Positions 1 through 64,000 of a stretch of 64,000 nucleotides of DNA are shown here, one piece after another. The stretch spans positions 119,979 to 183,978 of the forward strand of contig CAVSGU010000007.1 of assembly GCA_963727565.1 (NCBI GenBank), given 5' to 3'. Position 1 is the stretch's first letter. Each line of letters begins with the position of its first letter. The stretch comes from an uncultured Flavobacteriaceae bacterium (GTDB taxonomy: Bacteria; Bacteroidota; Bacteroidia; Flavobacteriales; Flavobacteriaceae). The position numbers and the translations under genes are program-made. The notes beneath the pieces are model-generated. The model had not been told where the DNA came from. It saw only the letters and a program-made list of their open reading frames with translations, and made no database searches.

Positions 1-615
1 TTTGGTGATGCTACAAACTCACTTATTTTAAAACATCTACACGTTCAGGAAGCACGGGTGGTGGTTATTGCGATTTCAGATCCTGGTGCTACAAAGAAGA
101 TTATCAGCAATGTGCGCTTATATACAAAAACAGCCTTTATAATTGTGAGAACCCGTTATGTACGGGAGATTGAAGAAAATATTAAACTGGGAGCTGACGA
201 AGTGATTCCTGAAGAATTTGAAACGTCTATCGAAATATTTAACCGGGTTCTAAAAAAATACCTGGTTCCATATAATGAAATAATGGATTTTACTGCCAGT
301 ATACGCTCTTCAGATTATGAAATGCTAACTTCAGTAAAAGGCAGGCCGCATAAACCTTCGCTGCAACATTTGCACATTCCAAACCGGGAAATCGTGACTT
401 TAAGTGTTCAGCAAAATAACAGGGATATTGTTGGTAAAAGTATTCAGAATTCTGGCATTGGTAAAAACTTTAGGGTTACCGTGCTGGCTATAAAAAGAGA
501 CACTCAGTATATTACCGAGATCCTCCCCGGCACTAAGATCAAACAGGGGGATTTATTATATATTTTTGGTAATCCAATAAACATAAACAGGCTAAACGAA
601 GAGCTTTCTTACTAG
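1..615 (+). CDS. C-terminal part of a CPA2-family cation:proton antiporter (KefB/KefC-like) with TrkA_N and TrkA_C (RCK) domains; 5'-truncated by window
   Basis: Frame is open from base 1 (FGDATNSLILKHLHVQEARVVVIAISD, RCK_N GDAT motif). GADEVIPEEFE follows, then an RCK_C-like tail (VTVLAIKR...IKQGDLLYIFG). Confidence 0.75.
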   Translation, partial: FGDATNSLILKHLHVQEARVVVIAISDPGATKKIISNVRLYTKTAFIIVRTRYVREIEENIKLGADEVIPEEFETSIEIFNRVLKKYLVPYNEIMDFTASIRSSDYEMLTSVKGRPHKPSLQHLHIPNREIVTLSVQQNNRDIVGKSIQNSGIGKNFRVTVLAIKRDTQYITEILPGTKIKQGDLLYIFGNPININRLNEELSY

Positions 616-800
616 AATTAATCAAGTTTAATAATCACGAATCCAGAGGGAATTAGAAGTTTTAAAACCTAAGAACCTAATTTCTACAAAAAGCTTTCTT
701 AAATAATAGCAAAAAATAGCGATGTGGTTAAACACATATTGGTGTTATAATTTTAAATAGATATCTTTAAAAATTAGATAACCTAACAACCAATAATTTT

Positions 801-2465
801 ATGTCTGTACTGCCCGATCATCTTCTGCGTTACCAGAAATTTATAGGCTTTATGCTAAAATACTGGAACAGCGATTTGTTTGCAAATACTGCTTCTAAAG
901 CAATGGATGGGAATTCAGATGATACCCAAAATTCTTACGATCAAACTCCGGAAGAACTGGTAGAGGATCTAAAAAATATGGGGCCTACTTACATAAAAAT
1001 GGGTCAATTGCTTTCTACCCGGCCAGACCTTTTGCCAGATGCCTACTTAAAAGCTCTGGCTACGTTGCAGGATGATGTTCCTGCTATTCCCTACGAGGAG
1101 GTTCACCATATTGTTGAGGAAGAAATAGGAACCAGAATCTCTAAAGCATTTGAGAGTTTTGATGAAAAACCACTGGCAAGTGCTTCTATTGGGCAGGTAC
1201 ATAAAGCTACCTTAAGATCAGGCCAACCCGTGGCGGTAAAAATCCAACGACCGGGAATTAAAAAACAGTTTCTTTCAGACTTAGACACTTTAAAAGAGCT
1301 TGCCGAGATGGCTGTTAAACACAGCGTTACTGCTCAAAAATATGCTTTTGATGATGTTTTAGTTGAATTAAGACGAATTCTATTACAGGAATTAGATTAC
1401 CATAGAGAAGCACAAAACCTAATTAGCCTCGGCGAAAATTTAAAAGAGTTTAAAGACCTGATTGTGCCGCAACCAATCCTCGATTATTCTTCGGGCAAGG
1501 TGCTTACTATGGAGTATATTGAAGGTCGCAAAATCACTTCTATTTCACCGCTAAAACAAATTGAAGTAGATTATTCACCTTTGGTAGACCAGTTGGTAAA
1601 TGCTTATTTACAGCAGGTAATTAATGATGGTTTTGTACATGCCGATCCGCATCCCGGAAATATTCAGTTTACAAAAGACGATAAAATTGCACTGATAGAT
1701 CTTGGAATGGTTGCCCGGTTTAGCCCGGCAATCAAACAATATATTTTAGAGCTTTTACTGGCTATAAGTAAAAATAATGGCGAAGAAACTGCTCGTGTGC
1801 TGCTAAGTATGAGTGAGATTACAGAAAACGCTAATCTAAAATACTTTAAAAAAACTATTAGTGATATTATTATGGATAGTGAGCATAGCAGGGCAAAAGA
1901 CATGCAAACCGGCCGCTTACTAATTCAATTAAACCGACTCGCTGCTGATAATGGGATCCACATTCCGGTTGAAGTAAATATACTTGGGAAAATTCTTCTA
2001 AATATGGATCAAATTATCGCGGTTTTAGATCCAGATTTTGATCTTCGGGATGCTATTAAAAGACATTCTCATAAAATAATGCGCGATAAAATGTATGAAG
2101 AGCTAAAGCCTGAAAACTTCTTCTCTTCTGTACTGGCATCAAAGAAATTCATAGAATATTTACCCGATCGGTTAAATACCATTTCAAAAAATCTTTCTGA
2201 AAATGAATTTGAAATTAAAATTAACGCTTTTGATGAAAAACGGGTTACCGATGGGTTTCAAAAAGTAGCCAATCGTATTACCCTGGGTTTAATTATAGCC
2301 GCAATGATTATAGGCGCTTCCATGTTAATGCAAGTGCCCTCAGATTTTACGATTCTGGGCTATCCCGGGCTCGCCATGATATTTTTTCTTCTGGCTGCCA
2401 TTGGAGGTATTATTCTTAGTTATATCATTGTTTTTAGGGACGATAATCTGAATAATAAAGATTAA
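801..2465 (+). CDS. ABC1/UbiB/AarF-family atypical protein kinase
   Basis: Motifs YIKMGQLLSTRPDLLP, LASASIGQVH, VAVKIQRP, HADPHPGN, LIDLGMV; two C-terminal TM helices. Confidence 0.9.
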   Translation: MSVLPDHLLRYQKFIGFMLKYWNSDLFANTASKAMDGNSDDTQNSYDQTPEELVEDLKNMGPTYIKMGQLLSTRPDLLPDAYLKALATLQDDVPAIPYEEVHHIVEEEIGTRISKAFESFDEKPLASASIGQVHKATLRSGQPVAVKIQRPGIKKQFLSDLDTLKELAEMAVKHSVTAQKYAFDDVLVELRRILLQELDYHREAQNLISLGENLKEFKDLIVPQPILDYSSGKVLTMEYIEGRKITSISPLKQIEVDYSPLVDQLVNAYLQQVINDGFVHADPHPGNIQFTKDDKIALIDLGMVARFSPAIKQYILELLLAISKNNGEETARVLLSMSEITENANLKYFKKTISDIIMDSEHSRAKDMQTGRLLIQLNRLAADNGIHIPVEVNILGKILLNMDQIIAVLDPDFDLRDAIKRHSHKIMRDKMYEELKPENFFSSVLASKKFIEYLPDRLNTISKNLSENEFEIKINAFDEKRVTDGFQKVANRITLGLIIAAMIIGASMLMQVPSDFTILGYPGLAMIFFLLAAIGGIILSYIIVFRDDNLNNKD

Positions 2466-2522
2466 GCCGTTTGGGTAATTGTGCATTTCAGTGTATTTTT
2501 CGGTTCTAAAAACTTAGACCAC

Positions 2523-4007
2523 ATGAAAAATATTTTTACCTCTCTATTTTTACTTGTTTTTATAGCAACGGCCTGGAGCCAAAAAGTTGAAATTCCTGTA
2601 GACACCACGGTAACTACAAAGCATTCGGTTACTATTAATTCAAAGAATATAGATTATACCGCTACCACGGGAATGCAGCCGCTTTGGAATAACGATGGCG
2701 AACCTATAGCAAGTCTTTTTTATACCTATTACAAAAGAAGTAATATAAAAAATACCGAAAATCGTCCATTGGTTATTTCATTTAATGGCGGCCCAGGTTC
2801 CGCTTCGGTTTGGATGCATATTGCTTATACAGGGCCAAGAGTTTTAAAAATTGACGATGAAGGTTTCCCTATTCAACCCTACGGAATTAAAGAAAACCCG
2901 CATTCTATTTTAGATGTTGCTGATATTGTGTATGTAAATCCTGTAAATACAGGTTTTTCCCGCCCTATTCCTAATGAAGAAGGGGAAGTTGATAAAGAAA
3001 AATTCTTTGGCGTAGATGCCGATGTAAAATATTTAGCCGAATGGTTAAACACATTTGTAAGCCGAAATAACCGATGGTTATCTCCAAAATATCTTATTGG
3101 TGAAAGCTATGGAACCACCCGTGTTTCGGGACTGGCATTGGAGCTTCAAAACAGCCAGTGGATGTATCTTAACGGAGTGATTTTGGTTTCCCCAACCGAA
3201 TTGGGAATTGAGCGTGACGGTCCTGTAGGAATTGCAAACAGGTTACCCTATTTTGCCGCCGCAGCCTGGTATCACGATGCTTTACCTGCAGAACTTCAAA
3301 ATAAAGAATTAAAAGATCTGCTGGAAGAAGTAGAAAATTATACTATTAATGAGCTAACACCGGTGCTCGTAAAAGGAGGTTTTACCGAAACTTCTAAAAA
3401 AGAAGCTGCAGCCGAAAAAATGGCCTATTATTCCGGAATTTCAAAGGAAGTAATTCTTCAAAATAATCTGGATGTTGACTATCGTTATTTCTGGAAAGAA
3501 TTAAAAAGAAAAGATGGTGTTACCGTGGGTAGACTTGACTCCAGGTATTTAGGAATAGATGCTAAAGAAGCCGGAGATTCCCCAGATTATAATGCTGAAC
3601 TAACTTCCTGGTTACATTCATTTACACCGGCAATTAATCATTATTTACGCAATGACCTTAATTTTGAAACCGATCTTAAGTATTTTATGTTTGGTCCCGT
3701 ACATCCCTGGGATCGCAGTGGGAACAATACCGGCGAAAACCTAAGACAGGCAATGGCTCAAAACCCAAATCTGGATGTGTTGATTCAATCTGGATATTTT
3801 GACGGTGCTACAACTTATTTCAATGCAAAATATACGATGTGGCAGTTAGACCAAAGCGGAAAATTAAAAGATCGCTTAAGCTTTAAAGGATATGAAAGCG
3901 GACATATGATGTATTTAAGAGCCGAAGATCTTAAAAATGCCAATGAAGATATTAGGGAGTTTATAGAGAATAGTCTTCCTGAAGAGGGCGCTCCTGCTAA
4001 ATATTAA
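2523..4007 (+). CDS. Secreted S10-family serine carboxypeptidase
   Basis: Signal peptide from ATG 2523 (MKNIFTSLFLLVFIATAWSQ); FNGGPGSAS, GESYG nucleophile and GHMMY His motifs. Confidence 0.9.
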   Translation: MKNIFTSLFLLVFIATAWSQKVEIPVDTTVTTKHSVTINSKNIDYTATTGMQPLWNNDGEPIASLFYTYYKRSNIKNTENRPLVISFNGGPGSASVWMHIAYTGPRVLKIDDEGFPIQPYGIKENPHSILDVADIVYVNPVNTGFSRPIPNEEGEVDKEKFFGVDADVKYLAEWLNTFVSRNNRWLSPKYLIGESYGTTRVSGLALELQNSQWMYLNGVILVSPTELGIERDGPVGIANRLPYFAAAAWYHDALPAELQNKELKDLLEEVENYTINELTPVLVKGGFTETSKKEAAAEKMAYYSGISKEVILQNNLDVDYRYFWKELKRKDGVTVGRLDSRYLGIDAKEAGDSPDYNAELTSWLHSFTPAINHYLRNDLNFETDLKYFMFGPVHPWDRSGNNTGENLRQAMAQNPNLDVLIQSGYFDGATTYFNAKYTMWQLDQSGKLKDRLSFKGYESGHMMYLRAEDLKNANEDIREFIENSLPEEGAPAKY

Positions 4008-4013
4008 TTTATA

Positions 4014-4154
4014 AATGTTTGGGAAGGATTATCTAAATTTCGTCATTCTGAATTTATTTCAGAATCTAAGTTGAATTATCTTTATTAACATGTTAGACCC
4101 TGAAATAAATTCAGGGTGACGATTAACCAGGATGAATAAAACTTCCCAAACATT
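4014..4154. repeat. Composite palindromic element: inverted dimer of CGTC-tagged REP-like hairpins (4041-4068, 4094-4121) inside a 13-bp outer inverted repeat
   Basis: aatgtttgggaag (4014-4026) and cttcccaaacatt (4142-4154) form a perfect IR. cgtcattctgaatttatttcagaatcta matches the reverse complement of 4094-4121 (cgtcaccctgaatttatttcagggtcta) at 24/28. Lies between convergent genes. Confidence 0.85.
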
Positions 4155-4167
4155 ATCATATACAAAA

Positions 4168-5463
4168 TTACTGCATCAAAAAATCCTTCAATTCAGCATA
4201 ATCTGAAATTTCGAAGGATTTTTTTTCTTTATTCATCGCTTCTTTTATTGAAGCCGGAATTTCTACCTTCTCTCCTATCACTTCTTCTACAGTTTCCAGG
4301 AATTTTACCGGATGCGCAGTTTCTAAAAACGTTCCGTAATATTCAGGGTTTTCAGCTAAAAACTCCTGGAGTCCCAAATATCCAACTGCACCGTGAGGAT
4401 CCATAACATAATCATACTTTTGCTTTACCTCTTTTATAGCTTTTCGCGTTTCTTCATCTGAATAACTAAAAGAAGAAAGTTGCTGTGACAGCGAATCAAA
4501 TTCATTGTCAAACAATTCCAGAATCCGAACAAAATTACTTGGATTCCCAACATCCATAGCGTTAGAGATAGTTTGTACGCTTGGTTTTGGAGTATATTCC
4601 TTAGATTTTAAATAACGTGTCACTACATTATTTTCGTTATTTGAAGCAATAAAATGATCTATAGGCAATCCCATTTGCTTTGCCAGCATCCCGGCACAAA
4701 TATTCCCAAAGTTTCCACTAGGCACCGAAAATGCCAGTTTTTCCTTCTTTTCAGCTAATTGTTTATAAGCGAAAAAATAGTAGAACATTTGCGGTAACCA
4801 TCGCGCTACATTTATAGAATTAGCGGAAGTTAATTGTCGTTTCTCACTTATTTCTGAATCAGAAAATGCTTTTTTAACCATATCCTGGCAATCATCAAAA
4901 TTACCATTTACTTCAAGCGCTGTAATATTTTGTCCTAAAGTAGTAAGTTGTTTTTCCTGAATTTCACTCACTTTTCCTTTAGGATATAAGATCACCACAT
5001 CTATCCCTTCTACTCCTAAAAAACCGTTTGCAACCGCACCACCGGTATCACCGGAAGTAGCCACCAATACGGTAATTTTACCTAGATTTCCTTTTTTCAC
5101 AAAATGCCCAAGACATCCCGCCATAAATCCGGCGCCCACATCTTTAAAAGCTAAAGTTGGGCCGTGAAAGAGTTCCAGGGTTCCGGTGTTTTCTGAAATT
5201 GGCACTACCGGAAATTCAAAATCCAATGTTTTTTTTAGAATTTCCTGCAGGCTATTTTTTTCAATTTCGTCTCCTACAAAAGCTTTTATGGCTTCAAAAG
5301 CGATTTCTTCTTTTGAATATTTATCCAGGTTTTGGAAAAAATCCTGGGAAAGCTTCGGAATTTCTTCAGGAAAGTAGAGGGCTTTTCCGGGAGCAAGACC
5401 TCTAACTACCGCCTCTTCAAAAGAAACTTTATGATTCTTATCGTTTAAACTTCTGTATTTCAT
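4168..5463 (-). CDS. thrC: Threonine synthase
   Basis: LELFHGPTLAFKDVGA PLP-lysine motif, ATSGDTGGA, SANSINVARW, VPSGNFGN; last gene of thr operon. Confidence 0.97.
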   Translation of the reverse strand: MKYRSLNDKNHKVSFEEAVVRGLAPGKALYFPEEIPKLSQDFFQNLDKYSKEEIAFEAIKAFVGDEIEKNSLQEILKKTLDFEFPVVPISENTGTLELFHGPTLAFKDVGAGFMAGCLGHFVKKGNLGKITVLVATSGDTGGAVANGFLGVEGIDVVILYPKGKVSEIQEKQLTTLGQNITALEVNGNFDDCQDMVKKAFSDSEISEKRQLTSANSINVARWLPQMFYYFFAYKQLAEKKEKLAFSVPSGNFGNICAGMLAKQMGLPIDHFIASNNENNVVTRYLKSKEYTPKPSVQTISNAMDVGNPSNFVRILELFDNEFDSLSQQLSSFSYSDEETRKAIKEVKQKYDYVMDPHGAVGYLGLQEFLAENPEYYGTFLETAHPVKFLETVEEVIGEKVEIPASIKEAMNKEKKSFEISDYAELKDFLMQ

Positions 5464-5561
5464 TTGTTTAAAATTTGTCCCCAGTTTGAGGAATTAGCTT
5501 CGGGCTTTCAATCATATCCCTGTGGGTTGCCATTTTTGCGTCCAGCATCATGCTGGTTTCA

Positions 5562-6485
5562 TTAGTTCATTATTTTTATTCCTTCCGGATTGATTTTCGA
5601 TAAATGAAGATCGAAATCTATATTTTTATCCTGGTAAAACTCCTGGAATTCGGCTTTCACCTTTTCCGCTACACTATCTCCTTTACACAAAGCAAAAACT
5701 GAAGGTCCCGAACCGGAAATACCAAAACCCAATGCTCCGTTTGCTGAAGCTAAGGCTTTCAGATCATCGAAATAAGGAATTAAAATAGAGCGCACAGGTT
5801 CTATAATTTCATCTTTCAAACTTCTACCTAAAAGATCATAATCCTGAGTATAAAGCGCACTTACCAGGGCTGCCAGGTTTCCCCATTGACTAATGGCTTT
5901 TTTTAATTCCACATTCTGCTTGATAATAGAACGGGAATCTCTTGTTTTAAGCTCAATTAAAGGGTGTAATATCAACATTCGTAATTCCGGCAAACTTGGT
6001 AAACTTAGTATTTCCAAAGGTTCGTAGCTCTTTACAAGACTAAAACCACCCAACAAGGCCGGTGCTACATTATCGGCGTGAGCATTCCCGCTGGCAAGGC
6101 GTTCTCCTTCCATGGCGAATTTTATCAACTCATTTGTGGAAAAAGGTTCCCCGAGTAATTTATTAATCCCGAATACAGCTCCGGTAGCACTGGCTGCACT
6201 ACTTCCAATTCCACTGCCGGCTTTAATATTTTTCTTTATTTCTATATCAAAACCCTGCTTTTCGCCCAATTCAGTTAATAAAGCTTTTGCCGAAACACCG
6301 GCTACATTTGCATTAACTTCTAAAGGCAAATCCTGACCGGTAATTTTAGTGATTCTTAATTTCTGTTCTGAATTCTTAGAAATAATCATCTCATCTCCAA
6401 CTCCATCTAAACAACAACCAAGAACATCAAAGCCGCAGGAAAGGTTGGCCACGGTAGCCGGCGCAAAAAGTTTTATTCTATCCAT
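5562..6485 (-). CDS. thrB: Homoserine kinase
   Basis: APATVANLSCGFDVLG, GHMP ATP loop GSGIGSSAASA, HADNVAPA, ISGSGPS. Confidence 0.97.
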   Translation of the reverse strand: MDRIKLFAPATVANLSCGFDVLGCCLDGVGDEMIISKNSEQKLRITKITGQDLPLEVNANVAGVSAKALLTELGEKQGFDIEIKKNIKAGSGIGSSAASATGAVFGINKLLGEPFSTNELIKFAMEGERLASGNAHADNVAPALLGGFSLVKSYEPLEILSLPSLPELRMLILHPLIELKTRDSRSIIKQNVELKKAISQWGNLAALVSALYTQDYDLLGRSLKDEIIEPVRSILIPYFDDLKALASANGALGFGISGSGPSVFALCKGDSVAEKVKAEFQEFYQDKNIDFDLHLSKINPEGIKIMN

Positions 6486-6488
6486 AGC

Positions 6489-8936
6489 CTATTTTTTTCC
6501 TATTCTTATCACATCGGCAAAAATTCCTGAAGCAGTAACCTCAGCTCCGGCACCGGCGCCTTTTACAATTAAAGGTTGTTCCGGGTAACGTTCGGTGAAG
6601 AATAATACAATATTATCGCTACCGCTTAAATTATAAAACGGATGTTGAGCATCTACCGATTGTAAACCAACCACAGCTTTCCCATTTTCCAATTGTGCTA
6701 CGTATTTGAGTTGCTCACCTTTTTCTTCAGCCGATTTATATATTTCCTGGAATTTTGGTTCGTCTTTCTTCAGTAATTCAAAAAAGTCTTCATTATTGGT
6801 AGTCGCTAAACTTTCTTCTGATAGGAAATCTTCACTTTCAATATCTTCCAATTCCATCTTATGACCGCTTTCACGGGCAAGGATTAGAATTTTTCGAGCT
6901 ACATCTACTCCACTAAGATCAATTTTAGGATCAGGTTCGGTATAGCCTTCTTTCATTGCCATTTCTACTGTTTTATAGAAAGGTTCTTCAGCTTTATACG
7001 TATTAAAAACAAAGTTTAAACTGCCTGAAAGCACCGCCTGGATCTTAGTAATTCTATCTCCGGAAGCCACTAAATTTTTAAGCGTATCTATAATTGGCAA
7101 ACCTGCTCCCACATTGGTTTCATATAAAAATGAAGCTCCATATTCCCTGGCCAGGTTTTGCAGCTCCTGGTAATTCTCAAAACTATCTGCGCAGGCAATT
7201 TTGTTACAGGTCACCACAGAAACCGAATTCGCTAAATATTCTTTATACCAGGCAGAAATTTCTGCACTCGCCGTGTTATCTACAAAAATGCTGTTTCGCA
7301 GGTTAAATGAATCCACTTTTTTAAAGAATTCAGCTTTATCAGCTTTCTCTCCTTTTTCGAGTGCTTTTTCCCAATTTTGGAGATCAATTCCATTTTCATC
7401 AAAAAGCATTTTCCTGGAATTTGAAAGCCCATGTACGCGAACTTTCAACCTTAAATTTTCCAGGAGAAATTTCTCCTGTTTTTTTAATTGATTCAATAGC
7501 TTACTTCCAACATTTCCAACTCCTGTAATAAACAGATTTAGTTCTTTAGATGGTACTTCAAAGAATTGCTCGTGTAAAGTATTCAGTGCTTTCTTTACAT
7601 CCTTTTTTGCGATAACGGCTGAAATATTTCGTTCTGAAGAACCCTGTGCTATTGCACGAATATTAATGTTATTATTTCCTAATGCACTAAACATTTTTCC
7701 GCTTAAACCGTGATGACTTTTCATCCTATCCCCAACCAGCGCAACAATTGCTACATTTTCTTCAATTTCTACCGGTTTAATTTTTTTATACTGAATTTCA
7801 ACCTCAAAAGCTTCATCTAAAGCTTCTTTGGCCAGCTCTGCTTCATCATCCTTTACCGCGATACAAATACTATGTTCTGAAGACGCCTGGGTGATCAATA
7901 CCACGTTGATATTTTCCTGAAAAAGTACTTCAAAAAAGCGCTTGGAAAAACCGGGAATACCAACCATTCCGCTGCCTTCAATATTCAGCAACTTTATAGA
8001 ATCTATATGGGTGATTCCGGTAACCCAACGAAAATTCTTTTCGGAAGACCTGGAAATTAAGGTTCCATCCTCATCGGGTTTAAAGGTGTTTTTAATACGA
8101 ATACTAATTTGTTTATCCAGCAAAGGCTGCAAAGTTGGCGGATAAAGCACTTTAGCTCCAAAATGTGATAATTCCATCGCTTCCTGGTAAGAAATATCCT
8201 TTAGCGGATAAGCGTGCGGCACAATTTGCGGATTTGCCGTATACATTCCATTCACATCTGTGTAAATCAGCACTTCTTTCACATCTAAAGCGGCACCATA
8301 CAAGGCTGCTGTAAAATCTGATCCGCCACGCCCAAGCGTACTGGGAACGCCTTGTTCATTTCTAGAAACAAACCCGGGAGCGATAAACAAAGAAGCGTCT
8401 TTTTCGGCAAAATACTTCTCAATATGAGTATTGGTTAACTGATAATTGACCTGTACTTTTTCGTTGGTGTTTTTACAAACAATCAATTCTCTGGAATCAA
8501 CATATTGAGAATTTACGCCAAGATTTTTAAAATATTCAGCAATAATTAATGAAGACAACACTTCCCCAAATCCAGAAACTACGTGTCGGGTTTTATTAGA
8601 AAGCTCGTTCAGCAGGTAAACTCCTTCGTACAAAGTTTCCAGCCTGTTAAGCTCGGTTTTAACCTTGCTTAAAATACTGCTTTGTGCCTGTACAGGAATT
8701 AATTCTTTTACTGCTTCCAGGTGGCGTTTTTCGTTTTTTACGAGCAATTCTTTATAGGCAAGGTCTTCTTTTGAAGCCAGATCTGCCATTTTCAGCAAAT
8801 CATTTGTCACCCCACCAAAAGCTGAAAAAACAACCAGGGTTTTATCTTCTTTTAAATGTTTCTGAACAGTTTTAGCTACGAGTTTTATTCGTTCTGGAGA
8901 TGCCAAAGAGGTACCTCCGAATTTTAGGACTTTCAT
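6489..8936 (-). CDS. thrA: Bifunctional aspartate kinase / homoserine dehydrogenase I
   Basis: VLKFGGTS, TLGRGGSD, ACT domains, GVGNVG Rossmann motif, YETNVGAGLP, GYTEPDP, GAGAGAEVTA; 815 aa. Confidence 0.97.
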   Translation of the reverse strand: MKVLKFGGTSLASPERIKLVAKTVQKHLKEDKTLVVFSAFGGVTNDLLKMADLASKEDLAYKELLVKNEKRHLEAVKELIPVQAQSSILSKVKTELNRLETLYEGVYLLNELSNKTRHVVSGFGEVLSSLIIAEYFKNLGVNSQYVDSRELIVCKNTNEKVQVNYQLTNTHIEKYFAEKDASLFIAPGFVSRNEQGVPSTLGRGGSDFTAALYGAALDVKEVLIYTDVNGMYTANPQIVPHAYPLKDISYQEAMELSHFGAKVLYPPTLQPLLDKQISIRIKNTFKPDEDGTLISRSSEKNFRWVTGITHIDSIKLLNIEGSGMVGIPGFSKRFFEVLFQENINVVLITQASSEHSICIAVKDDEAELAKEALDEAFEVEIQYKKIKPVEIEENVAIVALVGDRMKSHHGLSGKMFSALGNNNINIRAIAQGSSERNISAVIAKKDVKKALNTLHEQFFEVPSKELNLFITGVGNVGSKLLNQLKKQEKFLLENLRLKVRVHGLSNSRKMLFDENGIDLQNWEKALEKGEKADKAEFFKKVDSFNLRNSIFVDNTASAEISAWYKEYLANSVSVVTCNKIACADSFENYQELQNLAREYGASFLYETNVGAGLPIIDTLKNLVASGDRITKIQAVLSGSLNFVFNTYKAEEPFYKTVEMAMKEGYTEPDPKIDLSGVDVARKILILARESGHKMELEDIESEDFLSEESLATTNNEDFFELLKKDEPKFQEIYKSAEEKGEQLKYVAQLENGKAVVGLQSVDAQHPFYNLSGSDNIVLFFTERYPEQPLIVKGAGAGAEVTASGIFADVIRIGKK

Positions 8937-9005
8937 AAGTCAAAATGGTTAAATTAGAATGATTGTGTTTTAAAAAACAGGTGTGTACAGAAGCGCTATG
9001 TAGAA

Positions 9006-9116
9006 TTATACCCCAAAAGGGGTAATACGAATAATAGTCATGCCAAAAATGCCCAAGCCAAGAACGCTTGTTGAAGTGCGGAAATTAGTGTTTTTTGTAA
9101 TCTTCATTTTTGACAT
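9006..9116 (-). CDS. Putative thr operon leader peptide (36 aa, MSKMKITKNTNFRTSTSVLGLGIFGMTIIRITPFGV)
   Basis: Manually translated ORF ending 69 nt upstream of thrA. 6 Thr and 5 Ile, with a terminal MTIIRIT cluster. Hairpin tacccc-aaaa-ggggta (9009-9024) overlaps the last codons. Confidence 0.6.
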   Translation of the reverse strand: MSKMKITKNTNFRTSTSVLGLGIFGMTIIRITPFGV

Positions 9117-9127
9117 TATTCTGGTAA

Positions 9128-9159
9128 TAAAAGTATATATTTTCAGAGGTATTACAAAC
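9128..9159 (-). promoter_or_regulatory. Bacteroidota sigma70-type promoter for thr leader/operon
   Basis: Minus strand TTTG (9156-9159), 20-nt spacer, then TACTTTTA (9128-9135), one mismatch to the TAnnTTTG -7 box. Confidence 0.55.
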
Positions 9160-9208
9160 AAAAATGAGACTTTGGGGTAAGAATTATGAATTTCTTCTTA
9201 TTGGATAA

Positions 9209-9245
9209 AAAAAATACCCGATCATTAAAATAATCGGGTATTTTT
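9209..9245. terminator. Intrinsic (bidirectional-type) terminator downstream of AAA ATPase
   Basis: aaaaaatacccgat-cattaaaata-atcgggtattttt hairpin with A/T runs, 20 nt after the stop at 9266. Confidence 0.8.
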
Positions 9246-9265
9246 CGAACTGAATTATTAAATAC

Positions 9266-10729
9266 TTAAAGATCACTTATATAACTACCGTATAGATCTT
9301 TAAATTGAACGCCTTTGGCGAACCTATGTTTACTTAATTTTTTGAATTCAACCAGAGCCCACAGCAAAAACTCCTTCAAGAAGTAAGAATCTTTTTCTGA
9401 AATTTCAGGATGGTATTTTTTAATAAGATCATTTAAAGGTTTTACCGAATCAAGTTTTTGCTTGTAATCTGCATCTGAAAGATCATCGGGTAATTCAAAA
9501 CCGCTTTGTTCAAAAAACCATTCTACTAAATCATCATAAGGTGTGGTTTCGTCTGGTCTCTGTAACTTTTCAATCTTAGGAAAATACTGCGGGAATAAAG
9601 TTTTTACCGCATCGCCAATTAACTGTAAAGCTACACTGGCCGCTCCTTCTTCTTCCCCTTCATAGACAAGTTCCACTTTCCCGGTAATTGCAGGTACAAC
9701 ACCAAGAAAATCGCCAAACCTCAACAGGGTTTCCTCATCTCCAGATTTCAATGAGCGCCTTTCGGCAGTACTCAACAAGTTCTCATAAGCCGTTATACTT
9801 AATCTTGCACTTATCCCGCTTTTTTCATCTATAAATTCACTTTCCCGTGCCTCGAAACTAATTTGCTCCAATAGATCTTTGGCCAGTTCGGGAACATAAA
9901 CCAGTTCGCTTTGTCTTTTATCAAGTTTAGCTTCCTGGGCGGTAATAATTTTTGCCGTTTCAATACTATCTGGATAATGGGTTAGAATTTGAGACCCAAT
10001 CCTGTCTTTAAGCGGAGTTACAATACTACCTCTATTGGTATAATCTTCAGGATTTGCAGTAAATACAAACTGCAGGTCTAGTGGTAATCTTAGTTTAAAT
10101 CCCCGAATTTGGATATCTCCTTCCTGAAGAATATTGAATAAGGCTACCTGGATTCTTGCTTGTAAATCTGGCAGTTCGTTAATTACAAAAATACTTCTAT
10201 TTGCACGAGGAATCATCCCGAAGTGAATTACGCGATCATCGGCATAACTCAATTTTAAGTTTGCAGCTTTAATAGGATCTACATCACCAATTAGATCGGC
10301 TACCGTCACATCTGGAGTGGCAAGTTTTTCGAAAAATCGTTCTTCTCTATGCACCCAGCTTATTGGAGTTTCATCTGCTTTCTCTTTTACTAACTCCCGC
10401 GCGTATCTGGAAATAGGATTCAAAGGATCGTCGTTGATCTCTGATCCCTGTACCACGGGCATATATTCATCAAGCAAATTAACCATTAAACGAGCTAACC
10501 TGGTTTTTGCCTGACCTCTTAAGCCAAGTAAATTAATATTGTGGCGTGATAGAATTGCTCTTTCCAGTTCGGGAATCACACTGTCTTCATAACCGTGAAT
10601 ACCGGGAAAAGTTGGTTCATTTTTCTTGATCTTTTCAATTAAATTCTCCCTAAGTTCTTCTTTAATACCCCGACTTTTATATCCGGATTTTTTAAGTTCC
10701 CCTAAGGTTTTTATATCTTCTACTTTCAT
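9266..10729 (-). CDS. AAA+ ATPase, magnesium-chelatase/MoxR-like (vWA-associated)
   Basis: Walker A-like GLRGQAKT, Walker B-like FVINELPDL, FTANPEDYTNRG; next to a vWA gene. Confidence 0.8.
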   Translation of the reverse strand: MKVEDIKTLGELKKSGYKSRGIKEELRENLIEKIKKNEPTFPGIHGYEDSVIPELERAILSRHNINLLGLRGQAKTRLARLMVNLLDEYMPVVQGSEINDDPLNPISRYARELVKEKADETPISWVHREERFFEKLATPDVTVADLIGDVDPIKAANLKLSYADDRVIHFGMIPRANRSIFVINELPDLQARIQVALFNILQEGDIQIRGFKLRLPLDLQFVFTANPEDYTNRGSIVTPLKDRIGSQILTHYPDSIETAKIITAQEAKLDKRQSELVYVPELAKDLLEQISFEARESEFIDEKSGISARLSITAYENLLSTAERRSLKSGDEETLLRFGDFLGVVPAITGKVELVYEGEEEGAASVALQLIGDAVKTLFPQYFPKIEKLQRPDETTPYDDLVEWFFEQSGFELPDDLSDADYKQKLDSVKPLNDLIKKYHPEISEKDSYFLKEFLLWALVEFKKLSKHRFAKGVQFKDLYGSYISDL

Positions 10730-10796
10730 ATTTCTATTTTTTCATTCTGTTTGAAACCCGAAGAAAATTCTCCAGATTATCATTTATGTCAAGCTG

Positions 10797-10863
10797 TCCC
10801 GAAGCCTCGGGATTGTTTCATATTCTGAATATTACCAGATCCTGAAATTAATACAGGATGACG
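10797..10863. repeat. Short hairpin tcccgaagcctcggga (10797-10812) plus a third CGTC-tagged REP copy (10837-10863, minus orientation)
   Basis: Reverse complement of 10837-10863 is cgtcatcctgtattaatttcaggatct, 23/27 identical to the 4041 copy. Confidence 0.75.
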
Positions 10864-10876
10864 GTAAAATATTTTT

Positions 10877-12007
10877 TTAATTCCCCCTAATTCTCTTTTT
10901 CCTATTGGTTTCGTAATCTTCAAAAATCATTTCACCTAAACCTTTAAGACCTGTATAAAATGCCTTACCCTGATTTGCATAGGTAAATTCCTTTACGAAC
11001 TGCATTAAATAAGGGTCTTGAGCGATCATAAATGTAGTGATAGGAATATGTAACTTCCTGGCCTGTCTTGCCATGGTATAGCATTTTCCTAGAATATAAG
11101 GATCCAACCCCATACTATTTTTATAATAAGAACCATCCCGTTCTCTCAGGCAACTTGGTTTCCCGTCGGTGATCATAAAAATTTGACGGTTGGTACTTCG
11201 TTTTCTTCTTAAGATATCCATAGCCAGTTTTAAACCTGCAACGGTATTGGTATGATAAGGTCCAACTTTTAAATAAGGAAGATCGGCGATAGAAACCGGC
11301 CAGGCATCGTCACCAAAAACAATAATATCCAGGCTATCTTTTGGGTATCTCGTGGTAATCAATTCGGCAAGTGCCATGGCGACTTTTTTTGCCGGAGTAA
11401 TACGATCTTCGCCATAAAGTATCATACTATGGCTAAGATCTATCATTAAAACCGTGCTCATTCGGGATTTGTAATGGGTTTCTTCAACCACCAAATCCTC
11501 TTCAGTCATATTAAAATCTCCAATCCCGTGATTGATCTGTGCATTACGCAGACTTTCGGTAACCGAAATTTTATCTGGGGTATCTCCAAATTGAAATGCC
11601 TTAAAATCGCCGGTATGCTCATCTCCCCGGCCTACGTGATTTGTTCTATGACTGCCGGAAGCGCTTTTTTTAAGTCTTCCAAAGATTTGATCTAAAGCCT
11701 GCTTTCTAATAGCACGCTCGGTTTTAGCGGTAATGGCCATTCCACCACCTTCATCTTCACTTTCTTCTTTGATGTAACCTTTTTTCTTAAGGTCTTCAAC
11801 AAAATCATCCAGTGTATAATCTTCTGTAGTTAACTTATATTCTTCATCAAGCTGTTTCAGCCAATCCAGCGCTTCATCTAGATCGCCTGAAGTATGGGTT
11901 ATCAATTCTTTGAAAACCTCGAATAATCTATCAAATGGCGATTTGTCTGGTGCTTCAAATTTATTAAAAACAAATCCGCTGCCCTGTCTGTAATCTTTCT
12001 TCTTCAT
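10877..12007 (-). CDS. vWA-domain protein, partner of the AAA ATPase
   Basis: MIDAS-like DLSHS, TNTVAGL and MITDG motifs. ATG at 12007 preferred over the track's upstream alternative start at 12058. Confidence 0.85.
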   Translation of the reverse strand: MKKKDYRQGSGFVFNKFEAPDKSPFDRLFEVFKELITHTSGDLDEALDWLKQLDEEYKLTTEDYTLDDFVEDLKKKGYIKEESEDEGGGMAITAKTERAIRKQALDQIFGRLKKSASGSHRTNHVGRGDEHTGDFKAFQFGDTPDKISVTESLRNAQINHGIGDFNMTEEDLVVEETHYKSRMSTVLMIDLSHSMILYGEDRITPAKKVAMALAELITTRYPKDSLDIIVFGDDAWPVSIADLPYLKVGPYHTNTVAGLKLAMDILRRKRSTNRQIFMITDGKPSCLRERDGSYYKNSMGLDPYILGKCYTMARQARKLHIPITTFMIAQDPYLMQFVKEFTYANQGKAFYTGLKGLGEMIFEDYETNRKKRIRGN

Positions 12008-12196
12008 AATCCTAAAATTACAGTATTTTGGGTAGAATTGGAAAATCTTTAGCTCCAACAGTGATTAAACTTATGTTAATCTATAAATTTGTGAGTGTTG
12101 CAATTGAGCTTTATATTGTTATTCTTTTCTTAAATACTTCAGCAATTAGTAAGGAGTTTAGAGATTTGAATATTACTAAATATAGACTGTAAATAA

Positions 12197-13012
12197 ATGA
12201 GAAAAATAATATTAAGCCTTTTATGTTTAAGCCTGGTTTTTAGCACTTACGCCCAGGACTCTCCCTACGAAACCAATACCTGGAAAGATGGTGCATATAT
12301 TGCCGGTGCTGTTGGTTTAAACGTTTTAGGATTTACGTTTATTCAAAATAAAGAATCACTAACCGAATCTGAACTTAATGCACTTAATAAAAATGATATT
12401 TGGGGAATAGACCGGTGGGCGGCCGGAAATTATTCTGAAGAGGCAGATGCTGCAAGCTATATTCCTTTTTATGCTGCGTTGGGAATGCCGCTGGCCTTTT
12501 TACCCAGCGAGGCCGAAAGAAAGAATTTTGGTCAAATAAGTGTTCTTTTTGTTGAAACTATGGCTACTACCGGAGTTTTCTATACGATGACGGCCGGTTT
12601 AATAGATAAAAGTAGGCCATTGGTCTATAACGAAGATCTTCCCACGGGTGAGCGTACTGAAGGTGGTGCCCAACGCTCCTTTATAGCGGGACATACTGCC
12701 GTTGCTGCTGCAGGAACTTTTTTCGCTGCCAAGGTTTTTAATGATTTTCATCCAGATTCTAAAGCAATACCCTATGTATGGGGAGGCGCTACGGGAATTT
12801 CGGTGTTAATGGGTTATTTGCGTACTAAAGCCGGAAAGCATTTTCTAACCGATAATATTGCCGGGTTTGTAGTAGGAGCGGCCAGTGGTATTTTAATCCC
12901 CGAATTACACAAAAAAGGAAATGAAAATATTGATCTCTATCCCACTGCCAATTTTAATGTGAATGGCACTGGCATAAATACCAAGGGCCTTGCCCTAACC
13001 TATAAGTTTTAA
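12197..13012 (+). CDS. PAP2-family phosphatase (exported/membrane)
   Basis: Signal peptide; KSRP, SFIAGHT and RTKAGKHFLTD PAP2-like motifs. Confidence 0.8.
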   Translation: MRKIILSLLCLSLVFSTYAQDSPYETNTWKDGAYIAGAVGLNVLGFTFIQNKESLTESELNALNKNDIWGIDRWAAGNYSEEADAASYIPFYAALGMPLAFLPSEAERKNFGQISVLFVETMATTGVFYTMTAGLIDKSRPLVYNEDLPTGERTEGGAQRSFIAGHTAVAAAGTFFAAKVFNDFHPDSKAIPYVWGGATGISVLMGYLRTKAGKHFLTDNIAGFVVGAASGILIPELHKKGNENIDLYPTANFNVNGTGINTKGLALTYKF

Positions 13013-13023
13013 GCTAATTCTCT

Positions 13024-14100
13024 ATGGAAATTTCAGAAATAATAATGCTTATAGCCTGCGGACTATTTTTAATTCCCAGCCTGGCATCTGCAACACGATT
13101 TGATCAATGGTGGATACGCGCTTTCGATTTTCCACGACTGCAAATTTCAATACTTATTAGCACGGTAATTATTGTAGCTATTATCGTTTTTGATTTTTCT
13201 GAAGTAATTCATTTTATCGCTATAGCGCTACTAATCGTCAGCTTAATTTATCAGCTTGAGAAAATTTATCCCTATACCTGGTTTGCCAACAAGGAGGTCA
13301 TGCAATTTGAGGATGGAGATCCAACCGATAATATTTCAATCCTGGTAAGCAATGTGCTTACTCCAAATAATGATTATCACAAACTTCTTGAAATTGTAAA
13401 CAGAAGGCAACCCGATATTTTACTCACCCTGGAATCTGATGAAAAATGGGAAGAGGCGCTTAAAGACCTGGAAAAGGATTATAAATATTGTATAAAAGTA
13501 CCCCAGGATAATCTCTACGGAATGCACCTATATTCTAAACTGAAGTTGGAAGAAACCGAAATCAGGTACCTGGTAAAAGACGATATTCCTTCTATTCACG
13601 GGTTTGTGCGTTTAGATGATAATTCAAAAATTAGAATTCATTGTATGCATCCCAAGCCACCAAGTCCTTCGGAAGCTGATACTTCTACTAATCGTGATGC
13701 TGAATTACTGATGCTGGGAAGAGATGTACGGGAACAGGATGATAGTGTTTTGGTATTTGGAGATCTAAATGATGTGGCCTGGTCCAGAACCACAAGATTA
13801 TTTCAGCAAATGAGCGGATTAATAGATCCAAGAATTGGTAGAGGATTTTTTAATACTTTCCACGCCGATTATCGTTTTTTTAGATGGCCTCTTGACCACG
13901 TTTTTCATAGCAATGATTTCACCCTTGTGGATATTGCCCGCGAAAAACATATAGGCTCAGATCATTTCCCTATGTATATTAAATTGAATTTTGAGCGAAA
14001 AGCAGAATTAGAACAAAATAAACCAGAAGCTGAAGAAGAAGAAAAGGAATGGGCTCACGAAAAAATAGATGATGCTCAACCCCGGGAAAAAGGCGTTTAA
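13024..14100 (+). CDS. Endonuclease/exonuclease/phosphatase (EEP) family protein with N-terminal TM helices
   Basis: SNVL, LTLESD, FGDLNDVAWS, PLDHVF and GSDHFP motifs. Confidence 0.85.
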   Translation: MEISEIIMLIACGLFLIPSLASATRFDQWWIRAFDFPRLQISILISTVIIVAIIVFDFSEVIHFIAIALLIVSLIYQLEKIYPYTWFANKEVMQFEDGDPTDNISILVSNVLTPNNDYHKLLEIVNRRQPDILLTLESDEKWEEALKDLEKDYKYCIKVPQDNLYGMHLYSKLKLEETEIRYLVKDDIPSIHGFVRLDDNSKIRIHCMHPKPPSPSEADTSTNRDAELLMLGRDVREQDDSVLVFGDLNDVAWSRTTRLFQQMSGLIDPRIGRGFFNTFHADYRFFRWPLDHVFHSNDFTLVDIAREKHIGSDHFPMYIKLNFERKAELEQNKPEAEEEEKEWAHEKIDDAQPREKGV

Positions 14101-14508
14101 ACCCGTTCGAAAAAATGACTTATTTCTGAAATTTCTTTAATCTTTTCACAATCTGAAGAGTGGATAGGTTTTTCAATAAATAAGCGTACCATGCTATATT
14201 TTTTAGCTTCTTCTTTATCCTCTTTATTAATTGAAGAGGTAACCATAACAACGTGATAATGAGATTTTTCTTCGTTGTTTTCTAAACAGTCAAGAAAATC
14301 CCAGCCATTCATATTAGGCATGTTTATATCTAAAAAAATAAGGAATTCCTTTTTATTTTTTAGTTGCTGCTGCTCTTTTAAGTAATTTAAGGCAGCATCA
14401 GCCTTATTAAAACAAACCGGGTTAGATAGCGATCTCGTGATTTGAGATCATTTTCTTTTGAATAAATACCACAATTTGATCGTCATCTACGATAATTACT
14501 TCAAGCAT
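14097..14508 (-). CDS. Single-domain response regulator (receiver); one +1 indel near 14430
   Basis: ATG 14508 gives MLEVIIVDDDQIVVFIQKK. After an extra base (gct-a-tct) the frame reads SNPVCFNKA...IFLDINMPNMNGWDFL...MVTSS...FIEKP. Confidence 0.85.
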
Positions 14509-14530
14509 ATGGAGGGTTTAGGGCAAGAGC

Positions 14531-16285
14531 TTAAAAATCTTCTTCGGTTTTATTAGTGATTTTTCTAATAACCTTATCAAGCTCTTCAGACGAATTTAAG
14601 ATATTATCTATAATTTCCTCAATATTATCAAGGTTATTTCTTTGATTTTTTAATAAATCTATTAAACCCATAATTCTTGCTAAAGGCGCCCTAACTACGT
14701 GAGATTGTGTCCAGGCAATTTCCCGAAGCCTTTCATTACTGCGCTCTATGGCATTAATATATTTTCTTCTTTCGGTAATGTCCTGTACAGAACCAATTAT
14801 ACGCGAAGGTTTGCCCTCTGCATCACTAATTACGTAACTACGGTCAAGGATATACTTATAGTTTCCGTCAGCACATTTAAAGCGATATTCAATATTCAAT
14901 AGCTTTTTATGATTGTTGAAAATTTCCTTAGTGGCCTCAGTTACGCGTTGGTAATCCTCGGGATGCAGCCGCTCCTTCCACCATTCTCGTGAAGTTCCCA
15001 TTTCTTCCGGGCTATATCCAAAAATATCATAGATCGCATTGCTAAACTGAAAAGTATCGTTTTCAATATTATAATCGGTAATTAGATCACTGGTAGCTTT
15101 GGCAACAATGTCATAACGTTCCAGGCTTTCTCTTAATTCCTTTTCCTGTATTTTAAAACTGGTAATATCTCTTGAAGTTGCCACCAAACCATTTACTGCA
15201 GGATCGTCTCTTAAATCACTTATAATAGTTTCTAACCATCGCCATTCTCCTTCCCCATTTTTATACCTATAAGAAGGCAATTGGAAAGATTTTACCTTAC
15301 CTATAAATTTAATCTTGTCTACTATATGTGGACGATCTTCATTATGAATATATTTAAATGCATTACTTCCTTGCAGTTTTTCAGGGTTTATACCTAAAAT
15401 ATTCTTTGCGCTAGGGCTTATATAAGTGTAGTGAAAATTTTCATCTAAAATACTTATTACGTCACTGCCATCCTGCACCAAAGCTTTAAATCGCTCCTGA
15501 CTGTGTCTTAATTTTTCTTCGGCTTTAACTTTTTCGGTAATATTGTGCGCCAAAGTAACGCGGGCTTCCCTGCCGCCGAACAAAATAGGATTAGTTTGCA
15601 CATCTATAAAGATCATTTCACCATTCTTGGTCAAATGCTTTACTTTAACATTAAAGAAATCGTGAAAATTATCGGCTATGGTTTGTTCAATTCTATCCTC
15701 ATCATTTGCCCATAGATCCCTTACAGTCATTTTCATGAATTCTTCTCTAGAATAGCCGTAGAGGTTTATGGCTGCTTGATTAACGTCTAAAAATTCAAGG
15801 GTATGTCTATCTAAAACCCATTTTGGTAAAGGGCTGGAATCAAATAATGTTCGGTACTTTTCTTCAGACGCATAAAGCTGCCGCTGTACCTTTTTTCGCT
15901 CCATGCTGTAATGGATGCTTTTAGAAAGATTTGAAGCATTAATTTCATCTTTCAGCAGGTAGTCTGAAACTCCCCAGGAAAGGGTTTTCATTCCATAATC
16001 CTTATTGGTATATCCTGTTAGTACCACCACCGGTGCACCATTAGCCAAAGCCAGGATTTCTTTTACTAGAGTTTCGGTGTTTTTAATATCCGGGAGCGAT
16101 AGGTCGAGTAAGACGGTATCAAAATTTCTGGTAGCCTGGAGCATTTCTTTCGCCATTTTAAAATTTTCGGCGCGCTGCAGTTCCAGTGCTGCGTGTTCTT
16201 CGGAAAGATAATCTTCTATAAGAATAAAATCGCCCGGGTTGTCCTCAATAACTAAAACCTTTAATTCCCCGGAATTTTGAATCAT
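14531..16285 (-). CDS. Receiver-PAS-PAS-PAS-HisKA signalling protein lacking a HATPase domain
   Basis: N-terminal VIEDNPGD/LLDLSLPD receiver, three PAS/PAC repeats, terminal AWTQSHVVRAPLARIMGL H-box, then stop. Confidence 0.85.
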   Translation of the reverse strand: MIQNSGELKVLVIEDNPGDFILIEDYLSEEHAALELQRAENFKMAKEMLQATRNFDTVLLDLSLPDIKNTETLVKEILALANGAPVVVLTGYTNKDYGMKTLSWGVSDYLLKDEINASNLSKSIHYSMERKKVQRQLYASEEKYRTLFDSSPLPKWVLDRHTLEFLDVNQAAINLYGYSREEFMKMTVRDLWANDEDRIEQTIADNFHDFFNVKVKHLTKNGEMIFIDVQTNPILFGGREARVTLAHNITEKVKAEEKLRHSQERFKALVQDGSDVISILDENFHYTYISPSAKNILGINPEKLQGSNAFKYIHNEDRPHIVDKIKFIGKVKSFQLPSYRYKNGEGEWRWLETIISDLRDDPAVNGLVATSRDITSFKIQEKELRESLERYDIVAKATSDLITDYNIENDTFQFSNAIYDIFGYSPEEMGTSREWWKERLHPEDYQRVTEATKEIFNNHKKLLNIEYRFKCADGNYKYILDRSYVISDAEGKPSRIIGSVQDITERRKYINAIERSNERLREIAWTQSHVVRAPLARIMGLIDLLKNQRNNLDNIEEIIDNILNSSEELDKVIRKITNKTEEDF

Positions 16286-16370
16286 TTAATACTATTTTAA
16301 AATAACGAAGTAAGAATTCTATGAATTGAATCAACCAGTTTACAAGAGGTAAACCTGAATTTAAAGCTTT

Positions 16371-16378
16371 CAAAATTA
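16371..16378 (-). promoter_or_regulatory. -7 promoter box TAATTTTG upstream of the receiver-PAS gene
   Basis: Exact TAnnTTTG on the minus strand in the intergenic region. Confidence 0.4.
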
Positions 16379-16412
16379 AAAGCACTTAGCTTCGCACTAC
16401 AGAGTAAATATA

Positions 16413-18585
16413 CTAAAATTGTTTTGGGATTGTAAAATAAAAGCTGCTCCCTTCCCCAAGCCTGGAATCTACCCAAATTTTACCACCAAAATTATCTACG
16501 ATCTTTTTACATATTGCCAGGCCAATTCCGGTTCCTTCATATTCATCCCGCTGATGTAAACGCTGAAAAATTATAAAAATTTGCTCCTTGAATTCTTCTT
16601 CAATCCCGATACCGTTATCGCTGATTTTAAATTCCCAATGCTTCTCTTTTTCTAAAGATGAAATTTTGATTTCCGGCTGCCTTTCTTTTGAATAATACTT
16701 TAAGGCATTGCCTATTAAATTAGAGAATAATTGCCTTAATACCGGTTCTTCAACTTTTAAATTTGGCAGTGTACCTATTTCAATTTTCGCATTTTTTTCT
16801 TCAATAGATTTTTTCTGAAGCGACAAAACTTCAGAAACTAAATTTTCGAGATTTACCGCTGTAACTTTATGCGACACCCGGCCTACCCTGGAGTATTCAA
16901 GTAAATCTAAAATTATTTGGCGCATTCGGGTTGCACCATCGTGCGCAAAATAAATATATTGTTGCGCTTTATCATCTAATTTATGGTCGTATTTTTTCTT
17001 GAGCTGTGTTAGGAAACTAGTTACCATTCTAAGCGGCTCCTGCAGGTCGTGTGAGGCTATATAAGCAAATTGTTCAAGTTCTTTGTTAGATAATGCTAAT
17101 TCATCTGCATGTTTTTTAAGCGCCGCGTTTAATTCTTCTAAAGCCTTTTCTTTCTCTTTAATTTCAGTAATATTTCTTGAAATCCCAACCAGGCCTTTTT
17201 TATTATCCCCAAATTTAAAAGGGACTTTGGTTAAAAGTGTATAATTTTTTTTACCATTAAAATCCTGAACTATATCCTCTCGATTTATTACAGGAATACC
17301 ATTATTCATAACCTGTGTGTTATCTTCGAGTACTTTGATAGCTTCTTCATTTTCAAAAAATTCTAAGGCCGTTAGTCCTAAACTTTCCTGTTCATTTTCA
17401 ACCCCATAATAATTCTTATAAAAACTATGGTTGGTTAAAATAGTTTCGTGCTTTTCATTTACCACAAAAATATGATCTGGTATATAATCTATAATTGCCC
17501 TAAACATATTATGTTCTTCCCGCAGTTTCTGCTCTATTTCTACCTGTTTAGTGATGTCTTTGGCAATTCCGTAAACCCCGGTTATTTTCTTATTTACATA
17601 TATTGGAAAGTTCGTGACATCAAGCACCTTTTTTGTTCCTTTAAGGCTTATAAAATTAGTTTTATAACGCTGCACTTCACCTGAAACTGCCATGGAAGAG
17701 TGCATCATTACACGATCTCTATCTTCTGGCGCGATTAAAGGTAAAAAATTCACTTCTCTTACTTTTTCCCTGGGACCTTCTACAAGATTTAAAGCAGCTT
17801 CGTTGAGATCTACAAAGTTACCTTGAAGATCAAAGGAATAGACAGCATCAGGATTATAATCAAATAAAGACTGAAAAGCTTGCTTGCTATTTTCTGCAAT
17901 TAATTCCTGTTTTTTTCTATCTGAAATATCTACAATAGTGGTACTGGTTCTCCTTTCACCTTCATTATTGGTATAAATAACCGAATGTACCTCACAAGGA
18001 AAAGTCTCGCCATTCTTTTTAATTCCTACTAATTCTGTTCTTAATTCCCCCGCTTTATTTCTTTGCGCGACCGCCATTATCCAAGTCGGAGTTCTTTTGC
18101 ATTATATCTTCCCGACTGAATTGCTTAAGTTCTTTAGCACTATAACCAAACAGTTCTACACGCCGCCCTATTAACTTCTATATTGGCCCATTAGGATCAG
18201 ACAGAAAAATAGCTAGAGAGGAGTTCTCCAGAATATTTTTTAATTGGATTATATTTTCAGACGAATTAGTGTTCCTAGGAGGAACAGCTTTTATACATAT
18301 TGAATAATTTTTAATATTCCCCTTATCATCTAAAGAAGGACTACTAAAAACCTCTATAGCTTCAGTTTTTGAAAAAGCAAAGACATTGTGAAATATCCCT
18401 TGATTAGTTTCAAAATCGCTACGGAATTTAGTCCAAATCTCAGGTGGAAATATTTCTTTTAAACTTAACTGCGTCTTTGGTCTTTTATTAAAGATATTCT
18501 TTAGAAATTCTTCTGCGGAAGTATTCCAACTTATAATTTCAAAATTCCCGTCAATATTTAAAACTGGTGTAGTTATTTGCTTCAT
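16413..18585 (-). CDS. Multi-PAS sensor histidine kinase; about 3 indels at 18075-18180 split it into track ORFs 18178-18585 and 16413-18077
   Basis: Bridging frame reads (L)EVNRAAC/ELFGYSAKELKQFSREDI, a PAS motif. C-terminus has ASHDLQEPLR H-box, NLIGNALKY, DNGIGI and GTGIGLA. Confidence 0.85.
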
Positions 18586-18615
18586 TGAGGCGCAGTTTGA
18601 ATTTACGGTTTCTTT

Positions 18616-19976
18616 TTATAAAAACGATTTAGAAATAGAAACGCCGGCACCAAAATTAGGCCCTTCAATTTCGCTAAAATCAGATCCTAGCTGAAGATTT
18701 AAATTCACTACATTTTGAAGTAAATTTAAGTCGAGGTAAGTAGAAAGAACGTGTTTCCCATTGGTATTTGCACTTCCTTTTCCGCCATAATTCTTCCTGA
18801 AACTTCCTAAAAATCTATAGGGTACTTTATTGAAGGCCATCCCGCTTAAACCTATATGATGCGCAATTATTTTATTGTTATTTATCCTAAATCTATCTGG
18901 CCCAAGGGTTATAAATGGAAGTCCCAACACCCTATTTTCGTAAGTCCAACCAGACCGGTATAGATTATTATTGAAATAATTATCCTCACCATCGGTGGTA
19001 GGTGTATTTTTACTTTGATTTTTGGTATAGTAGAATTCATACATCACAGCTTGAAACCAGGAATCTAAAGGAGCTGCAGGATCTTCTATAAAAATGCCAT
19101 AGCGGCCATCAGGTGTATTTCTTAGTAAACTTCCAGAGCCGTCTTCGAATAAATGATTGTAAATAAATTCAACATTATAACCAGCTAATATGGTTTTGAT
19201 ATTTATCTCGTAACTACCCAAATGATTTCCTAATCCATTAATTTCTTGTTCAGAAATTCCATCTCCGGTATCTTCTCCTGCTCCTCTCCCGGTAACTGCC
19301 CTGGTATAGGCTTCAAAATCGGAAGGAAGATCGCCAAATTCCGGATGTGTGCCGCCCCATTGGACAAAGTGTCTCAACCCAGCTGAAATTTGAAATTTAG
19401 GCAGAAGATTTATAAACTAAATGGAAACTTTTATGATGAAGCCTGGTGTTTTCTACAAAACGCTCATCATCCATAAGGTATTCTTCAAACGCAGCCTGGA
19501 AGCCAAGTCCGCGATTATTTTTAAAAAATATAGGGCGTGTAGTAAAAAGTCGAATTCCGGGAAGCGGTCTTGCATTTAAAGACCATAAAATGCTCTGGTT
19601 AGTAGCGCTTAATCCTCTATACAATTCTTTGCGCTGTTTACGTCCCGCCACAATTCCCAACCAGGAATTATTAAAAGCTAAATAGGCTTCATCTAATTGA
19701 AGCTTATCGGAATAACCATCCTGGTAAAGTGCTCCCAGCCCAAATTCTAGATTAGAATTTTCTGAAAGATTATAAAATCCGTGAGTGTTAATAAAGCCTG
19801 AAAAATTGGTGAGTTCGTCTATTCTCCCTCTTTGATTGGTATGCAACCAAAATGGAGAGTTATCACTCACTATACAATAGTCCGGTTGCGTTCACTTGTC
19901 CACTAAACTCAATATTTTGTGCGTGGACATTTAGGAAAAAGGAAAAAAATAAAAATACTAGTAAATTTTGTTTCAT
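18616..19976 (-). pseudogene. wzi: Capsule assembly Wzi-family outer-membrane protein, frameshifted (probably sequencing error)
   Basis: Signal peptide from ATG 19976. Fragments PFWLHTNQRG, SILWSLNARPLPGI and DNYFNNNLYRSGWTY lie in different frames. Confidence 0.7.
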
Positions 19977-20052
19977 AAGTAGGCGTTAAGACTTTTCAAA
20001 TATGCTTAATTCGATTTAAAAATATGTAATTTTATACTTCTAAAACTTAGAA

Positions 20053-20784
20053 ATGCTATCCATTTTTCAGAAAAAATATTTTTTAGTCGATTTACTGGAA
20101 GGTTTCACCGATTTCCACAATCATTTACTGCCCGGTATAGACGATGGTGCTAATAGTGCAGAAGACTCTATAGCAATGATCAAAAAATTTAATGAATTTG
20201 GAGTCACTAATTTTGTAGCCAGTCCTCACGTTATGGGAGAATTTTATCCGAATACTCCGGAGACAATTCTTCCCGCTTTGGAAAAAGTAAAAAAGAATTT
20301 GCCACACGGAAATTCTATTAAAGCGGCAGGAGAATATATGATGGACCAATATTTAATAGATCAGCTGGAAAAAGATAATGTCTTGAATGTGACGGAAAAT
20401 TATGTTTTAGTAGAGATGTCGTATTTTCAGGCACCCATTAATTTAGCTGAAATCCTATTTAAAATTCAGAATACCAACCTAAAACCAATACTTGCTCATC
20501 CAGAGCGTTATGCTTTTTATCACGATAGCAGCTTTGATAAGTACAAAGACCTAAAAACACGAGGGTGCGATTTCCAATTAAATATGCTATCCCTAACCCC
20601 TCACTATGGAACAGGTATACAAAAGAAAGCCTTCCAGCTGCTTGAAAACGGGATGATTGATTTTATTAGCAGTGATGCCCACAGAATGGAACACCTGGAA
20701 AAAATTGGGAATATAAAGTTAAAGAAAAAGCAGCTTAATCTTCTAGAACCTATAATTGAAAAATCCAAAGCTTTGTTTAGGTAA
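20053..20784 (+). CDS. CpsB/YwqE-type PHP-fold protein-tyrosine phosphatase
   Basis: DFHNHLLPGIDDGA, ASPH, ILAHPERY and ISSDAH motifs; next to wzc. Confidence 0.92.
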   Translation: MLSIFQKKYFLVDLLEGFTDFHNHLLPGIDDGANSAEDSIAMIKKFNEFGVTNFVASPHVMGEFYPNTPETILPALEKVKKNLPHGNSIKAAGEYMMDQYLIDQLEKDNVLNVTENYVLVEMSYFQAPINLAEILFKIQNTNLKPILAHPERYAFYHDSSFDKYKDLKTRGCDFQLNMLSLTPHYGTGIQKKAFQLLENGMIDFISSDAHRMEHLEKIGNIKLKKKQLNLLEPIIEKSKALFR

Positions 20785-20833
20785 ACAAAACTCTGGATTT
20801 ACAATTCGTTATTATATTTGAGCCCAGAAATTC

Positions 20834-23242
20834 TTATTTATTTCCGAACATCTTGTTCTTTATTCGTTGCCAGCGGGATTCTTTATCGGCACCGTAACCA
20901 TATCCGTAGCCATAAGAATACCCATACTTAGCTCCATAAGAGAATTTTGAATAATCTACATCATTTAAAATAATCGCCGGGCTTTTAAGTTTTCCCTGTT
21001 GCTTAAGTTCTTTAGGAAAATCCAGCATCTTTTTATCTGTATAATCAGCTCGCACAACATACAAGGTAGTATCAGCCAAAGGACTTACTAATAAAGTATC
21101 TGTTACTATCATAGTTGGAGCGGTATCCACCAGTACATAATCATAAACTCCGGCTGCATACTCTAATAAGCTTTCTAATCGATCATTCATAAGAAGTTCT
21201 GCAGGGTTAGGTGGAATAGGGCCTGAAAGCACCATATCTACTTTTATCCCAGCCTGTTTTTCTATGGAAATAATTTCATTTTCAGAGACTTCAAAATCGT
21301 ATAAATAATCTGAAAGGCCTTTAGGCGCGGCATCACTTATTTCGCCATACCTATGAAGTTTAGGATTACGAATATCGGCACCGATCAATAAAACTTTCTT
21401 TCCGGTACTGGCCAAGGGTTCTCGCCATATTATAAGAGACAAAAGTCTTACCTTCACCTTTTATAGTAGAGGTTACGAAAATTACCTCTCCCCTATCTTT
21501 ATCTTTATTTTGAAATAAATAGGCTAGGTTCGTTCTCAAAATCCTAAATGATTCCGCCAAAGGAGTACGATCGTTTAATTCTATACGTTCATTTTGCTCT
21601 CCTCCAATACGCGGTACTTCACCAATAAATGGAATATGTTTTATCAATCCACTCAATTCTCCTTTATGATGCACTTTAGTGTCCAGCATATTCTTAGCGA
21701 AAATTATCAGAATTGGAATTATTAAGCCAATAAGAAAACCTCCCACTAAAATAAGCCAGGGTTTAGGATCAACAGGGTCGTTATTGGTAAATGGAGCATC
21801 AATAACCCTGGCAACTGAAGCTGTAGCAGCAAAAGAAATAGCTGCTTCCTCTCTTCTTTGTAATAAAAATAAATAAAGTTGTTCCTTAATTTGTTGTTGG
21901 CGTTCAATGCTTCGCATCCCTTTTTCAAGCCCAGGAAAGTTACTAAACTGTCCCTGTGCCACATTTCCTCTTTGATTAAGTTCTCTTAGCCTTACATTAA
22001 GTGAACGTCTTGTACTTTCAATATTTTCAAAAAGGTTTTCTCTTAAATTATCAAGTTGTTGAGTTATAGTTTTTACAATCGGATTACGTTCCGTACCTCC
22101 CTCAAGGTACATATTACGCTCCATAATAAGGGTATTATACGAATTCACAAGTCCTGAAATCCCTCCTTCACTAATACCCACATCAGGTAACAATTCATAT
22201 TTACCTTGATTTCTTAATAATTCCTCTACAGAATTTAAAAGTTCCAATTGAGTTTCAATATTAAAAATCTCTTGTTCAGCAGCTGTAAATTTTGACTGGA
22301 ATTGGGAAGCCCCACTACCAATATCCATGATTTGATTATCCCTTTTAAAATCAGCGATATTTACTTCTACAGAATCTAATTCCGTAGTTATCATTTCCAG
22401 TCTATCCTGAATAAATTTAGTAGTATTTTCTGCTACCTCCTGTTTATCTTTGACACCTTCTTCATTAAAGCGTTCCATCAATTTACTAAGAAAGTCTTCC
22501 GATTTTTCAGGAGTATTCTGAACTAAACTTAAGGATAAAATATCTTTTGCCTGTCCTTTTTGAGTTATTTGCAAGTTTCGATATATATTCTGCAGCTACA
22601 GATCTGAGAGGTTGAATTCTGATATTAACAGAACTAGTTCTTCGAAAAGTTCCTTCTTCTTCTCCAGACTTTGGTAAAATAGTGAATTGAATATCATCTA
22701 ACTTAATCACTTCCCCTATACTATGATTTTCTGAATATCCAGTAGCCTCTTCTTCCAGCTTAAAAGAAGTATCAGAGGTAGGAGTAACAATAAGATTTTT
22801 AGAGATGGAATGAATAATACTATCAGGCGTTATAAACTCAATTAAAACAGGACTTGATTTATAAGCTTCAACAGTAATTACATTTCCCTCTATAAAATAA
22901 CTGATGTTATGATTTAACTCTCTAACTACACTTTCTACAAGTTGCTTGGATTTTAATTTCTCAATATGATTTTGAATTCCATCATCTTCCAGAGAAAAAA
23001 TAGCTCCTCCACCGGATGGTGTAGCATTCATTGCATTTTTTTCCTGATCGTCTACAATCATCATTGTAGCTTCAGTATTATATTTCGGAATAGTATACCT
23101 GTTATATAAATAGGCTAATCAAACCTCCAATAAGAAACCCCAGAAGAATCCACTTCCAATAGGCAAGGTATTTAAAGAGTTCAGCTTTTAAATCGAAGGT
23201 AGATTCTTCCTTCTCTTCGTTGAAATCGTTTAATTCTTCCAT
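20834..23242 (-). pseudogene. wzc: Wzc-type BY-kinase / polysaccharide co-polymerase, split by indels near 23110, 22560 and 21430
   Basis: N-terminal Wzz-like segment, AESFRILRTNL, Walker A TSTIKGEGKT, LIGADIRNP, VDTAP, Tyr cluster YGAKYGYSYGYGYGYG. Confidence 0.9.
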
Positions 23243-24031
23243 CTATCTATGTAATATAAAAATTAAGACTTAATATTGAACTAACAGACCTAAAATAGTA
23301 CCTGGACTTCCAAAAAATCCTGCAGATTTAACATTCTGATAAGTTGGTTCCACATATACTAAATCATTTTGTTTTAAATAGTAGATATGGACTATCAAAA
23401 AGATCAGTTTCAGTCATATCAATGTATCCAACAGATTTAACCCCATTAACCTCTCTTATTATCTTATATTTTCTCGTTTCCCGTTATAAGTCATATCACC
23501 ACTCATTGCCAATAATTCAGGCATTGTAATTCTCCCATCGGTAATTTGAACTCTACCAGGAGAACCAACTTCCCCCAGCACAGTAACACTAAAATTTACA
23601 ATTCTAACATCTACTACAGGATCTCTTACGTATTCAGAAATCTGTTTTTGTAATTTTTCCTGAATTGCGGTACGTGATAGACCTTCTACTTTTACAGTAC
23701 CTAAAACGGGAAAGTTTATAGTACCCTCGTGGACTAACCAAGATAACCCGTTAAGGAAAGATTTTGGCCACCACCACCGCCAGAGGATTGGCCGCCTTGT
23801 TGATTCATTTGAAATGGAGCTACTATTTCTTCATTTACCGAAGAAGAAGAGACGTTAATTCTTAATACATCATTTCGCTTCAATTTTCGGTTCATACTCC
23901 AATAAATTTTCTCTGTCCTTCAAGATTTTTGAGACATCATCAAAATATACCACCTGATCTTTTGTAGCGCAACTTGAAACAATAATACTTAACATAAGAA
24001 ACCATCCTAGTTTCCCTATAGATTTGAACAT
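23243..24031 (-). pseudogene. wza: Wza/OPX polysaccharide export lipoprotein, multiple indels (absent from the ORF track)
   Basis: Manual multi-frame reading: lipobox VSSC-ATKDQVVYF, EGTINFPVLGTVKVEGL, VTVLGEVGSPG, LAMSGD, QNDLVYVEP. Confidence 0.8.
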
Positions 24032-24041
24032 GCAGTTATTT

Positions 24042-26023
24042 TTATTCACTTATTACTTCTTCTTTATTATCCAGGCTTTCAAATAATGAATTATTACTCT
24101 TGAATTCCGGGATAAGTATTTTTAATTTTTTAACCATCTTTTCCGCCTTTAATGAATTGGCAGAATCAATGATTTTTTCAATTTTTTCTTTTATCAATTC
24201 ATGATCTCTCACTACCTCCTGACCTATCATAATTTTCTTATGATGTGTAGGAAGTGTTTTACATTCATCATTCAATAATTCTTCATAAAGTTTTTCTCCG
24301 GGTCTTAATCCGGTAATCTTTACTTTAATATTTTTATTTGGATCATAACCGGCAAGTTTAATCATTTTTATAGCCAAATCCATAATTTTTACCGGTTCTC
24401 CCATATCAAAAATAAAGATCTCTCCACCTTTCCCCATAGCGCCGGCTTCAAGAACTAGCTGGCAGGCTTCGGGAATAGTCATAAAATATCTTATAATATC
24501 CGGATGAGTAATGGTAACCGGCCCTCCTTTTTCTATTTGCTTTTTAAACAAAGGCACTACAGATCCATTTGAACCTAACACGTTTCCAAATCGGGTGGTG
24601 ATAAATTTTGTAGTGTTTGGATCTTCTTTGATCCTGGAGTGATAAAGCGACTGAACATACATTTCAGCAGCTCTTTTTGAAGCTCCCATCACATTACTAG
24701 GATTAACCGCTTTATCAGTAGAAACCATAACAAAATGTGAAACTTGATACTTTAACGAAAGATCGGCCAGATTTTTTGTTCCCTGGATATTTACAAATAC
24801 AGCTTCATGAGGATTTTCTTCCATTAATGGAACATGCTTATAAGCCGCGGCGTGATAAACCACATCAATATTCTGATTTTGGAACATAAGCTCTAAACGC
24901 TTAAAGTTACCTACGTCACAAATAATGAATTTACAATTTAAGTCAGGAAACTTGGCATTCACTTCAAGGCTCAAAGTATGAAGTGGTGTTTCAGCCTGAT
25001 CAAGAATAATAAGTTTCTTTAGGGTTATACTGGGCTACCTGTCTTACAATCTCACTTCCTATAGATCCTGCTCCGCCGGTTACCAAAATAGTTTTACCCG
25101 TTAATTGCTCAATTTTATTTTCAGGATTAAGCCTAATAGGTTCACGTTCTAAAAGATCTTCGATTTGTAACGATTTTACTTTCTTCGCTATGGGTTGGGT
25201 ATCTTCACCCCAGGTTGAAACAATTGGTGCATTAAATACTTTAATATCGTTTTCAAGACAATCTTTTACAAAGTTGAATTTTTCTTCGGCCGTAAAATTA
25301 TTTTCTGAAAGGATAACTGCTTCTGCATTTACCGATTGAACAGCTTTATGAATTTCCGAAGAATAATTAATTACGGGTTTATCCAGTAATCTTATACTTT
25401 TATTGTGTTTTTCATTAGTAAGAAAACCAACTATTTTAAATCTCCTGGGGATTTCTATATCAAGCGCACCTGCTATAGAAATAGCGTTTTCATCAGCTCC
25501 AAGAATAACCGCATTTAAGATGTCTTCGTCCCGACTAACTAGTTTAAAGTATTCATATATCTGTTTCACCCCTAGTCTGAAAAGAAATAGCAAGGAAAAA
25601 GAAATACATAAATTAATGAACAAACCGCCTACCAAGAATATTTTCTTCCCTATAACAAAAAAGGTTATATAATTAATAACCAGCAAAGTAAAAAACGAAC
25701 TCATGGTAGCCAGGAGCAGCTTTAGAGCATCTATATTAGAAGAATATCTAATAATCCCTGCGTAAGTTTTAAAAATATAAAAGTAGAAAATATGAACTGC
25801 TATTACGATAAAGGCCTTATCATAAAAACTAAGAACCGTATAATAATTTGGAGTAAGATCTATAATAAGTAAAACGGTAAACAGGGTGGAAATTGCCACC
25901 AAAGAAAGGTCTATCAAATAAACCGCCCACCTGGGAAGATACTTTATATTCCTTAAATCGAGGGCGTTATCGGTTCCCGAGAGTATATTTCTTAATATAC
26001 TTTATCTCCCTATTGTTACTCAT
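24042..26023 (-). CDS. CapD/WbpM/PglF-like membrane-bound UDP-GlcNAc 4,6-dehydratase; indels near 25000 and 25990
   Basis: TGGAGSIGSEIVRQ, HAAAYKHVP, STDKAVNP, RFGNVLGSNGSV, RYFMTIPEA, GLRPGEKLYEEL. ATG 26023 overlaps the upstream stop. Confidence 0.9.
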
Positions 26024-27231
26024 TCGAGAAATCTCCCAATAATTATTTTCCAATCATTGCTTCGTGAGCTTCTGTTTTCTTCTGTAAAACAGGATAAAAT
26101 TCCAGCCTTGATTCGGTCTTTTTCCTCCTGGGTTAAATTAGAACCCGAAGGTAGACATAGGCTATTATCAAATAAACCCTCTGCAACCCCATCTCCATAA
26201 AAAGGAGCATTTTTAAAAACCGGCTGCATATGCATAGGTTTCCATAAAGGTCTGCTTTCTATATTTAATTCTTCAAGATGCAAACGTAAATCCTCACGAT
26301 TTATTCCCCCGGTCTTTTCTTCATTTAAGCTCACTACACTCAACCAATGATTGGAAAAAAAGTCATCATTGGGAGCACTATGAACCTTAACTCCTTCAAT
26401 TTCAGAAAACAAATCTACATAAAATTCGTGCATTTCTCTTCTGGCTTTCACGCGTTCGTCCACCACTTGCATTTGACCACGCCCTATTCCCGCTGAAATA
26501 TTACTCAATCGGTAATTATAACCAATTTCACTATGCTGATAATGGGGCGCCGCATCCCTTGCCTGTGTAGCTAAGAAAACAGCTTTTTCTTTAGCAGATT
26601 GAGTTTTAGCAACTAATGCTCCGCCACCAGAGGTCGTGATAATCTTATTTCCATTAAATGAAAGAATCGCATACTCAGCAAAAGTACCACATCGCTCACC
26701 TTTATAAGTGCTCCCCAGTGCTTCCGCAGCATCTTCTACTACCGGAATTCCAAACTCTTCGGATATTTCATTAATTTGATCTACCTGATACGGCATTCCG
26801 TATAAATGTACAGCTATTATTGCTTTTGGCTTTTTTCCTTTGGAAATCCTATCTTCAATAGCTTTTCTTAGTTGCTTTGGACAAAGATTCAAGGTTTTCT
26901 CTTCACTATCTATAAAGATAGGTGTTGCTCCCAGATAAGCAATAGGGTTGGCTGAAGCTGCAAAAGTCATACTTTGGCAAAGTACTTCATCGCCCGCTTT
27001 AATCCCTAGCATTACTAAAGCTAAATGTAAGGCGGCCGTGCCAGAACTTAAAGCAGCTACAGCTCCTTCTTTCGAGGAGCTATCAAATAGATATTTTTTT
27101 ATATCTTCTTCAAAGCCATTTACATTGGGGCCTAAAGGTGCTACCCAATTCTGCTCAAAAGCTTCATTGACGAATTTTTGCTCAGTTCCACCCATATGTG
27201 GAGAGGATAACCATATTTTATCTTTGTTCAT
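26020..27231 (-). CDS. DegT/DnrJ/EryC1/StrS sugar aminotransferase (PglE-like)
   Basis: SSGTAALHLAL, EDAAEALG, SFNGNKIITTSGGG (PLP lysine), GYNYRLSN, LCLPSGS. Confidence 0.92.
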   Translation of the reverse strand: MNKDKIWLSSPHMGGTEQKFVNEAFEQNWVAPLGPNVNGFEEDIKKYLFDSSSKEGAVAALSSGTAALHLALVMLGIKAGDEVLCQSMTFAASANPIAYLGATPIFIDSEEKTLNLCPKQLRKAIEDRISKGKKPKAIIAVHLYGMPYQVDQINEISEEFGIPVVEDAAEALGSTYKGERCGTFAEYAILSFNGNKIITTSGGGALVAKTQSAKEKAVFLATQARDAAPHYQHSEIGYNYRLSNISAGIGRGQMQVVDERVKARREMHEFYVDLFSEIEGVKVHSAPNDDFFSNHWLSVVSLNEEKTGGINREDLRLHLEELNIESRPLWKPMHMQPVFKNAPFYGDGVAEGLFDNSLCLPSGSNLTQEEKDRIKAGILSCFTEENRSSRSNDWKIIIGRFLE

Positions 27232-27841
27232 CTAAGTATTTTATAATTTTTCCAGGATTACCAACAACAACAGCAAAGTCTGGAATATCTTCAATTATTA
27301 CGGCTCCGGCCCCAATAGACGCCCATTTGCCAATTTTAACTCCGGGAATAACCGACGCCCCGGTTCCCACCTGTGTACCTTCCGCAACACTTACATTTCC
27401 TGTGAGTACCGCATTGGGTGCTATATGCACAAAATCGCCGAGGCGCACATCGTGTTCAACAACCGCACCAGAATTTATAATACAGTGTTTTCCAATTCTG
27501 GAACCTGAATTTATAATAGCCCCAGGCATCACTACTGTCCCAGCTGCCATTTTAATATTTTCTGAAATTATTGCGCTAGAATGACTGATTGCCTCCGAGA
27601 TTACACCGGTAAATTTTTGGGCAACTCGTTTTCTAATCGCATTATTTCCAATAGCTAAAACCGTAGGATTTTTAAGTTGATCTTCATTAGGTTTATGAAT
27701 AACCTTAAAGTCAAGGAATTCTTCAACTTCGAGGTTATCATCAAATACTGAATCTATTTGAATATTCCTGCTTTTTAGAATATCAAAAACAACCTTCCCG
27801 TGACCACTGGCTCCGTAAATATTCATCTCAATTTTTTCCAT
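27218..27841 (-). CDS. PglD/NeuD-like sugar acetyltransferase (left-handed beta-helix)
   Basis: YGASGHGKVV, AIGNNAIR, hexapeptide repeats, VEHD, VGNPGK. Confidence 0.9.
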   Translation of the reverse strand: MEKIEMNIYGASGHGKVVFDILKSRNIQIDSVFDDNLEVEEFLDFKVIHKPNEDQLKNPTVLAIGNNAIRKRVAQKFTGVISEAISHSSAIISENIKMAAGTVVMPGAIINSGSRIGKHCIINSGAVVEHDVRLGDFVHIAPNAVLTGNVSVAEGTQVGTGASVIPGVKIGKWASIGAGAVIIEDIPDFAVVVGNPGKIIKYLDEQR

Positions 27842-28434
27842 TAAAAGCTTCCGTTGTTGCCATATTGGCCGTATTTATACCTTCAGAAATCACTACTTTT
27901 TTAATCGTCTTGATTATAATTTTCACATCTAATCCAAAAGACAGGTTTTCCACATACCAAACATCATATTCAAACTTTTTGGTCCAACTAATCGCATTTC
28001 TACCATTAACCTGAGCCCATCCGGTTATTCCAGGCTTTACGTTGTGTCGTTTTCTTTGCCTTTCAGAATACAAAGGTAAATACTGAGGTAATAACGGTCT
28101 GGGACCTATTAAACTCATATTCCCTTTTAAAACATTTATCAACTGTGGAATCTCATCTATAGAGGTTTTTCTAACGAACTTTCCAACCGCGGTTAACCTC
28201 TTTTCATCCGGAAGTAAATCTCCATTTTCATCCTTCTCATCAGTCATCGTTTTAAACTTAATGATATTGAAAATACGCCCATTTTTTCCCGGTCTTTTCT
28301 GAAAAAAAAAGGGTTTTCCATTATTCGCCAAAGCTAATAAAACTGTAATTGGAATTAATAACGGACTAAGCACTAATAATGCCGCTAAAAGCAATAAAAA
28401 AGTCAAGTAATTTTTTAAAAAAGTGCTTGTACAT
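27828..28434 (-). CDS. PglC-like initiating phosphoglycosyltransferase (sugar transferase); indel near 28385
   Basis: ATG 28434 gives MYKHFFKKLLDF; FFFQKRPGK, KFKTM, RKTSIDEIPQL, GPRP, KPGITGWAQVNGRN. Confidence 0.9.
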
Positions 28435-28459
28435 AGAGGAATTAAGACATTATGCCAAC

Positions 28460-28482
28460 CAAAATTAGGCTGTGCAAAACTA
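28460..28482 (-). promoter_or_regulatory. Tandem -7 boxes (TAATTTTG 28460-28467; TAGTTTTG 28475-28482) upstream of the pglC-like gene
   Basis: Two exact TAnnTTTG matches on the minus strand. Confidence 0.4.
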
Positions 28483-29646
28483 TGATTTTATATATTCCTT
28501 TTCTAGATTTTTGTATTCCTTTAACAGAATTTGCCAAAATTCTTTGCGCTCATAATATTTACAGATTTCATCTCTGGCATTTGATGAAAGCCTATTGGTA
28601 TAATTCTTATTCTCAACAAATAACTCCATAGCAGAAAATAAAGCAGAGGTATCTTTAACCGGAATTATAACTCCATTAATTCCTTCTACAATAATTTCGT
28701 TACATCCATTAATATCGCTTACTATTGCCGGAAGATTCATAGCTCCCGCCTGCATCACAACATTTGGAAAACCTTCGCGATAACTAGGGAAAGCCAATGC
28801 GTTCGCAATTGCAAAATAAGGACGAACGTCTTCCTGGTACCCGGTAGTGATAATTTTTTCGTGGCTTTTTATACTATTAAACGTATCTTGCTTTAAAGGA
28901 TCCAGTTCTTTTTCAAAAGGCCCTACCAGCAGTAGGGAAATATTCTGATTTTTCTTGTGTAGCTTTTTAAAGGCATCTACCAATTCATTTATGCCTTTTT
29001 CACTAACTAATCTTCCAATAAAAATAAAAACAAAATCCTCCTGGGGAATCCCGAGCGATTGTCTTTTATTTTTTTTCTGGTCCTCTTTAAAACTGTATGG
29101 ATCGAAATATTTGGTGTCAATTCCGTTGGAACTTCCTTTTCCAAGCACTTTTAATTTATTTTCTTCAGCAAAACCTTCCTTAAGAATAATTTCCTTGAGG
29201 CCTCGCGAATTCGGGAAAACTTTTGTAGCCAATTTATAGGTGAATTTCTCCACCTGGTCTAATATTTTTCTTTTGGTGCCGGTAGTTTCCATAAGCGGTA
29301 GTCCCGCTACTGTATGCAAGCGCAAAGGAACTCCAGCTAGTTTGGCGGCCAACATTCCGACAATTCCCGCTTTTGGAGTGTGCGTATGGACAATTTCCGG
29401 CTTTTCCTTTTTAAAAAATTTATAAAGCTTCCAAACTGCTTTTAGATCTTTTACCGGTGTTATAGCCCTTGTCATTTCAACCCAAAAAGTATTTACCTGG
29501 TTTTTTTCTCCATACTTATTCAGCCTTTCCTTTTCAGCTGCGACAGCGGTAACCTCATAATATTGACTCATATAAGTAAGCTGACCTTCCAGGAGTTTTT
29601 CAAGAGAAAGTGGGATTGTGGTGATGCGAATGAGTTTTTTAGGCAT
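28480..29646 (-). CDS. GT4 glycosyltransferase (PglA/WbuB-like)
   Basis: HTHTPKAG, FIGRL, PSYREGFPNVVMQA; ATG 29646 preferred as start. Confidence 0.88.
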   Translation of the reverse strand: MPKKLIRITTIPLSLEKLLEGQLTYMSQYYEVTAVAAEKERLNKYGEKNQVNTFWVEMTRAITPVKDLKAVWKLYKFFKKEKPEIVHTHTPKAGIVGMLAAKLAGVPLRLHTVAGLPLMETTGTKRKILDQVEKFTYKLATKVFPNSRGLKEIILKEGFAEENKLKVLGKGSSNGIDTKYFDPYSFKEDQKKNKRQSLGIPQEDFVFIFIGRLVSEKGINELVDAFKKLHKKNQNISLLLVGPFEKELDPLKQDTFNSIKSHEKIITTGYQEDVRPYFAIANALAFPSYREGFPNVVMQAGAMNLPAIVSDINGCNEIIVEGINGVIIPVKDTSALFSAMELFVENKNYTNRLSSNARDEICKYYERKEFWQILLKEYKNLEKEYIKS

Positions 29647-29664
29647 AAATTTTAATTTAAGGTG

Positions 29665-29672
29665 CAAAAATA
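29665..29672 (-). promoter_or_regulatory. -7 box TATTTTTG in the divergent GT4/GT2 intergenic region
   Basis: Exact TAnnTTTG 18 nt before ATG 29646. Confidence 0.45.
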
Positions 29673-29712
29673 AGTTTTTTTGAAATAACTTTACCGATCT
29701 AGTAAAATCCAA

Positions 29713-30636
29713 ATGAATTTCTCAGAATTTAAAAACAGGTTTCTTAAGGAGGAAATACAAGAATATCCAAATGCCACTGATAAAATTGAACCAAAAGTCA
29801 CCGTATGTATTCAAACCTACAATCACGAAGAATATATTGGGCAATGCTTAGAATCGATAATATCGCAAAAAACAGATTTTGAATATGAGATTTCTATTGG
29901 AGAAGACGACTCAAGCGATGCTACCAGGGAAATTTGTAAAAATTATGCTAAGCAATATCCTGAGAAAATTAGATTATTTTTACATAATAGAAAAAATAAT
30001 ATAAAAGTTGGGAATGTTTCTACGGGTCTTTTTCCTTCTCTTTTCAATCTTTATAATTCTAGAGGTAAGTTTATAGCTTATTGTGATGGAGATGATTATT
30101 GGGGAGACCCTCAAAAACTACAGAAACAGGTAGATTTTTTAGAAAGTAATCCTACATACTCTATGTGTTTTCATCAATTCAATATTTTAAAATCGGGTAA
30201 TTCTAGTTTCAGTCCAAAGCAAGTAACAAAAGATTTGGAAAAGGAAGAACTATTAAAAGTCGATTTTCATCCTTTAATAATAACTTATTGTTTTAGAAAA
30301 ATTGATTTTTTGCCTGCAGAGATCACTCAAGTTATTAATGCTGATAGCTTCCTAATTAGCCTCTTGGGGCAAAAAGGAAAGGGAAAGTATATTCACCACA
30401 TAAAGCCAGCCGTATATCGTTTTCATCAAAATGGATTGTACAGTTCTAAAAAAAGTGAAAAGCGGTTTTTATTTGAACAAAATACTTACCAAATCTTATC
30501 TAAATATTATACAGCTAACCCTGTCTTGTCTTTGCACTTCAAAAAAAGAGCATTTGATTATCAAAAAATGTTAATCAATTTTTACCTTAAAAAATTTAAC
30601 CTGAAAAAATTATTTAGGACTATTGTAATGAATTAA
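29713..30636 (+). CDS. GT2 glycosyltransferase
   Basis: VCIQTYNHEEYI, GEDDSSD, YCDGDDYW (DxD) and KLQKQVDFLE. Confidence 0.9.
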   Translation: MNFSEFKNRFLKEEIQEYPNATDKIEPKVTVCIQTYNHEEYIGQCLESIISQKTDFEYEISIGEDDSSDATREICKNYAKQYPEKIRLFLHNRKNNIKVGNVSTGLFPSLFNLYNSRGKFIAYCDGDDYWGDPQKLQKQVDFLESNPTYSMCFHQFNILKSGNSSFSPKQVTKDLEKEELLKVDFHPLIITYCFRKIDFLPAEITQVINADSFLISLLGQKGKGKYIHHIKPAVYRFHQNGLYSSKKSEKRFLFEQNTYQILSKYYTANPVLSLHFKKRAFDYQKMLINFYLKKFNLKKLFRTIVMN

Positions 30637-30715
30637 AATTTTAAAATAGCTACATTTAAATTAGGTCAAATTTTAAAATTCATCCCTTATTTATTTTGTC
30701 TAGATACCCCATTAA

Positions 30716-32521
30716 ATGCCAAAATTAAAATTTATAAAAAAGCAGCTTAAGTATTTCTTTTTCTTTTACTCTTTTCTTAAAGGTAGAGCGTTTATAATTA
30801 TTTTCCTAAGTTTTATAATCGGCGGTTTAGATGGAATAGGCCTTGCTTTTTTTATTCCCTTACTTCAAATGGCTTTTAATGGAGAGGCTTATGAAATTAC
30901 TGAAAACGAAACTTTTCTTCAGGAGTTTTTTTTCAATAATTTCCATATTGCCCTCACTCTCTTTAATGTTTTTACTATAATTCTAATATTATTTAGTCTA
31001 AAAGGTGTTATCAAATTTTTCGATTCTTATTTAAAAGTATTGTGGCAGGAAAAAATCACAAGAGAAATTAAATTAAATAACATAGTACTATTTAAAAATC
31101 TAAAATATTCCGGGTTTTTAAAAATTGATATCGGAAAAATTCAAAATACTTTAACAAATGAGGTCATAAAAATTAGTTTAGCATATAAGTTTTATTTTAA
31201 AACTTTAAACTTTATAATTTTAGTATTTACCTATTTTCTTTTTTCTTTAAAGGTAGATTGGCGGTTTACCCTTATTGTCCTCTCTGGAGGTATTGCAATA
31301 AGTATTTTCTTTAAACTCCTATATAAAAGAACAGAAAAACTATCCAAAAAACTTGTTGAAGAAGCGCATCATTATCATAAGCTTTTAAGTGAGAAAGTAA
31401 ATCTTTATAAATATTTAAAATCCACAGGCTTATTAGAAAAGTACATCAACAAGATGAAGAAAAACACCCTCATTATTGAGAAGACACAAAAAAAATTGGG
31501 TTTAGTAGAAGCTGCTATTTTTGGATTTAAAGAGCCATTGGTTATTATTATCATTTTTATGGCTATATTCCTATACAGCCAATATTTTGCTAATACTATA
31601 TCTAGTTTAATGTTGAATTTATTATTCATATATCGCGCTTTCACATTTTTTATGGCATCGCAAGAGAACTGGAATCTATTTCTAGGATATTCAGGCAGCA
31701 TTGAGAATTTAGAGGATTTTGAAAATGAGCTTAAGACTGAGCAGGAAGAAAAAGAAATTAAGAAAAAAACAGTTAATAAGTTTAATCATCAACTACTATT
31801 AAAAAATGTAAGTTTCAAGTACGACACTAATAAAGATTACATACTTAAAAATATCTCTTTTGAGATAAAAAAGAACAAAACTATAGCTATTGTAGGACCT
31901 AGCGGTTCAGGAAAAACTACCCTGCTCAATATTCTAACCGGCCTCCTAAGTCCTTCCATTGGGAAAGTTTATTTCGATGATTACGAACTTAATAATGTAG
32001 CTATTTCTTCCTATCGCAAATTAATTGGCTATATAATTCAGGATGCTCCCATTTTTAATGATACCATTTACAATAATATTAGTTTCTGGGATCAGAAAAA
32101 TAGCACTAATTATACTAAGTTTACGAAAGCAATCCGGGAATCCAATATTCAAGAATTTGTCTTAGATTTACCTGAAAGAGAAAACGCTTCACTAGGGTCT
32201 AACGGGATTAATTTAAGTGGAGGCCAGAAACAAAGGATCTCTATTGCGAGAGAATTATATAAAAGCCCAGAAATTTTATTTATGGATGAGGCGACATCTA
32301 ATCTTGATACTAAGACCGAGACTGAAATTCAAAAGAATATCGAGAAGTTAAAAGGAAATTATACTATTATTACTATAGCTCACAGGTTAGCTACAATAAA
32401 AAATGCAGATATTATTATACTTCTTGAACAAGGACAAATCATAGGTAAGGGGAGTTATAAAGATTTAATGGAGACTTCCTCTTCATTTAGGCGAATGGTA
32501 GAACTTCAAAGTTTGCAGTAA
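30716..32521 (+). CDS. ABC transporter permease+ATPase (MsbA/PglK/HetA-like glycan flippase)
   Basis: Six-TM N-terminal half; GPSGSGKT, LSGGQKQR, MDEATSNLD, IAHRL. Confidence 0.9.
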   Translation: MPKLKFIKKQLKYFFFFYSFLKGRAFIIIFLSFIIGGLDGIGLAFFIPLLQMAFNGEAYEITENETFLQEFFFNNFHIALTLFNVFTIILILFSLKGVIKFFDSYLKVLWQEKITREIKLNNIVLFKNLKYSGFLKIDIGKIQNTLTNEVIKISLAYKFYFKTLNFIILVFTYFLFSLKVDWRFTLIVLSGGIAISIFFKLLYKRTEKLSKKLVEEAHHYHKLLSEKVNLYKYLKSTGLLEKYINKMKKNTLIIEKTQKKLGLVEAAIFGFKEPLVIIIIFMAIFLYSQYFANTISSLMLNLLFIYRAFTFFMASQENWNLFLGYSGSIENLEDFENELKTEQEEKEIKKKTVNKFNHQLLLKNVSFKYDTNKDYILKNISFEIKKNKTIAIVGPSGSGKTTLLNILTGLLSPSIGKVYFDDYELNNVAISSYRKLIGYIIQDAPIFNDTIYNNISFWDQKNSTNYTKFTKAIRESNIQEFVLDLPERENASLGSNGINLSGGQKQRISIARELYKSPEILFMDEATSNLDTKTETEIQKNIEKLKGNYTIITIAHRLATIKNADIIILLEQGQIIGKGSYKDLMETSSSFRRMVELQSLQ

Positions 32522-32621
32522 AAAAATCAAATAATTAAATTAAGCGTCACATATTTGCAAGTGTCTTAAAATATAAATGTATACCTAACATACCTTACCT
32601 AAAATTTAGCGAAAAAACAGA

Positions 32622-33783
32622 ATGAGGTTACTATATTACTCTACTTCTTACTACGCCAATCACGGAGGAAGTATACAATCTAAGGAATTGTTTAAAAATT
32701 TTAAAGATCGGGAACAAATAACTGCTCTTGAGCTATTTCCTGATCTTGTGATAAAAAAGGAGATCTCAATAGCCAATGCTAAGTGGGATTACAAAAGTTT
32801 CCTAAAAAAATCAAGCATATTACAAGTACTTTTTTTCTACCGTCGAAATCAATTTTATTTAAAAGACTTGTTCAATAAAATTATAATGTTTAAGCCCGAC
32901 GTTATTCTTATACAAATTGATTCCAATTTTTTGCAAATAAAATATATCAAAAAGCGGTTTCCCGATCTCAAAATTTGTACTCAGATAAACGGCTCCCCAT
33001 TTGATGAACCATACTTTAAAATAGCCTTTAAAAACGAATTTTTGAAACTCCAGAGAAACATATATCAGCTATCAGATCTAAATATTTTTATCTCCGATTA
33101 TTCAAGGAATGAAATTATGAATGATCGTATTGACCGAAACCAGGGATATAGTAATTCATAATGGAACCGATGTAGAAAAGTTTTATCCCATACAAAATAA
33201 AACGAAATTAAGAGAGTCTCTGGCTTATAATCCTCAAAACTTTATTCTAGGTTATGTTGGCACTTTAGATTACCATAAGAAATTAGACATTTTAATTAAG
33301 GCATTTGCAGACTTTTCCCACAACCGAGAGGAAGCTGTTCTTGTAATTATTGGAGATGGACCTGCCTATAAAGAAATAGAAGCTCTAATAATTAAAATGA
33401 ACTTAAAAAATAGAATATTTTTGGAAGGTTGGGTTGATCACGAAAAAATAAACGACCATATTAATTGTTTTGATATAGCTGTGCATCATTATGCTAATGC
33501 TTATATGAACCCGCTTAAGGTGTTTGAATACCTATCTGCAGGTGTTCCGGTAATAGCGCCTAATATTCCATCAATCAACGCATATTTCAAAAACGGAAGA
33601 GACCTTCTAATTACATCTGGAACGCAAAAAGATATTTACGATAAAATTATTTTTTTATATAACAACCCAGCAAAACGTATTGAATTAAGTAATAAAGAAG
33701 CAATCATAAAAAAGATGGAGAATAACTTCACCTGGAAAAATTATTCGAATAGAATCTTAAGTCACATTCAAAAGATTTTTTAA
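32622..33783 (+). CDS. GT4 glycosyltransferase; +1 indel near 33135 joins track ORFs 32622-33161 and 33121-33783
   Basis: IHNGTD, YVGTL, IIGDGP and NPLKVFEYLSAGVPVI motifs. Confidence 0.8.
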
Positions 33784-33869
33784 ACTTCTTGATACAAGTT
33801 TAGCCCTCCCATTCCGGCCTGAAATTTATCAAGATACTGAAGGGAGTCCTTTTAAAAAAAATCATAAGC

Positions 33870-35772
33870 TTAAAGATTCAAATAAGTTTCTTTATACCAT
33901 TTTTGAAAACAGAAGAAAGCCCATACTCTAAAAGTATTATCCTGTTTTCCCGTAATATGATTTTCTACTAGATTCCGTACAAACTCTTTCTCAAATAAAT
34001 TCTGTTTTTCTAAAAAGTTATTCTCTATATAAGATTCCAACTCAGGTTTTAAATATCCTCTAAGCCAATCTCCTACCGGAACTCCAAATCCTTTTTTTGA
34101 TTTATTTAGAAAATCTTTTGGGAAATATTCTTTAAAGGCTTCTTTTAAAATGTATTTCTTATCCCATCCTTTCATTAAATAATTTTCAGGTAACTGACCG
34201 GTAAAATCCCAAAGCTTTTTATTTAAAAAAGGAGCCCGGGATTCCAGAGAGGTTAGCATACTGGTACGATCTACTTTTACCAGCATATCTCCTTCCAGGC
34301 TTAAAATCTTATCGATATTACGAAAATCTGTTAGAGTTTTCAGCATTGTTATTACAGTGTTTTTATAAGGTTCAAAGACTTCCGATTTCACCCATCTTTC
34401 TTTCAGCAATTGCGACACATCTTCCGTTGAAAAGCAAGGGAAATAATATTATAATAAAAATCACCTTCATAATTAATCGCGTTCATCAATTTTCTCATTT
34501 TAAACCGTGTTCCGCGCTTATCATCTTTTGTACTTAGTAAATTATTTGCCGCTCCTTTTAGTTTGTTATGAAAAGTTTTTGGCACAACCGACGAGTATTT
34601 TTGGTTCATCTTACCGATATAATACTTATTATATCCACCAAAAATTTCATCTCCTCCGTCACCAGTTAAAGCTACTTTCACGTGCTGCCTGGTTTTGTTA
34701 GCAACAAGATAAGTAGGCAAGGAAGAGGAATCGGCAAAAGGTTCATCAAAATTTAGCAATATTTCATCGAGATTTCCTTTTAAATCATTTACTGAAATAA
34801 TAAACTCATGATGATTACTATCAATAAGATTTGCAACAGTTCTTGATTTATCGGTCTCATCAAAAGATTTTTTTTCAAAACCTACCGAGAAAGTGTCAAT
34901 TTTAGTATCCAATTGTTTGGACAAAGCAAGGGATACTACCGAAGAATCCACACCTCCAGAGAGAAAAGTACCTAAGGGCACATCGGCCACAGACCTGCTT
35001 TTTACACTCTCCAACATCAAATCATGGGTTAGTGTTTTTGCCTCATTAAAAGGTATCTTAGGATCTAAAGTTATACTTTTTTCATTTTGAATAGGAAAGA
35101 TTTGCATTTCGAAATTATCTAAATGCAATTCCATATAATGGTTAGCCTCAAGTTTATAGACACTGTCGTAAATTGAATAAGGCGCAGGAATATAGGTTAA
35201 CCTAAAATAAAGATTTAAACCTTCTTTTGAAATCTGAGGTTTTTCAGGTAGCATCTTCACGAGAGATTTCAACTCTGAGCACCAAATTATTTGATTATTG
35301 GTTTTTGTGTAATAAAGAGGCTTTTCACCGAAAAAATCCCTTGCAATAAATATTTTATTTTTGGTTTTATCATAAATGCTAAACGCAAACATGCCATCTA
35401 ACATTCCAAAACTTTCTGTTCCCCATTCTTCATAGGCTTTTAAAATAACCTCAGTATCTGAAGTAGTTTTAAACTCATGCCCTTTTTCTAACAGACTCTC
35501 TTTAAGCTCCCGATAATTGTATATCTCACCGTTGAAGAATATAAGAAGTATCTTCAGATTTATTAAAAATTGGTTGAGCTCCTGTACCTAAATCGATGAT
35601 TGAAAGTCTTCGCATGGCCATCGCTACCGAAAATGAAGAATTCGATTCGGTAAAGAAACCATCCTGATCTGGACCCGCGGTGAATAATTTTATTATTCAT
35701 TACCTCTAGCTGCCCTCTTAAATCTTCCAGGCCAATTTGCCCATTTGTAATAAAACCGTTAATTCCGCACAT
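33870..35772 (-). pseudogene. asnB: AsnB-family glutamine amidotransferase (polysaccharide-associated); indels near 35670, 35540 and 34410
   Basis: MCGI Ntn cysteine, HRG-PD and RLSIIDL after frame correction, RDFFGEKPLYY, LSGGVDSS, GDGGDEIFGGY, LESRAPFL, KKGFGVP. Confidence 0.88.
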
Positions 35773-35791
35773 AAATAATTTTTAGAGCCTG

Positions 35792-35799
35792 CAAATATA
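35792..35799 (-). promoter_or_regulatory. -7 box TATATTTG upstream of asnB
   Basis: Exact TAnnTTTG 19 nt before the ATG. Confidence 0.4.
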
Positions 35800-35823
35800 T
35801 AAGTATAAAGCTAAATTGTAATT

Positions 35824-36789
35824 TTATTGAGTGACAAGCTTTCCTGTTTCAAACATATTTAACGATAAGTAGCCATATTTTTCCCTTAAAGTGGTAAAAT
35901 GAATTAGTAGCTCCTCTAAATCCCTTAAATTTTCTTCAGGATGATCTCCAAAATTATGCGGATGCCACCATAGATGATAAAATTCATTGGCTTTAGCAGC
36001 TTTAGTCATCTCTGCCTTTATCCTCTTTAATTTTAAAGAATTCAATTTCTTATTGTGAGAATAAGGTCTTAATAATCTACTTGCCTTTTGAGAAAACGGC
36101 TGTTCTTTTAGTTTAATACTTTCAGCTAACTTATAGGATTTATCTAATGAACCAAGATAAGCATCACCCGTTCTAAAGATTTTATTAACTAAGGAGTCAC
36201 TTTCTGTATTCCTCCAATACCAATTGATTGGATTAGAACGCACATTGTCAATTCCCAGTTTTTTACAAATCGTTAAATATTCTTCATTAAATTGATTTCT
36301 GGGAAAAACGAGAGATTTTAATTCAACTCCAATCTTGTTAGCCATCATAATAGATTGTTGCAGATCAAATTCAAAACTTTCCAGTTTTTGTCCTTTTTCG
36401 AGACAGTAGTAATGCGAATAAGTATGAGTAGCCAATTCTTGTTTGGGAGAATCTTTTATAAGCTTAACAAGTGCCGGAGCAAAACATAATTCTTCAGTTT
36501 CTTTAGACTGAATAGTCTTACCATATTTGTAGGCGGAAAGTGCTGCATTTGCATACTGAGGTAATACTTCAGGAATATTGGAATTCCATTCCTTCCAGTT
36601 TTCGTTAAAAAGCATACCGACAGTTGCCCAGGTACAGGAAATTTCATATTTCACGAAAAGTTGAATCAATTGAGGAATAAGTTCCCGGGTATTCTGAAAA
36701 TATAGTCTCTTTTCTTCTAAACTGACTTTATCGAAAACTCCCCAAAGAAGCTCAAAATCAAGTGAAATTACTAACGCTCCGTTTTTCAT
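35824..36789 (-). CDS. Polysaccharide deacetylase (NodB/CE4-like)
   Basis: ISLDFELLWG, TWATVG, ELATHTYSHYY, VFPRNQ, WWHPHNFG. Confidence 0.85.
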   Translation of the reverse strand: MKNGALVISLDFELLWGVFDKVSLEEKRLYFQNTRELIPQLIQLFVKYEISCTWATVGMLFNENWKEWNSNIPEVLPQYANAALSAYKYGKTIQSKETEELCFAPALVKLIKDSPKQELATHTYSHYYCLEKGQKLESFEFDLQQSIMMANKIGVELKSLVFPRNQFNEEYLTICKKLGIDNVRSNPINWYWRNTESDSLVNKIFRTGDAYLGSLDKSYKLAESIKLKEQPFSQKASRLLRPYSHNKKLNSLKLKRIKAEMTKAAKANEFYHLWWHPHNFGDHPEENLRDLEELLIHFTTLREKYGYLSLNMFETGKLVTQ

Positions 36790-36889
36790 AATATATTAAT
36801 TCTATTCTTTAAAATCCATTCAACAATGATTCTAATTACCAACTCTCCTTTAATACAAACCCGTTTTATAATTAGAAAATTCAACAGTA

Positions 36890-38096
36890 CTAAATTGTTG
36901 CGGTTACTTCATTCTTTCTTCGCTTCTGCCTAAGACGTTTGATTTTAATCAATCTTGTCATATTTTTTCTGAGCCAAATAATAATAAATAACAAAGAAAA
37001 TATAATACATTACCATAGATTTTTGTCTCATAATTATTCCAAGGTTAGACATTACAAAAGTCATCGCAAAAGATGTACTTATAAATATTACGAAACTCAT
37101 TTTAACTACTGCCGGTGATTTTTTTATAAATTTTATAAAATCTTTCTTCAGGATTTTCAAGAATAATAGTAAGTAAATTAAATTTTCAAATGAGGTTATA
37201 ATTCCCAAAATATTTGGTGCATCTATAAATAAGGGCCTAAACCAAAAGGTAAAAAGCTTAAAAGGTAATGGATAAGAAGACATATCTACACCAGATCCCG
37301 ATTTACTCAAATCTTCTGAACGTTCTTCAGACTGTGCCTGAAAATCTTCTATTATATTTTCCGAATTTTGCAAATTCATTACCGCCAGGATCTGATCTTG
37401 CACCAAAATTAGTGCTCCCCCTAAAGAAACAAAAACTAGTGCTTTTTGCCATAAGGGAATTTTCTCTTTGCCACTCATATATCCCAAGACCGTACCCACC
37501 GCTACAAACATAAAAACGTGGGGACGGATATAATATATTATAATTGAGCCCAGGAAAAGAAGAAATAACCTGGATTTAGGCTTAATAATAGCATAAGTAA
37601 ACATCATTAGCCCAAGAAAAATAGCGGAACCCTTTCCCAGAGAGGCGGTCCAGAAATGCATATTAGGAAAGAAAAGAATTAATGTAAAAAGATCAATATT
37701 CTTAAATACCGTAATTTTGATTGGAATTTTTTCCCGAAAAAACATGTAAGCATATACAAAGCCCAAATATCCAAACCAGGCAAAAGTTAGCATCAGCATA
37801 TCATAAGAGAATCCCATGGAATAAAAGGGATAAGCAAAAAAATGTATAAAAGCTGTATCTGTACCAAACAACTCAAACCAACTTCCCTGATGGATTGATA
37901 TCATTTCAAAATATTTCTTAGAGTCTGAAGGATTGTTGTAAGCATACCAGGTATAAACCCCGTAAAAAAGCAAATGATAAAGATATAAGAGATTGAGTTT
38001 CTTCTTATCAAAAAAAGCATGACGCTTCGAGTAAGCACCAAAAATCGCTTGATTGAGGATAAAGAATAAAATTATTAAAAAGAAAACTCCTAACAT
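36890..38096 (-). CDS. Multi-pass membrane protein, Wzy/O-antigen polymerase-like; probable indel near the 3' end (36950)
   Basis: About 11 TM segments with a periplasmic loop; FWTASLGKG, FWFRPLF and NLGIIMRQKSM. An alternative frame extends to about 36890. Confidence 0.6.
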
Positions 38097-38097
38097 A

Positions 38098-39039
38098 TTA
38101 AAATAATTCCAGGTCTCCTAAGCTATTATTCCAGCTACTAATTTTTAAAGAAAATTCATTCTCCTCATCGCTCATATTCAAAGCATTAAAAGTAAGCATT
38201 GGCCCCAGATTTCCCTTTTTAGCGTTTAGATCTAAGAGGCTTGGAGAAAAACTTATTAGATGGCAGCTGAACTTCGATATAATCTTTTTGATGATTTTCT
38301 TAAGTTCTTTTTTATCTAGTAAGTTTTGATCATAAATATATTCAGATATCCTAAATTCCTTAAACCTGCCTCTTTTTTTAATGTAAGCAGCTAAATAATA
38401 ACCCTTACCCGCAATTACCTCATAAGATTGTAAAGGATTTTCTTCATACCGCCACTTCAACATTTCAGCGGATTTAGGGGTGAATAAACCTGACTTAGCC
38501 TCCAGCGTTTTATTCCAATTCGTGCATAAAACCTCTATTTCAGTTTGAGAAATATTCTTTTTAATACTATAAGCTTGTTGAGATTTTCTAGGCTTTAAAA
38601 AAGATAAGCTTGGTTTTAAGCCAACATAAACTTTTCCAACCTGCTTCCATCCCATCTTTAAATAGCCGGGTCTACTTTGCTCATTAGGCGTATTAAAAAT
38701 AAAATTATCATTATTTGATTTGGCCAATTCAACAGCCTTTAAAGTTAGTTTTTTAAAAATACCCTTTCCCTGGTGCTGAGGATGTGTTGCAGTATCTACA
38801 GCTCTTAATGCCATATATTTATTTGACTCATATTGCCATTCCCAACGCATAAAGGCACGAACCCCTATAATTTTTTCATTTTCTACAGCTATTAATACAA
38901 TAGATTTTCCAAAGGGATTATCTATATGTTTGTATTGCCATACTTTTTCTGAAAGCTCTATTTGATCTTCTCCAAGGCTGGCTTTTAGCACTTTTACAAT
39001 TTCAGAGATATCTGTTTCGTTAGCTTCCCGAATTTCCAT
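38098..39039 (-). CDS. GNAT-family acyltransferase
   Basis: RAVDTATHPQHQGKGIFKKL acetyl-CoA motif A; FNTPNEQSRPGYLKMGW. Confidence 0.85.
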   Translation of the reverse strand: MEIREANETDISEIVKVLKASLGEDQIELSEKVWQYKHIDNPFGKSIVLIAVENEKIIGVRAFMRWEWQYESNKYMALRAVDTATHPQHQGKGIFKKLTLKAVELAKSNNDNFIFNTPNEQSRPGYLKMGWKQVGKVYVGLKPSLSFLKPRKSQQAYSIKKNISQTEIEVLCTNWNKTLEAKSGLFTPKSAEMLKWRYEENPLQSYEVIAGKGYYLAAYIKKRGRFKEFRISEYIYDQNLLDKKELKKIIKKIISKFSCHLISFSPSLLDLNAKKGNLGPMLTFNALNMSDEENEFSLKISSWNNSLGDLELF

Positions 39040-39191
39040 GTTATTCTTTGTTTATATTATATATTTTTATACTTATCTCTAATTCTACCCTAATTTTACC
39101 TCTAGCAAAATAAGTGTTAATGAGAGCAATATATGTCTACGAATCTTCCGAATTCATGCCATAACTTTCTAAATTGATTAGCTATAAACAA

Positions 39192-40304
39192 TTAACCAAT
39201 CAAATCAAGGTAGCATTCCTCCAGTTCTTTAACCATCTTAGCAAGACTAAACGAGTTAATTACTCTTTTTCGTGCAGCTTCCTGAAATTCTTTTCTTTTT
39301 TCAGTATTTCCCAAAAAGTCTAAACAGTTTTTGGCAAGAGCATTTGCATCTCCGACTTCACTTAATAAACCATCCTTTTCATTTCTTACTACTTCCACTA
39401 CACCACCTGCTTTGGTAGAAACAATAGCACAACCGGTGCTCATCGCCTCCAGCAAAGCTATAGGAAGACCTTCAAATTGTGAGCTCATCATAAAAATATC
39501 CATTGTAGATAAAAAGTCTACAGTATTGGTTTGTAGTCCTGGTAGGATAATTCGGTGGTCTAAGTTATATGTTTTAATAAGGTTTTTTATCTCTTCTTCT
39601 TTAGGGCCGGCGCCTACTAATAAGCCATACACTTCTGGAAATGAATCATTAATTAATTTAAATGCTTTCACCCAGGCAACAAGATCCTTTTGCTCTCTAA
39701 AAACAGCCAGGTTACCCACTACTAATGCCTGACTCGGAATGTTGTATTTTTCCTTTATCGCTTCAGCGGAAACTTGATCTCTATTAAATTTTTTAGTATT
39801 AACTCCATTTAGAAGGGTTTGAACAGGAACTTTCGGGTTAATATTTTCTTTAATAGAACGACTAACATCTGCCGAAACCCCCAATGCTTTACTTTGCCAA
39901 TTAAAAGTAATTGCGTTTAACTTCCTGGTAGCGAAATGATAACGCTCCTGTATATTATGTTCAGTGTAAATTACAGGTGTACCGGTATTTTTGAAAACAA
40001 ACCTGGAAAGAAAACCGGACCAGGGTAAATGAGAATGAATTAAATCAATTTCATTTTCTTTGCAATAAGTAGCAACTTCTTTATACCTGGAAAGTAATGT
40101 TAGATTATTACCGGCCTTCAAGCAACTTACAATCCCACCGGCTTGCTTAATCTCCGCTACCATTTGATCTTTCCAGGGAAGAAAATAAATGAAGTGAAAT
40201 TCAAATTTTTCCTTATTATGCAGTCTAAGGGTTTCCGGTAAAAGTGTTTCCGCTCCACCTCTACCCAAAGATTTTATAACATGAAGTATTCTAATTTTTG
40301 ACAT
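39192..40304 (-). CDS. GT4 glycosyltransferase
   Basis: SLGRGGAE, HSHL, LLNGV, SSQFEGLPIALLEAM. Confidence 0.9.
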   Translation of the reverse strand: MSKIRILHVIKSLGRGGAETLLPETLRLHNKEKFEFHFIYFLPWKDQMVAEIKQAGGIVSCLKAGNNLTLLSRYKEVATYCKENEIDLIHSHLPWSGFLSRFVFKNTGTPVIYTEHNIQERYHFATRKLNAITFNWQSKALGVSADVSRSIKENINPKVPVQTLLNGVNTKKFNRDQVSAEAIKEKYNIPSQALVVGNLAVFREQKDLVAWVKAFKLINDSFPEVYGLLVGAGPKEEEIKNLIKTYNLDHRIILPGLQTNTVDFLSTMDIFMMSSQFEGLPIALLEAMSTGCAIVSTKAGGVVEVVRNEKDGLLSEVGDANALAKNCLDFLGNTEKRKEFQEAARKRVINSFSLAKMVKELEECYLDLIG

Positions 40305-40321
40305 AAGAGCAAATAAAGTCG

Positions 40322-40329
40322 CAAAGTTA
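40322..40329 (-). promoter_or_regulatory. -7 box TAACTTTG upstream of GT4
   Basis: Exact TAnnTTTG 17 nt before the ATG. Confidence 0.4.
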
Positions 40330-40508
40330 AGCCATTCTACTCCTTTACCAAGAATTTTAAAATTAATTAAGATTTCTAAATTTAAACCTTACAGATATAG
40401 TAAGACTCACAACTTCCGAATAAAATCTGAAATCATCAATTTCATAGTTGGTATAATGTCTTGCTCACCATAATTCAACAGGATAAATCATTTAAAGTCT
40501 CCAAGAAG

Positions 40509-41576
40509 TTAGCTAATTACTTTATGATAAAATTCCAGAAATTCCTTAGCTAGCTTTTCATTCATGAATTTTCGGGTAACCATGCTATGAGCCTGTGCTA
40601 TTTGAGAATCATTTGGATGCTTTAAATTATTAATTATCGCTTTAGCAAATTCGGCTTCATTATCCTTTTCTATCAAGCTACCTGTAGTTTTGTTCACTAT
40701 TTCACTAATTCCGCCTACGTTGTATGCTATTACAGGAGTTTTACAATACATAGCTTCCAACAAGACTCCAGGAAGTCCTTCTATTTTACTTGGAAGCACC
40801 AAAAGATCACTGCTTTTAATGTAATCTAGAGGATTGTTTACAAAACCGTAAAAAGTAATATGCTGTTCAAGCCTCAACTCTCTTGTTAAATTTTCAATCT
40901 TGGGTCTTAAAGGTCCATCCCCAATCAAGTGAAGATGAATATCTGGTTTTAGAAGCAACACTTCACTAAATATTCTCAAAAGACCTTCATGATTCTTTTC
41001 AAAGCTAAAACCTCCTACATGGACAATATTACTTTTAGCCTTACTAAGTTTAGCGCCTGCAATTGCAGTTTTATTCTCAAGACCAATAGGAATTACAATC
41101 GTCTTACTTTCTAAAAAGGAAAAGTGATAGATTAAATCTTTTCTGGATTTTTCGGAAACTGAAGCTACTCCTGCTACATTTCGGTACAAAAAGCTATTAA
41201 ACTTTTTTTGAAAGTTGGTATTGAGGTATTGACCAACCTCACTGGCGTTTCTGAATATAATTGGAGCTTTCCAAGCGAAAATCTTTTTGGAAAAAACCGC
41301 ATATTTAAGTGTATCTCCAGAGTTAGCCTGCACTATATCCGGCTGAAAATCTTTAACGTATTCAGCTAATTTCTTCCAGGCGTTCCAATCAAAAAACTTT
41401 TTTTCCTGCCCGAATAGGTTTTCTATCGAATCTTCCCAGTTTAGATTTGCGCTTCCATTATAAATAGCAATGATCTTGACTTCGTGTCCTATTTTTTTTT
41501 GATGATTAGATAACTGACAGGTAAAAGTTTCAGCACCTCTATTTTGGGGTTTATGAATTAAATGAAGAATTTTCAT
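40509..41576 (-). CDS. GT4 glycosyltransferase
   Basis: RGAE, IGDGP, PSKIEGLPGVLLEAM. Confidence 0.9.
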   Translation of the reverse strand: MKILHLIHKPQNRGAETFTCQLSNHQKKIGHEVKIIAIYNGSANLNWEDSIENLFGQEKKFFDWNAWKKLAEYVKDFQPDIVQANSGDTLKYAVFSKKIFAWKAPIIFRNASEVGQYLNTNFQKKFNSFLYRNVAGVASVSEKSRKDLIYHFSFLESKTIVIPIGLENKTAIAGAKLSKAKSNIVHVGGFSFEKNHEGLLRIFSEVLLLKPDIHLHLIGDGPLRPKIENLTRELRLEQHITFYGFVNNPLDYIKSSDLLVLPSKIEGLPGVLLEAMYCKTPVIAYNVGGISEIVNKTTGSLIEKDNEAEFAKAIINNLKHPNDSQIAQAHSMVTRKFMNEKLAKEFLEFYHKVIS

Positions 41577-41648
41577 GCTTTAGATTTATTGAATTATTTA
41601 ATAGCTGCTAGATTGTTGAATAAATTATAAAAGTTGCGTTTTGATTAT

Positions 41649-42560
41649 TCAATTTTCCAGAAGTCTAAGACTATCTATTAATTTAATAAGTTCACGATTA
41701 AACTTATTTACTCCATTTTGATTTAAATGACTCTCATCGTAAAAATCCTTTTGAGAGGATAAGCTGGTCAGCTCATTAAAATTATAATAGTTTCCGTATT
41801 TACTAATAAAATCTTCCACCTCTTGTTGGTTGTTATAGCTAAATGTATATGGTGCCTGTATTAGCAAGTAAGGGATATCATTACTTTTTAAAAAATCAAT
41901 ATTTGCTCTAAACGCATTTATTTGCTTAGGTAAAGGATTCCAGTTTTTATTAATCGCAGCTTGTGAATTAAAGCTTAACTTTCGTTCTACAAAACCACCT
42001 GATATATATGTATCTTCTTTATTATCTACTGAGTTAACTATTTCAGGTCCTGTAGGTTCAAAAATAGAGAACAAATAAGTATTTACTGCTCTTATATCAC
42101 GAGTTTGATAGAGAAGGTCAATTATTTCTAAATCCATATCCTCAGTAGCGGAAATTATATTAATTGTAGACTCCACTCCTTTGATAGCGAACATTTCCGG
42201 ATAAACCTCATAAATTACTAACTTTGGATTTCGATCCGTCAAGTATCTTTTCATCAAATATTCAGTCTGTATATGGGTTTGAGCGCTAGAACCTAAATTA
42301 AAACTACTTATTCCATTTTTCTTAAATATCCTGGTATCAAATCCTCTATAAGAATGAGAAGAACCAAAGAAAACGATATCTACATCCCTGTAATTTTCAA
42401 CCTTACTAAGCTTTGTTTCCAAAAAACCTTCATTTGGATTAAAAATTAAATTTCTTCTTAGAGAAGAAGGAATGAAATAGCCCCATACCCCTATAAATAA
42501 TATATAAAAAAGAGAACTACACAATAAAAATATTAAGAGCTTTTGTAAGAACTTCTTCAT
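41649..42560 (-). CDS. SGNH/AlgJ-DltD-like periplasmic partner of the MBOAT
   Basis: N-terminal TM, FFGSSHS (block I), NLG, and DESHLNQNG (DxxH) next to an MBOAT gene. Confidence 0.65.
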   Translation of the reverse strand: MKKFLQKLLIFLLCSSLFYILFIGVWGYFIPSSLRRNLIFNPNEGFLETKLSKVENYRDVDIVFFGSSHSYRGFDTRIFKKNGISSFNLGSSAQTHIQTEYLMKRYLTDRNPKLVIYEVYPEMFAIKGVESTINIISATEDMDLEIIDLLYQTRDIRAVNTYLFSIFEPTGPEIVNSVDNKEDTYISGGFVERKLSFNSQAAINKNWNPLPKQINAFRANIDFLKSNDIPYLLIQAPYTFSYNNQQEVEDFISKYGNYYNFNELTSLSSQKDFYDESHLNQNGVNKFNRELIKLIDSLRLLEN

Positions 42561-42662
42561 ATTATATTAATTCAGTTTCAATTACAGTACTTATCATAAA
42601 AGTATTTTGCCAAAGGTTGATTTCAAGAAGTATTTTTGCGACATTCCAAATCACTTTCGGAA

Positions 42663-44112
42663 TTAAAAATCAAAATAAATAAATTGTGATTTATCCGTAA
42701 ACATATACATTCCTATAAGAAAAACAAGAAAGCTATAAGCTCCCCATCTTAAGGTTAGTAGACCTAATTCTGGATAGGTTTTGTATAGCGAATTGATATT
42801 CTCTGCCAATCCATTCTATTCCAATAAACAAAAATACCAGAATAAAAGTACTTTTTGCTAAACCCAGACCGGGATAATATGGAATAGTAAATAAAGAGTT
42901 AGAAAAGATATTTCCAATCATAGAAATTGCATGTGGTGCACTCTCGGCTCTAAAAAATATCCAGGCGAAGACCGTAAGAGAAAAAGTTATCACAATCTTT
43001 AGTACTTCTTTCAAACCTGGTAGTAAACTTCCTTTAGCCACAACTTCCAAATTTTGCCTGTTTTTTCCTGCCAACAATAATGGTAAGAAATAGGCAGCGT
43101 TGAGTGCTCCCCATATTATAAAAGTCCAGCTTGCTCCATGCCAAAAACCACTTACAATAAAAATAATAAACGTATTCCTTACTTTCATAGGAGTTCCTCC
43201 TCTGCTTCCTCCCAGCGGTATATAAAGGTAATCCCTAAACCAGGTAGAAAGTGAGATATGCCACCTTCTCCAAAATTCTGCAATATCCCTGGAAAAATAA
43301 GGAAAAGCAAAGTTTTGCATAAGGTTAAAACCAAACAGCCTGGCCGTGCCTATAGCTATATCAGAATAGCCGGAGAAATCACCATAGATTTGAAAAGTAA
43401 AAAAAAGTGCTCCTAACAATTGGGTACTACCGGAGAGAGAGCCGGAGTTCTCAAAAATATAATTCGCGTACAGTGCACAATTGTCTGCAATTACAATTTT
43501 CTTAAATAAACCCCATAAGATTTGGCGTAAACCATCTGTAGCTTCTTCATAATTAAAATTTCTCTTCTTATTAAATTGGGGAAGTAAATTAGTAGCTCTC
43601 TCTATAGGACCGGCTACTAATTGCGGAAAAAAACTAACAAAGGCTGCAAAGGTTATAATATCTCTGGCAGGTTGTAATTTTCCTCTATAGACATCTATTG
43701 TATAACTTAGGGTTTGAAAAGTATAGAAACTTATTCCAACCGGTAGAATAATATTTAATGAACTCATACTCCAATTGGCTCCAAAAAAAGTAAAGGCATT
43801 GGATACATTCTCTATAAAAAAATTAAAATATTTAAAAACGCCTAATACGCCAAGGTTTGCTATTAAACTAAGCCATAAAAGATACTTTCGCTTTTTTAAA
43901 TTTTCAGTTTTGTTTAAAGCTAAACCAATACTAAAATCCACTAAAGTGCTAAATAAAATTAAGCTAAGAAACCGCCAATCCCACCAGGCATAAAAGATAT
44001 AACTAGCTAAAAGTATAAGTATATTTTGATACTTCAACCTATCTTTTAGCAGCCAGTATAAAACGAAAACTATCGGAAGAAAAATGGCAAAATCAAGAGA
44101 ATTAAAAAGCAA
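42663..44112 (-). CDS. MBOAT-family O-acyltransferase (AlgI/DltB-like); +1 indel near 42750
   Basis: LPVGISFYTFQ, FFPQLVAGPI, YGDFSGYSDIA, FWRRWHISLSTW, SGFWHGA. The corrected frame ends FIYFDF at 42663. Confidence 0.92.
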
Positions 44113-44138
44113 TTGATCTTATTTTAAGATTAGTTTGG

Positions 44139-44146
44139 CAAAATTA
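44139..44146 (-). promoter_or_regulatory. -7 box TAATTTTG upstream of MBOAT
   Basis: Exact TAnnTTTG in the divergent intergenic region. Confidence 0.4.
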
Positions 44147-44254
44147 AAAATTTTAATGAAACTAGTTCATTGCATTCTTGCTTAAAATTTTGAATATCAT
44201 ATTGATTTTCAATATTTTTGCGAAATATTACAGCATTACCCCAAATTTTATTAG

Positions 44255-44797
44255 ATGAGAAAATTAAGAAAATTACCTAAAGCTATTATTTCAAAAATCA
44301 GAATCATTCTGTATTTTTTTCTATTTAAAATTAGCAAGAATTGGGTAATTCTAAATCGAATAAGTGTACGTTTGAGACCCGCGATCTGGAAAGCGACGGG
44401 CTGTAAGATTGGAGAAAATGTATCTATGGGCTATGATATTTATTATGACGTACATAATGCTAACCTAATTACCATTGAAGATGATGTTTGGGTGGCCAGT
44501 AGAAGTTTAATTCTCTGCCATAAGAGAGACTTAAGTTTATATCATAAGAATACTCGCTATAATGATCTCCAATACATTAAATCTCCCGTGGTTTTAAAAA
44601 AAGGATGTGTAATTGGAATGGCAAGTACAATCATGCCTGGCGTTACCGTAGGAGAAGGTGCTATTGTTGGGGCTGGGTCTTTAGTAGTAAAGGATGTACC
44701 TGCTTGGACTATAGTTACCGGTAACCCTGCAAAAGTGGTAAAAGAAATTAAAGAAGAGCCATCGACAAATCAACCCGTACTTGAGAAAGTTTCCTAA
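44255..44797 (+). CDS. Hexapeptide-repeat (LbH) acyltransferase
   Basis: GCKIGENV, ITIEDDVWV, IMPGVTVGEGAIVGAGSLV, GNPAKVVK. Confidence 0.88.
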   Translation: MRKLRKLPKAIISKIRIILYFFLFKISKNWVILNRISVRLRPAIWKATGCKIGENVSMGYDIYYDVHNANLITIEDDVWVASRSLILCHKRDLSLYHKNTRYNDLQYIKSPVVLKKGCVIGMASTIMPGVTVGEGAIVGAGSLVVKDVPAWTIVTGNPAKVVKEIKEEPSTNQPVLEKVS

Positions 44798-44845
44798 CTA
44801 ATAACTCATTTACTTTTACCCCATATAGCAATGATCTTTGACGAA

Positions 44846-45724
44846 TTAAAAGCTAGCATCCAAATCGGCCAGTGAGAAGTTAATTTCGTAGTTTTTCACA
44901 ATTTCATAGTTTCTCCAAGTTATGTTGGGCCTATTCCTTTCTAGCGTAAACAAAAAATTTACTTTTTGAAATTGGGCACCATCATAAAAATATATCAGTG
45001 CCTTTTTAAATTTTCGACCTAAGGCATTTAACATTTTAATAGTCAACTCACTATTACCTATAATTTCATAAACGATGATGTAAAGTTTACTTTTACAATA
45101 CACAACATAAGTTTGTTCTTTTTTAAAGTAAGCAATCCTAAAGGAGGAATCCTGGTACCTCCATTTATAGTACATTAAAGGAGTGTAGGTTTTTAAAATT
45201 TCTTTCTGGCAACTTTTTTTATCAGCTAATTTTATCTCATCCGGTTTTACGTCTACAAATGATGAAAACCCATAAAACGGATTAATCAATCCTACTTTAA
45301 AGCAATTGATATGATTATATTTTTCCCAACCCATTTTTAGATAGCCCGGCAGACTATTTTCATTTGGGGTATTAAAAATAAGATCGTAATCGTAAGCTTT
45401 ACGACATTCTTCAAGCCCCGTTAGAGTTAACCTCTTAAATAAACCCTGACCACGATAGGCAGGGTCAACAACAGTATCTACAGGTCTTATTGCGTTTAAT
45501 AATTCTTCTCCTCCAATTTTCTGGAATTTCCAGAACATGAACATTCTTAGTCCCACAATTTTTTCCTCATCAAGTGCTAATAGGCCATAAGATTTTCCAA
45601 AAGGATTTTCCAGATGTTTCCATTTAAAAAGCTCAAGAGAAAAATCGGGATCTAAATTCTTTTTGATCAAATCTATAATTTGATCTAAATCTTTATTATA
45701 ATCAATCTCCCGAAAACTTAGCAT
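44846..45724 (-). CDS. GNAT-family acyltransferase, paralogue of 38098-39039
   Basis: WKHLENPFGKS, RPVDTVVDPAYRGQGLFKRL, FNTPNENSLPGYLKMGW. Confidence 0.85.
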   Translation of the reverse strand: MLSFREIDYNKDLDQIIDLIKKNLDPDFSLELFKWKHLENPFGKSYGLLALDEEKIVGLRMFMFWKFQKIGGEELLNAIRPVDTVVDPAYRGQGLFKRLTLTGLEECRKAYDYDLIFNTPNENSLPGYLKMGWEKYNHINCFKVGLINPFYGFSSFVDVKPDEIKLADKKSCQKEILKTYTPLMYYKWRYQDSSFRIAYFKKEQTYVVYCKSKLYIIVYEIIGNSELTIKMLNALGRKFKKALIYFYDGAQFQKVNFLFTLERNRPNITWRNYEIVKNYEINFSLADLDASF

Positions 45725-46830
45725 AGCCCTTTATATAAATCAAGCATTTTTTGATTATTTTTTTTCTCTGTGAAATTAAGCTGATAATTTTTTAGACTTT
45801 CTTTCCCGTAAGCTTCACGATCTTTAGGATTTTCAATAAAGAAAGTTAGAGCTTCTACCATTGAATCTAATTTATGAACATCAAAGAATTTTGCATTTTT
45901 ATTGTTTTGAACAACTTCGTGTAGAACAGGAATATTATTACATGCTATTGGTAAACCTGCAGCTTGAGCTTCTATAAGAGCACCTCCCAAACCTTCAAAA
46001 AGAGAAGGAAAAACAAAAACGTCCGATTTTAAAAGATAATCCGGAACATTTTCTTTAAAACCTTCAATACTTACCATCTCTGACAGGGAATTCTCGTTTA
46101 TATATTTTTTCATTTCAGGGGTCGTGGTACCGTCTCTGCCTAAAATTGTTAGTTTGAATGAGTATCCTTTATCTTTTAAAATTTTTACTGCCTGGAGTAA
46201 GTAAATTTGTCCTTTCTGAAACTCGTGTCTTCCCACATTGATAAAATTGACTATATCAGAAGACACAGTGGGCTTTTGTTCATATTCTTTTAGCAATGGT
46301 TTTCGACCCCGGGGGATAATGGATATTATCCCAGGATTTATTTTCACTTCTTTTATATAATGTTCTTTCACTGTTTCGGTTATACTATGGAAATGGTCAA
46401 CTCCCCAGGAAGCACTATTTTTATCCAATTTTTTATAGAACCATAGCGCCTTTTGATTTACTCTTTTATCATTGAAGCGTTCTTTTGAATATGTAGTATT
46501 TACTAAACTTTCCAGATGAACAAAATTTTGAAATAATTTCGCAAAACGAGTTCTGATATTCGCACGGAAAAGGATGCTATGAACCAGATCATAGTTCCCC
46601 TTTTTAATAAATTTTGCTAAATATTTTACCTGGGAAAGAAAATTATTTTTTTCAAAGAAATAAATATTATAGCCTTTAGCTTGCATTTGGCTTTGCACCC
46701 CTACAGTTTTTTGATCTAAGCAAAGAATATCAAATTCAATTTTCTTCTCGTATAAATAATCAGAAAGAACTGCTGTAGATCTTTCGGCTCCACCAGAGCC
46801 CAAACTATCAATAACTATTAAAATTTTCAA
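45718..46830 (-). CDS. GT4 glycosyltransferase
   Basis: SLGSGGAE, NVGRH, PSLFEGLGGALIEAQ. Confidence 0.9.
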   Translation of the reverse strand: MKILIVIDSLGSGGAERSTAVLSDYLYEKKIEFDILCLDQKTVGVQSQMQAKGYNIYFFEKNNFLSQVKYLAKFIKKGNYDLVHSILFRANIRTRFAKLFQNFVHLESLVNTTYSKERFNDKRVNQKALWFYKKLDKNSASWGVDHFHSITETVKEHYIKEVKINPGIISIIPRGRKPLLKEYEQKPTVSSDIVNFINVGRHEFQKGQIYLLQAVKILKDKGYSFKLTILGRDGTTTPEMKKYINENSLSEMVSIEGFKENVPDYLLKSDVFVFPSLFEGLGGALIEAQAAGLPIACNNIPVLHEVVQNNKNAKFFDVHKLDSMVEALTFFIENPKDREAYGKESLKNYQLNFTEKKNNQKMLDLYKGLC

Positions 46831-46835
46831 ACTAA

Positions 46836-47717
46836 TTATTTTAGAAATTTATTATATAAAAATGGGTGTAGCCCACTAACTTTTACTTTAAATTCATCTA
46901 TTTCGGTATCACTATCCACCCTTATTCGCGAAATTCGCATAGGATTTATATTCTCGCTATTCACTTTATGGTCAAATAAAAATGCCATTGAAATACCACT
47001 ATGCTTCAATATTTTTTCTGTCTCAGAATTAAAGTTTCCATTTGGATAGGCGAATATTCTATTATTGTTGAAGCCCCAGGATTCCAGCATCTCTATTGCT
47101 CGGGTTACTTCCAGCTTAACTTCGTTCTTACTACATTTATTTAAAATAGGATGTGTATGAGTATGATTGCAAATAACCATCCCGGAGGACTCAATATCTT
47201 TTAAATTTTTTACACTCAAATGGCGGGTAGGAACTTCAGGCATTTTTTCAAGTTCTTCTAATCTTAAGTTATTTGGTAATTCTTTTAATTCAGATATTTT
47301 TTTTCCGATTTGATGATTAGAAAAATCTGAATTTTCATAAAAGGCCTTTGCCCGCTCCCACCAAAAAGATTTATTAGTATCTATCAAATTGGTAATCACG
47401 AATAAGACAGAAGGAATATTATATTTTTTTAATAACGGCATCCCTGCTTCTAGCACTGAATAATCTCCATCATCAAAAGTAAGAAGTACTGCATTTTCTG
47501 GTAATTTCTTCCCCTTATATAAATGGCTTTCCAAATACGCCAGATCAATTATATTGTAATTCTCGCGTAAATATTGAAGTTGCATTTCAAAAACTTCGGA
47601 ATTAACCACAGTATGATAGGCAAGCACTCTTAACCGCTTTGCACTATTTATTATAAATGGTGCAGTAAAAACATTTAAACTTTTGTAGATTAGAGTTCGT
47701 CTATTAAGTGCCTTCAT
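46836..47717 (-). CDS. Polysaccharide deacetylase (PgaB/IcaB-like)
   Basis: VLAYH, LLTFDDG, NHTHTHP, FAYPNG, ISRI. Confidence 0.88.
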   Translation of the reverse strand: MKALNRRTLIYKSLNVFTAPFIINSAKRLRVLAYHTVVNSEVFEMQLQYLRENYNIIDLAYLESHLYKGKKLPENAVLLTFDDGDYSVLEAGMPLLKKYNIPSVLFVITNLIDTNKSFWWERAKAFYENSDFSNHQIGKKISELKELPNNLRLEELEKMPEVPTRHLSVKNLKDIESSGMVICNHTHTHPILNKCSKNEVKLEVTRAIEMLESWGFNNNRIFAYPNGNFNSETEKILKHSGISMAFLFDHKVNSENINPMRISRIRVDSDTEIDEFKVKVSGLHPFLYNKFLK

Positions 47718-47748
47718 TTTATTTTTTCATCTTTTAAAATAAGAGTTA

Positions 47749-48300
47749 TTAAACTTTATGTTTAATATAGCCATCGCTCCCCTTATCACTTACCACTTTC
47801 CCTGGGTTTCCCAAAACTACACTATTATCGGGAACATCAAAATTAACATAGGATAAAGGTGCAATCAAAACATTATTTCCAATTTTAATTTTTCCCACAA
47901 CTACAGCATTTGCCCCTATCCATACTTCATTTCCAATTATTGGTGAGCCTTTCCTTTTCCCCCTACTCACATTTCCTATTGTAACTGCTTGAGAAATATT
48001 ACAGTTTTTACCAATTGTTGCTCCTTGATTTACATGCATAAGCCCCCAATGATTAAGAAAAAAACCCTCTCCTAATTGAGCCCCCAACTGAATCTGCATT
48101 CCAAATTTTGCTCTAAGCAAACGATACCATATTCTCGAGATGATACCCTAACGGATGCTTAGTGGAATAAGCATTAGCCAATCTATGATTAACCAAAATT
48201 CTAAATTCTGGATGATTAAAAAATACCGATAAAAATCCTGATTTCGAAAAACTGATCTCTACCATAGCGAAGAAGATCACTTTTGATTAAATTGAAACAT
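47749..48300 (-). pseudogene. Serine-O-acetyltransferase-like (CysE/WcaB-type) LbH protein; several indels in the 5' part
   Basis: ATG 48300, then IKSDLLRY and HRLAN in shifted frames; intact part has IGKNCNISQAVTIG, PIIGNEVWIGANA and GNPGK. Confidence 0.75.
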
Positions 48301-48340
48301 TTTGTTTTAAGCATTTTTATCTTTTATTTTGCTATAATTT

Positions 48341-48348
48341 CAAAAGTA
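48341..48348 (-). promoter_or_regulatory. -7 box TACTTTTG upstream of the cysE-like gene
   Basis: Exact TAnnTTTG 40 nt before the ATG. Confidence 0.45.
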
Positions 48349-48603
48349 AGTTAACAAAATGTAATTAAGCAATCAAAATTACTTACGTGCCTAACGATTC
48401 AATAATTCATCCTATTAAACTACAAATTTTCAGAAGGCTTTTCAAACCTAAAATAGCCACTTAATTGGAAACCAAGATAAATTTTATCAAAAATATACAA
48501 TAGTGGTATGACTCAAACTAGAAATTAGTATAATAAAATGTGAAAATTACTTATTTCTGAATTTTAAACACGCAAGCCACCTGAGGCAAAAAACAAACTC
48601 AAA

Positions 48604-48623
48604 CATATTAGAATTCTAATATG
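48604..48623. other. Perfect 20-bp palindrome catattagaattctaatatg (operator or weak terminator)
   Basis: Self-complementary; followed on the minus strand by tttgagtttgtttttt; lies in a 580-bp intergenic gap. Confidence 0.45.
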
Positions 48624-48882
48624 CTATCATCTTACTTTAAGAGAAAATAACAGTGAAGGAAATTTTCACAATAGTTCGAATTGAATTCTCATAATGTTTT
48701 GCCATAAAATAATGCTAAATCACTTAAATCAGATCAATTTAGAATAAGGCTGTTATCAAAAATACTTTTAGAATCTTTCCAAAATAAGTTTTCAAAACTT
48801 TACTTCTAAACTTCATAATAAACCTATTTTCAAACCAAAACCTTCTCTAGCATTATTCGCATGAATTATTCGTTTTTTAGAA

Positions 48883-51112
48883 TTACTCTAAATCATCAAG
48901 AGTATCTGTGATATTTATAAAATCATAAGGATTTTCATAGGTAGAATAAAAAGTTGAATCCTTCTAGAATTTTAAAATCCTCATTAAAAACAGTATTAAA
49001 TACAGCACGAAAAGTATTCACAGAAGAAATATCCGGATACAAATTTTTATTATTACTGCTTGAATTATTTATATAAATAGCATTAAAAATTTCACTCCTT
49101 TCTTTAAGAAATTCCGGACTGGGGTTTTCCATATCATCCTCCAAAAAAGCAGGACCATGATCAGACTGAATAATTATCACACTATTTTCCGATTTATTTA
49201 AAAGCTTCTCTGTTAAGGTTTTTACTTTTTTATTTAAAAATTTCAACTGTCCTAAATAATATTTTTTTTCATCTTTATTCCAGCTATTATCCAGGTTAAC
49301 AGACTTTGGTATTTCTCGGCCGTTTTCATCGAAAACATAAGGTGGATGGGGAGAAACTATATGAGCAAAAACAAATTTGGGATCTTTTATACTATCTAAT
49401 TTTGTTAAATGTTCAAAAGCATATAATATAGTTTTTCGATATTCTTTACCTGCAAAATAACCTACTAATGGTGAAAGTAAAGTAGTGTGCAGAAAATTGG
49501 TGGTGAACTCCCCCATATAGCTTGAATGCTTAAAATTGTAATCGGCATGAATATTTTTTTTGGTACCACCAAAGACACTTCCAAAATGAGCAGTTTTATA
49601 GCCTTTAGCCTTCAAATACTTTATTGCCTTACCATCTAATGCCATTTTATATGGGATACTTCTATTGGCAGATCCCTTTCCTAAAGTATCACCCAAATGG
49701 TTAATATAATCCATATTGAAAGTTGCTCCCAAGGAGAGAAAGGTATTCATATAATTAGACCTACTATTGGGAGCTATATAAAAACCTTTTTCGGTTAAAT
49801 AATTTTCAAAACTACTATTGTCAAAATCAAATTCATCTTTTAATATATCGGAACTGGCATAGCCATCAAGGATTATATAATAAATATCGGGCAAATCTTC
49901 CATACTTGTATTACTCACTTTTGCTGCCTGAAGCTCTTGATTTTCAGCGGTCTTTCTATTATCTATACTAAAAATCAATATTCTAAGTAAGACAATAGAT
50001 AATAAAGTAAAAGACAGGATATTGATTCCGCGTGATACGGGTTTTAAATTCCTTTTGGTTTTTAGGGTAAAATAAATAACCAACGCAGGAACAACGATAA
50101 AAAGTATGCCTAAAATAACAATCACCATCCTATGTGCAAAACCTAAAGCGGTAAACAAATCCCTTAAGTGACCAAACAAAAAGAACAAGGCTAAAGCGGT
50201 AAATACAAATATTTGTGTTTTAAATTTGTCTTTAACCAATAGTTTAATGGCAATAGTAAATGAAAGAGTTAGTACTAAAATTATTATAAGAAGCGAATAT
50301 ATTGACGATTCTGAATTATAAAGTTCTTCAATATTTTCAAAATAAACTGAAAGAAGTGGGAACACCGAAAACATTAAAAGAAAAATAATAAAGCCATTTT
50401 CTTTTAAAATTGGTTTGAGGGTATTTAAAGAACCTGTAAAGTAATTTGACAGTCGCCTATCAATTTCAGTAGATTCTATCTTTAATAGCAACCAGTTTTT
50501 ACCAATAGCGAACACATTGTTCATAGTCCAGAACAATACCAAGGCTGCAGAAAGATTATACAATAATACCAGGAATATAAGGGCTATTATTACTAATTGC
50601 ACTTTTTCACTTTTGTCTTTTCCTTTAGTGTAGAAATAAGAAGCTATTAAATTGACAAAAGTCATTAAAAAGGGCAATACATTTATCGCCAATCCTCCCA
50701 GCAAAATTAAACCATCGGGTTCAGATAGGTCACGAATAGGCCCAAAGGAAACCCCTTCTACCGGGGCATAATCTAAAAGTAAATAATAAGCTGCGAGAAA
50801 AAATGGAATTTGAATCAATAAGCCTATCAATCCGGTTAAAGAGTAAAACGGACTATAATTATGCTTGCGGTAAATTTCTCTTGTATAAAAATATTTTTCC
50901 TGTTTATTTTGAACATTCTTAATAGCATCAAGAGCAGGTTGCATCCTGTCTTTTCTGGCTTTTTCCAGGGCTTGTATCTTATCTGCTATCCAGAATAAAG
51001 GCAGCATTAGTATTTGCGTAGTTAAGCTTAAAAGGATTATAGACCAGCCATAACTATTCGTAATCCCATAGAAAAACTCCAATATGCTTTCAAGAAAGTT
51101 TACTAAGAACAT
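48883..51112 (-). CDS. Fusion: YidC/Oxa1-like membrane domain + TM linker + alkaline-phosphatase/sulfatase-fold (LtaS/EptA-like) domain; +1 indel near 48960
   Basis: YidC-like motifs YGWSIILLS..LPL, MQP, IQIPFF, DLSEPD, VLP, LVLFWTMNN. Sulfatase-fold motifs DIYYIILDGY, NYMNTFLS, HIVSPHPPY, QSDHG. Corrected frame ends DSTFYSTYENPYDF...LE. Confidence 0.8.
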
Positions 51113-51114
51113 TG

Positions 51115-52308
51115 TTATATTTCTTTAAATATTGATAGAATCTGTTGCGCTGCCACTTTTCCCGCGTGCTGAAAATTAAAAATATGTTTATCTATAATTT
51201 CCGGGGTTATTTTTTCATTGGATACCTTTTCGACAATAATATGAATATTGGCAATTTCTTTTTCTGAAATGGTACGGCCAAAATCTTCCAGTAAATATTT
51301 TGTGGAAGGAGGATTCTCAATATCAGATGACTCATAACCACCATCATCCCATTCAAAATCTACCGCTATAATTGGTATTTTTTGTAAAAATGCTACATCA
51401 TAGATCATTCCCGAGGTTGTATCGGTGATTAGGGCTTTGGCTTTAGAAAGGGCATGAACATTATCTACCCGTTTATCTATTTCAAAAAGATCATTCTTCT
51501 CAAATTTTGAGGTAATGGAAGCCAAGAGTTCTTTTTCTGATATCCAGGACTGCGGATGGGGCCTGTATAAAACATGATGTCCGTTTTCTATTAAATTCCC
51601 AATTAGAACTTCAGCATTACGCGGAAAAAAAGATCTATCGCCCCAGGTAGGTGCAACTAAAACATGTTCTTTAAGTTCCCCGTTTTGCGATTCTTTAGTA
51701 TCAAAATACGTGCAACCTGTTTTCATCAATTCTTTACGCTTACTTTTCCTATCGCGTTCCAATTGTCTAAGGTTAGTAATATGATATTCATTACCGCAAA
51801 GTACAGAATCATAATAATCGAATGAAAATTTCTTATTTGCGTGAACATCCATAGGAGCGTGTGCCAGATAGCAATAGTGTTCTACATTTTTTGAACGCTT
51901 CCAACTTAAAATATCCAATTGGGGAGTGGTGGTCACACACATCTTAGCCTTTAATTTGTTCAACACAAAAAAAGATTGGGTGGTATTACCAAGGTAGTGG
52001 GCCGAACAATATTCAGATTCAAGTTCTAAGCCGGGATCTTCCTTATCTGCCGTTAAATAGACAAATTTTTGCTTTCTTTTTATCAATTCTTGTAGCACAG
52101 GTTTAAAAACATTCCAGTAATTTTTTCCTTCACTAAAAAAAACCAGTTCCCCTGAAAAATCATTTGTGCCCTTATATTCTTTCCCTGCAAAAAAATGCAT
52201 CACTTTGTAGTAGGAATTTCGTATAGTAAAAGTAAGCGTCATTATAAAGCCTATTAAAATACTAATTAACAAACTTCCGGTACCGGGGTCGATATAAAGA
52301 AAAAACAT
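51115..52308 (-). CDS. CDP-glycerol:glycerophosphotransferase (TagF/TagB)-like phosphotransferase
   Basis: LVAPTWG (cf. LYAPTWR), YRPHP, LITDTTSGMIYD (cf. LITDYSS); N-terminal membrane anchor after YIDPGTGS. Confidence 0.75.
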   Translation of the reverse strand: MFFLYIDPGTGSLLISILIGFIMTLTFTIRNSYYKVMHFFAGKEYKGTNDFSGELVFFSEGKNYWNVFKPVLQELIKRKQKFVYLTADKEDPGLELESEYCSAHYLGNTTQSFFVLNKLKAKMCVTTTPQLDILSWKRSKNVEHYCYLAHAPMDVHANKKFSFDYYDSVLCGNEYHITNLRQLERDRKSKRKELMKTGCTYFDTKESQNGELKEHVLVAPTWGDRSFFPRNAEVLIGNLIENGHHVLYRPHPQSWISEKELLASITSKFEKNDLFEIDKRVDNVHALSKAKALITDTTSGMIYDVAFLQKIPIIAVDFEWDDGGYESSDIENPPSTKYLLEDFGRTISEKEIANIHIIVEKVSNEKITPEIIDKHIFNFQHAGKVAAQQILSIFKEI

Positions 52309-52310
52309 AG

Positions 52311-53021
52311 TTATTTTTTTAGGGATAAAATTCCAATGTTTTTAAGAATTGGATGGATAATATAATATTCTAAACTACTGTCATTAACAGGAAAGGGTTT
52401 TATTTCTTTTTTATTGCTTATAGCATTTAAAGCATTTACCAAACAATTAGCTCTAATTATATTATCGTAATATTGATCAATATTTACCCCTTTGGTGGGA
52501 GCATTATAGTGGGTTTTGGTTATTATATTTCCGGCGTCAATTTTTTCATTCATAAAAAATGCGGTTACCGTACAGGAATTTCTATTCAATATACTGTAAT
52601 ACAGCGTTGTGCTTCCACGTTCCGCAGGAATATCGCCTGGATGCATATGTATATAAGGTATCTCTAAATCAAAATGGTCTTTTTTAAGAATCTGGCCTCC
52701 ATAACCGCAAAAGATGACTAAATCTGGCGCAATTTCTTTAACTTGATCTACTACCTTTTTAGAATTTACATCAAATTCTTCAAGGTGCTTATAATTCCAT
52801 TTGTTACTTTTAAAAACAGTCTCAATTTCCTTTTCTAAATTGGGAAGAAATAAATTATTATCGGCAAAAAACTGTTCCGTTTCGTGGTTCAATTCAGGTG
52901 CCTTATATTCTTTTTCATCAAATCCATAAAATAAACCTTCTACTTCATAAGAATTTGAAGCTAAAGCTTGCGCGTAAGCATTAGACCTTAGGGTGTTTCC
53001 TGCGAGAAGCAAAATCTTCAT
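52311..53021 (-). CDS. Formyltransferase-family protein (N10-formyl-THF-dependent fold)
   Basis: DLVIFCGYGGQIL, HMHPGDIPAERG and MNEKIDAG motifs; no C-terminal FMT_C domain. Confidence 0.75.
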   Translation of the reverse strand: MKILLLAGNTLRSNAYAQALASNSYEVEGLFYGFDEKEYKAPELNHETEQFFADNNLFLPNLEKEIETVFKSNKWNYKHLEEFDVNSKKVVDQVKEIAPDLVIFCGYGGQILKKDHFDLEIPYIHMHPGDIPAERGSTTLYYSILNRNSCTVTAFFMNEKIDAGNIITKTHYNAPTKGVNIDQYYDNIIRANCLVNALNAISNKKEIKPFPVNDSSLEYYIIHPILKNIGILSLKK

Positions 53022-53592
53022 AAATCAACGTTTTTATTTTCACACAACTCGGTAATAATTCTATTTTCTTCCTTTATCAAATTAATTGCGGCCCCATAAT
53101 GAAAAAGTTCTTTTTCATCCTTTAACTCAAATATTCTACTGCAAACAATATCAACCACTTTTAAGAGCGAATTTAAGTACTGTAGATGTTTATATTTATT
53201 GTAAAGTTTTACCAGTACGAATCCAAAGTTGATATAAAGATTTAAATTATCGCGTTTTATATCTCTATTTACCCGGCGATAATCTTTATCGTACACTTCA
53301 TAAATCCTTTTAGTGACTTCAAACCTCTTTATTAATAAATGCACCTTATCTACTTCAGAAAAAACGGAATCAGTAGCTAACCATTTTTTAAATTCAAGAT
53401 TTGTTGTGGAATTATCTGTTATCTCATAACATAAATTATCATTTGCTAAAAGAATAGCTATACAAGCTTGCCTTTTTTCTTTCCAGGAATTGAGAAATTC
53501 CAGTCCACCAAACTTTGAATAGGAATAGTTTATTTTATTGTTAAAAACGTCCTTATTAAAATAAGTATAGTTATTTTATTTTCTCCAATCAT
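53018..53592 (-). CDS. Hypothetical protein (about 190 aa) of the phosphoramidate cassette; probable 1-bp deletion near 53575
   Basis: Frame is open from 53575 to 53018 (77 codons upstream of the track's GTG). ATG 53592 overlaps the upstream gene end and joins the frame if one A is added. Contains YSYSKFGGLEFLNSW, IKRFEVTKRIY and YLNSLLKVVD. Confidence 0.65.
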
Positions 53593-54325
53593 GAGACCAA
53601 TTCTTATCTTCTTTCAACTTTGTTTCATAAACTTTTACATCCTCGTTGGAATCGACTTCGCACCATTTGCCCTCAATAAATGCAATTTTAACATCAGTCT
53701 TTTCCATAAGCAGGGATAAAAATGAAGTCATATCCATTTTATCCTGTTCATCTTTTTCTAAAGCGTTAAAGATTTGAAAAGCCAACTCCCAGCCTTTTGG
53801 AGAAAACTTCAGCAAACCCATAAATTGAGCTTCAATATGCTCCATTTTATTTTCGTCTTTTCCTATCTCGGTCAAAACATTTCCGTTCGCTTTAAAACTT
53901 TCAGCATCATCCAGTGGATCTTCAAAGCGCGCAGACCAGAGCTTGAACCATTCTTTGTCTGCGGTAATAACGATATCACCTTCCTGATCCTTCAATTTTT
54001 GAATATGTTCATCAGAATATACTATATCTGAGTAAGAAACAATGGTATCAATTTCAATTTTAGGGGCACAAAAAAATGTTGCAACCATATTTGTTTCAGA
54101 CCATCTCGGATTTTCTGCTGTTTTAAAATCCCCCTGTAATAGTTCTGACCTATAACCTCTAACTACCGTTATATCTTCTATACCGGCTCCCCTCAAAGCA
54201 GAAAGTTGCCAATCTAATAATCTCTTACCCTTTAGCATGGTTAAACATTTATGAGATCTCTCGGTTGTACTACCCATTCGAGATCCACGTCCGGCTGCCA
54301 GTATTAATCCTTTATAATTACTCAT
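53576..54325 (-). CDS. NTP transferase; CTP:phosphoglutamine cytidylyltransferase-like (Cj1416/LicC/PntC family)
   Basis: ILAAGRGSRM, TNMVATFFCA, SYSDIVY, LWSARFEDPLDDAE, IEAQFMGLLKFS, MTSFL, WCEVD, matching Cj1416 as I recall it. Confidence 0.8.
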   Translation of the reverse strand: MSNYKGLILAAGRGSRMGSTTERSHKCLTMLKGKRLLDWQLSALRGAGIEDITVVRGYRSELLQGDFKTAENPRWSETNMVATFFCAPKIEIDTIVSYSDIVYSDEHIQKLKDQEGDIVITADKEWFKLWSARFEDPLDDAESFKANGNVLTEIGKDENKMEHIEAQFMGLLKFSPKGWELAFQIFNALEKDEQDKMDMTSFLSLLMEKTDVKIAFIEGKWCEVDSNEDVKVYETKLKEDKNWSHDWRK

Positions 54326-54938
54326 ATCTAAATAAATTTTTTATTATTTTTCCCTCCCATTCACTAAATTCTTCTTCCCTTTCGGGGTGCCACATCAATC
54401 CAAGTATTTTATTTCCCTGGTATGCTTCAATGCTATTGTCACGTTTGCACCTACCTATAATTTTCAGTGCATCTGGTTTAGTCTCATCAATTAACGTGTT
54501 GGAATGGTAAGAGTTAACTTCTTTAATTTCCTCATTTATAATTATTTGATGCCGGGTTGCTACGTGGAATGAGGAAAAACTATCTTCCCCTCTTTCAACT
54601 TCGCCTCCCAACCATTTATAGATGGCTTGAAACCCCCTACAAACACCTAATACCGGTAAAGAATGAGCTTGAGAATATTGAAAAATCAACTTTTCAGTAT
54701 TATCCCTTTCTTCAGAAACACTAAGATTTTCTCCGCCAGTAAGTATAAATGCGTTTAAATTCCAATTTCTAATATAATTATCAATGTCACTCTCAATATT
54801 TGGTAAGAGTATCCAATTAGCATTTGGCATAATTTCTTTCATATACCTATACCAATCCCGTGCTATAGAGTCCCGCTTTTCGTCATAATCAACCGCATTC
54901 GTTTCTCTCATACTTATTCCAATATTGAGTTTTTCCAT
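54318..54938 (-). CDS. Class I glutamine amidotransferase / peptidase C26; gamma-glutamyl-CDP-amidate hydrolase-like (Cj1417)
   Basis: EKRDSIARDW, ILTGG, LGVCRG (Cys nucleophile), NSYH, MWHPER (His-Glu). Confidence 0.8.
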   Translation of the reverse strand: MEKLNIGISMRETNAVDYDEKRDSIARDWYRYMKEIMPNANWILLPNIESDIDNYIRNWNLNAFILTGGENLSVSEERDNTEKLIFQYSQAHSLPVLGVCRGFQAIYKWLGGEVERGEDSFSSFHVATRHQIIINEEIKEVNSYHSNTLIDETKPDALKIIGRCKRDNSIEAYQGNKILGLMWHPEREEEFSEWEGKIIKNLFRYE

Positions 54939-54946
54939 AAGCTATA

Positions 54947-57311
54947 TTATATCGTAAATGGCTCTAAACGTTTTCCCTGGCAGTTCAATAATACTTTGCC
55001 TGCCTTTATTACCTTATTAAAAGGTTGCTCCCCGCAGCCTATTGCTGCAGGTAAATCATATTCGGCACAACGTATCGCCATATGGGAATTTGCTCCCCCG
55101 AACTTCGTTATAAGACCAGCTATTTTTCTGGAAAAAATCCAATCATAGCCTGGATCTGCTCCTTCTATACATATAATCTTACCTTCCAAATCAGGGATTT
55201 CTTTGATGAAAGGGTTCAGAAATACTATTTTCCCTTCAACTCTTTTGTTTCCAATAAAATTAGGTGCACTCCTTTGCATCGGTGCAATATATACATCTCT
55301 TCGAGAACGTATTAAGTAGTTTAGTTTAAATGAATTTGCCACATTATAAGATTTCTTTGCTTTTTTTATTCTGCGTTTAAAAAAAACTTTCAAATCCTTG
55401 GTAATTGGTTCAAATAGCACACTTCGAACATCATCTAAAGTAAGCATCGCTAAATCTTTTTTAGAAAAACCAATTAAATCACCCCATTCGGTAATATATT
55501 CTATAATCGCAGACAGATGTTTAGTGAATATAAATTTTTGATATTCCCTACCCTTTATAGCCTTTGATGCATATTCAAAAATATCATCTGCATTGATCCT
55601 GTCAAACCCGTGATCTTTCAATAGAATATTTAAATTTTCACGTTCTTTTTCACTTAATTGAAATACTTCATGCTCACCCGGTTTTTGAGGATCACCATCT
55701 AATAAATCAGGTCTATTTTTGTAACACGGCGATAAAATATCATAACTGTTTGGTCTAAGATGACCATATTTCTGCATGAATTTTTCTTTATCTAATTTAT
55801 CATTACATACCTCATAAAAGTCATTACTCAATTCTGTAGAAATAGTTTTTACACTTCTTTTAAAAGACTTCACCCTATCTTCCTCGATAGCTCCACACGC
55901 AATTGCTGATCTTAATAATGATTCTGCTATAAAACCATGCCTGGCGGTTATCGAAAAAGGTATTGTTCCATACTTTACGCATTGGTTTTTAAGCGTATTG
56001 ATATGATCTGAAATTGAAAAAGGAGTAACTAATTCTTTATTTAAATTTTCCTCCTGCAATTCTTTTAATAATTCTATTTGTGCAATAGCCTTATTTAATG
56101 TATTATCTTCTGTATTCTCTATAGCATTTTGAGTCAATTCTACTAAACAGCTCTTAAATTCAATTATTTCCTCCTTAGAAAGCAAATCGGGATATCTTTC
56201 CTTGAGATTTTCTTCAAATTTAAAATCATAAGCAGTAGGAACTACTTCAAATTCTATTTTATCGTGTAAATGAGGGTTGGTTTCCAGCCTTTCGATATAA
56301 GCATTAATAAGCTTCTCAGAAATTTCCGGACTTAGCTTTTCAGGTAGAAAAGAGTTCATACTATTACGTACATCTATATAGGCCCTACCAAATAAAGAAA
56401 CCATTAGTTCTACATCTGGCATTCTTTTATAACCCATTTCTTCCCTTGCCAAACTCCAGGCTCTTTTTGTAATTAGCTCCCGATATAAAGACATTGCAAG
56501 AGGGTGAGGTACCACACCAATCATTTCTGCAGGATTCCAATCGGGCATTATACCAAGCAGGGTTTTGTTACCATAAATATCAACCCTCCTGGTCATCAAT
56601 TGCTGCACAAAATCCTCAAGATAAGGAAGCCTTTCAGAAACTAATTTATTTGCTTTATTCTTCCAATTTTCAGAAGTAGTAATCGGCCTTACCTGCAGTA
56701 TAAAAACTTCATTCTTCTTATTTAATGCAAATTCAATGTCTAAAGGTAAATCCTTATAAAAAGCCTCCAATTCCCCTACCACTTTTAGAACCTTTAATAG
56801 ATAAGGAGAATCAAAATCTTCATCTTTAAAACCGTTATAGATATAAACCGTTTTATTAATGGAATTCCCACTTGTTACCGTATCTGTTTTACCTGTTGTA
56901 TCGTCAAAATTAATGACGTAGTATGGTGAGCCATCATCAAGAGACTTAGTCATTATAACCCCGCTCATTCTTACATCCTCCACCATAGGCTGTATCAAGA
57001 CTTGATTCTCAGGATTGTTATCAAAAGAATTAATTACAGTATCGATAGCTCTAGCCAGGTCATCTCTATTTTTAACATTAACATTTAAAACACTTTCAAA
57101 AGCTCCTGCCATAGAATCCACCTCTGTATCTTCTGCCATAGAACTGCTTCGAACGGCTAAATATGTGAAACTTTCATATTTTCTGGAAATGTTAGTAATA
57201 ACTTTATCTTTTAAATCATTCCATTCTTGTACCGTAAAAAAATGAACATCGGGTACGGGAAATCCATTTTCAGATATATATCTGTAGCGTTTCAGCTTTT
57301 GTTCCTAGCAT
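54947..57311 (-). CDS. PEP-utilising/PPDK-like enzyme; L-glutamine kinase-like (Cj1418); +1 indel near 57265
   Basis: Reconstructed N-terminus MLGTKAETL...AVRSSSMAEDTEVDSMAGAF (ATP-grasp), ILQVRPI, DWNPAEMIG, YGHLRP, and a C-terminal phospho-His domain GGANSHMAIRCAE; about 787 aa. Confidence 0.82.
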
Positions 57312-57334
57312 AGTATATTTTATCTTAAAGCGAG

Positions 57335-57342
57335 CAAAAATA
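57335..57342 (-). promoter_or_regulatory. -7 box TATTTTTG directly upstream of the phosphoramidate cassette
   Basis: Exact TAnnTTTG 23 nt before ATG 57311. Confidence 0.45.
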
Positions 57343-57499
57343 TTGGTATTTATTAAAAATAAGGTAAAGTAAATTGCGAAAACTTAGTTAAAAATAAATC
57401 GAGAAGCTTTGACGGTCAATTCTCAAATAATTCCGAATGAAAACATACAATACACTTATTAAAAATTAATAATATTTATTCTGGTTGAATCCAATTGCT

Positions 57500-58441
57500 T
57501 CAAAAAAGTAAAGTAACTTGATAATTATAATATAATTCTTTTCGAATAAAATTAGCCTCAGGGATAGCTATGCATAAATATCGGTTTTTGCTCTTAAATA
57601 ACATAAATTACCCAATACCGAACTGTAAAAAGAGACAACGGTTTTTGGAAAAACGTTACTATTAAGATACTCTTCCTCAAAGATGCTATTAAAATTCTTT
57701 ATTTCAAAGAATTCAGCAATTTTCTCAATAATATCTTTGGTTTCTCTTGGATGAGGAACATATAAAAATTTTTTATTTGGAAATTTTTCTTCAATCTATG
57801 TAAACATTTTAAATAAAATTCACTCGAGACAATATCCAGTTGTACTAAAGGTTGCCCTACAAAAATAACTTTAGAATCATCCAATTTAGGATGCTCTTAT
57901 TGTTTTCTTTTTTAAAGTTTTGAAAGTATCGTTAGATCAACATGAAGGGAGAAGGGACCAACAAAATTTAAAGATTCTATTTTGGGTTGTTTAAATTTTA
58001 ACTTTATAAAAAAACACGGTAAGTTCCTAACTTCTACATTATTATTCTTTCTATTATGGGCTACTGAAATTAACTGCATCCCATCATATAAAAGAAAAAT
58101 TTTACTGTTTTTTTCATATTCTCCAACTATACTTAAATGATAAAAATTACTATAGCTCCCCATATAAACATTCTGAAAAGTTTTAAATTTTCTTTTAAAT
58201 TGAAATAACCAGACTCTAAAGAAAAGAATTTTAGAAAATTCAAGTATGTCATTATTTCTAGCCACATAAACTATTGAAGTATATTCAAATTCAAATCCTC
58301 GAAGATATTAAGTATTTTTGAAGCAATTGTTTTATTAGGCACGGTTAAAACAACAACTGCATTTTCTAAAAGTTCGGGAGCTTTGGAAAAAAAAAAAGCC
58401 TGTGAAGGAGTGGATAATACAAATAGATTTTGTTTAGACAT
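57500..58441 (-). pseudogene. Putative nonulosonate (sialyl/pseudaminyl) transferase, several indels; 3' end approximate
   Basis: ATG 58441 gives MSKQNLFVLSTPSQ. Fragments carry LLYDG (D/E-D/E-G-like), FVGQP, YVPHPRE (HP) and SFYSSV (SS/T), the bacterial sialyltransferase motif order. Confidence 0.6.
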
Positions 58442-58517
58442 AGAGTTGTAAATTGATACTGCAATTTATTTCAGTATAAAATTGGGAAAAGTTAATTTTA
58501 CGCAAACTACTTAGGCA

Positions 58518-59778
58518 TTAGACTACATTCTTATCCGGTGTATGTAAGGCATGATAGATAATGTAAAACATACTTAAAGTGGATATTATTTCTGCCATTA
58601 AAGCTCCTAAAAAAATAAAATTGAGTTTTTGATTTGCAGGCGCCAGAAAATAAAACCTAAGCGGAGACAGAATATATAGAATATTTGTAATTATAGAGAT
58701 TTTAAGCTGTGCCGCGTAATCTTTTAGGGTATTTAAAACCTGAAAGATAAGGGCATACATTCTAAAAAATCCAATTACCACAGCAATCATAGTAATTGTT
58801 ATGGCTTCCTCGTATTTAGGAAAAAAATTCTGTATAGCATAGGGAATAAAGAATAAAGATAGTAATGCAAGACTCCCAAAACCGGTAAGATAAATCGATA
58901 ATTTTCTGTATTTTTTTCCATAATCTCTTTTTATCGCCGGTTTTTCCATAATCAAAAGTTAAACTCGGGAACATATACTTTGCTAGTGCTCCAGGTAAAA
59001 TACCAAAGGCCATCATAGCGGCATTAGCCGGTGCGGTTAAACCTAAAGCAGTAGTAGATAAGAAAAAAACAATTATTAGCCTCGGGTACGTATCCGGGAA
59101 TATTGTTTTAAAAAATTAAAACATAACATGGGAAAACCTATTTTAAGATTTTCAAAATAAGTAGCTTTAATAAAAGTTGATTTTACTTTAATTGGTCTAA
59201 ATACTACGAGCAAAACAGTAGAGAAAATACTATGAATCAGCAAGAGGAGCAAATATCCTAAAAATTCATAAAAGAAAATTAAGAGGAATTAAGGCAACTC
59301 CTACAATAGAGGATATAACATACACCTTTGATAAATCCTTAAAACTTTTTGAGGACCTATAGGTAGAAGATAAATAATTATCTACAAACATGGTAGAGAT
59401 AAAAACTCCTGCCGTAAGATATACCAAAATTTCCTCGGTGCCATCTGCAATAAATATCGCCATAAGTACAGCAATTAATAAAAATATTACTGTATACCAG
59501 ATGGTTACAAATTGTGCAGTAGATGCATATTCCTTAACCTTCGCCATTTTATCCTGCCCCATGTAAAATGGTAATTGTCTCCCTAAGCCCTGGGTAAGGC
59601 CTAATTGTAAAAAACCTATATATGGTTTAACAATTAAGGCGGCCTGCCAAAGCCCTAACTTTTCTGGTCCGATAACTTTTATAGCTATTAAACTCATGGC
59701 CATTGCTGCAAAAGTTTTAAATAAAGAACTGGCAGTAAAACCTACTACTACTTTAGAACCTTTTAATGATTTAATCAT
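58518..59778 (-). pseudogene. Wzx-like oligosaccharide flippase, split by indels (track ORFs 59266-59961, 58816-59016, 58518-58955)
   Basis: ATG 59778 preferred. GPEKLGLWQ, LQLGLTQGLGRQLP and many TM helices; total length about 420 codons. Confidence 0.7.
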
Positions 59779-60098
59779 GCAGCTATTAATAAGAAAAGTT
59801 TGGGATGAATTGCATAATAAATTGACAGATATTATAGAAAAAAACTTAATTAGACTTAATAAATAATTTAATCTTTTACAGAATTGCAGCTTAGAGTTAT
59901 ATCTTTTGTAAATCCCCTTAGTTTCCGTAAGATCTCTGTGAAGACTGGAGATTCGTATCAATAACCATCCATAGCTACCTACATTTTTGAATTATTACTT
60001 TCACTACTTTAATATTTGTTGAAACGGATAAAGTTTCTACCCTTCTCCTGCAGCTTTATTGGGAAAAATTACCGCATATTATTTTAGTTGATATAAAT

Positions 60099-60809
60099 TT
60101 ATTGGATTATTCTTACAATGCAAAAAGCTTCGGCAAATCGCTTTCCGGTAACCACTCCCCACCGTTGGGCCTGGATTTTCAATGCGTCCGGAGATCTTGG
60201 GTGTGGATATGCCCTTTTTTCATATTCGTAACTTTCCATTCCATCTATTTTAGCATTTAAGTTTTCCTCAGAAATTTCTATAAACATATTTGGTATAAAA
60301 TGTTTTGGATCTGTTGCCGCTCTCCATTCAGTACCTGAAGGTGTTTCAAAAGATATTAAAGTATTTACTTTTTCATCTTTAAGAGGTCGGGTAGCAGTAA
60401 GAACTGCTTCGAAAGTTTTTTGATGGTCAATATTTACATCACCAAGATGATGAGTGAATATAACTTCAGGAGCAAAATCTTCTTTTTCCTTTTCTACCAC
60501 TTTAATAATATCCAGCAAAGCCACTGTATCAAATCGATTATCTGGAAAATCATAAATACCTACGGACTCGTAGCCTATAATCTTTTGGGCACTTTCGATA
60601 TTATTTCTATGGACCTGAAGTTCTTTTTTCCAAACTTCGGGATTTCTTTCTTTAGCTCTAGAGGTAATACCTTCACCTAATATAACCGCCCTAACTTTAC
60701 ATCCATAATCTTTTATCAGTTTATGCATTGAAGCTCCAAGCCCCAAAAGTTCATCATCGGGATGTGCTACTACAACTAAAATTTTTTTATTTCTTAGTGA
60801 TTCTAACAT
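60099..60809 (-). CDS. PIG-L/LmbE-family de-N-acetylase
   Basis: VVAHPDDELLG, FPDNRFD, THHLGDVNIDHQ. Confidence 0.9.
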   Translation of the reverse strand: MLESLRNKKILVVVAHPDDELLGLGASMHKLIKDYGCKVRAVILGEGITSRAKERNPEVWKKELQVHRNNIESAQKIIGYESVGIYDFPDNRFDTVALLDIIKVVEKEKEDFAPEVIFTHHLGDVNIDHQKTFEAVLTATRPLKDEKVNTLISFETPSGTEWRAATDPKHFIPNMFIEISEENLNAKIDGMESYEYEKRAYPHPRSPDALKIQAQRWGVVTGKRFAEAFCIVRIIQ

Positions 60810-61461
60810 CTGCTAGTATTTCTTTTTCTGATTTTAAGGAAGCCCTCGTAAATTCAAATTTAAAATTTTCAGTTTCGATAAACGCCGAGGGATACCCCTC
60901 ACAATCGAGCATTCTTATATAATTAAAGATTAGTTCTAATTCCTTCAAATCTTCCAAATTACCATCTCGTGGCTTTCTCCGCTTGAATTCAACAACTTCA
61001 CCTTTCTGAGGAATTGGTAATAAATTCTTTTCTATGATCTCTACAATCATCTTTTCTATCACACTCTTACTCCTCAAAAAAATCTCTTTTGCTGTTCCAT
61101 GTAAACTAAGAGATTTTTTTAAATAAACTGGTCCAGTATCCAAACCATCTCCTACCTTAAGTGCTGAAATTTTAGTCTCATTTTGATTTCTAACGATTAA
61201 ATTTTGGAGCGGGCTCCCTCCTCTTCCGTAGGGCAAGTCCGTCATATGAAATACTATACAATTAAATTTGGTAAATATCTCTTCTGGAATTATATGAGAC
61301 CAATGAGGAATAAAAATTGAGTTCGGTTTTATCTTATTCAAATTTGAAACGGAAAATTCTTCCTTACTAGAAAGTCGTATCCAATTCTCCCCTGGTCTTT
61401 CTGATAGTTCATCAAAAAGCGCATCATGCCAAGATTTATTAGTTAATAGTATATAAGTCAT
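60787..61461 (-). CDS. Sugar N-formyltransferase (Fmt-like)
   Basis: FIPHWSHIIP, FHMTDLPYGRGGSPLQNLI, GLDTGPVY. Confidence 0.82.
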   Translation of the reverse strand: MTYILLTNKSWHDALFDELSERPGENWIRLSSKEEFSVSNLNKIKPNSIFIPHWSHIIPEEIFTKFNCIVFHMTDLPYGRGGSPLQNLIVRNQNETKISALKVGDGLDTGPVYLKKSLSLHGTAKEIFLRSKSVIEKMIVEIIEKNLLPIPQKGEVVEFKRRKPRDGNLEDLKELELIFNYIRMLDCEGYPSAFIETENFKFEFTRASLKSEKEILADVRITKK

Positions 61462-61471
61462 TGGTTTATAC

Positions 61472-62530
61472 TTATAATATATCCCAAGTTAAAGGGGTAC
61501 CTTTTTTGAAATTATCGGTAGCACGTCTCCCTAAAACGCGCTCATAGTATTTTGGTTCCATTCCATCACCAGGACGAATAATTCTTACATTTTCACTTGT
61601 AAAAGCTTCCCCTTCTTTAATATCCTCAACTATATAAAGGGATCTTTTGAATCTCAAGCTAGACTTTTCTTTCTCTTGTATATCATATTGAACTTTCCCC
61701 AATGCTTTCCAGGCTCTTTCGCTCTCAATAACTAAGGCCTTAAGCTCATGAGGCTCTATGGAAAAGGCCGAATCTACCCCCCCATCTGCCTTATTCACGA
61801 TGAAATGTTTTTCAATAATTCGTGCACCCAAGGCAACCGAAGCTACTGCAGCACCAATTCCTCCAGTATGATCTGAAAGTCCTGTAAAACAATCAAACAT
61901 TTCTCGCATATGCGGAATTGTTCGCAAATTTGTGCTTTCAGCTCCAGCAGGATATGTACTGGTACACTTCAAAAGCACTAAATTTTTACATCCATGATTT
62001 CTCAAAACACTTACCGATTCAGCTATATCACTCAATTTCGACGCTCCAGTTGACATAATAACAGGTTTACCTGTAGAAGCTACCTTTTTTAGTAGTGGCC
62101 AATCTTTATTTTCAAAAGACGCAATTTTATATACATCTACATTAAGCTCCTCCAAAAAATCCACAGATGTACTATCAAATGGAGTACTAAAAGGAATCAT
62201 TCCTTTTTCTCTGGCTCGTTCAAAAATGGGCTTATGCCATTCCCAAGGTGTATAAGCAATTTTGTACAATTCATGGAGCGTTTTACCGTGCCATAGTGAG
62301 TCAGGATCATCGATATAAAACAAACCTTTGTCGTGAGGAATAGTCATCGTATCTGCCGTATAGGTTTGAAGTTTCAAACCATGAGCACCAGCCTCTGCTG
62401 CTGCATCCACTATTTCCAAGGCTTTATCTAAACTCTGATTATGATTTCCGGACATTTCAGCAATCACAAATGGTTTTTGATCATCTCCTATTATATGTTT
62501 TCCAATTTTAAAGCTTTCAATCATTTTCAA
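61472..62530 (-). CDS. pseI: Pseudaminic acid synthase (NeuB family with SAF domain)
   Basis: IAEMSGNHNQSL, KLQTYTADTMTI, KIASFE, GLSDHT, IEKHF, RSLYIVEDIKEGE. Confidence 0.88.
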   Translation of the reverse strand: MKMIESFKIGKHIIGDDQKPFVIAEMSGNHNQSLDKALEIVDAAAEAGAHGLKLQTYTADTMTIPHDKGLFYIDDPDSLWHGKTLHELYKIAYTPWEWHKPIFERAREKGMIPFSTPFDSTSVDFLEELNVDVYKIASFENKDWPLLKKVASTGKPVIMSTGASKLSDIAESVSVLRNHGCKNLVLLKCTSTYPAGAESTNLRTIPHMREMFDCFTGLSDHTGGIGAAVASVALGARIIEKHFIVNKADGGVDSAFSIEPHELKALVIESERAWKALGKVQYDIQEKEKSSLRFKRSLYIVEDIKEGEAFTSENVRIIRPGDGMEPKYYERVLGRRATDNFKKGTPLTWDIL

Positions 62531-63149
62531 AAATTTTTATAGTATATTTTTTATTCCTAAAATTAAAATAAGCCGGATATCTTTCATTATCGCATACCCT
62601 CATTAATTCAAATTGATCTGCAATAGTTTTAAAAGGATCTAACTCACTATCTTTAGGAGTTCTTTTAGGATAAAAAGAGGATTCTCCTTCTTGATCCTTG
62701 CCCTTATTATTCGGAAATTTTTCAACAAAGTCTAATATAAGATCTAGAGTAGCTAAACCTTGTTTGTGTTTTATTTCCGGCAAAAGTTCTGTTCCAGTCA
62801 ATTCGATAATCTTTTGACCATAAATTGTTCCGGCATCGAGTTGCTCTACGGCCTCAAAAAGGGTAACTGGAATTCTGTTTTTCCCTTCTAATATTTGCCA
62901 TGTTAATGGAGACCAACCCTTACCCTCTGGTAAATCACTCTCGTGTACTACCAAATTATGCCTATTTAAATCTAACTTTTTAAAAATTCTTTCGCAGCCC
63001 AATAGACACAATACGTCACCACTTACAACCTGATTGTGATGAGTGATTAATCGGCTTTCGTGTTCTAATTCTTTAAGCTTTTCCACCAATTTCTCAGCAT
63101 ATGGTATTAACCAAGACCCTGGATTGTCAACTAAAACCTGAATTACCAT
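62517..63149 (-). CDS. Second formyltransferase-family protein of the Pse module
   Basis: VVHESDLPEGKGWSPLTWQI, QLDAG, RVCDNERYPA. Confidence 0.8.
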   Translation of the reverse strand: MVIQVLVDNPGSWLIPYAEKLVEKLKELEHESRLITHHNQVVSGDVLCLLGCERIFKKLDLNRHNLVVHESDLPEGKGWSPLTWQILEGKNRIPVTLFEAVEQLDAGTIYGQKIIELTGTELLPEIKHKQGLATLDLILDFVEKFPNNKGKDQEGESSFYPKRTPKDSELDPFKTIADQFELMRVCDNERYPAYFNFRNKKYTIKIFEND

Positions 63150-63158
63150 AAACTACTA

Positions 63159-63722
63159 TTAAATTTTAAATTGAGATATTTTAGAGTGAATAACAACATC
63201 AATAAACTTTCCATCAAATAAACAATGATCTTTTAAAGTAGCATCATGGAAAAAATCGTTCTTCTCTAAAGTTACATATAACTTAGGTCTTAAGTCAAAT
63301 GCATATACGTACAATTTGTGAAATTTAAGGTCTCTAAAGGCTAGCTCTTCCAACATTTCCAAGTATTTACTCCAATACAAATCAAAAAAATCCTTTTCTA
63401 ATTCTGTATTTATAACAAATGAAACTTCAGCATTTTTATCAATCCAATTAATATGTACGAGACCTCCATATGCTACGCAAGTTTTTCCTTCCATGAAGGA
63501 AAAGAGTATTTGATCAGGCTGATCCTTCTCAAATAAATCAGCTATAACTTCGAAAAAATATTTATCTTGCTTTTCTTTAGTAAGAGGTTCGTTTTGCCGT
63601 AAATGATAAATTTGTTCATTACGCCAATTCATAATTTCGTAACGATCTTCTAACCGAAGAGGTACCAGAGAATATTCTCCTACTGTAAATTCTTGGTTTT
63701 TAAGAGTTTTGTAATTATTCAT
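63159..63722 (-). CDS. GNAT N-acetyltransferase, PseH-like
   Basis: RimL-type GNAT (EIMNWRNE, AYGGLVHINW, FHKLY); located in the pse cluster. Confidence 0.65.
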   Translation of the reverse strand: MNNYKTLKNQEFTVGEYSLVPLRLEDRYEIMNWRNEQIYHLRQNEPLTKEKQDKYFFEVIADLFEKDQPDQILFSFMEGKTCVAYGGLVHINWIDKNAEVSFVINTELEKDFFDLYWSKYLEMLEELAFRDLKFHKLYVYAFDLRPKLYVTLEKNDFFHDATLKDHCLFDGKFIDVVIHSKISQFKI

Positions 63723-64000
63723 TTATTATTATTTAAAAAAGAGGATAGCCTACTAAAGTCATATTTTTCAAGCAAAGGACCTATTGCCTCTATTTCTTCA
63801 ATTAATGATTTATAAACGGTTTTTTGAAAATTTGATTTGTTAACCTCGAAAATCCAACTATAATTTTCTTTACAATATCTAACCAGATCCATACCTATCG
63901 GTATTTTGTATTTATCAGCAATCGAAAAGACGGCCGATAACACTAAATAATCGGAGGGGTAATCTATAGTCAAACGAAGCTTTTTAAAATTTTCATCTTC
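63719..64000 (-). CDS. C-terminal part of an SpsF/PseF-like cytidylyltransferase; 5'-truncated by window
   Basis: Frame is open from 64000: EDENFKKLRLTIDYPSDY (RLTxDxxxD motif of SpsF/KdsB-like CTP transferases). Confidence 0.65.
   Translation of the reverse strand, partial: EDENFKKLRLTIDYPSDYLVLSAVFSIADKYKIPIGMDLVRYCKENYSWIFEVNKSNFQKTVYKSLIEEIEAIGPLLEKYDFSRLSSFLNNNK

Follow-up and report, generated by a model that had tools for sequence, protein, structure and literature searches.

Can a marine flavobacterium assemble a surface decoration on a phosphorus-nitrogen (P-N) donor of the kind used by Campylobacter jejuni, and does the cassette that would do so still work? We analyzed this question in a 64,000-nucleotide stretch (the window) of contig CAVSGU010000007.1 from an uncultured Flavobacteriaceae bacterium. 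Our reading, to which we give a probability of roughly 55%, is that seven genes in the window form a three-module cassette for surface-polysaccharide decoration, consisting of a P-N donor module, a tailoring pair, and a generic installer, and that the cassette is probably off in this genome. The encoded pathway probably makes CDP-amidate and passes this donor to teichoic-acid-type transfer machinery; the most likely product is a nonulosonic-acid-containing polysaccharide decorated with a phosphoramidate, which may be N-formylated. If this is true, a rare P-N donor chemistry is coupled to an uncharacterized teichoic-acid-type transfer machinery.

An earlier, sequence-only reading had described seven tightly joined, co-oriented minus-strand genes, and all are present in the order given: a PPDK-like kinase (g1), a C26 hydrolase (g2), a cytidylyltransferase (g3), a gene of unknown function (g4), a formyltransferase-like gene (g5), a TagF-like gene (g6), and a YidC-like/LtaS-like gene (g7). 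From g1 to g7, the first two genes are 8 nt apart, the next three pairs overlap by 8, 17, and 4 nt, and the last two pairs are 2 nt apart; the 17-nt overlap between g3 and g4 holds if g4 starts at ATG 53592. The upstream promoter box that had been noted, TATTTTTG (TAnnTTTG, Bacteroidota type), is read directly from the sequence at positions 57335 to 57342 of the minus strand, 24 nt upstream of the kinase ATG at 57311; an alignment with Christiangramia gaetbulicola (L001) shows the same box with every column unchanged. Downstream of the cassette, ∼570 bp carry no long open reading frame (ORF), close to the 580-bp gap reported before. The proposed span of 48883 to 57311 holds for the genes but not for its outer coordinates, which are reached only across frameshifts. 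The region is AT rich (29 to 34% GC). The order of g1 to g7 is kept in three relatives (L001, L002, and L247), and the cassette is probably accessory and horizontally acquired.

In the C. jejuni pathway for the O-methyl phosphoramidate (MeOPN) of the capsule, the L-glutamine kinase Cj1418, the CTP:phosphoglutamine cytidylyltransferase Cj1416, and the gamma-glutamyl-CDP-amidate hydrolase Cj1417 are followed by later steps carried out by the CDP-amidate 3'-kinase Cj1415, the methyltransferases Cj1419/1420, and the transferases Cj1421/1422 (PMC3907429; PMC6429109). The three donor-forming enzyme types recur here within a surface-polysaccharide locus and in the same order, kinase-hydrolase-cytidylyltransferase. 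The L-glutamine-kinase-like g1 (54947 to 57311; longest ORF, 54947 to 57139) combines a PPDK_N ATP-grasp domain (PF01326) with a PEP-utilizers phosphohistidine domain (PF00391), matches NF004508 (the PRK05849 family, of which we take Cj1418 to be a member) at 882.5 bits against a cutoff of 501, and is 92% identical to an intact 787-aa gene of C. gaetbulicola. The hydrolase g2 (54318 to 54938), which has the C26/class-I glutamine-amidotransferase fold and resembles gamma-glutamyl-CDP-amidate hydrolase, finds its top NCBIfam match in NF045546, over its full length and at 92.3 bits, below the 250-bit cutoff. This model is matched by all 63 of the 63 C26 proteins of kinase loci (best E value, 1.2e-54), and the Cys100, His184, and Glu186 columns of the hydrolase alignment are invariant. 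The third gene, g3 (53576 to 54325), encodes a MobA/LicC-type cytidylyltransferase (PF12804, 53 bits) similar to CTP:phosphoglutamine cytidylyltransferase.

Among the best 80 kinase loci, which range from Bacteroidota to DPANN archaea, a cytidylyltransferase accompanies the kinase in 65, and kinase, hydrolase, and cytidylyltransferase occur together in ∼65 to 68. An APS-kinase-like (Cj1415-like) gene is present in 33 and SAM methyltransferases are present in 22; none of the 80 is a Campylobacter locus. Judged by family models, g1, g2, and g3 are family-level equivalents of Cj1418, Cj1417, and Cj1416 with their order kept, as had been claimed for the P-N precursor enzymes. The equivalence rests on NCBIfam models; a search for solved structures of C. 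jejuni Cj1416, Cj1417, and Cj1418 found none.

Beyond the donor, the cassette departs from the C. jejuni system, as the sequence-only reading had argued. No Cj1415-like (APS-kinase-fold) gene was found in the whole genome by tblastn with 17 APS-kinase-like proteins (E ≤ 1e-3), and Pfam and NCBIfam detect no methyltransferase domain of the Cj1419/1420 type in the seven cassette genes. Unlike the MeOPN locus, the cassette adds the P-N-specific pair g4/g5, its host is a marine flavobacterium, and transfer is assigned, on homology, to the TagF-like g6 and its YidC-like/LtaS-like partner g7. Our literature searches found no characterized system with this architecture, in line with the earlier claim.

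The tailoring pair begins with g4 (53018 to 53592), which is frameshifted here but has intact 191-aa orthologues in L001 and L247. It is an all-helical protein of ∼191 aa and of unknown fold family, without a Pfam or NCBIfam match; its AlphaFold model (pLDDT, 85) has no PDB fold match with an E value below 0.6. It is the obligate partner of g5, lying directly upstream of it in 78 of 80 g5 loci. In g5 (52311 to 53021), only the N-domain of the formyltransferase fold is present (PF00551, 29.3 bits; cutoff, 26.1) and the Formyl_trans_C domain is absent; among solved structures, nucleotide-sugar N-formyltransferases and Fmt come closest. The catalytic Asn position is occupied by His in 24 of 24 homologues, giving H-x-H in place of N-x-H, while the His, the Asp, and the HPGxLPxxRG folate loop are kept, and H125, H127, D162, R190, and H223 are invariant in the same 24 proteins. 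Because the catalytic Asn is lost, g5 may not be a formyltransferase at all; N-formylation of the amidate is plausible.

Of the 80 loci found with a g5 profile, 75 contain the kinase, 74 the cytidylyltransferase, 73 the hydrolase, and 72 an APS-kinase-like gene. By this co-occurrence, g4 and g5 are a pair specific to the P-N pathway. The pair normally accompanies a Cj1415-like kinase and thus is not simply its substitute. Together, the APS-kinase-like gene, g4, g5, kinase, hydrolase, and cytidylyltransferase make up an uncharacterized six-gene P-N cassette found in Pseudomonas, Methylotenera, Zoogloea, Alteromonas, Paraglaciecola, Prochlorococcus, Verrucomicrobia, and Methanoregula. Its triad and g4/g5 are homologous to those in the flavobacterium and share their adjacency, but it keeps the Cj1415-like kinase (the 72 of 80 loci above), which is missing here. 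Six-gene loci have either a second, soluble PF04464 (TagF-like) subfamily, which adjoins 28 of 80, or no recognizable transferase, and several lie in flagellin-glycosylation islands beside flgK/flgJ.

The installer consists of g6 and g7. The product of g6 (51115 to 52308) is a predicted membrane-anchored CDP-X phosphotransferase of the TagF family, with one transmembrane (TM) helix and an N-terminal YIDPGTGS motif. The protein itself has no Pfam match at E ≤ 0.01, but many homologues carry precomputed PF04464 matches, and some are named "CDP-glycerol glycerophosphotransferase family" by NCBI. Its model (pLDDT, 90) finds TagF structures 3l7k and 3l7m as top Foldseek matches (E value, 1e-11), and its APTWGDR and RPHPQS motifs are conserved, so that fold and motifs agree with the TagF-like assignment made earlier. 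Like TagF/TarF/TarL (PDB 3l7k), g6 would have a GT-B-like fold with PTW...R and (R/K)xHP motifs. Unlike them, it belongs to a diderm host and carries one TM helix at its N terminus, together with a conserved YIDPGxG motif; its donor is probably not CDP-glycerol, and nothing points to polymerase activity.

In g7 (48883 to 51112; ORF as it stands, 48935 to 51112), a YidC-like domain with five TM helices is fused to an LtaS-like unit, which bears out the YidC/sulfatase fusion read from the sequence. The YidC-like part exceeds the cutoffs of PF02096 (89 bits; cutoff, 35) and TIGR03592 (97.7; cutoff, 84.3) and matches solved YidC structures; the C-terminal part scores 45.4 bits with PF00884 (cutoff, 25). 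Hydropathy gives five hydrophobic segments at residues 235 to 383, followed by DGY416, NTF456, and DHG651, a predicted topology of five TM helices and a periplasmic alkaline-phosphatase-superfamily domain. The 60KD_IMP domain recalls YidC/Oxa1, and the 5-TM unit followed by an extracytoplasmic domain with DxxT...DHG-type motifs recalls LtaS/GacH/EptA; unlike in either group, the two are fused in g7, which also lacks the arginine of the YidC groove. In the column of this arginine in the first core helix, the genome's separate housekeeping YidC has Arg and g7 has Gln, and ∼96 g7-type partners have Asn (67), Ser (12), Thr (11), or Gln (2), never Arg or Lys. NCBI names g7-type proteins "YidC/Oxa1 family membrane protein insertase."

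A YidC-like gene adjoins g6 in 76 of 81 g6 loci, but the triad is present in only 3 of the 81. The usual neighbors of g6/g7 are genes for phosphonate, choline-phosphate, or glycerol-phosphate activation, among them PEP-mutase fusions and phosphonopyruvate decarboxylase, AEP transaminase, LicC/LicCA-like, and TagD-like genes. By neighborhood, then, g6/g7 is a generic module, mostly for other CDP/CMP-activated head groups. Since most g6/g7 pairs lack the triad, their adjacency here could reflect the fusion of two independent decoration systems. The view of a self-contained cassette, for which gene neighborhoods had been proposed as a check, thus survives in part: the gene set is real and the triad does co-occur with g4/g5 (kinase in 75 of 80 loci), but it rarely co-occurs with g6/g7, and three separable modules take the place of one invention.

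In the scheme that we infer, covering substrates, order of steps, and acceptor, g1 to g3 would build a P-N donor by Campylobacter logic: the LicC/MobA-type cytidylyltransferase would yield CDP-L-glutamine, from which the C26-fold hydrolase would strip glutamate, leaving cytidine diphosphoramidate (CDP-amidate). Before transfer, g4 and g5 may modify the nucleotide-linked amidate nitrogen, for example by N-formylation. This lineage would use no Cj1415-type 3'-kinase; as such a kinase is absent, CDP-amidate or its tailored form would donate directly, much as CDP-glycerol does for TagF. The membrane-anchored g6 would then move the phospho head group off the CDP donor, releasing CMP, while g7 might dock g6 or finish the transfer at the outer face of the inner membrane. 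The likely acceptor is a nonulosonic-acid-containing polysaccharide encoded by the surrounding locus. A partial parallel comes from the Type A flagellin glycan of Clostridioides difficile, in which the FtaABCD cytidylyltransferase makes an unusual CDP-X that is tailored on CDP (bioRxiv 10.64898/2026.02.12.704994; PMC10714395) and the TagF-like FtaD draws on this donor to place a non-alditol phospho head group on the glycan, with release of CMP (bioRxiv 10.64898/2026.02.12.704994). Amidate tailoring before transfer would parallel the tailoring of CDP-threonine in that organism, and a TagF-like transfer step would follow in both. The head group differs, being N-methyl-phosphothreonine tailored by a SAM methyltransferase in C. 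difficile and a proposed phosphoramidate here; FtaD is also soluble and has no YidC-like/LtaS-like partner, whereas g6 is membrane anchored and accompanied by g7.

Each module admits another assignment. The triad might yield not CDP-amidate but a different donor, such as CDP-glutamine or some other N-phospho amide, given that g2 falls well under the NF045546 equivalog cutoff and that LicC/MobA-type cytidylyltransferases accept many substrates, including phosphoglycerate (PMC12275187) and AEP (PMC6697681). We consider this very improbable: the characterized pathway has this set of three genes in this order, the hydrolase retains the Cys-His-Glu triad, and one third of related loci retain the Cj1415-like kinase, which acts on CDP-amidate. 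The tailoring pair might instead leave the phosphoramidate alone and put an N-formyl or N-acyl group on one of the glycan's amino sugars or nonulosonic acids, as sugar N-formyltransferases are the closest solved relatives of g5, and genes for DegT aminotransferase, FdtA, and nonulosonic acids often lie nearby. The same loci speak against this, and we regard it as quite unlikely: g5 is tied far more closely to the kinase (75 of 80), the APS-kinase-like gene (72 of 80), and g4 (78 of 80) than to DegT (43 of 80) or FdtA (24 of 80), and it is often interleaved within the triad operon (L003 and L036 to L038). It is also unlikely that g6/g7 installs a different CDP- or CMP-activated head group, such as glycerol phosphate, whose synthesis is encoded elsewhere in the genome, and came to lie beside the triad through an accident of polysaccharide-locus shuffling. 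The absence of the triad from 78 of 81 g6 loci would fit such an accident, as would three Bacteroidota loci (L090 to L092) with only a methyltransferase-g6-g7 unit and no donor pathway nearby. Against it stand the 2-nt junctions of g5/g6 and g6/g7, the gene order kept in L001, L002, and L247, the lack of any other cytidylyltransferase for a phospho head group in the cassette, and the second TagF-like subfamily that accompanies 28 of 80 P-N loci. Moreover, the triad and g6 lie together, whether or not g7 is present, in at least three separate lineages, Flavobacteriaceae (L001, L002, and L247), Syntrophomonadaceae (L010), and Acetatifactor (L071), and also in L011; the unions in the Firmicutes (L010 and L071) and L011 are independent.

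That the cassette is probably off follows a different line of evidence. Three of the seven genes carry single-base frameshifts, and the sequence-only reading had bridged all of them, including the one in g1, the first committed enzyme. In g1, one extra base lies near 57282, where CTACAGATATAT replaces the CTACA-ATATAT of L001 and L247; read from ATG 57311, the gene shifts frame at codon 11 and meets a stop after 13 codons, which leaves a long ORF that begins only at ATG 57139 (730 aa versus 787 aa in relatives). In g4, a base is missing near 53569, so that translation from ATG 53592 would end after 20 codons; the first ATG/GTG/TTG in the remaining 185-codon frame is GTG 53344. In g7, one extra base near 48965 moves the ORF end from 48883 (745 to 747 aa) to 48935 (725 aa). 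The lesions in g1 and g4 would probably switch the pathway off, and the lesion in g7 alters the C-terminal tail of that protein.

Assembly or sequencing errors could mimic this picture, leaving a cassette as intact and functional as that of C. gaetbulicola. All three lesions are single-base changes, no stop codons interrupt the long ORFs behind them, the region is AT rich, and dN/dS values of 0.05 to 0.2 reveal no relaxed constraint. We nevertheless find this explanation doubtful, because ORF coverage is normal genome-wide (in 6-kb bins, the median coverage by ORFs of ≥150 aa is 87%) and none of the three sites is in a homopolymer run. Many indels in genes on both flanks, ∼12 in one 1-kb gene, exceed assembly noise and indicate real decay of the locus. 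From sequence evidence, the P-N pathway of this strain was probably inactivated, and the dN/dS of all seven genes implies that any inactivation was recent. All seven cassette genes are intact in two close relatives. The decaying neighbors comprise a 327-aa gene with the ∼12 small indels (57.4 to 58.4 kb), a frameshifted flippase-like gene (58.5 to 59.96 kb), and, on the other side, a hexapeptide transferase with several indels (47.7 to 48.3 kb).

Seven head-to-tail ORFs occupy 48.9 to 57.3 kb of the window on the minus strand, separated by gaps of 2 to 8 nt or joined by short overlaps. They encode a kinase with PPDK_N and PEP-utilizers domains (g1, 54947-57139, 730 aa), a C26 hydrolase (g2, 54318-54938, 206 aa, Peptidase_C26/GATase), a cytidylyltransferase (g3, 53576-54325, 249 aa, NTP_transf_3), a helical protein (g4, 53018-53575, an open frame without a family match), a formyltransferase-like protein (g5, 52311-53021, 236 aa, Formyl_trans_N), a TagF-like protein without a Pfam match (g6, 51115-52308, 397 aa), and a YidC-like/LtaS-like fusion (g7, 48935-51112, 725 aa, 60KD_IMP and Sulfatase). 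A promoter-type box read from the sequence, TATTTTTG, lies on the same strand 24 nt upstream of the g1 ATG at 57311. All the genes that the sequence-only reading described are there, but three of them are frameshifted relative to intact relatives. Because the neighboring genes encode MBOAT, hexapeptide acyltransferases, GT4, polysaccharide deacetylase, PIG-L, and a flippase remnant, we consider the setting to be a polysaccharide locus. Intact relatives have nonulosonic-acid genes upstream of the cassette: NeuB, an NTP_transferase-CBS protein, and a CMP-nonulosonate synthetase are found at the position that matches 60099-64000 of the window, where a PIG-L deacetylase gene is present.

The phosphorus-nitrogen (P-N) donor chemistry proposed earlier for g1 to g3 holds up. 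g1 scores 882 bits against NF004508 (cutoff, 501), and the top NCBIfam match of g2 over its full length is NF045546, the gamma-glutamyl-CDP-amidate hydrolase equivalog, at 92 bits against a cutoff of 250; the same model is matched by all 63 aligned hydrolases from kinase loci. With one genome scanned per species, 496 kinase relatives were identified, and the triad counts rest on the best 80, which span Bacteroidota, Proteobacteria, CPR bacteria, DPANN, and methanogenic archaea. The hydrolase is kept in 68 and the cytidylyltransferase in 65 of these 80 loci. In the characterized route, Gln is converted to N-phospho-Gln, then to CDP-Gln, and finally to CDP-amidate and Glu (PMC6429109 and Raushel papers cited therein); support at the family level is strong that g1 to g3 would likewise make CDP-amidate. 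The enzyme types that complete the Campylobacter pathway also occur at these 80 loci: 33 have an APS-kinase-fold gene, and 22 have SAM methyltransferases. No Campylobacter locus is among the 80. We found no solved structures of Cj1416 to Cj1418, the Campylobacter jejuni cytidylyltransferase, hydrolase, and L-glutamine kinase. The triad has already been noticed outside Campylobacter, e.g., in Borg elements (bioRxiv 10.1101/2024.11.05.622173). In a deltaproteobacterium (CP026658.1), it is carried with a methyltransferase and an APS-kinase-like gene on a 65-kb plasmid, which fits lateral mobility of the P-N pathway.

A profile built from 24 g5 homologs retrieved 227 relatives. Among the best 80 of these loci, g4 lies directly upstream of g5 in 78. 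Counts for the other genes are 75 (kinase), 74 (cytidylyltransferase), 73 (hydrolase), and 72 (APS-kinase-like gene); the usual arrangement is a tight APS-kinase-g4-g5 triplet. Thus, g4 and g5 are specific companions of the P-N pathway. They do not replace Cj1415, the CDP-amidate 3'-kinase, since a Cj1415-like gene adjoins them in those 72 loci; it is absent only from the Bacteroidota versions, and none was found anywhere in this genome. In g5, the His and Asp of formyltransferases are retained together with the HPGxLPxxRG loop, but an invariant His replaces the catalytic Asn; among solved structures, g5 is closest to N-formyltransferases whose substrates are nucleotide-linked amino sugars. 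Because CDP-amidate is a nucleotide-linked amine, N-formylation of the amidate nitrogen, or a related one-carbon or acyl transfer, is a reasonable role for g5, possible although on balance doubtful, and we hypothesize an N-formyl-phosphoramidate product. The g4 model is confident and all-helical, its fold has no significant match in the PDB, and we presume that the protein serves g5 as a subunit or specificity partner. In several Pseudomonas loci (L178 to L181, L189, L190, L198, and others), a six-gene P-N cassette (APS-kinase-like, g4, g5, kinase, hydrolase, cytidylyltransferase) adjoins flgK/flgJ, with giant glycosyltransferases and GT61-like genes nearby, i.e., a flagellin-glycosylation island.

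The g6 model (pLDDT, 90) has the teichoic-acid polymerase TagF as its top structural match, the TagF-family motifs APTWGDR and RPHPQS are conserved, and the NCBI name of the Christiangramia gaetbulicola ortholog is CDP-glycerol glycerophosphotransferase family protein. A single-protein scan with g6 returned 2 loci, and an alignment-based profile scan returned 518 relatives. The best 81 of these come from Bacteroidota, Spirochaetota, Desulfovibrionaceae, rumen Clostridia, and Treponema; a gene with a g7-type YidC-like domain, often in several paralogous copies, adjoins g6 in 76 of them, and the P-N triad is present in 3. The remaining loci contain PEP-mutase-cytidylyltransferase fusions, phosphonopyruvate decarboxylase, AEP transaminase, and LicC/LicCA-like or TagD-like genes, and some Bacteroidota have a methyltransferase-g6-g7 unit alone. 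These varied neighbors indicate that the pair is a generic installer combined with different CDP/CMP-activated head groups. In three Bacteroidota loci (L090:9346-13803, L091:9347-13401, and L092:9357-13413), the unit consists of a SAM methyltransferase of ∼209 aa and the g6 and g7 homologs, with no head-group activation genes nearby; that of L092 sits between gyrB and lpxD.

g7 combines a five-TM YidC-like core with five more hydrophobic segments and a soluble domain of the alkaline-phosphatase superfamily (DGY, NTF, DHG), an LtaS-like architecture whose catalytic domain is predicted to be on the outer side of the inner membrane. At the position of the YidC groove arginine, g7 has Gln, and none of ∼96 partner proteins has Arg or Lys; the genome retains a separate, normal YidC elsewhere. 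In 65 of 74 g6 proteins, the N terminus carries a conserved [YF]IDPGxG motif with one TM helix after it, from which we infer that the g6 N terminus may dock in the YidC-like groove of g7. At six loci (L097, L108, L109, L127, L143, and L166), two or three tandem YidC-like fusion paralogs of ∼3 kb each flank a single TagF-like gene, and one TagF-like transferase may serve several LtaS-like partners. More speculatively, g6 and the Arg-less fusion could constitute a hitherto unrecognized two-sided machine of the envelope, found across hundreds of diderm and monoderm species, a reading that we regard as unlikely as it stands. The cytoplasmic TagF-like part, docked through its YIDPGxG-TM N terminus, may load a membrane carrier with the phospho head group of the locus's CDP/CMP donor (phosphoramidate here; phosphonate, phosphocholine, or glycerol phosphate elsewhere); the YidC-like groove may then move the charged carrier across the membrane, and the LtaS-like domain may put the head group onto a glycan outside. 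If this were true, the system combined with g4 and g5 would yield a phosphoramidate bearing an N-formyl group or some other modification on nitrogen, a substituent that has never been described on a glycan. No relevant report of a YidC-sulfatase or YidC-TagF system was found in literature searches.

Three lines of evidence tie the donor triad to g6 and g7. Only 2 nt separate g5 from g6 and g6 from g7, and the gene order is shared by C. gaetbulicola, a further Flavobacteriaceae relative (L002), and a metagenome contig (L247); the triad has been joined independently to g6-type genes in a Syntrophomonadaceae MAG, an Acetatifactor MAG, and a Flavobacteriaceae MAG; and 28 of 80 six-gene loci have a member of a second, soluble PF04464 subfamily at a distance of 2.2 kb from g5. 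A characterized precedent for TagF-like transfer from a tailored CDP donor is Clostridioides difficile FtaD, which transfers N-methyl-phosphothreonine from a donor tailored on CDP (bioRxiv 10.64898/2026.02.12.704994). The C. jejuni "CGPTase" does not link TagF-like enzymes to O-methyl phosphoramidate transfer, as its gene is distinct from that of the O-methyl phosphoramidate transferase (PMC8949473). The downstream set, g4/g5, TagF-like g6, and YidC-like/LtaS-like g7, is indeed non-Campylobacter, as had been proposed. The idea of a single self-contained cassette gives way to an assembly of three reusable modules, with g6/g7 accompanying the triad in only 3 of 81 loci.

In Campylobacter, phosphoramidate modification affects serum resistance and phage recognition. 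According to a 2019 review (PMC6429109), phosphoramidate-bearing glycan residues had been identified only in that genus. The donor-forming triad is present in ∼500 species-level genomes of both prokaryotic domains, about half of which, judged by the 227 relatives, have the pathway-specific, uncharacterized g4/g5 pair, and the recurrent candidate installers are TagF-like enzymes rather than the Campylobacter transferases. The main interest lies in the widespread, uncharacterized, and strongly conserved TagF-like and YidC-like/LtaS-like partnership, together with the P-N-specific g4/g5; accompanying phosphonate, phosphocholine, and P-N donor pathways, this partnership may supply the transfer step that is missing from several "phosphonyl/phospho tailoring" systems.

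Of 22 genomes from the window's genus, and again of 301 genus representatives of the family, only the window genome itself has the kinase; g6 is likewise in 1 of the 301. The full seven-gene arrangement is not unique, but besides this genome it was seen only in C. gaetbulicola, a Polaribacter MAG, and one metagenome contig. The G+C content of the locus is 29 to 34%, compared with ∼37% in the left part of the window, and dS between the window and L247 is mosaic across 48935-57139, at ∼0.28 to 0.39 for g1, g6, and g7 and ∼0.7 to 2.0 for g2 to g5, which suggests recombination breakpoints within the cassette. Both observations point to lateral exchange of the locus.

The nearest genome, C. gaetbulicola DSM 23082 (kinase, 92% identical), has seven syntenic intact genes of 787, 206, 249, 191, 236, 398, and 747 aa, and all seven are intact in the 34-kb L247 contig as well (g6, 96% identical). 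Compared with both, g1 has one extra base at ∼57282, so its frame from ATG 57311 ends after 13 codons, with ATG 57139 as the first usable start beyond it; g4 has lost one base at ∼53569, so its frame from ATG 53592 ends after 20 codons; and in g7, one extra base at ∼48965 replaces the final ∼28 residues. The ends proposed earlier for the cassette, 57311 and 48883, equal those of the repaired genes but are reached only across the frameshifts.

These lesions could be assembly errors, which we consider improbable; long ORFs cover a median of 87% of 6-kb bins genome-wide, so the assembly is not error-ridden in general. We reject phase variation as their cause, since none of the three sites is a homopolymer and slippage of the (AT)4 run adjoining the g1 lesion would add or remove 2 nt rather than 1. 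Nor is g4 a fusion to, or readthrough from, the cytidylyltransferase, with which it shares a frame across TAA: relatives have a separate overlapping ATG, and the common frame arises from the 1-nt deletion. We favor a real and recent inactivation of the cassette, at a probability of roughly 70%. dN/dS between the window and L247 is 0.05 to 0.2 for all seven genes, equal to the value for the pair of intact relatives, so selection on these genes persisted until recently. The cassette is probably inactive in this strain. The flanking genes are more damaged than the cassette genes in comparison with relatives, and the entire polysaccharide locus seems to be decaying, making the intact orthologous cassette of the cultured C. 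gaetbulicola DSM 23082 the better object of study.

Upstream, the minus strand at 57400-58430 holds a degraded version of a 327-aa gene whose intact form is found in C. gaetbulicola and L247, where it has a weak match to PF07388 (polysialyltransferase-like) and is probably the transferase for the nonulosonic acid of the upstream genes. The window copy has ∼12 one- or two-base indels relative to L247, and its longest remaining ORF is 117 aa. Frameshifts also split two other minus-strand genes, a flippase-like gene at 58500-59960 (411 aa in relatives) and a hexapeptide acyltransferase at 47750-48320 (187 to 188 aa in relatives).

Follow-up and report, generated by a model that had tools for sequence, protein, structure and literature searches.

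We describe here a second, non-housekeeping copy of YidC that is fused to a phosphotransferase and, together with a TagF-like enzyme, apparently forms a previously undescribed machine decorating surface sugars with unusual phosphorus groups. The gene was found in a 64,000-nucleotide stretch from an uncultured Flavobacteriaceae bacterium (hereafter, the window). Judged from homology and structural modelling, its product is best explained as a three-part inner-membrane enzyme, in which an arginine-less YidC fold is followed by an EptA-type five-helix domain and a periplasmic phosphotransferase with a Thr nucleophile. Literature searches on YidC fusions, phosphonate and phosphoramidate yielded no description of such a YidC-EptA-like architecture. 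We favour a relay, with a probability of about 0.4, in which the TagF-like enzyme would load a phosphorus group (P-X) on a lipid, the YidC-like groove would move P-X outward and Thr457 would transfer it to glycan. The fusion gene is made up as follows:

48883..51112, reverse strand: YidC-like / five-TM / EptA-like phosphotransferase gene (table-11 ORF 48935..51112), assigned by Pfam, TIGR, homolog alignment and Foldseek
50477..51112, reverse strand: YidC-like domain, residues 1-212, with five TM helices and a cytoplasmic C1 hairpin
49913..50476, reverse strand: linker helix and five further TM helices, about residues 240-383, from the Foldseek alignment to full-length EptA (5fgn) and MCR-1 (9nww)
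48938..49912, reverse strand: predicted periplasmic alkaline-phosphatase-fold domain, residues 401-725, from Pfam, homolog conservation and Foldseek
48965..48965, reverse strand: extra A relative to a 95%-identical homolog in locus L008; the frame is shifted and the last ~28 conserved residues are replaced

The preliminary description had read the gene straight through from 51112 to 48883 and thereby passed over a frameshift, since the table-11 ORF (48935..51112, reverse strand, 725 aa) stops at 48935. The insertion (ATTCT[A]GAAGG, 1 nt more than in the homolog) swaps the conserved tail KDSTFYSTYxNPYDFINITxTLDDLE for EGFNFLFYL and a stop. The conserved tail runs on in the +1 frame to a TAA at 48885-48883, and the lower coordinate 48883 is hence a stop codon that is attained only by skipping one base. 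This frameshifted copy may be inactive, which counts against the relay for the window's own gene. More broadly, decay might have left the fusion gene, along with a large part of the polysaccharide locus around it, non-functional in this genome, whatever the family does elsewhere, a scenario we regard as unlikely but worth weighing. The same 40 kb contain at least eight further disrupted genes: a Wzc-like kinase is split into three ORFs and a PglF-like dehydratase into two, frameshifts interrupt a MATE flippase, a polysialyltransferase-like gene, a hexapeptide acyltransferase and an MBOAT gene, an unknown 191-aa protein is truncated and a glutamine kinase lacks a canonical start, while the first 20 kb of the window contain no evident broken gene. 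Against decay, protein identity to intact homologs is still 79-96% and the frameshift costs the fusion protein just its last ~28 residues; indel errors made by an error-prone assembly where the sequence is AT-rich would also give the same picture.

The same fusion architecture recurs in dozens of independent assemblies, which confirms the proposed fusion of YidC with an LtaS/EptA-like phosphotransferase as a real gene and rules out that its junction is an assembly artefact. A profile scan of genome contigs with full-length alignment returned almost only unfused relatives of ~510 aa; fusions were sought by a second scan, with the YidC-like domain against metagenomes. The fusion was present in only one of 401 sampled genomes of the phylum. 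Another contig of the same genome encodes a canonical YidC of 623 aa that bears the arginine (..TIVVRIVLSP..), so that the fusion is not the genome's only yidC. The separate canonical YidC and the rarity of the fusion (1/401 genomes) argue against a general membrane-protein insertase role. Taken together with loss of the groove arginine throughout the clade, they bear out the earlier suggestion that this is no housekeeping insertase. The public annotation of the fusion proteins, ‘YidC/Oxa1 family membrane protein insertase’, is misleading.

Membership of the N-terminal part in the YidC/Oxa1/Alb3 family is nevertheless clear from its five-TM core, its cytoplasmic hairpin and scores above curated thresholds: Pfam 60KD_IMP (PF02096) covers residues 21-209 with 89.2 bits (cut-off 35), TIGR03592 scores 97.7 bits (cut-off 84.3), and Foldseek matched E. 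coli YidC (6al2) at 24% identity over 209 columns, the YidC core comprising residues 20-209. The Pfam, TIGRFAM, Foldseek and conservation matches of the fusion protein are not due to chance. What is missing is the positive charge at the centre of the hydrophilic groove, where the arginine has been described as strictly conserved across YidC homologs (PMC8920935). Q33 (codon 51016-51014) occupies this position, as had been proposed; HMMER pairs it with R366 of E. coli and R72 of B. halodurans. Neither R nor K was found in the groove column of the 29 of 30 full-length homologs covering it, of 96 metagenome ORFs or of those cluster representatives with a residue at this site (135 of 137), and Q, N, S or T took the arginine's place in all clade members examined. 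Conserved residues of the domain include W195, N198, N199 and K205. Within the fusion proteins, conservation is highest in the YidC-like domain, an observation new to this study (66% identity, compared to 53% in the catalytic domain and 38% in the 5TM region); for longer fusions, the figure is 50%, against an undetectable level. This gradient fits a constant donor-handling core combined with a variable acceptor domain. With roughly 900 clusters at 50% identity, the arginine-less, enzyme-fused clade represents a natural experiment on the purpose of the YidC groove.

For the C-terminal part, Pfam Sulfatase matched residues 498-658 (45 bits, cut-off 25), covering profile positions 85-247 only. 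The metal ligands and candidate Thr named in the preliminary description were recovered in an alignment of 30 homologs, in which D416 and Y418 (ILDGY), T457 (NYMNT), H584, P588, H589 and P591 (SPHPPY) as well as H652 and G653 (SDHG) do not vary, and D651 is retained in at least 90%. D416 (49867-49865) and D651/H652 (49162-49157) are candidate metal ligands and T457 (49744-49742) is the candidate nucleophile; this set of a Thr and acidic/His residues suggests an EptA/LtaS-type enzyme, and the D416-T457 spacing of 41 residues is one we take to equal that between E240 and T280 of EptA. A true formylglycine sulfatase was rejected as the nucleophile site reads N-Y-M-N-T-F-L-S-L, without a C/S-x-P-x-R motif. 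The AF2 model of the fusion protein (pLDDT 80.8, pTM 0.58) had full-length EptA (5fgn) and MCR-1 (9nww), aligned over 568-573 columns, and E. coli YidC (6al2) as its top Foldseek matches; at a pTM of 0.58, the model does not firmly define how the YidC domain packs against the EptA-like membrane domain. Foldseek, hydropathy and the positive-inside rule agree on a five-TM domain followed by an extracytoplasmic alkaline-phosphatase fold. The positive-inside rule yields ten TM helices with both ends outside and places the charged loops 294-297 and 349-357 in the cytoplasm. This predicted topology puts the catalytic domain in the periplasm, in line with the earlier expectation of a sulfatase-type domain outside the cytoplasm.

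The gene next to the fusion and the genes behind it, up to position 57298, are the following:

51115..52308, reverse strand: TagF-like partner gene, 397 aa, with an N-terminal TM anchor (MFFLYIDPGTGS) followed by a TagF-like GT-B phosphotransferase domain
52311..53021, reverse strand: formyltransferase-fold protein, 236 aa, a phosphoramidate-cassette accessory missing from the minimal cassette of locus L109
53018..53592, reverse strand: unknown protein of ~191 aa, disrupted near its start in the window, with only 108 aa called
53576..54325, reverse strand: nucleotidyltransferase (Cj1416-like cytidylyltransferase)
54318..54938, reverse strand: class-I glutamine amidotransferase fold, Cj1417-like (NCBIfam gamma-glutamyl-CDP-amidate hydrolase, 92 bits, below the 250-bit cut-off)
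54947..57298, reverse strand: PPDK-like ATP-grasp and phospho-His enzyme (NF004508/PRK05849, 882 bits, cut-off 501)

The fusion gene is coupled to the TagF-like transferase gene, a pairing new to this study. In the window, the two are separated by two bases and lie in different frames; elsewhere, their start and stop codons overlap in several loci. The partner adjoins the fusion gene in 25 of 51 evaluable cases and is located at most four genes away in 40 of 51. It is a protein of ~400 aa whose N-terminus is formed by a conserved ‘YIDPGTGS’ membrane anchor. Its AF2 model (pLDDT 90.2) gave TagF (3l7k, 3l7l) as top Foldseek matches, its profile matched TarL (8va1, E=3e-4), and R249-P250-H251-P252 is invariant in the partner family; the modelled GT-B fold together with this catalytic His motif places it among the TagF-like enzymes. 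Two partner homologs (L066, L046) pass the Pfam Glyphos_transf (PF04464) cut-off, and the window protein itself had no Pfam match.

How the anchor is organised depends on the presence of the YidC domain. In fusion loci, it constitutes the N-terminus of the TagF-like protein, without a signal peptide in 50 cases and with one in seven. In loci lacking the YidC domain, it is a separate mini-protein of 70-90 aa, whose signal peptide (present in about 36, absent from about 4) is cut exactly before Y[IL]DPGTGS. The DPGTGS anchor is thus common to fused and unfused systems. It was the scan of genome contigs with the full-length alignment that brought the mini-protein to light. NCBIfam and Pfam hold no model for the mini-protein, for a 460-aa methyltransferase-like protein with the motif ‘SFRDPSGF’ or for the unfused sulfatase-like family. 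The anchor is central to the main rival of the relay, according to which the YidC-like domain serves as private insertase or permanent dock for the partner's YIDPGTGS helix, placing its short acidic N-tail across the membrane and holding the TagF-like enzyme against the EptA-like enzyme without moving any lipid. We consider this doubtful, although several observations favour it. The anchor, with its very short acidic N-tail and one TM helix, resembles a classical YidC-only substrate, and signal peptides are mostly missing where a YidC domain is present and mostly found where it is not. In addition, the closest gene linkage is that of the TagF-like gene with a YidC-like gene, including stand-alone YidC-like genes (L111, L112) and a split version (L103), and the C1 hairpin is highly conserved. 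Loss of the arginine need not mean loss of insertase function either: E. coli YidC tolerates R366N and still inserts proteins if residue 517 is aromatic (PMC8920935), and the equivalent position is an invariant Trp in the fusion clade. On the other hand, the two locus classes are different clades, which deprives the signal-peptide correlation of phylogenetic independence; in seven fusion loci, the YidC domain is retained despite a signal peptide on the partner; the housekeeping YidC could insert such an anchor; and an assembly helper would not be expected to exceed the catalytic domain in conservation.

Which donor could the pair use? Directly upstream of it in the window lie Cj1418-, Cj1417- and Cj1416-like genes, the first being a member of NF004508/PRK05849, which we take to be the Cj1418 L-glutamine kinase family; it lacks a canonical start (called ORF from 57139, homology to 57298). 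Among 86 fusion loci, we counted 12 with PepM, 11 with Ppd, 8 with Fe-ADH and 8 with a small SAM methyltransferase; the Cj1418/1417-like pair occurred in four of the 86, plus the window. The pair hence adjoins interchangeable cassettes, for CMP-phosphoramidate (as in the window), 2-hydroxyethylphosphonate or with a small methyltransferase, an association new to this study. The link to phosphoramidate proposed earlier therefore holds for the window, but its specificity does not, as the module serves phosphonate cassettes too. The partner's donors are likely CDP-amidate or CMP-phosphonate. The complete gene set for Campylobacter MeOPN is absent: only Cj1418-, Cj1417- and Cj1416-like genes were detected, with no Cj1415-type kinase or convincing APS-kinase-fold gene in the genome and no methyltransferase among the cassette genes scanned in the window. 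L109 represents a minimal cassette of five genes, in which nothing but the three CDP-amidate enzymes accompanies the TagF-like gene and the fusion. The majority of fusion loci have no donor cassette nearby, though many of these contigs are short, and this counts against the relay.

The same majority would suit two enzymes acting independently, the TagF-like one adding P-N or P-C groups to a lipid-linked sugar in the cytoplasm and the fusion drawing on bulk phospholipid to add common groups like phosphoethanolamine or glycerophosphate in the periplasm, with the YidC fold as structural membrane scaffold only. Such a scheme corresponds to the usual chemistry of TagF-like capsule polymerases and of EptA, LtaS and OpgB enzymes. 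We nevertheless judge it improbable as it explains neither the strict, often translationally coupled pairing nor the DPGTGS anchor shared by fused and unfused systems, the very strong conservation of the YidC-like domain or the L109 cassette, where the fusion is the one remaining gene.

In the relay that we prefer, the upstream cassette would make a CMP-activated phosphorus donor, presumably cytidine diphosphoramidate via the Cj1418-, Cj1416- and Cj1417-like enzymes in the window and CMP-2-hydroxyethylphosphonate in relatives. At the cytoplasmic face, the TagF-like enzyme would put P-X on a lipid hydroxyl, most simply that of diacylglycerol, and release CMP. TagF-family enzymes normally use glycan or glycerol-phosphate acceptors instead of diacylglycerol, which counts against this step. 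The polar YidC-like groove could then carry the rare head group to the outer leaflet, where Thr457 would accept P-X, hand it to a surface glycan and free the lipid for another round; EptA follows the same transfer logic with phosphatidylethanolamine as lipid donor. Domain anatomy, predicted topology, intact catalytic residues, gene coupling and cassette associations were all observed, and from these we infer that a lipid intermediate exists, that the YidC fold flips it and what the acceptor is. Scrambling or translocation of a lipid-linked donor by the YidC fold would agree with two papers in which YidC and other insertases are described as scrambling lipids (10.1101/2023.09.01.555937, PMC11997395). 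If the fold does move lipid here, this would lend in vivo genetic support to that claim. The ~510-aa relatives manage without a YidC domain, and this speaks against the relay.

Little is known, to our knowledge, of the steps that attach phosphonate and phosphoramidate groups to the surface glycans of bacteria. Phosphonate-tailoring papers mention LicD-like transferases and unexplained ‘sulfatases’ (PMC6697681, PMC8942020). The conserved pair of TagF-like and YidC-EptA-like genes beside PepM or Cj1418-type cassettes is a concrete, testable candidate for this step. With somewhat more reserve, we tentatively propose that an Oxa1-superfamily fold was recruited as dedicated flippase of a lipid-linked phosphoramidate or phosphonate donor in a synthase-flippase-transferase machine, and that this provides the missing installation step for P-N and P-C glycan decorations.

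Compared to known systems, the fusion resembles YidC/Oxa1/Alb3 insertases in retaining the polar groove residues Q101, N198 and N199 and in being aromatic at the site that matches residue 517 of E. coli YidC. It differs in having a conserved K/R at the cytoplasmic end of TM5 instead of the groove arginine, in the fusion of the YidC-like domain to an enzyme, in the lack of a C-terminal ribosome-binding tail on that domain, in coexisting with a canonical YidC, and in its occurrence in less than 1% of the phylum's genomes. With EptA, MCR-1, EptC and BcsG, its best structural matches, it shares five TM helices ahead of a periplasmic alkaline-phosphatase-fold domain, the putative Thr nucleophile ~40 residues past the first acidic ligand and a D-H pair near the C-terminus. 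Sequence identity is only 12-15%, however, and those enzymes rely on bulk phosphatidylethanolamine, whereas the fusion adjoins dedicated CMP-activated donor cassettes, carries an extra N-terminal YidC-fold domain and has an obligatory TagF-like partner with a DPGTGS anchor. Like TagF/TarL and TagF-like capsule polymerases, the partner has a GT-B fold with R-P-H-P and D-x-S-G motifs, and, as in TagF/TarL, its chemistry would release CMP from a CDP-linked donor; unlike TagF/TarL, it carries a single N-terminal TM anchor with the conserved YIDPGTGS motif, and no CDP-glycerol or CDP-ribitol synthase lies nearby. The window shares with the O-methyl phosphoramidate pathway of C. jejuni (Cj1415-Cj1422) homologs of the first three enzymes, in one operon-like block beside capsule genes, but the genome has no Cj1415-type 3'-kinase and the cassette genes scanned showed no methyltransferase; here, the TagF-like and YidC-EptA-like genes are among those that come after the three donor-enzyme genes. 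Finally, the GtrA/GtrB/GtrC, ArnC/ArnEF/ArnT and CsbB/GtcA/YfhO relays offer a purely functional analogy of cytoplasmic loading, a small membrane flippase and extracytoplasmic glycan decoration. None of their proteins is homologous; in our case, a phosphoryl or phosphonyl group would take the place of the sugar on the carrier, and the putative flippase, a YidC fold, forms a single chain with the final transferase.

The preliminary description had proposed a YidC-like domain fused to an extracytoplasmic LtaS/EptA-like phosphotransferase domain, and our profile and structure searches bear out this architecture.

51115..52308, minus strand: TagF-like partner gene, two bases upstream of the fusion gene, 397 aa
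48935..51112, minus strand: fusion gene (table-11 ORF), 725 aa
Fusion protein residues 21-209: 60KD_IMP (YidC) domain, Pfam, 89 bits (cut-off 35)
Fusion protein residues 498-658: Sulfatase domain, Pfam, 45 bits (cut-off 25)

The fusion protein also matches NCBIfam TIGR03592 (YidC/Oxa1 C-terminal core) with 97.7 bits (cut-off 84.3). Its AlphaFold2 model, computed from an alignment of 30 homologs (mean pLDDT 80.8, pTM 0.58), has an alpha/beta domain that follows ten long membrane helices. Foldseek matched this model, in order, to full-length EptA (5fgn), full-length MCR-1 (9nww), the catalytic domains of EptA, EptC and MCR, and E. coli YidC (6al2; 24% identity over 209 columns). Hydropathy and the positive-inside rule predict an outside N-terminus and ten transmembrane helices; as the K/R-rich loops (44-94, 154-173, 213-239, 294-297 and 349-357) are predicted inside, the catalytic domain is predicted to lie outside.

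An assembly artefact could be ruled out, since full-length fusions of 733-755 aa recur in independent assemblies. One comes from Christiangramia gaetbulicola (74% identity), others from a Saprospiraceae MAG, Flaviaesturariibacter amylovorans and many ENA, JGI, Logan and TARA contigs. Fusions of greater length (840-1140 aa), e.g. in a Haliotispira spirochaete and a Desulfovibrio MAG, carry more divergent sulfatase-like domains. Among 401 sampled genomes of the phylum, the fusion was found in the window's own genome only and unfused relatives (five transmembrane helices, 5TM, plus catalytic domain) in eight. With phmmer, the 212-residue YidC-like domain matched 912 clusters at E<=1e-30 and 3059 at E<=1e-10 among 1.84 billion cluster representatives; in the best 150 clusters it is almost always N-terminal, in proteins of mostly 700-1230 aa. 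Judged by identity, the YidC fold, cytoplasmic hairpin included, is the most constrained part of the fusion proteins.

Median identity to the window protein
Fusions up to 760 aa: YidC-like 66%, 5TM 38%, catalytic 53%
Longer fusions: YidC-like 50%, 5TM undetectable, catalytic mostly undetectable

Four such proteins of 740-1090 aa (P0004, NCBI annotation; P0023; P0094; P0103) are publicly named just 'YidC/Oxa1 family membrane protein insertase', a name that conceals both the enzyme domain and the missing arginine described below.

The gene had been placed at 48883-51112. Its lower bound holds as the stop of a corrected frame; the table-11 ORF already stops at 48935. Relative to L008, a homolog with 95% identity, the window contains a single additional A at 48965 (ATTCT[A]GAAGG); the resulting frameshift puts a different sequence in place of the ~28 conserved C-terminal residues: relatives end in ...FKILKDSTFYSTYxNPYDFINITxTLDDLE, the window copy in ...FKILEGFNFLFYL*. 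Skipping this A restores the conserved tail, ending at TAA 48885-48883. At least eight other genes within the same 40 kb, a polysaccharide locus, are disrupted (20834-23064, 24042-25917, 42666-44112, 47749-48274, 53018-53592, 57139-57298, 57462-58429 and 58542-59757), and no obvious gene breaks were seen in the window's first 20 kb.

Disrupted genes of the locus
Wzc-like kinase: broken into three ORFs
PglF-like enzyme: broken into two ORFs
MATE flippase, polysialyltransferase-like gene, hexapeptide acyltransferase and MBOAT gene: each frameshifted
53018-53592, 191-aa unknown: truncated
57139-57298, glutamine kinase: no canonical start

These disruptions reflect either locus decay in this strain or indel errors in assembling an AT-rich locus; the window's copy of the fusion may be inactive, though we consider this less likely than not. 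An AT-rich stretch of ~800 nt without a called ORF (48121-48934) separates the fusion gene from the next gene, a hexapeptide transferase whose own 5' part is frameshifted.

In HMMER alignments to solved YidC structures, Q33 of the fusion protein aligns exactly with E. coli R366 and B. halodurans R72, so that the groove arginine is indeed replaced by glutamine as had been read by eye. The replacement is not peculiar to the window copy, and neither R nor K occurs at this column in any of the three sets covered.

Residues at the groove-arginine column
Full-length homologs (n = 30, 29 covering the column): mostly T, else Q, M or S
Fusion ORFs on metagenome contigs (n = 96): N49, T24, S19, F3, G1
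Further 50%-identity cluster representatives (n = 137): N75, S40, T9, F7, M2, Q2, 2 gaps

Because E. coli YidC tolerates R366N or R366A if residue 517 is aromatic or hydrophilic (Chen et al., PMC8920935), and the equivalent residue in the fusion clade is an invariant Trp (W195), loss of the arginine alone would not prove that insertase ability is lost. Q101, N198 and N199 keep the groove polar, and position 205 is nearly invariantly K/R. A housekeeping role had been doubted, and a separate canonical YidC does exist: the second PF02096 match in the genome (189 bits, on another contig) is an ORF of 623 aa, a usual length for Bacteroidota, in which the arginine is retained (..TIVVRIVLSP..).

The TagF-like partner, which the preliminary description had not linked to the fusion, starts with MFFLYIDPGTGSLLIS..., a single transmembrane helix followed by a GT-B domain. 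Its AlphaFold2 model (pLDDT 90.2) has TagF (3l7k, 3l7l) as top Foldseek matches, a profile built from 28 sequences matches TarL (8va1; E=3e-4) across the R-P-H-P and D-x-S-G motifs, and two distant homologs score above the cut-off of Pfam Glyphos_transf. In all named genomes examined the TagF-like gene lies ahead of the fusion gene, and its stop codon often overlaps the start codon of the latter; of 51 metagenome fusion genes flanked by 1.4 kb or more on either side, 25 have it as direct neighbour and 40 have it no more than four genes away. One relative (L103:2675-6209) has a YidC-like gene adjacent to and followed by a separate 5TM-plus-catalytic (EptA-like) gene, and two others (L111:1628-3585, L112:5948-7911) have stand-alone YidC-like genes; all three YidC-like genes encode ~220-230 aa and directly follow a TagF-like gene. 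Hence, it is to the YidC-like domain that the TagF-like gene is most tightly linked. That the two enzymes act independently, with the YidC fold as a scaffold alone, seems improbable to us.

Unfused relatives of ~510 aa occur in Actinomycetota, Chloroflexota, candidate phyla radiation lineages, Omnitrophota, Zixibacteria and some archaea, where they sit in a three-gene module of mini-protein, ~460-aa methyltransferase-like protein and enzyme. The mini-protein (70-90 aa, without a Pfam or NCBIfam model) has a predicted signal-peptide cleavage site exactly before Y[IL]DPGTGS and a transmembrane helix, and is found upstream of the enzyme in many phyla (L015, L020, L022, L024, L026, L053, L073 and L081, about 8350-8620 each). 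The methyltransferase-like protein, starting ..SFRDPSGFLF.., lies between the two in 54 of 78 loci (e.g. L022:8613-9989, L081:8658-10049, L073:8589-9977); it never occurs in YidC-fusion loci, which have the TagF-like protein instead. The partner's N-terminus is homologous to the mini-protein. As TagF-like N-terminus in fusion loci, this anchor lacks a signal peptide in 50 cases and has one in 7; as separate mini-protein in unfused loci, it lacks one in about 4 and has one in about 36. The correlation is striking and points towards a YidC-like domain whose task is to insert the partner's YIDPGTGS anchor or to keep hold of it permanently. The anchor also resembles classical YidC-only substrates. 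The correlation is, however, confounded by clade; we regard this role as the main alternative to the relay set out below, though as less likely than not.

Which donor would the pair use? In the window it is preceded by a nucleotidyltransferase gene, a match to NF004508/PRK05849 (882 bits, cut-off 501), which we take to be the Cj1418 L-glutamine kinase family, and a gene best matching gamma-glutamyl-CDP-amidate hydrolase (92 bits, below cut-off). These three genes correspond to the first steps of O-methyl-phosphoramidate synthesis in Campylobacter. In the whole genome no convincing gene of the APS-kinase fold (Cj1415-like) was found, just two ~22-bit P-loop matches; a phosphoramidate donor, if made, is probably unphosphorylated cytidine diphosphoramidate. 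A minimal five-gene cassette (L109:272-7959) comprises Cj1418-, Cj1417- and Cj1416-like genes, the TagF-like gene and an 871-aa YidC fusion; the window's formyltransferase-like and 191-aa genes have no counterpart in it. In L005, the pair is preceded by a PepM-cytidylyltransferase fusion, a phosphonopyruvate decarboxylase (Ppd) and an Fe-alcohol dehydrogenase (Fe-ADH), which by established phosphonate biochemistry (PMC6697681) would yield CMP-2-hydroxyethylphosphonate; in L004 and L007 it follows a small SAM methyltransferase.

Genes near the fusion (86 loci)
PepM: 12
Ppd: 11
Fe-ADH: 8
Cj1418/1417-like pair: 4, plus the window
Small SAM methyltransferase: 8

When Pfam families were counted without bias across 148 neighbouring genes, PEP_mutase, TPP_enzyme and CTP_transf_like also ranked among the most frequent, and an unfused Chloroflexota locus (L046) unites enzyme, mini-protein, PepM and TagF-like gene. 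Given these phosphoramidate, phosphonate and methyltransferase neighbourhoods, the module appears to serve several CMP-activated phosphorus donors, phosphoramidate being just one.

We tentatively favour a relay (probability roughly 0.4), which agrees with strong conservation on the donor side and variability on the acceptor side. The TagF-like enzyme would load the phosphorus group from the CMP-activated donor onto a lipid hydroxyl in the inner leaflet, diacylglycerol being the simplest candidate acceptor; the polar YidC-like groove would move the head group outward; and Thr457, the candidate nucleophile, would accept the group and donate it to a surface glycan, freeing the lipid. This last step is modelled on EptA, which likewise frees diacylglycerol from its substrate phosphatidylethanolamine. 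In contrast to the bulk lipids PE and PG, the donor lipid would be scarce, so that a flippase of its own is plausible, and insertases including YidC are reported to scramble lipids (10.1101/2023.09.01.555937, PMC11997395).

Fusion and partner are built from domains of familiar kinds. The novelty lies in a YidC clade that lacks the groove arginine and is joined to an enzyme, in the TagF-like protein with its conserved anchor that obligatorily accompanies it, and in their association with P-N and P-C donor cassettes. No description of these was found in the searchable literature, the only nearby remark concerning 'multiple sulfatases' encoded in some phosphonate clusters (PMC8942020). With the Campylobacter pathway the window has the front-end gene matches in common, and its genome differs in that no Cj1415-type kinase was found. 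Compared with YidC homologs, whose groove arginine has been described as strictly conserved (PMC8920935), the fusion clade is an exception, and there is a realistic, if less than even, chance of its being the first case of a YidC fold devoted to the movement of a lipid-linked small molecule. As a whole, the fusion model most resembles EptA and MCR-1, whose full-length structures are its best Foldseek matches.

Follow-up and report, generated by a model that had tools for sequence, protein, structure and literature searches.

The window, a stretch of 64,000 nucleotides from an uncultured Flavobacteriaceae bacterium, carries on its minus strand, between positions 57311 and 53576, the genes of a Cj1418-type kinase, a Cj1417-type hydrolase and a Cj1416-type cytidylyltransferase, tightly packed and in the order known from Campylobacter (Table 1). 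This trio heads a seven-gene operon, in which intergenic gaps and overlaps range from -17 to +8 nt and the hydrolase and cytidylyltransferase genes overlap by 8 nt. The putative promoter element fits the Bacteroidota -7 consensus TAnnTTTG, as a weak match in an AT-rich context. Both the Campylobacter O-methyl phosphoramidate (MeOPN) genes and the window trio lie within a surface-polysaccharide locus.

Table 1. Features of the trio, its operon and the adjoining genes (window coordinates)
Feature	Position	Strand	Basis or details
Kinase native start	57270..57311	-	ATG 57311, 13 codons MLGTKAETLQIYI, then TGA
Cj1418-type L-glutamine kinase, main open frame	54947..57304	-	785 codons; NF004508 921.5 bits
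Cj1417-type class-I glutamine-amidotransferase-fold hydrolase, 206 aa	54318..54938	-	Pfam, NCBIfam, Campylobacter comparison
Cj1416-type CTP:phosphoglutamine cytidylyltransferase homologue, 249 aa	53576..54325	-	NTP_transf_3; Campylobacter comparison
Gene of 191-aa all-helical protein, broken here	53018..53592	-	Comparison with relatives; AF2
Formyl_trans_N-only protein, 236 aa, optional cassette member	52311..53021	-	Domain search, relatives' loci
Putative divergent TagF-like (PF04464) GT-B CDP-phosphotransferase, 397 aa	51115..52308	-	Homologues' Pfam matches, fold match
Fusion of YidC/Oxa1-like domain, polytopic linker and sulfatase/LtaS-EptA-type domain	48935..51112	-	Domain search, relatives
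Putative promoter element TATTTTTG	57335..57342	-	23 nt upstream of ATG 57311
Decayed polysialyltransferase-like (PF07388) glycosyltransferase gene	57400..58441	-	Split over three frames; 330 aa, intact in L008
Wzx-like flippase gene, broken	58518..59961	-	Stops and a frameshift

The kinase scored 921.5 bits against NCBIfam model NF004508 (PRK05849; EC 2.7.3.13; cut-off 501), the kinases of C. jejuni, C. coli and C. volucris reached 1106-1153 bits, and none of 14 control genomes gave a score above the cut-off. The initial annotation had described a PPDK-like ATP-grasp N-terminus and a phospho-histidine domain without a pyruvate-binding barrel, and Pfam searches bore this out: a PPDK_N ATP-grasp domain comes first, the middle region is specific to the family, a PEP-utilizers swivel domain carries the histidine of GGANSHMAIR, a motif identical in Campylobacter, and the PEP-utilizers_C barrel is absent. 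The assignment to the Cj1418 architecture rather than to PEP synthase likewise held, as NF004508 was passed and the PEP synthase models remained far below their cut-offs.

Another reading would place the large gene among the ordinary PEP synthases, PPDKs or rifampicin phosphotransferases and take the other two for an unrelated amidotransferase of the GMP-synthase type and a nucleotidyltransferase of the LicC or sugar-phosphate kind. The domains concerned (PPDK_N, PEP-utilizers, GATase and NTP_transferase) are common to these families, some homologues are named "pyruvate, phosphate dikinase" by NCBI, and an ATP-grasp nucleotide domain and a phospho-histidine swivel domain are found in both groups of enzymes. 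The window kinase, in contrast, is without the PEP/pyruvate TIM barrel, differs in its central region, and scored no more than 62 bits with PEP synthase and Rph models whose cut-offs are 598-1700. PDB PEP synthases align with it over the swivel domain only (roughly 80 residues), and the match of the cytidylyltransferase to LicC is limited to its first 60 residues (residues 4-62). Best matches to PEP synthase, rifampicin phosphotransferase or LicC, as such a reading predicts, were thus not what was found, and the orthology to Campylobacter described below is reciprocal. The tests run have already refuted this reading, which retains a negligible probability.

The hydrolase has a class-I GATase fold (Pfam Peptidase_C26/GATase) and a conserved Cys-His-Glu triad formed by Cys100 (in GVCRG) and His184/Glu186 (in WHPER). 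Among NCBIfam models NF045546 fits it best, with an E-value 11 orders of magnitude ahead of any other, although its 92.3 bits lie below the equivalog cut-off of 250 and the C. jejuni protein reaches 321.9 bits. The cytidylyltransferase belongs to NTP_transf_3 and has the NMVxTxFCA and DPLxDAE motifs in common with Campylobacter; Cj1416-type cytidylyltransferases are without a curated family model, and this protein was judged by full-length similarity and reciprocal best hit. The motifs quoted in the initial annotation (GGANSHMAIR in the kinase; EKRDSIARDW, GVCRG and WHPER in the hydrolase; TNMVATFFCA and LWSARFEDPLDDAE in the cytidylyltransferase) were all present in the translations.

The resemblance to Campylobacter was measured by BLASTP against a C. 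jejuni MeOPN locus, itself verified by 699 bits for the MeOPN transferase model NF058596, 1119 bits for NF004508 and 322 bits for NF045546, and proved to be far beyond chance. The kinase is 37% identical to its C. jejuni counterpart over 743 aa (E 5e-146), the hydrolase 30% over 198 aa (E 2e-22) and the cytidylyltransferase 36% over 250 aa, its full length (E 1e-50). Furthermore, (i) all three proteins gave reciprocal best hits with Campylobacter, (ii) the only strong matches of the Campylobacter trio proteins in the window's genome were at this locus, (iii) in four Campylobacter genomes the best matches of the window hydrolase and cytidylyltransferase adjoin the Cj1418 homologue, the cytidylyltransferase scoring 146-164 bits for the best match and 20 bits for the next, and (iv) the gene order is the same (in G002:C62, for example, 4486-6807, 6816-7367 and 7406-8152). 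Enzyme families, domain architecture, the catalytic histidine and the Cys-His-Glu triad also agree with the Campylobacter MeOPN donor pathway, and the window, other Bacteroidota and Campylobacter have the catalytic residues and the motifs specific to each family in common. Identity, however, is only 30-37%, and in the kinase tree the window and Campylobacter sequences fall into separate clades, each supported at 100/100. Altogether, the Cj1418-Cj1417-Cj1416-like triad in Campylobacter order that had been proposed for this locus now has measured identities and reciprocal best hits behind it, and the comparison supports the view that the three genes are orthologues of C. jejuni Cj1418 (L-glutamine kinase), Cj1417 (gamma-glutamyl-CDP-amidate hydrolase) and Cj1416 (CTP:phosphoglutamine cytidylyltransferase).

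Beyond the trio, the window's genome differs from the Campylobacter MeOPN system (Cj1415-Cj1422), as it is without the Cj1415 3'-kinase, a Cj1419/1420-type methyltransferase and the DUF2972 (Cj1421/1422) transferase. For Cj1415, the cytidine diphosphoramidate 3'-kinase with an APS-kinase fold, a whole-genome PF01583 search gave 22 bits, which is P-loop noise, and tblastn of the C. jejuni homologue against the whole genome gave a best E of 0.018; for the DUF2972/NF058596 MeOPN transferase and the Cj1419-like methyltransferase, tblastn found no match at E<=1e-3 in the whole genome. The partners here are instead a TagF-like enzyme, a YidC-sulfatase fusion, a 190-aa protein and a formyltransferase-like protein. 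The TagF-like gene adjoins the trio in all six Flavobacteriia/Cytophagia loci examined and the fusion accompanies it in four of the six, the genes of the 190-aa and formyltransferase-like proteins being frequent partners in relatives. The fusion measures 725 aa in the window and 746-747 aa in relatives, and the 191-aa protein, modelled by AF2 with a pLDDT of 86, had no PDB fold match.

The window's 397-aa TagF-like protein is very divergent in sequence and itself gave no Pfam match, PF04464 included, but 11 of 20 homologues match PF04464 (best E 1.3e-9). The top PDB fold match of its AF2 model (pLDDT 86.5) is TagF 3l7k (E 1e-9), with generic GT-B enzymes scoring similarly, and it is unrelated to the DUF2972 transferase (hhalign probability 0.2). 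With TagF/TarF-type CDP-glycerol glycerophosphotransferases (PF04464; PDB 3L7K) it would have in common a GT-B fold, as predicted by the model, and membrane association, and it is expected to use a CDP-linked donor and release CMP; it differs from them in an N-terminal YIDPGTGS motif followed by a TM helix, in its diderm host and in its presumed donor, CDP-amidate. No CDP-glycerol synthase was seen among the annotated genes of the window. Gene neighbourhood and fold make the TagF-like protein a candidate user of the trio's CDP-linked product.

Taken together, we consider it rather probable that the orthologous trio heading this operon makes CDP-amidate when intact and that the TagF-like enzyme carries out the transfer; the copy seen here is frameshifted. 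An intact kinase, as in a 96%-identical relative, would act via a phospho-histidine on the swivelling domain (the histidine of GGANSHMAIR), the cytidylyltransferase would convert phosphoglutamine and CTP to CDP-L-glutamine, and the Cys-His-Glu hydrolase would release glutamate and leave cytidine diphosphoramidate (CDP-amidate). We infer these three steps from orthology. The membrane-anchored TagF-like enzyme would then most likely move phosphoramidate from CDP-amidate to a glycan or lipid acceptor, releasing CMP, and the YidC-sulfatase fusion, the 190-aa protein and the formyltransferase-like gene product probably act later.

As a counterweight to the argument from orthology, substrate specificity could have drifted at 30-37% identity. 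A homologous trio might yield another CDP-activated head group, such as CDP-glutamine or another phospho-X, and the TagF-like enzyme might install a phosphodiester-linked substituent. This would be consistent with the modest identity to the characterised enzymes, the separate kinase clade, the sub-threshold NF045546 score of the hydrolase, and the fact that TagF-family enzymes normally transfer phospho-alcohols. Moreover, Cj1416 is reported to be promiscuous with Mn2+ and accepts other phospho-acids in vitro (PMC12275187). Nevertheless, lineages very far apart have retained all three genes side by side and in unchanged order, a Bacteroidota locus (L151) with a Cj1415-like kinase among them, and none of the conserved cassette genes encodes an enzyme that would form another substrate. 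The hydrolase also retains its triad, which is easy to explain only if glutamate is removed and the amidate left. We regard a different head group as improbable and favour CDP-amidate as the predicted product.

A more elaborate proposal, which we hold to be doubtful though worth stating, is that the cassette represents a second, kinase-less route by which the diderm envelope is decorated with phosphoramidate (P-N) groups, and one that is common among marine Flavobacteriia. The TagF-like enzyme, anchored by its YIDPGTGS helix, would take the group directly from CDP-amidate without 3'-phosphorylation and load a membrane-bound acceptor; the YidC-like domain, fused to a periplasmic phosphotransferase of the LtaS/EptA type, would relay the group to the final surface polymer; and the 190-aa protein with its formyltransferase-like partner, or a SAM methyltransferase in Marivirga, would set N-formyl versus O-methyl.

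In the window itself, the 787-aa kinase frame of the initial annotation is not open, a +1 frameshift at about 57280 having been read through. The kinase span (57311-54947) is 2365 bases, that is 3n+1; the frame starting at ATG 57311 stops after codon 13, and the long frame opens no earlier than 57304, its first canonical start, ATG 57139, giving 730 aa. The intact 787-aa kinase of the relative (P0001/L008), 96% identical to that of the window, has the N-terminus MLGTKAETLQNISENGF, and alignment with L008 places one extra base at about 57280, where the window has CAGATATATATCTG and the relative CAGAATATATCTG; this base sits inside the palindrome CAGATATATATCTG (about 57275-57288). The shift after codon 10 cuts MLGTKAETLQ off from the remaining 785 codons, and with it the family-conserved N-terminal TKAxxL motif is lost from the main frame. 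Since this motif is missing as assembled, the kinase copy may make nothing.

Several neighbours are affected as well. The 191-aa gene has lost one base at about 53572 (codon 7), leaving an ORF of 108 aa from GTG 53344; the YidC-sulfatase gene is frameshifted near its C-terminus at about 48961 (about codon 720); a hexapeptide acetyltransferase gene is shifted at about codon 20; and the polysialyltransferase-like glycosyltransferase and Wzx flippase genes each run through several frames. ORFs of at least 150 aa cover 0.26 of positions 57312-60000 and 0.88-0.92 elsewhere in the window. As coverage is low in that interval alone, the damage is local and does not reflect a genome-wide error rate. 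Because the kinase is shifted by one base at codon 11 and several neighbours are broken, either the pathway is switched off or decaying in the window's genome, or the assembly is locally in error. It is possible, though somewhat less likely than not, that the cassette is a dead remnant in this genome, the kinase and several neighbours being genuine pseudogenes without product: the lost TKAxxL motif, the broken neighbours, the local nature of the damage and the presence of the kinase in only 1 of 22 species of the organism's genus all point that way. However, the bodies of four conserved genes are 95-99% identical to the intact relative and without internal stops, their indels lying at the extreme ends, which would be unexpected if these were old pseudogenes; in a very near genome the protein P0242 has its intact 191 aa; and assembly error may instead account for the indels.

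The kinase family comprises 1555 clusters at 50% identity and is already automatically labelled "glutamine kinase" by IMG. Its distribution in Bacteroidota is patchy (6 of 401 genomes). The cassette is abundant in marine Bacteroidota metagenomes, the searches having returned thousands of homologues. Other Bacteroidota trio loci (L148-L152) have the same kinase, hydrolase and cytidylyltransferase families as the window, but in three of them the kinase is 1035-1048 aa long, with an additional nucleotidyltransferase domain fused at its N-terminus, the Cj1415-like kinase of L151 shows 43% identity, and the hydrolase was not found within the fetched region of L152. The 397-aa TagF-like and YidC-sulfatase genes occur in none of L148-L152 (18 kb fetched).

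According to a 2019 review, glycan-linked O-methyl phosphoramidate had so far been identified in Campylobacter only (PMC6429109), and we found no report of phosphoramidate from any Bacteroidota glycan in the literature searched. The Campylobacter-type donor-making trio is here embedded in a distinct, widespread and unstudied marine Bacteroidota cassette. If the proposed pathway holds, surface chemistry of the P-N type would occur widely in the ocean, the donors of TagF-like enzymes would include a new class, and the Cj1415 step would prove dispensable. Recognition of Flavobacteria by phage and grazers could also be affected by such a modification. The window copy is a poor choice for experiments because it is frameshifted. 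Intact orthologues are available in cultured relatives, for example Psychroflexus sp. CAK57W and Brumimicrobium oceani for the kinase and Christiangramia gaetbulicola for the TagF-like enzyme.

The three genes at the head of a closely packed seven-gene array on the minus strand (57311-48935; spacing -17 to +8 nt) are real homologues of Cj1418, Cj1417 and Cj1416, and they represent a previously undescribed version of a known pathway. The initial annotation had proposed such a triad in the Campylobacter order, with comparison against the C. jejuni locus as the check. Campylobacter genomes were reached by an exact 16S rRNA word and profile-searched with NF004508, and a C. jejuni locus (L136) was taken from them, whose identity as an O-methyl phosphoramidate (MeOPN) locus is confirmed by hits to NF058596 (O-methyl phosphoramidate transferase, 699 bits), NF004508 (1119 bits) and NF045546 (322 bits) together with a methyltransferase. 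In BLASTP comparisons of the window proteins with their C. jejuni counterparts, the kinase was 37% identical over 743 aa (E 5e-146), the hydrolase 30% over 198 aa (E 2e-22) and the cytidylyltransferase 36% over 250 aa, its full length (E 1e-50). These best hits were reciprocal: the C. jejuni proteins found the window trio as the top match in the whole genome to which the window belongs, and the window proteins, searched against four Campylobacter genomes, matched genes adjoining the Cj1418 homologue, the second-best match reaching 20 bits. The gene order is the same in Campylobacter. The catalytic residues are kept, namely the histidine of GGANSHMAIR in the kinase (presumably the residue numbered His737) and Cys100, His184 and Glu186 in the hydrolase, and so are the family-specific motifs NMVxTxFCA and DPLxDAE; every motif quoted in the initial annotation was recovered from the window translations. 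Since reciprocal best hits, gene order, catalytic residues and motifs all match Campylobacter, the interpretation of these genes as a triad is supported.

Features of the trio, the cassette (trio plus four partner genes) and the flanking region, in window coordinates
Feature	Position	Strand	Description
Gene 1, kinase	57311-54947	-	PPDK_N + PEP-utilizers mobile domain (Pfam)
Gene 2, hydrolase	54938-54318	-	206 aa, class-I amidotransferase fold
Gene 3, nucleotidyltransferase	54325-53576	-	249 aa, NTP_transf_3 (Pfam)
Formyl_trans_N-only protein	52311-53021	-	YIHMHPGD motif; invariably after the 190-aa unknown
TagF-like protein	52308-51115	-	397 aa; family and fold
N-terminal segment of TagF-like protein	52194-52308	-	MFFLYIDPGTGSLLIS
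YidC-sulfatase fusion	48935-51112	-	YidC/Oxa1-like insertase domain + polytopic segment + sulfatase/LtaS-EptA-type domain
Hexapeptide acetyltransferase	47749-48314	-	frameshifted
Kinase frameshift site	57275-57288		14-nt palindrome
Polysialyltransferase-like GT and Wzx flippase	57400-59961		broken over several frames
PIG-L deacetylase and formyltransferase	60099-64000		formyltransferase with Formyl_trans_N plus C_2

The domain content of the kinase bears out the proposed Cj1418 architecture without a pyruvate-binding barrel, as PEP-utilizers_C was not found by Pfam in gene 1, which scored 921.5 bits on NCBIfam NF004508/PRK05849 (cut-off 501). The competing identities could be ruled out: the PEP synthase and rifampicin phosphotransferase models gave at most 62 bits, and LicC was matched at the N-terminus only. 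Searches of PDB sequences returned no solved Cj1416-1418 homologue, the matches being generic (PEP synthase swivel domain, GMP synthase subunit A and the LicC N-terminus). For gene 2, the top NCBIfam model was NF045546 (gamma-glutamyl-CDP-amidate hydrolase), at 92 bits (E 4e-26) and under the equivalog cut-off of 250. Plus-strand ORFs are short across the trio region, Rfam matched zero families in 48000-60500, and a scan for sigma-70 promoters gave the same counts as in shuffled sequence.

By orthology, the kinase would convert Gln and ATP to phosphoglutamine, the cytidylyltransferase would join phosphoglutamine and CTP into CDP-Gln, and the hydrolase would split CDP-Gln into CDP-amidate and Glu; phosphoglutamine, CDP-Gln and CDP-amidate chemistry has been described in Campylobacter (PMC11800397, PMC6429109). 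Neither an APS-kinase-fold Cj1415 homologue nor a DUF2972 MeOPN transferase or Cj1419-like methyltransferase was found in the whole genome of the window. The TagF-like protein, judging from its neighbourhood and fold, would use CDP-amidate directly with release of CMP, in which case a 3'-kinase would be unnecessary.

The TagF-like gene adjoins the trio in all six Flavobacteriia/Cytophagia loci compared. Its product is unrelated to the Campylobacter MeOPN transferase; 11 of 20 members of its family match PF04464, and an 80%-identical homologue is named "CDP-glycerol glycerophosphotransferase family protein" by NCBI. In the AF2 model (pLDDT 86.5) a TM helix at the N-terminus is joined to a GT-B body, and TagF (3l7k) is the top PDB fold match; the family profile had zero matches among PDB sequences, and the fold search alone was informative. 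Ahead of the TM helix lies an N-terminal motif fused to the transferase, in which residues Y5, I6, D7, P8, G9, G11, S12 and L13 hardly vary among 20 homologues. The YidC-sulfatase fusion follows downstream of the TagF-like gene in four of the six loci, the best PDB sequence matches of its YidC/Oxa1-like domain being YidC (E ~1e-9). A protein of about 190 aa follows the cytidylyltransferase in five of the six; the 191-aa protein has a confident all-helical model, for which the fold search gave no PDB match better than E 0.6. The Formyl_trans_N protein comes next in four loci, and in the Marivirga locus a SAM methyltransferase (L153 13403-14266) takes its place. Formyltransferases usually have NxH where the window protein has YIHMHPGD.

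The copy in the window is frameshifted and lies in a partly decayed locus, and it is neither unique nor obviously functional. In its nearest relative, P0001 (96% identical, starting MLGTKAETLQNISENGF), encoded on metagenome contig L008, the kinase is intact at the 787 aa of the initial annotation, but in the window its frame is broken by one surplus base at ~57280, as seen in the DNA alignment with L008. Gene 1 spans 2365 bases (3n+1): the ATG at 57311 starts MLGTKAETLQIYI and then meets a stop, while the long kinase frame is open from 57304, its first canonical start giving 730 aa. The shift removes an N-terminal xTKAxxL motif that is conserved family-wide, Campylobacter included. ATG 57311 is preceded at a distance of 23 nt by a TAnnTTTG box, which is weakly consistent with that ATG being the native start. 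The frameshift falls within a perfect 14-nt palindrome, CAGATATATATCTG; at this place the intact relative reads CAGAATATATCTG, 13 nt long. Programmed frameshifting or phase variation at the kinase was considered and rejected: the +1 change falls in an (AT)4 run and does not amount to the slip of a repeat unit, and nothing was seen in favour of a switch.

Damage extends to further genes when compared with L008. The 191-aa gene has a -1 change at codon 7; the YidC-sulfatase gene has a +1 change at ~48961 (~codon 720) that alters the final ~25 residues; the hexapeptide acetyltransferase is frameshifted at ~48251 and ~48148, shifting at about codon 20 and yielding 123 aa against 187 aa in L008; and the polysialyltransferase-like GT and Wzx flippase upstream are broken. 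ORFs of at least 150 aa cover 0.26 of 57312-60000 and 0.88-0.92 elsewhere in the window, so the damage is local. These frameshifts may represent real decay, or they may stem from a local assembly error; for the 191-aa gene, an intact 191-aa protein was found, apparently in a near-identical genome. Upstream of the decayed flippase lie the PIG-L deacetylase and formyltransferase genes.

NF004508 scored above its cut-off in six of 401 sampled Bacteroidota genomes, corresponding to five of 179 genera. In the genus to which the window belongs, only one species out of 22 has it, and its distribution is that of a patchy accessory module. The GC content of the locus is 29-35%, against 35-38% at the window start. 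The kinase family is large, comprising 1555 clusters at 50% identity (E<=1e-30); many homologues already bear the label "glutamine kinase" in IMG and a PPDK-like one at NCBI. In a kinase tree the window, Campylobacter and fusion clades are separate, with deep nodes unresolved. Clusters resembling Cj1416-1418 outside Campylobacter have been noted in a Borg preprint; no paper on the cassette or on a Bacteroidota P-N glycan was found in the literature. The trio class, so far unstudied as such, is open to testing.

Other Bacteroidota loci carry different versions. In three of them the kinase (L148 12372-15479, L149 12615-15737 and L150 12365-15511) bears an N-terminal nucleotidyltransferase-like domain and measures 1035-1048 aa, with a separate cytidylyltransferase gene besides; many of the best representative kinase matches are about 1000-1050 aa long. 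In a locus from another Bacteroidota family (L151), a Cj1415-like APS-kinase-fold gene (6238-6765; 43% identical to that of C. jejuni; NF004041, 174 bits) directly follows the glutamine-kinase homologue, and some Bacteroidota therefore possess all four Campylobacter donor-pathway enzymes. Within Campylobacter, the APS-kinase-fold gene lies at most ~3.5 kb from the trio in three genomes (G002, G004 and G005); in the C. jejuni-labelled genome (L136 7310-9196 and G003:C115), priA follows the Cj1416 homologue, and the APS-kinase-fold gene is on another contig.
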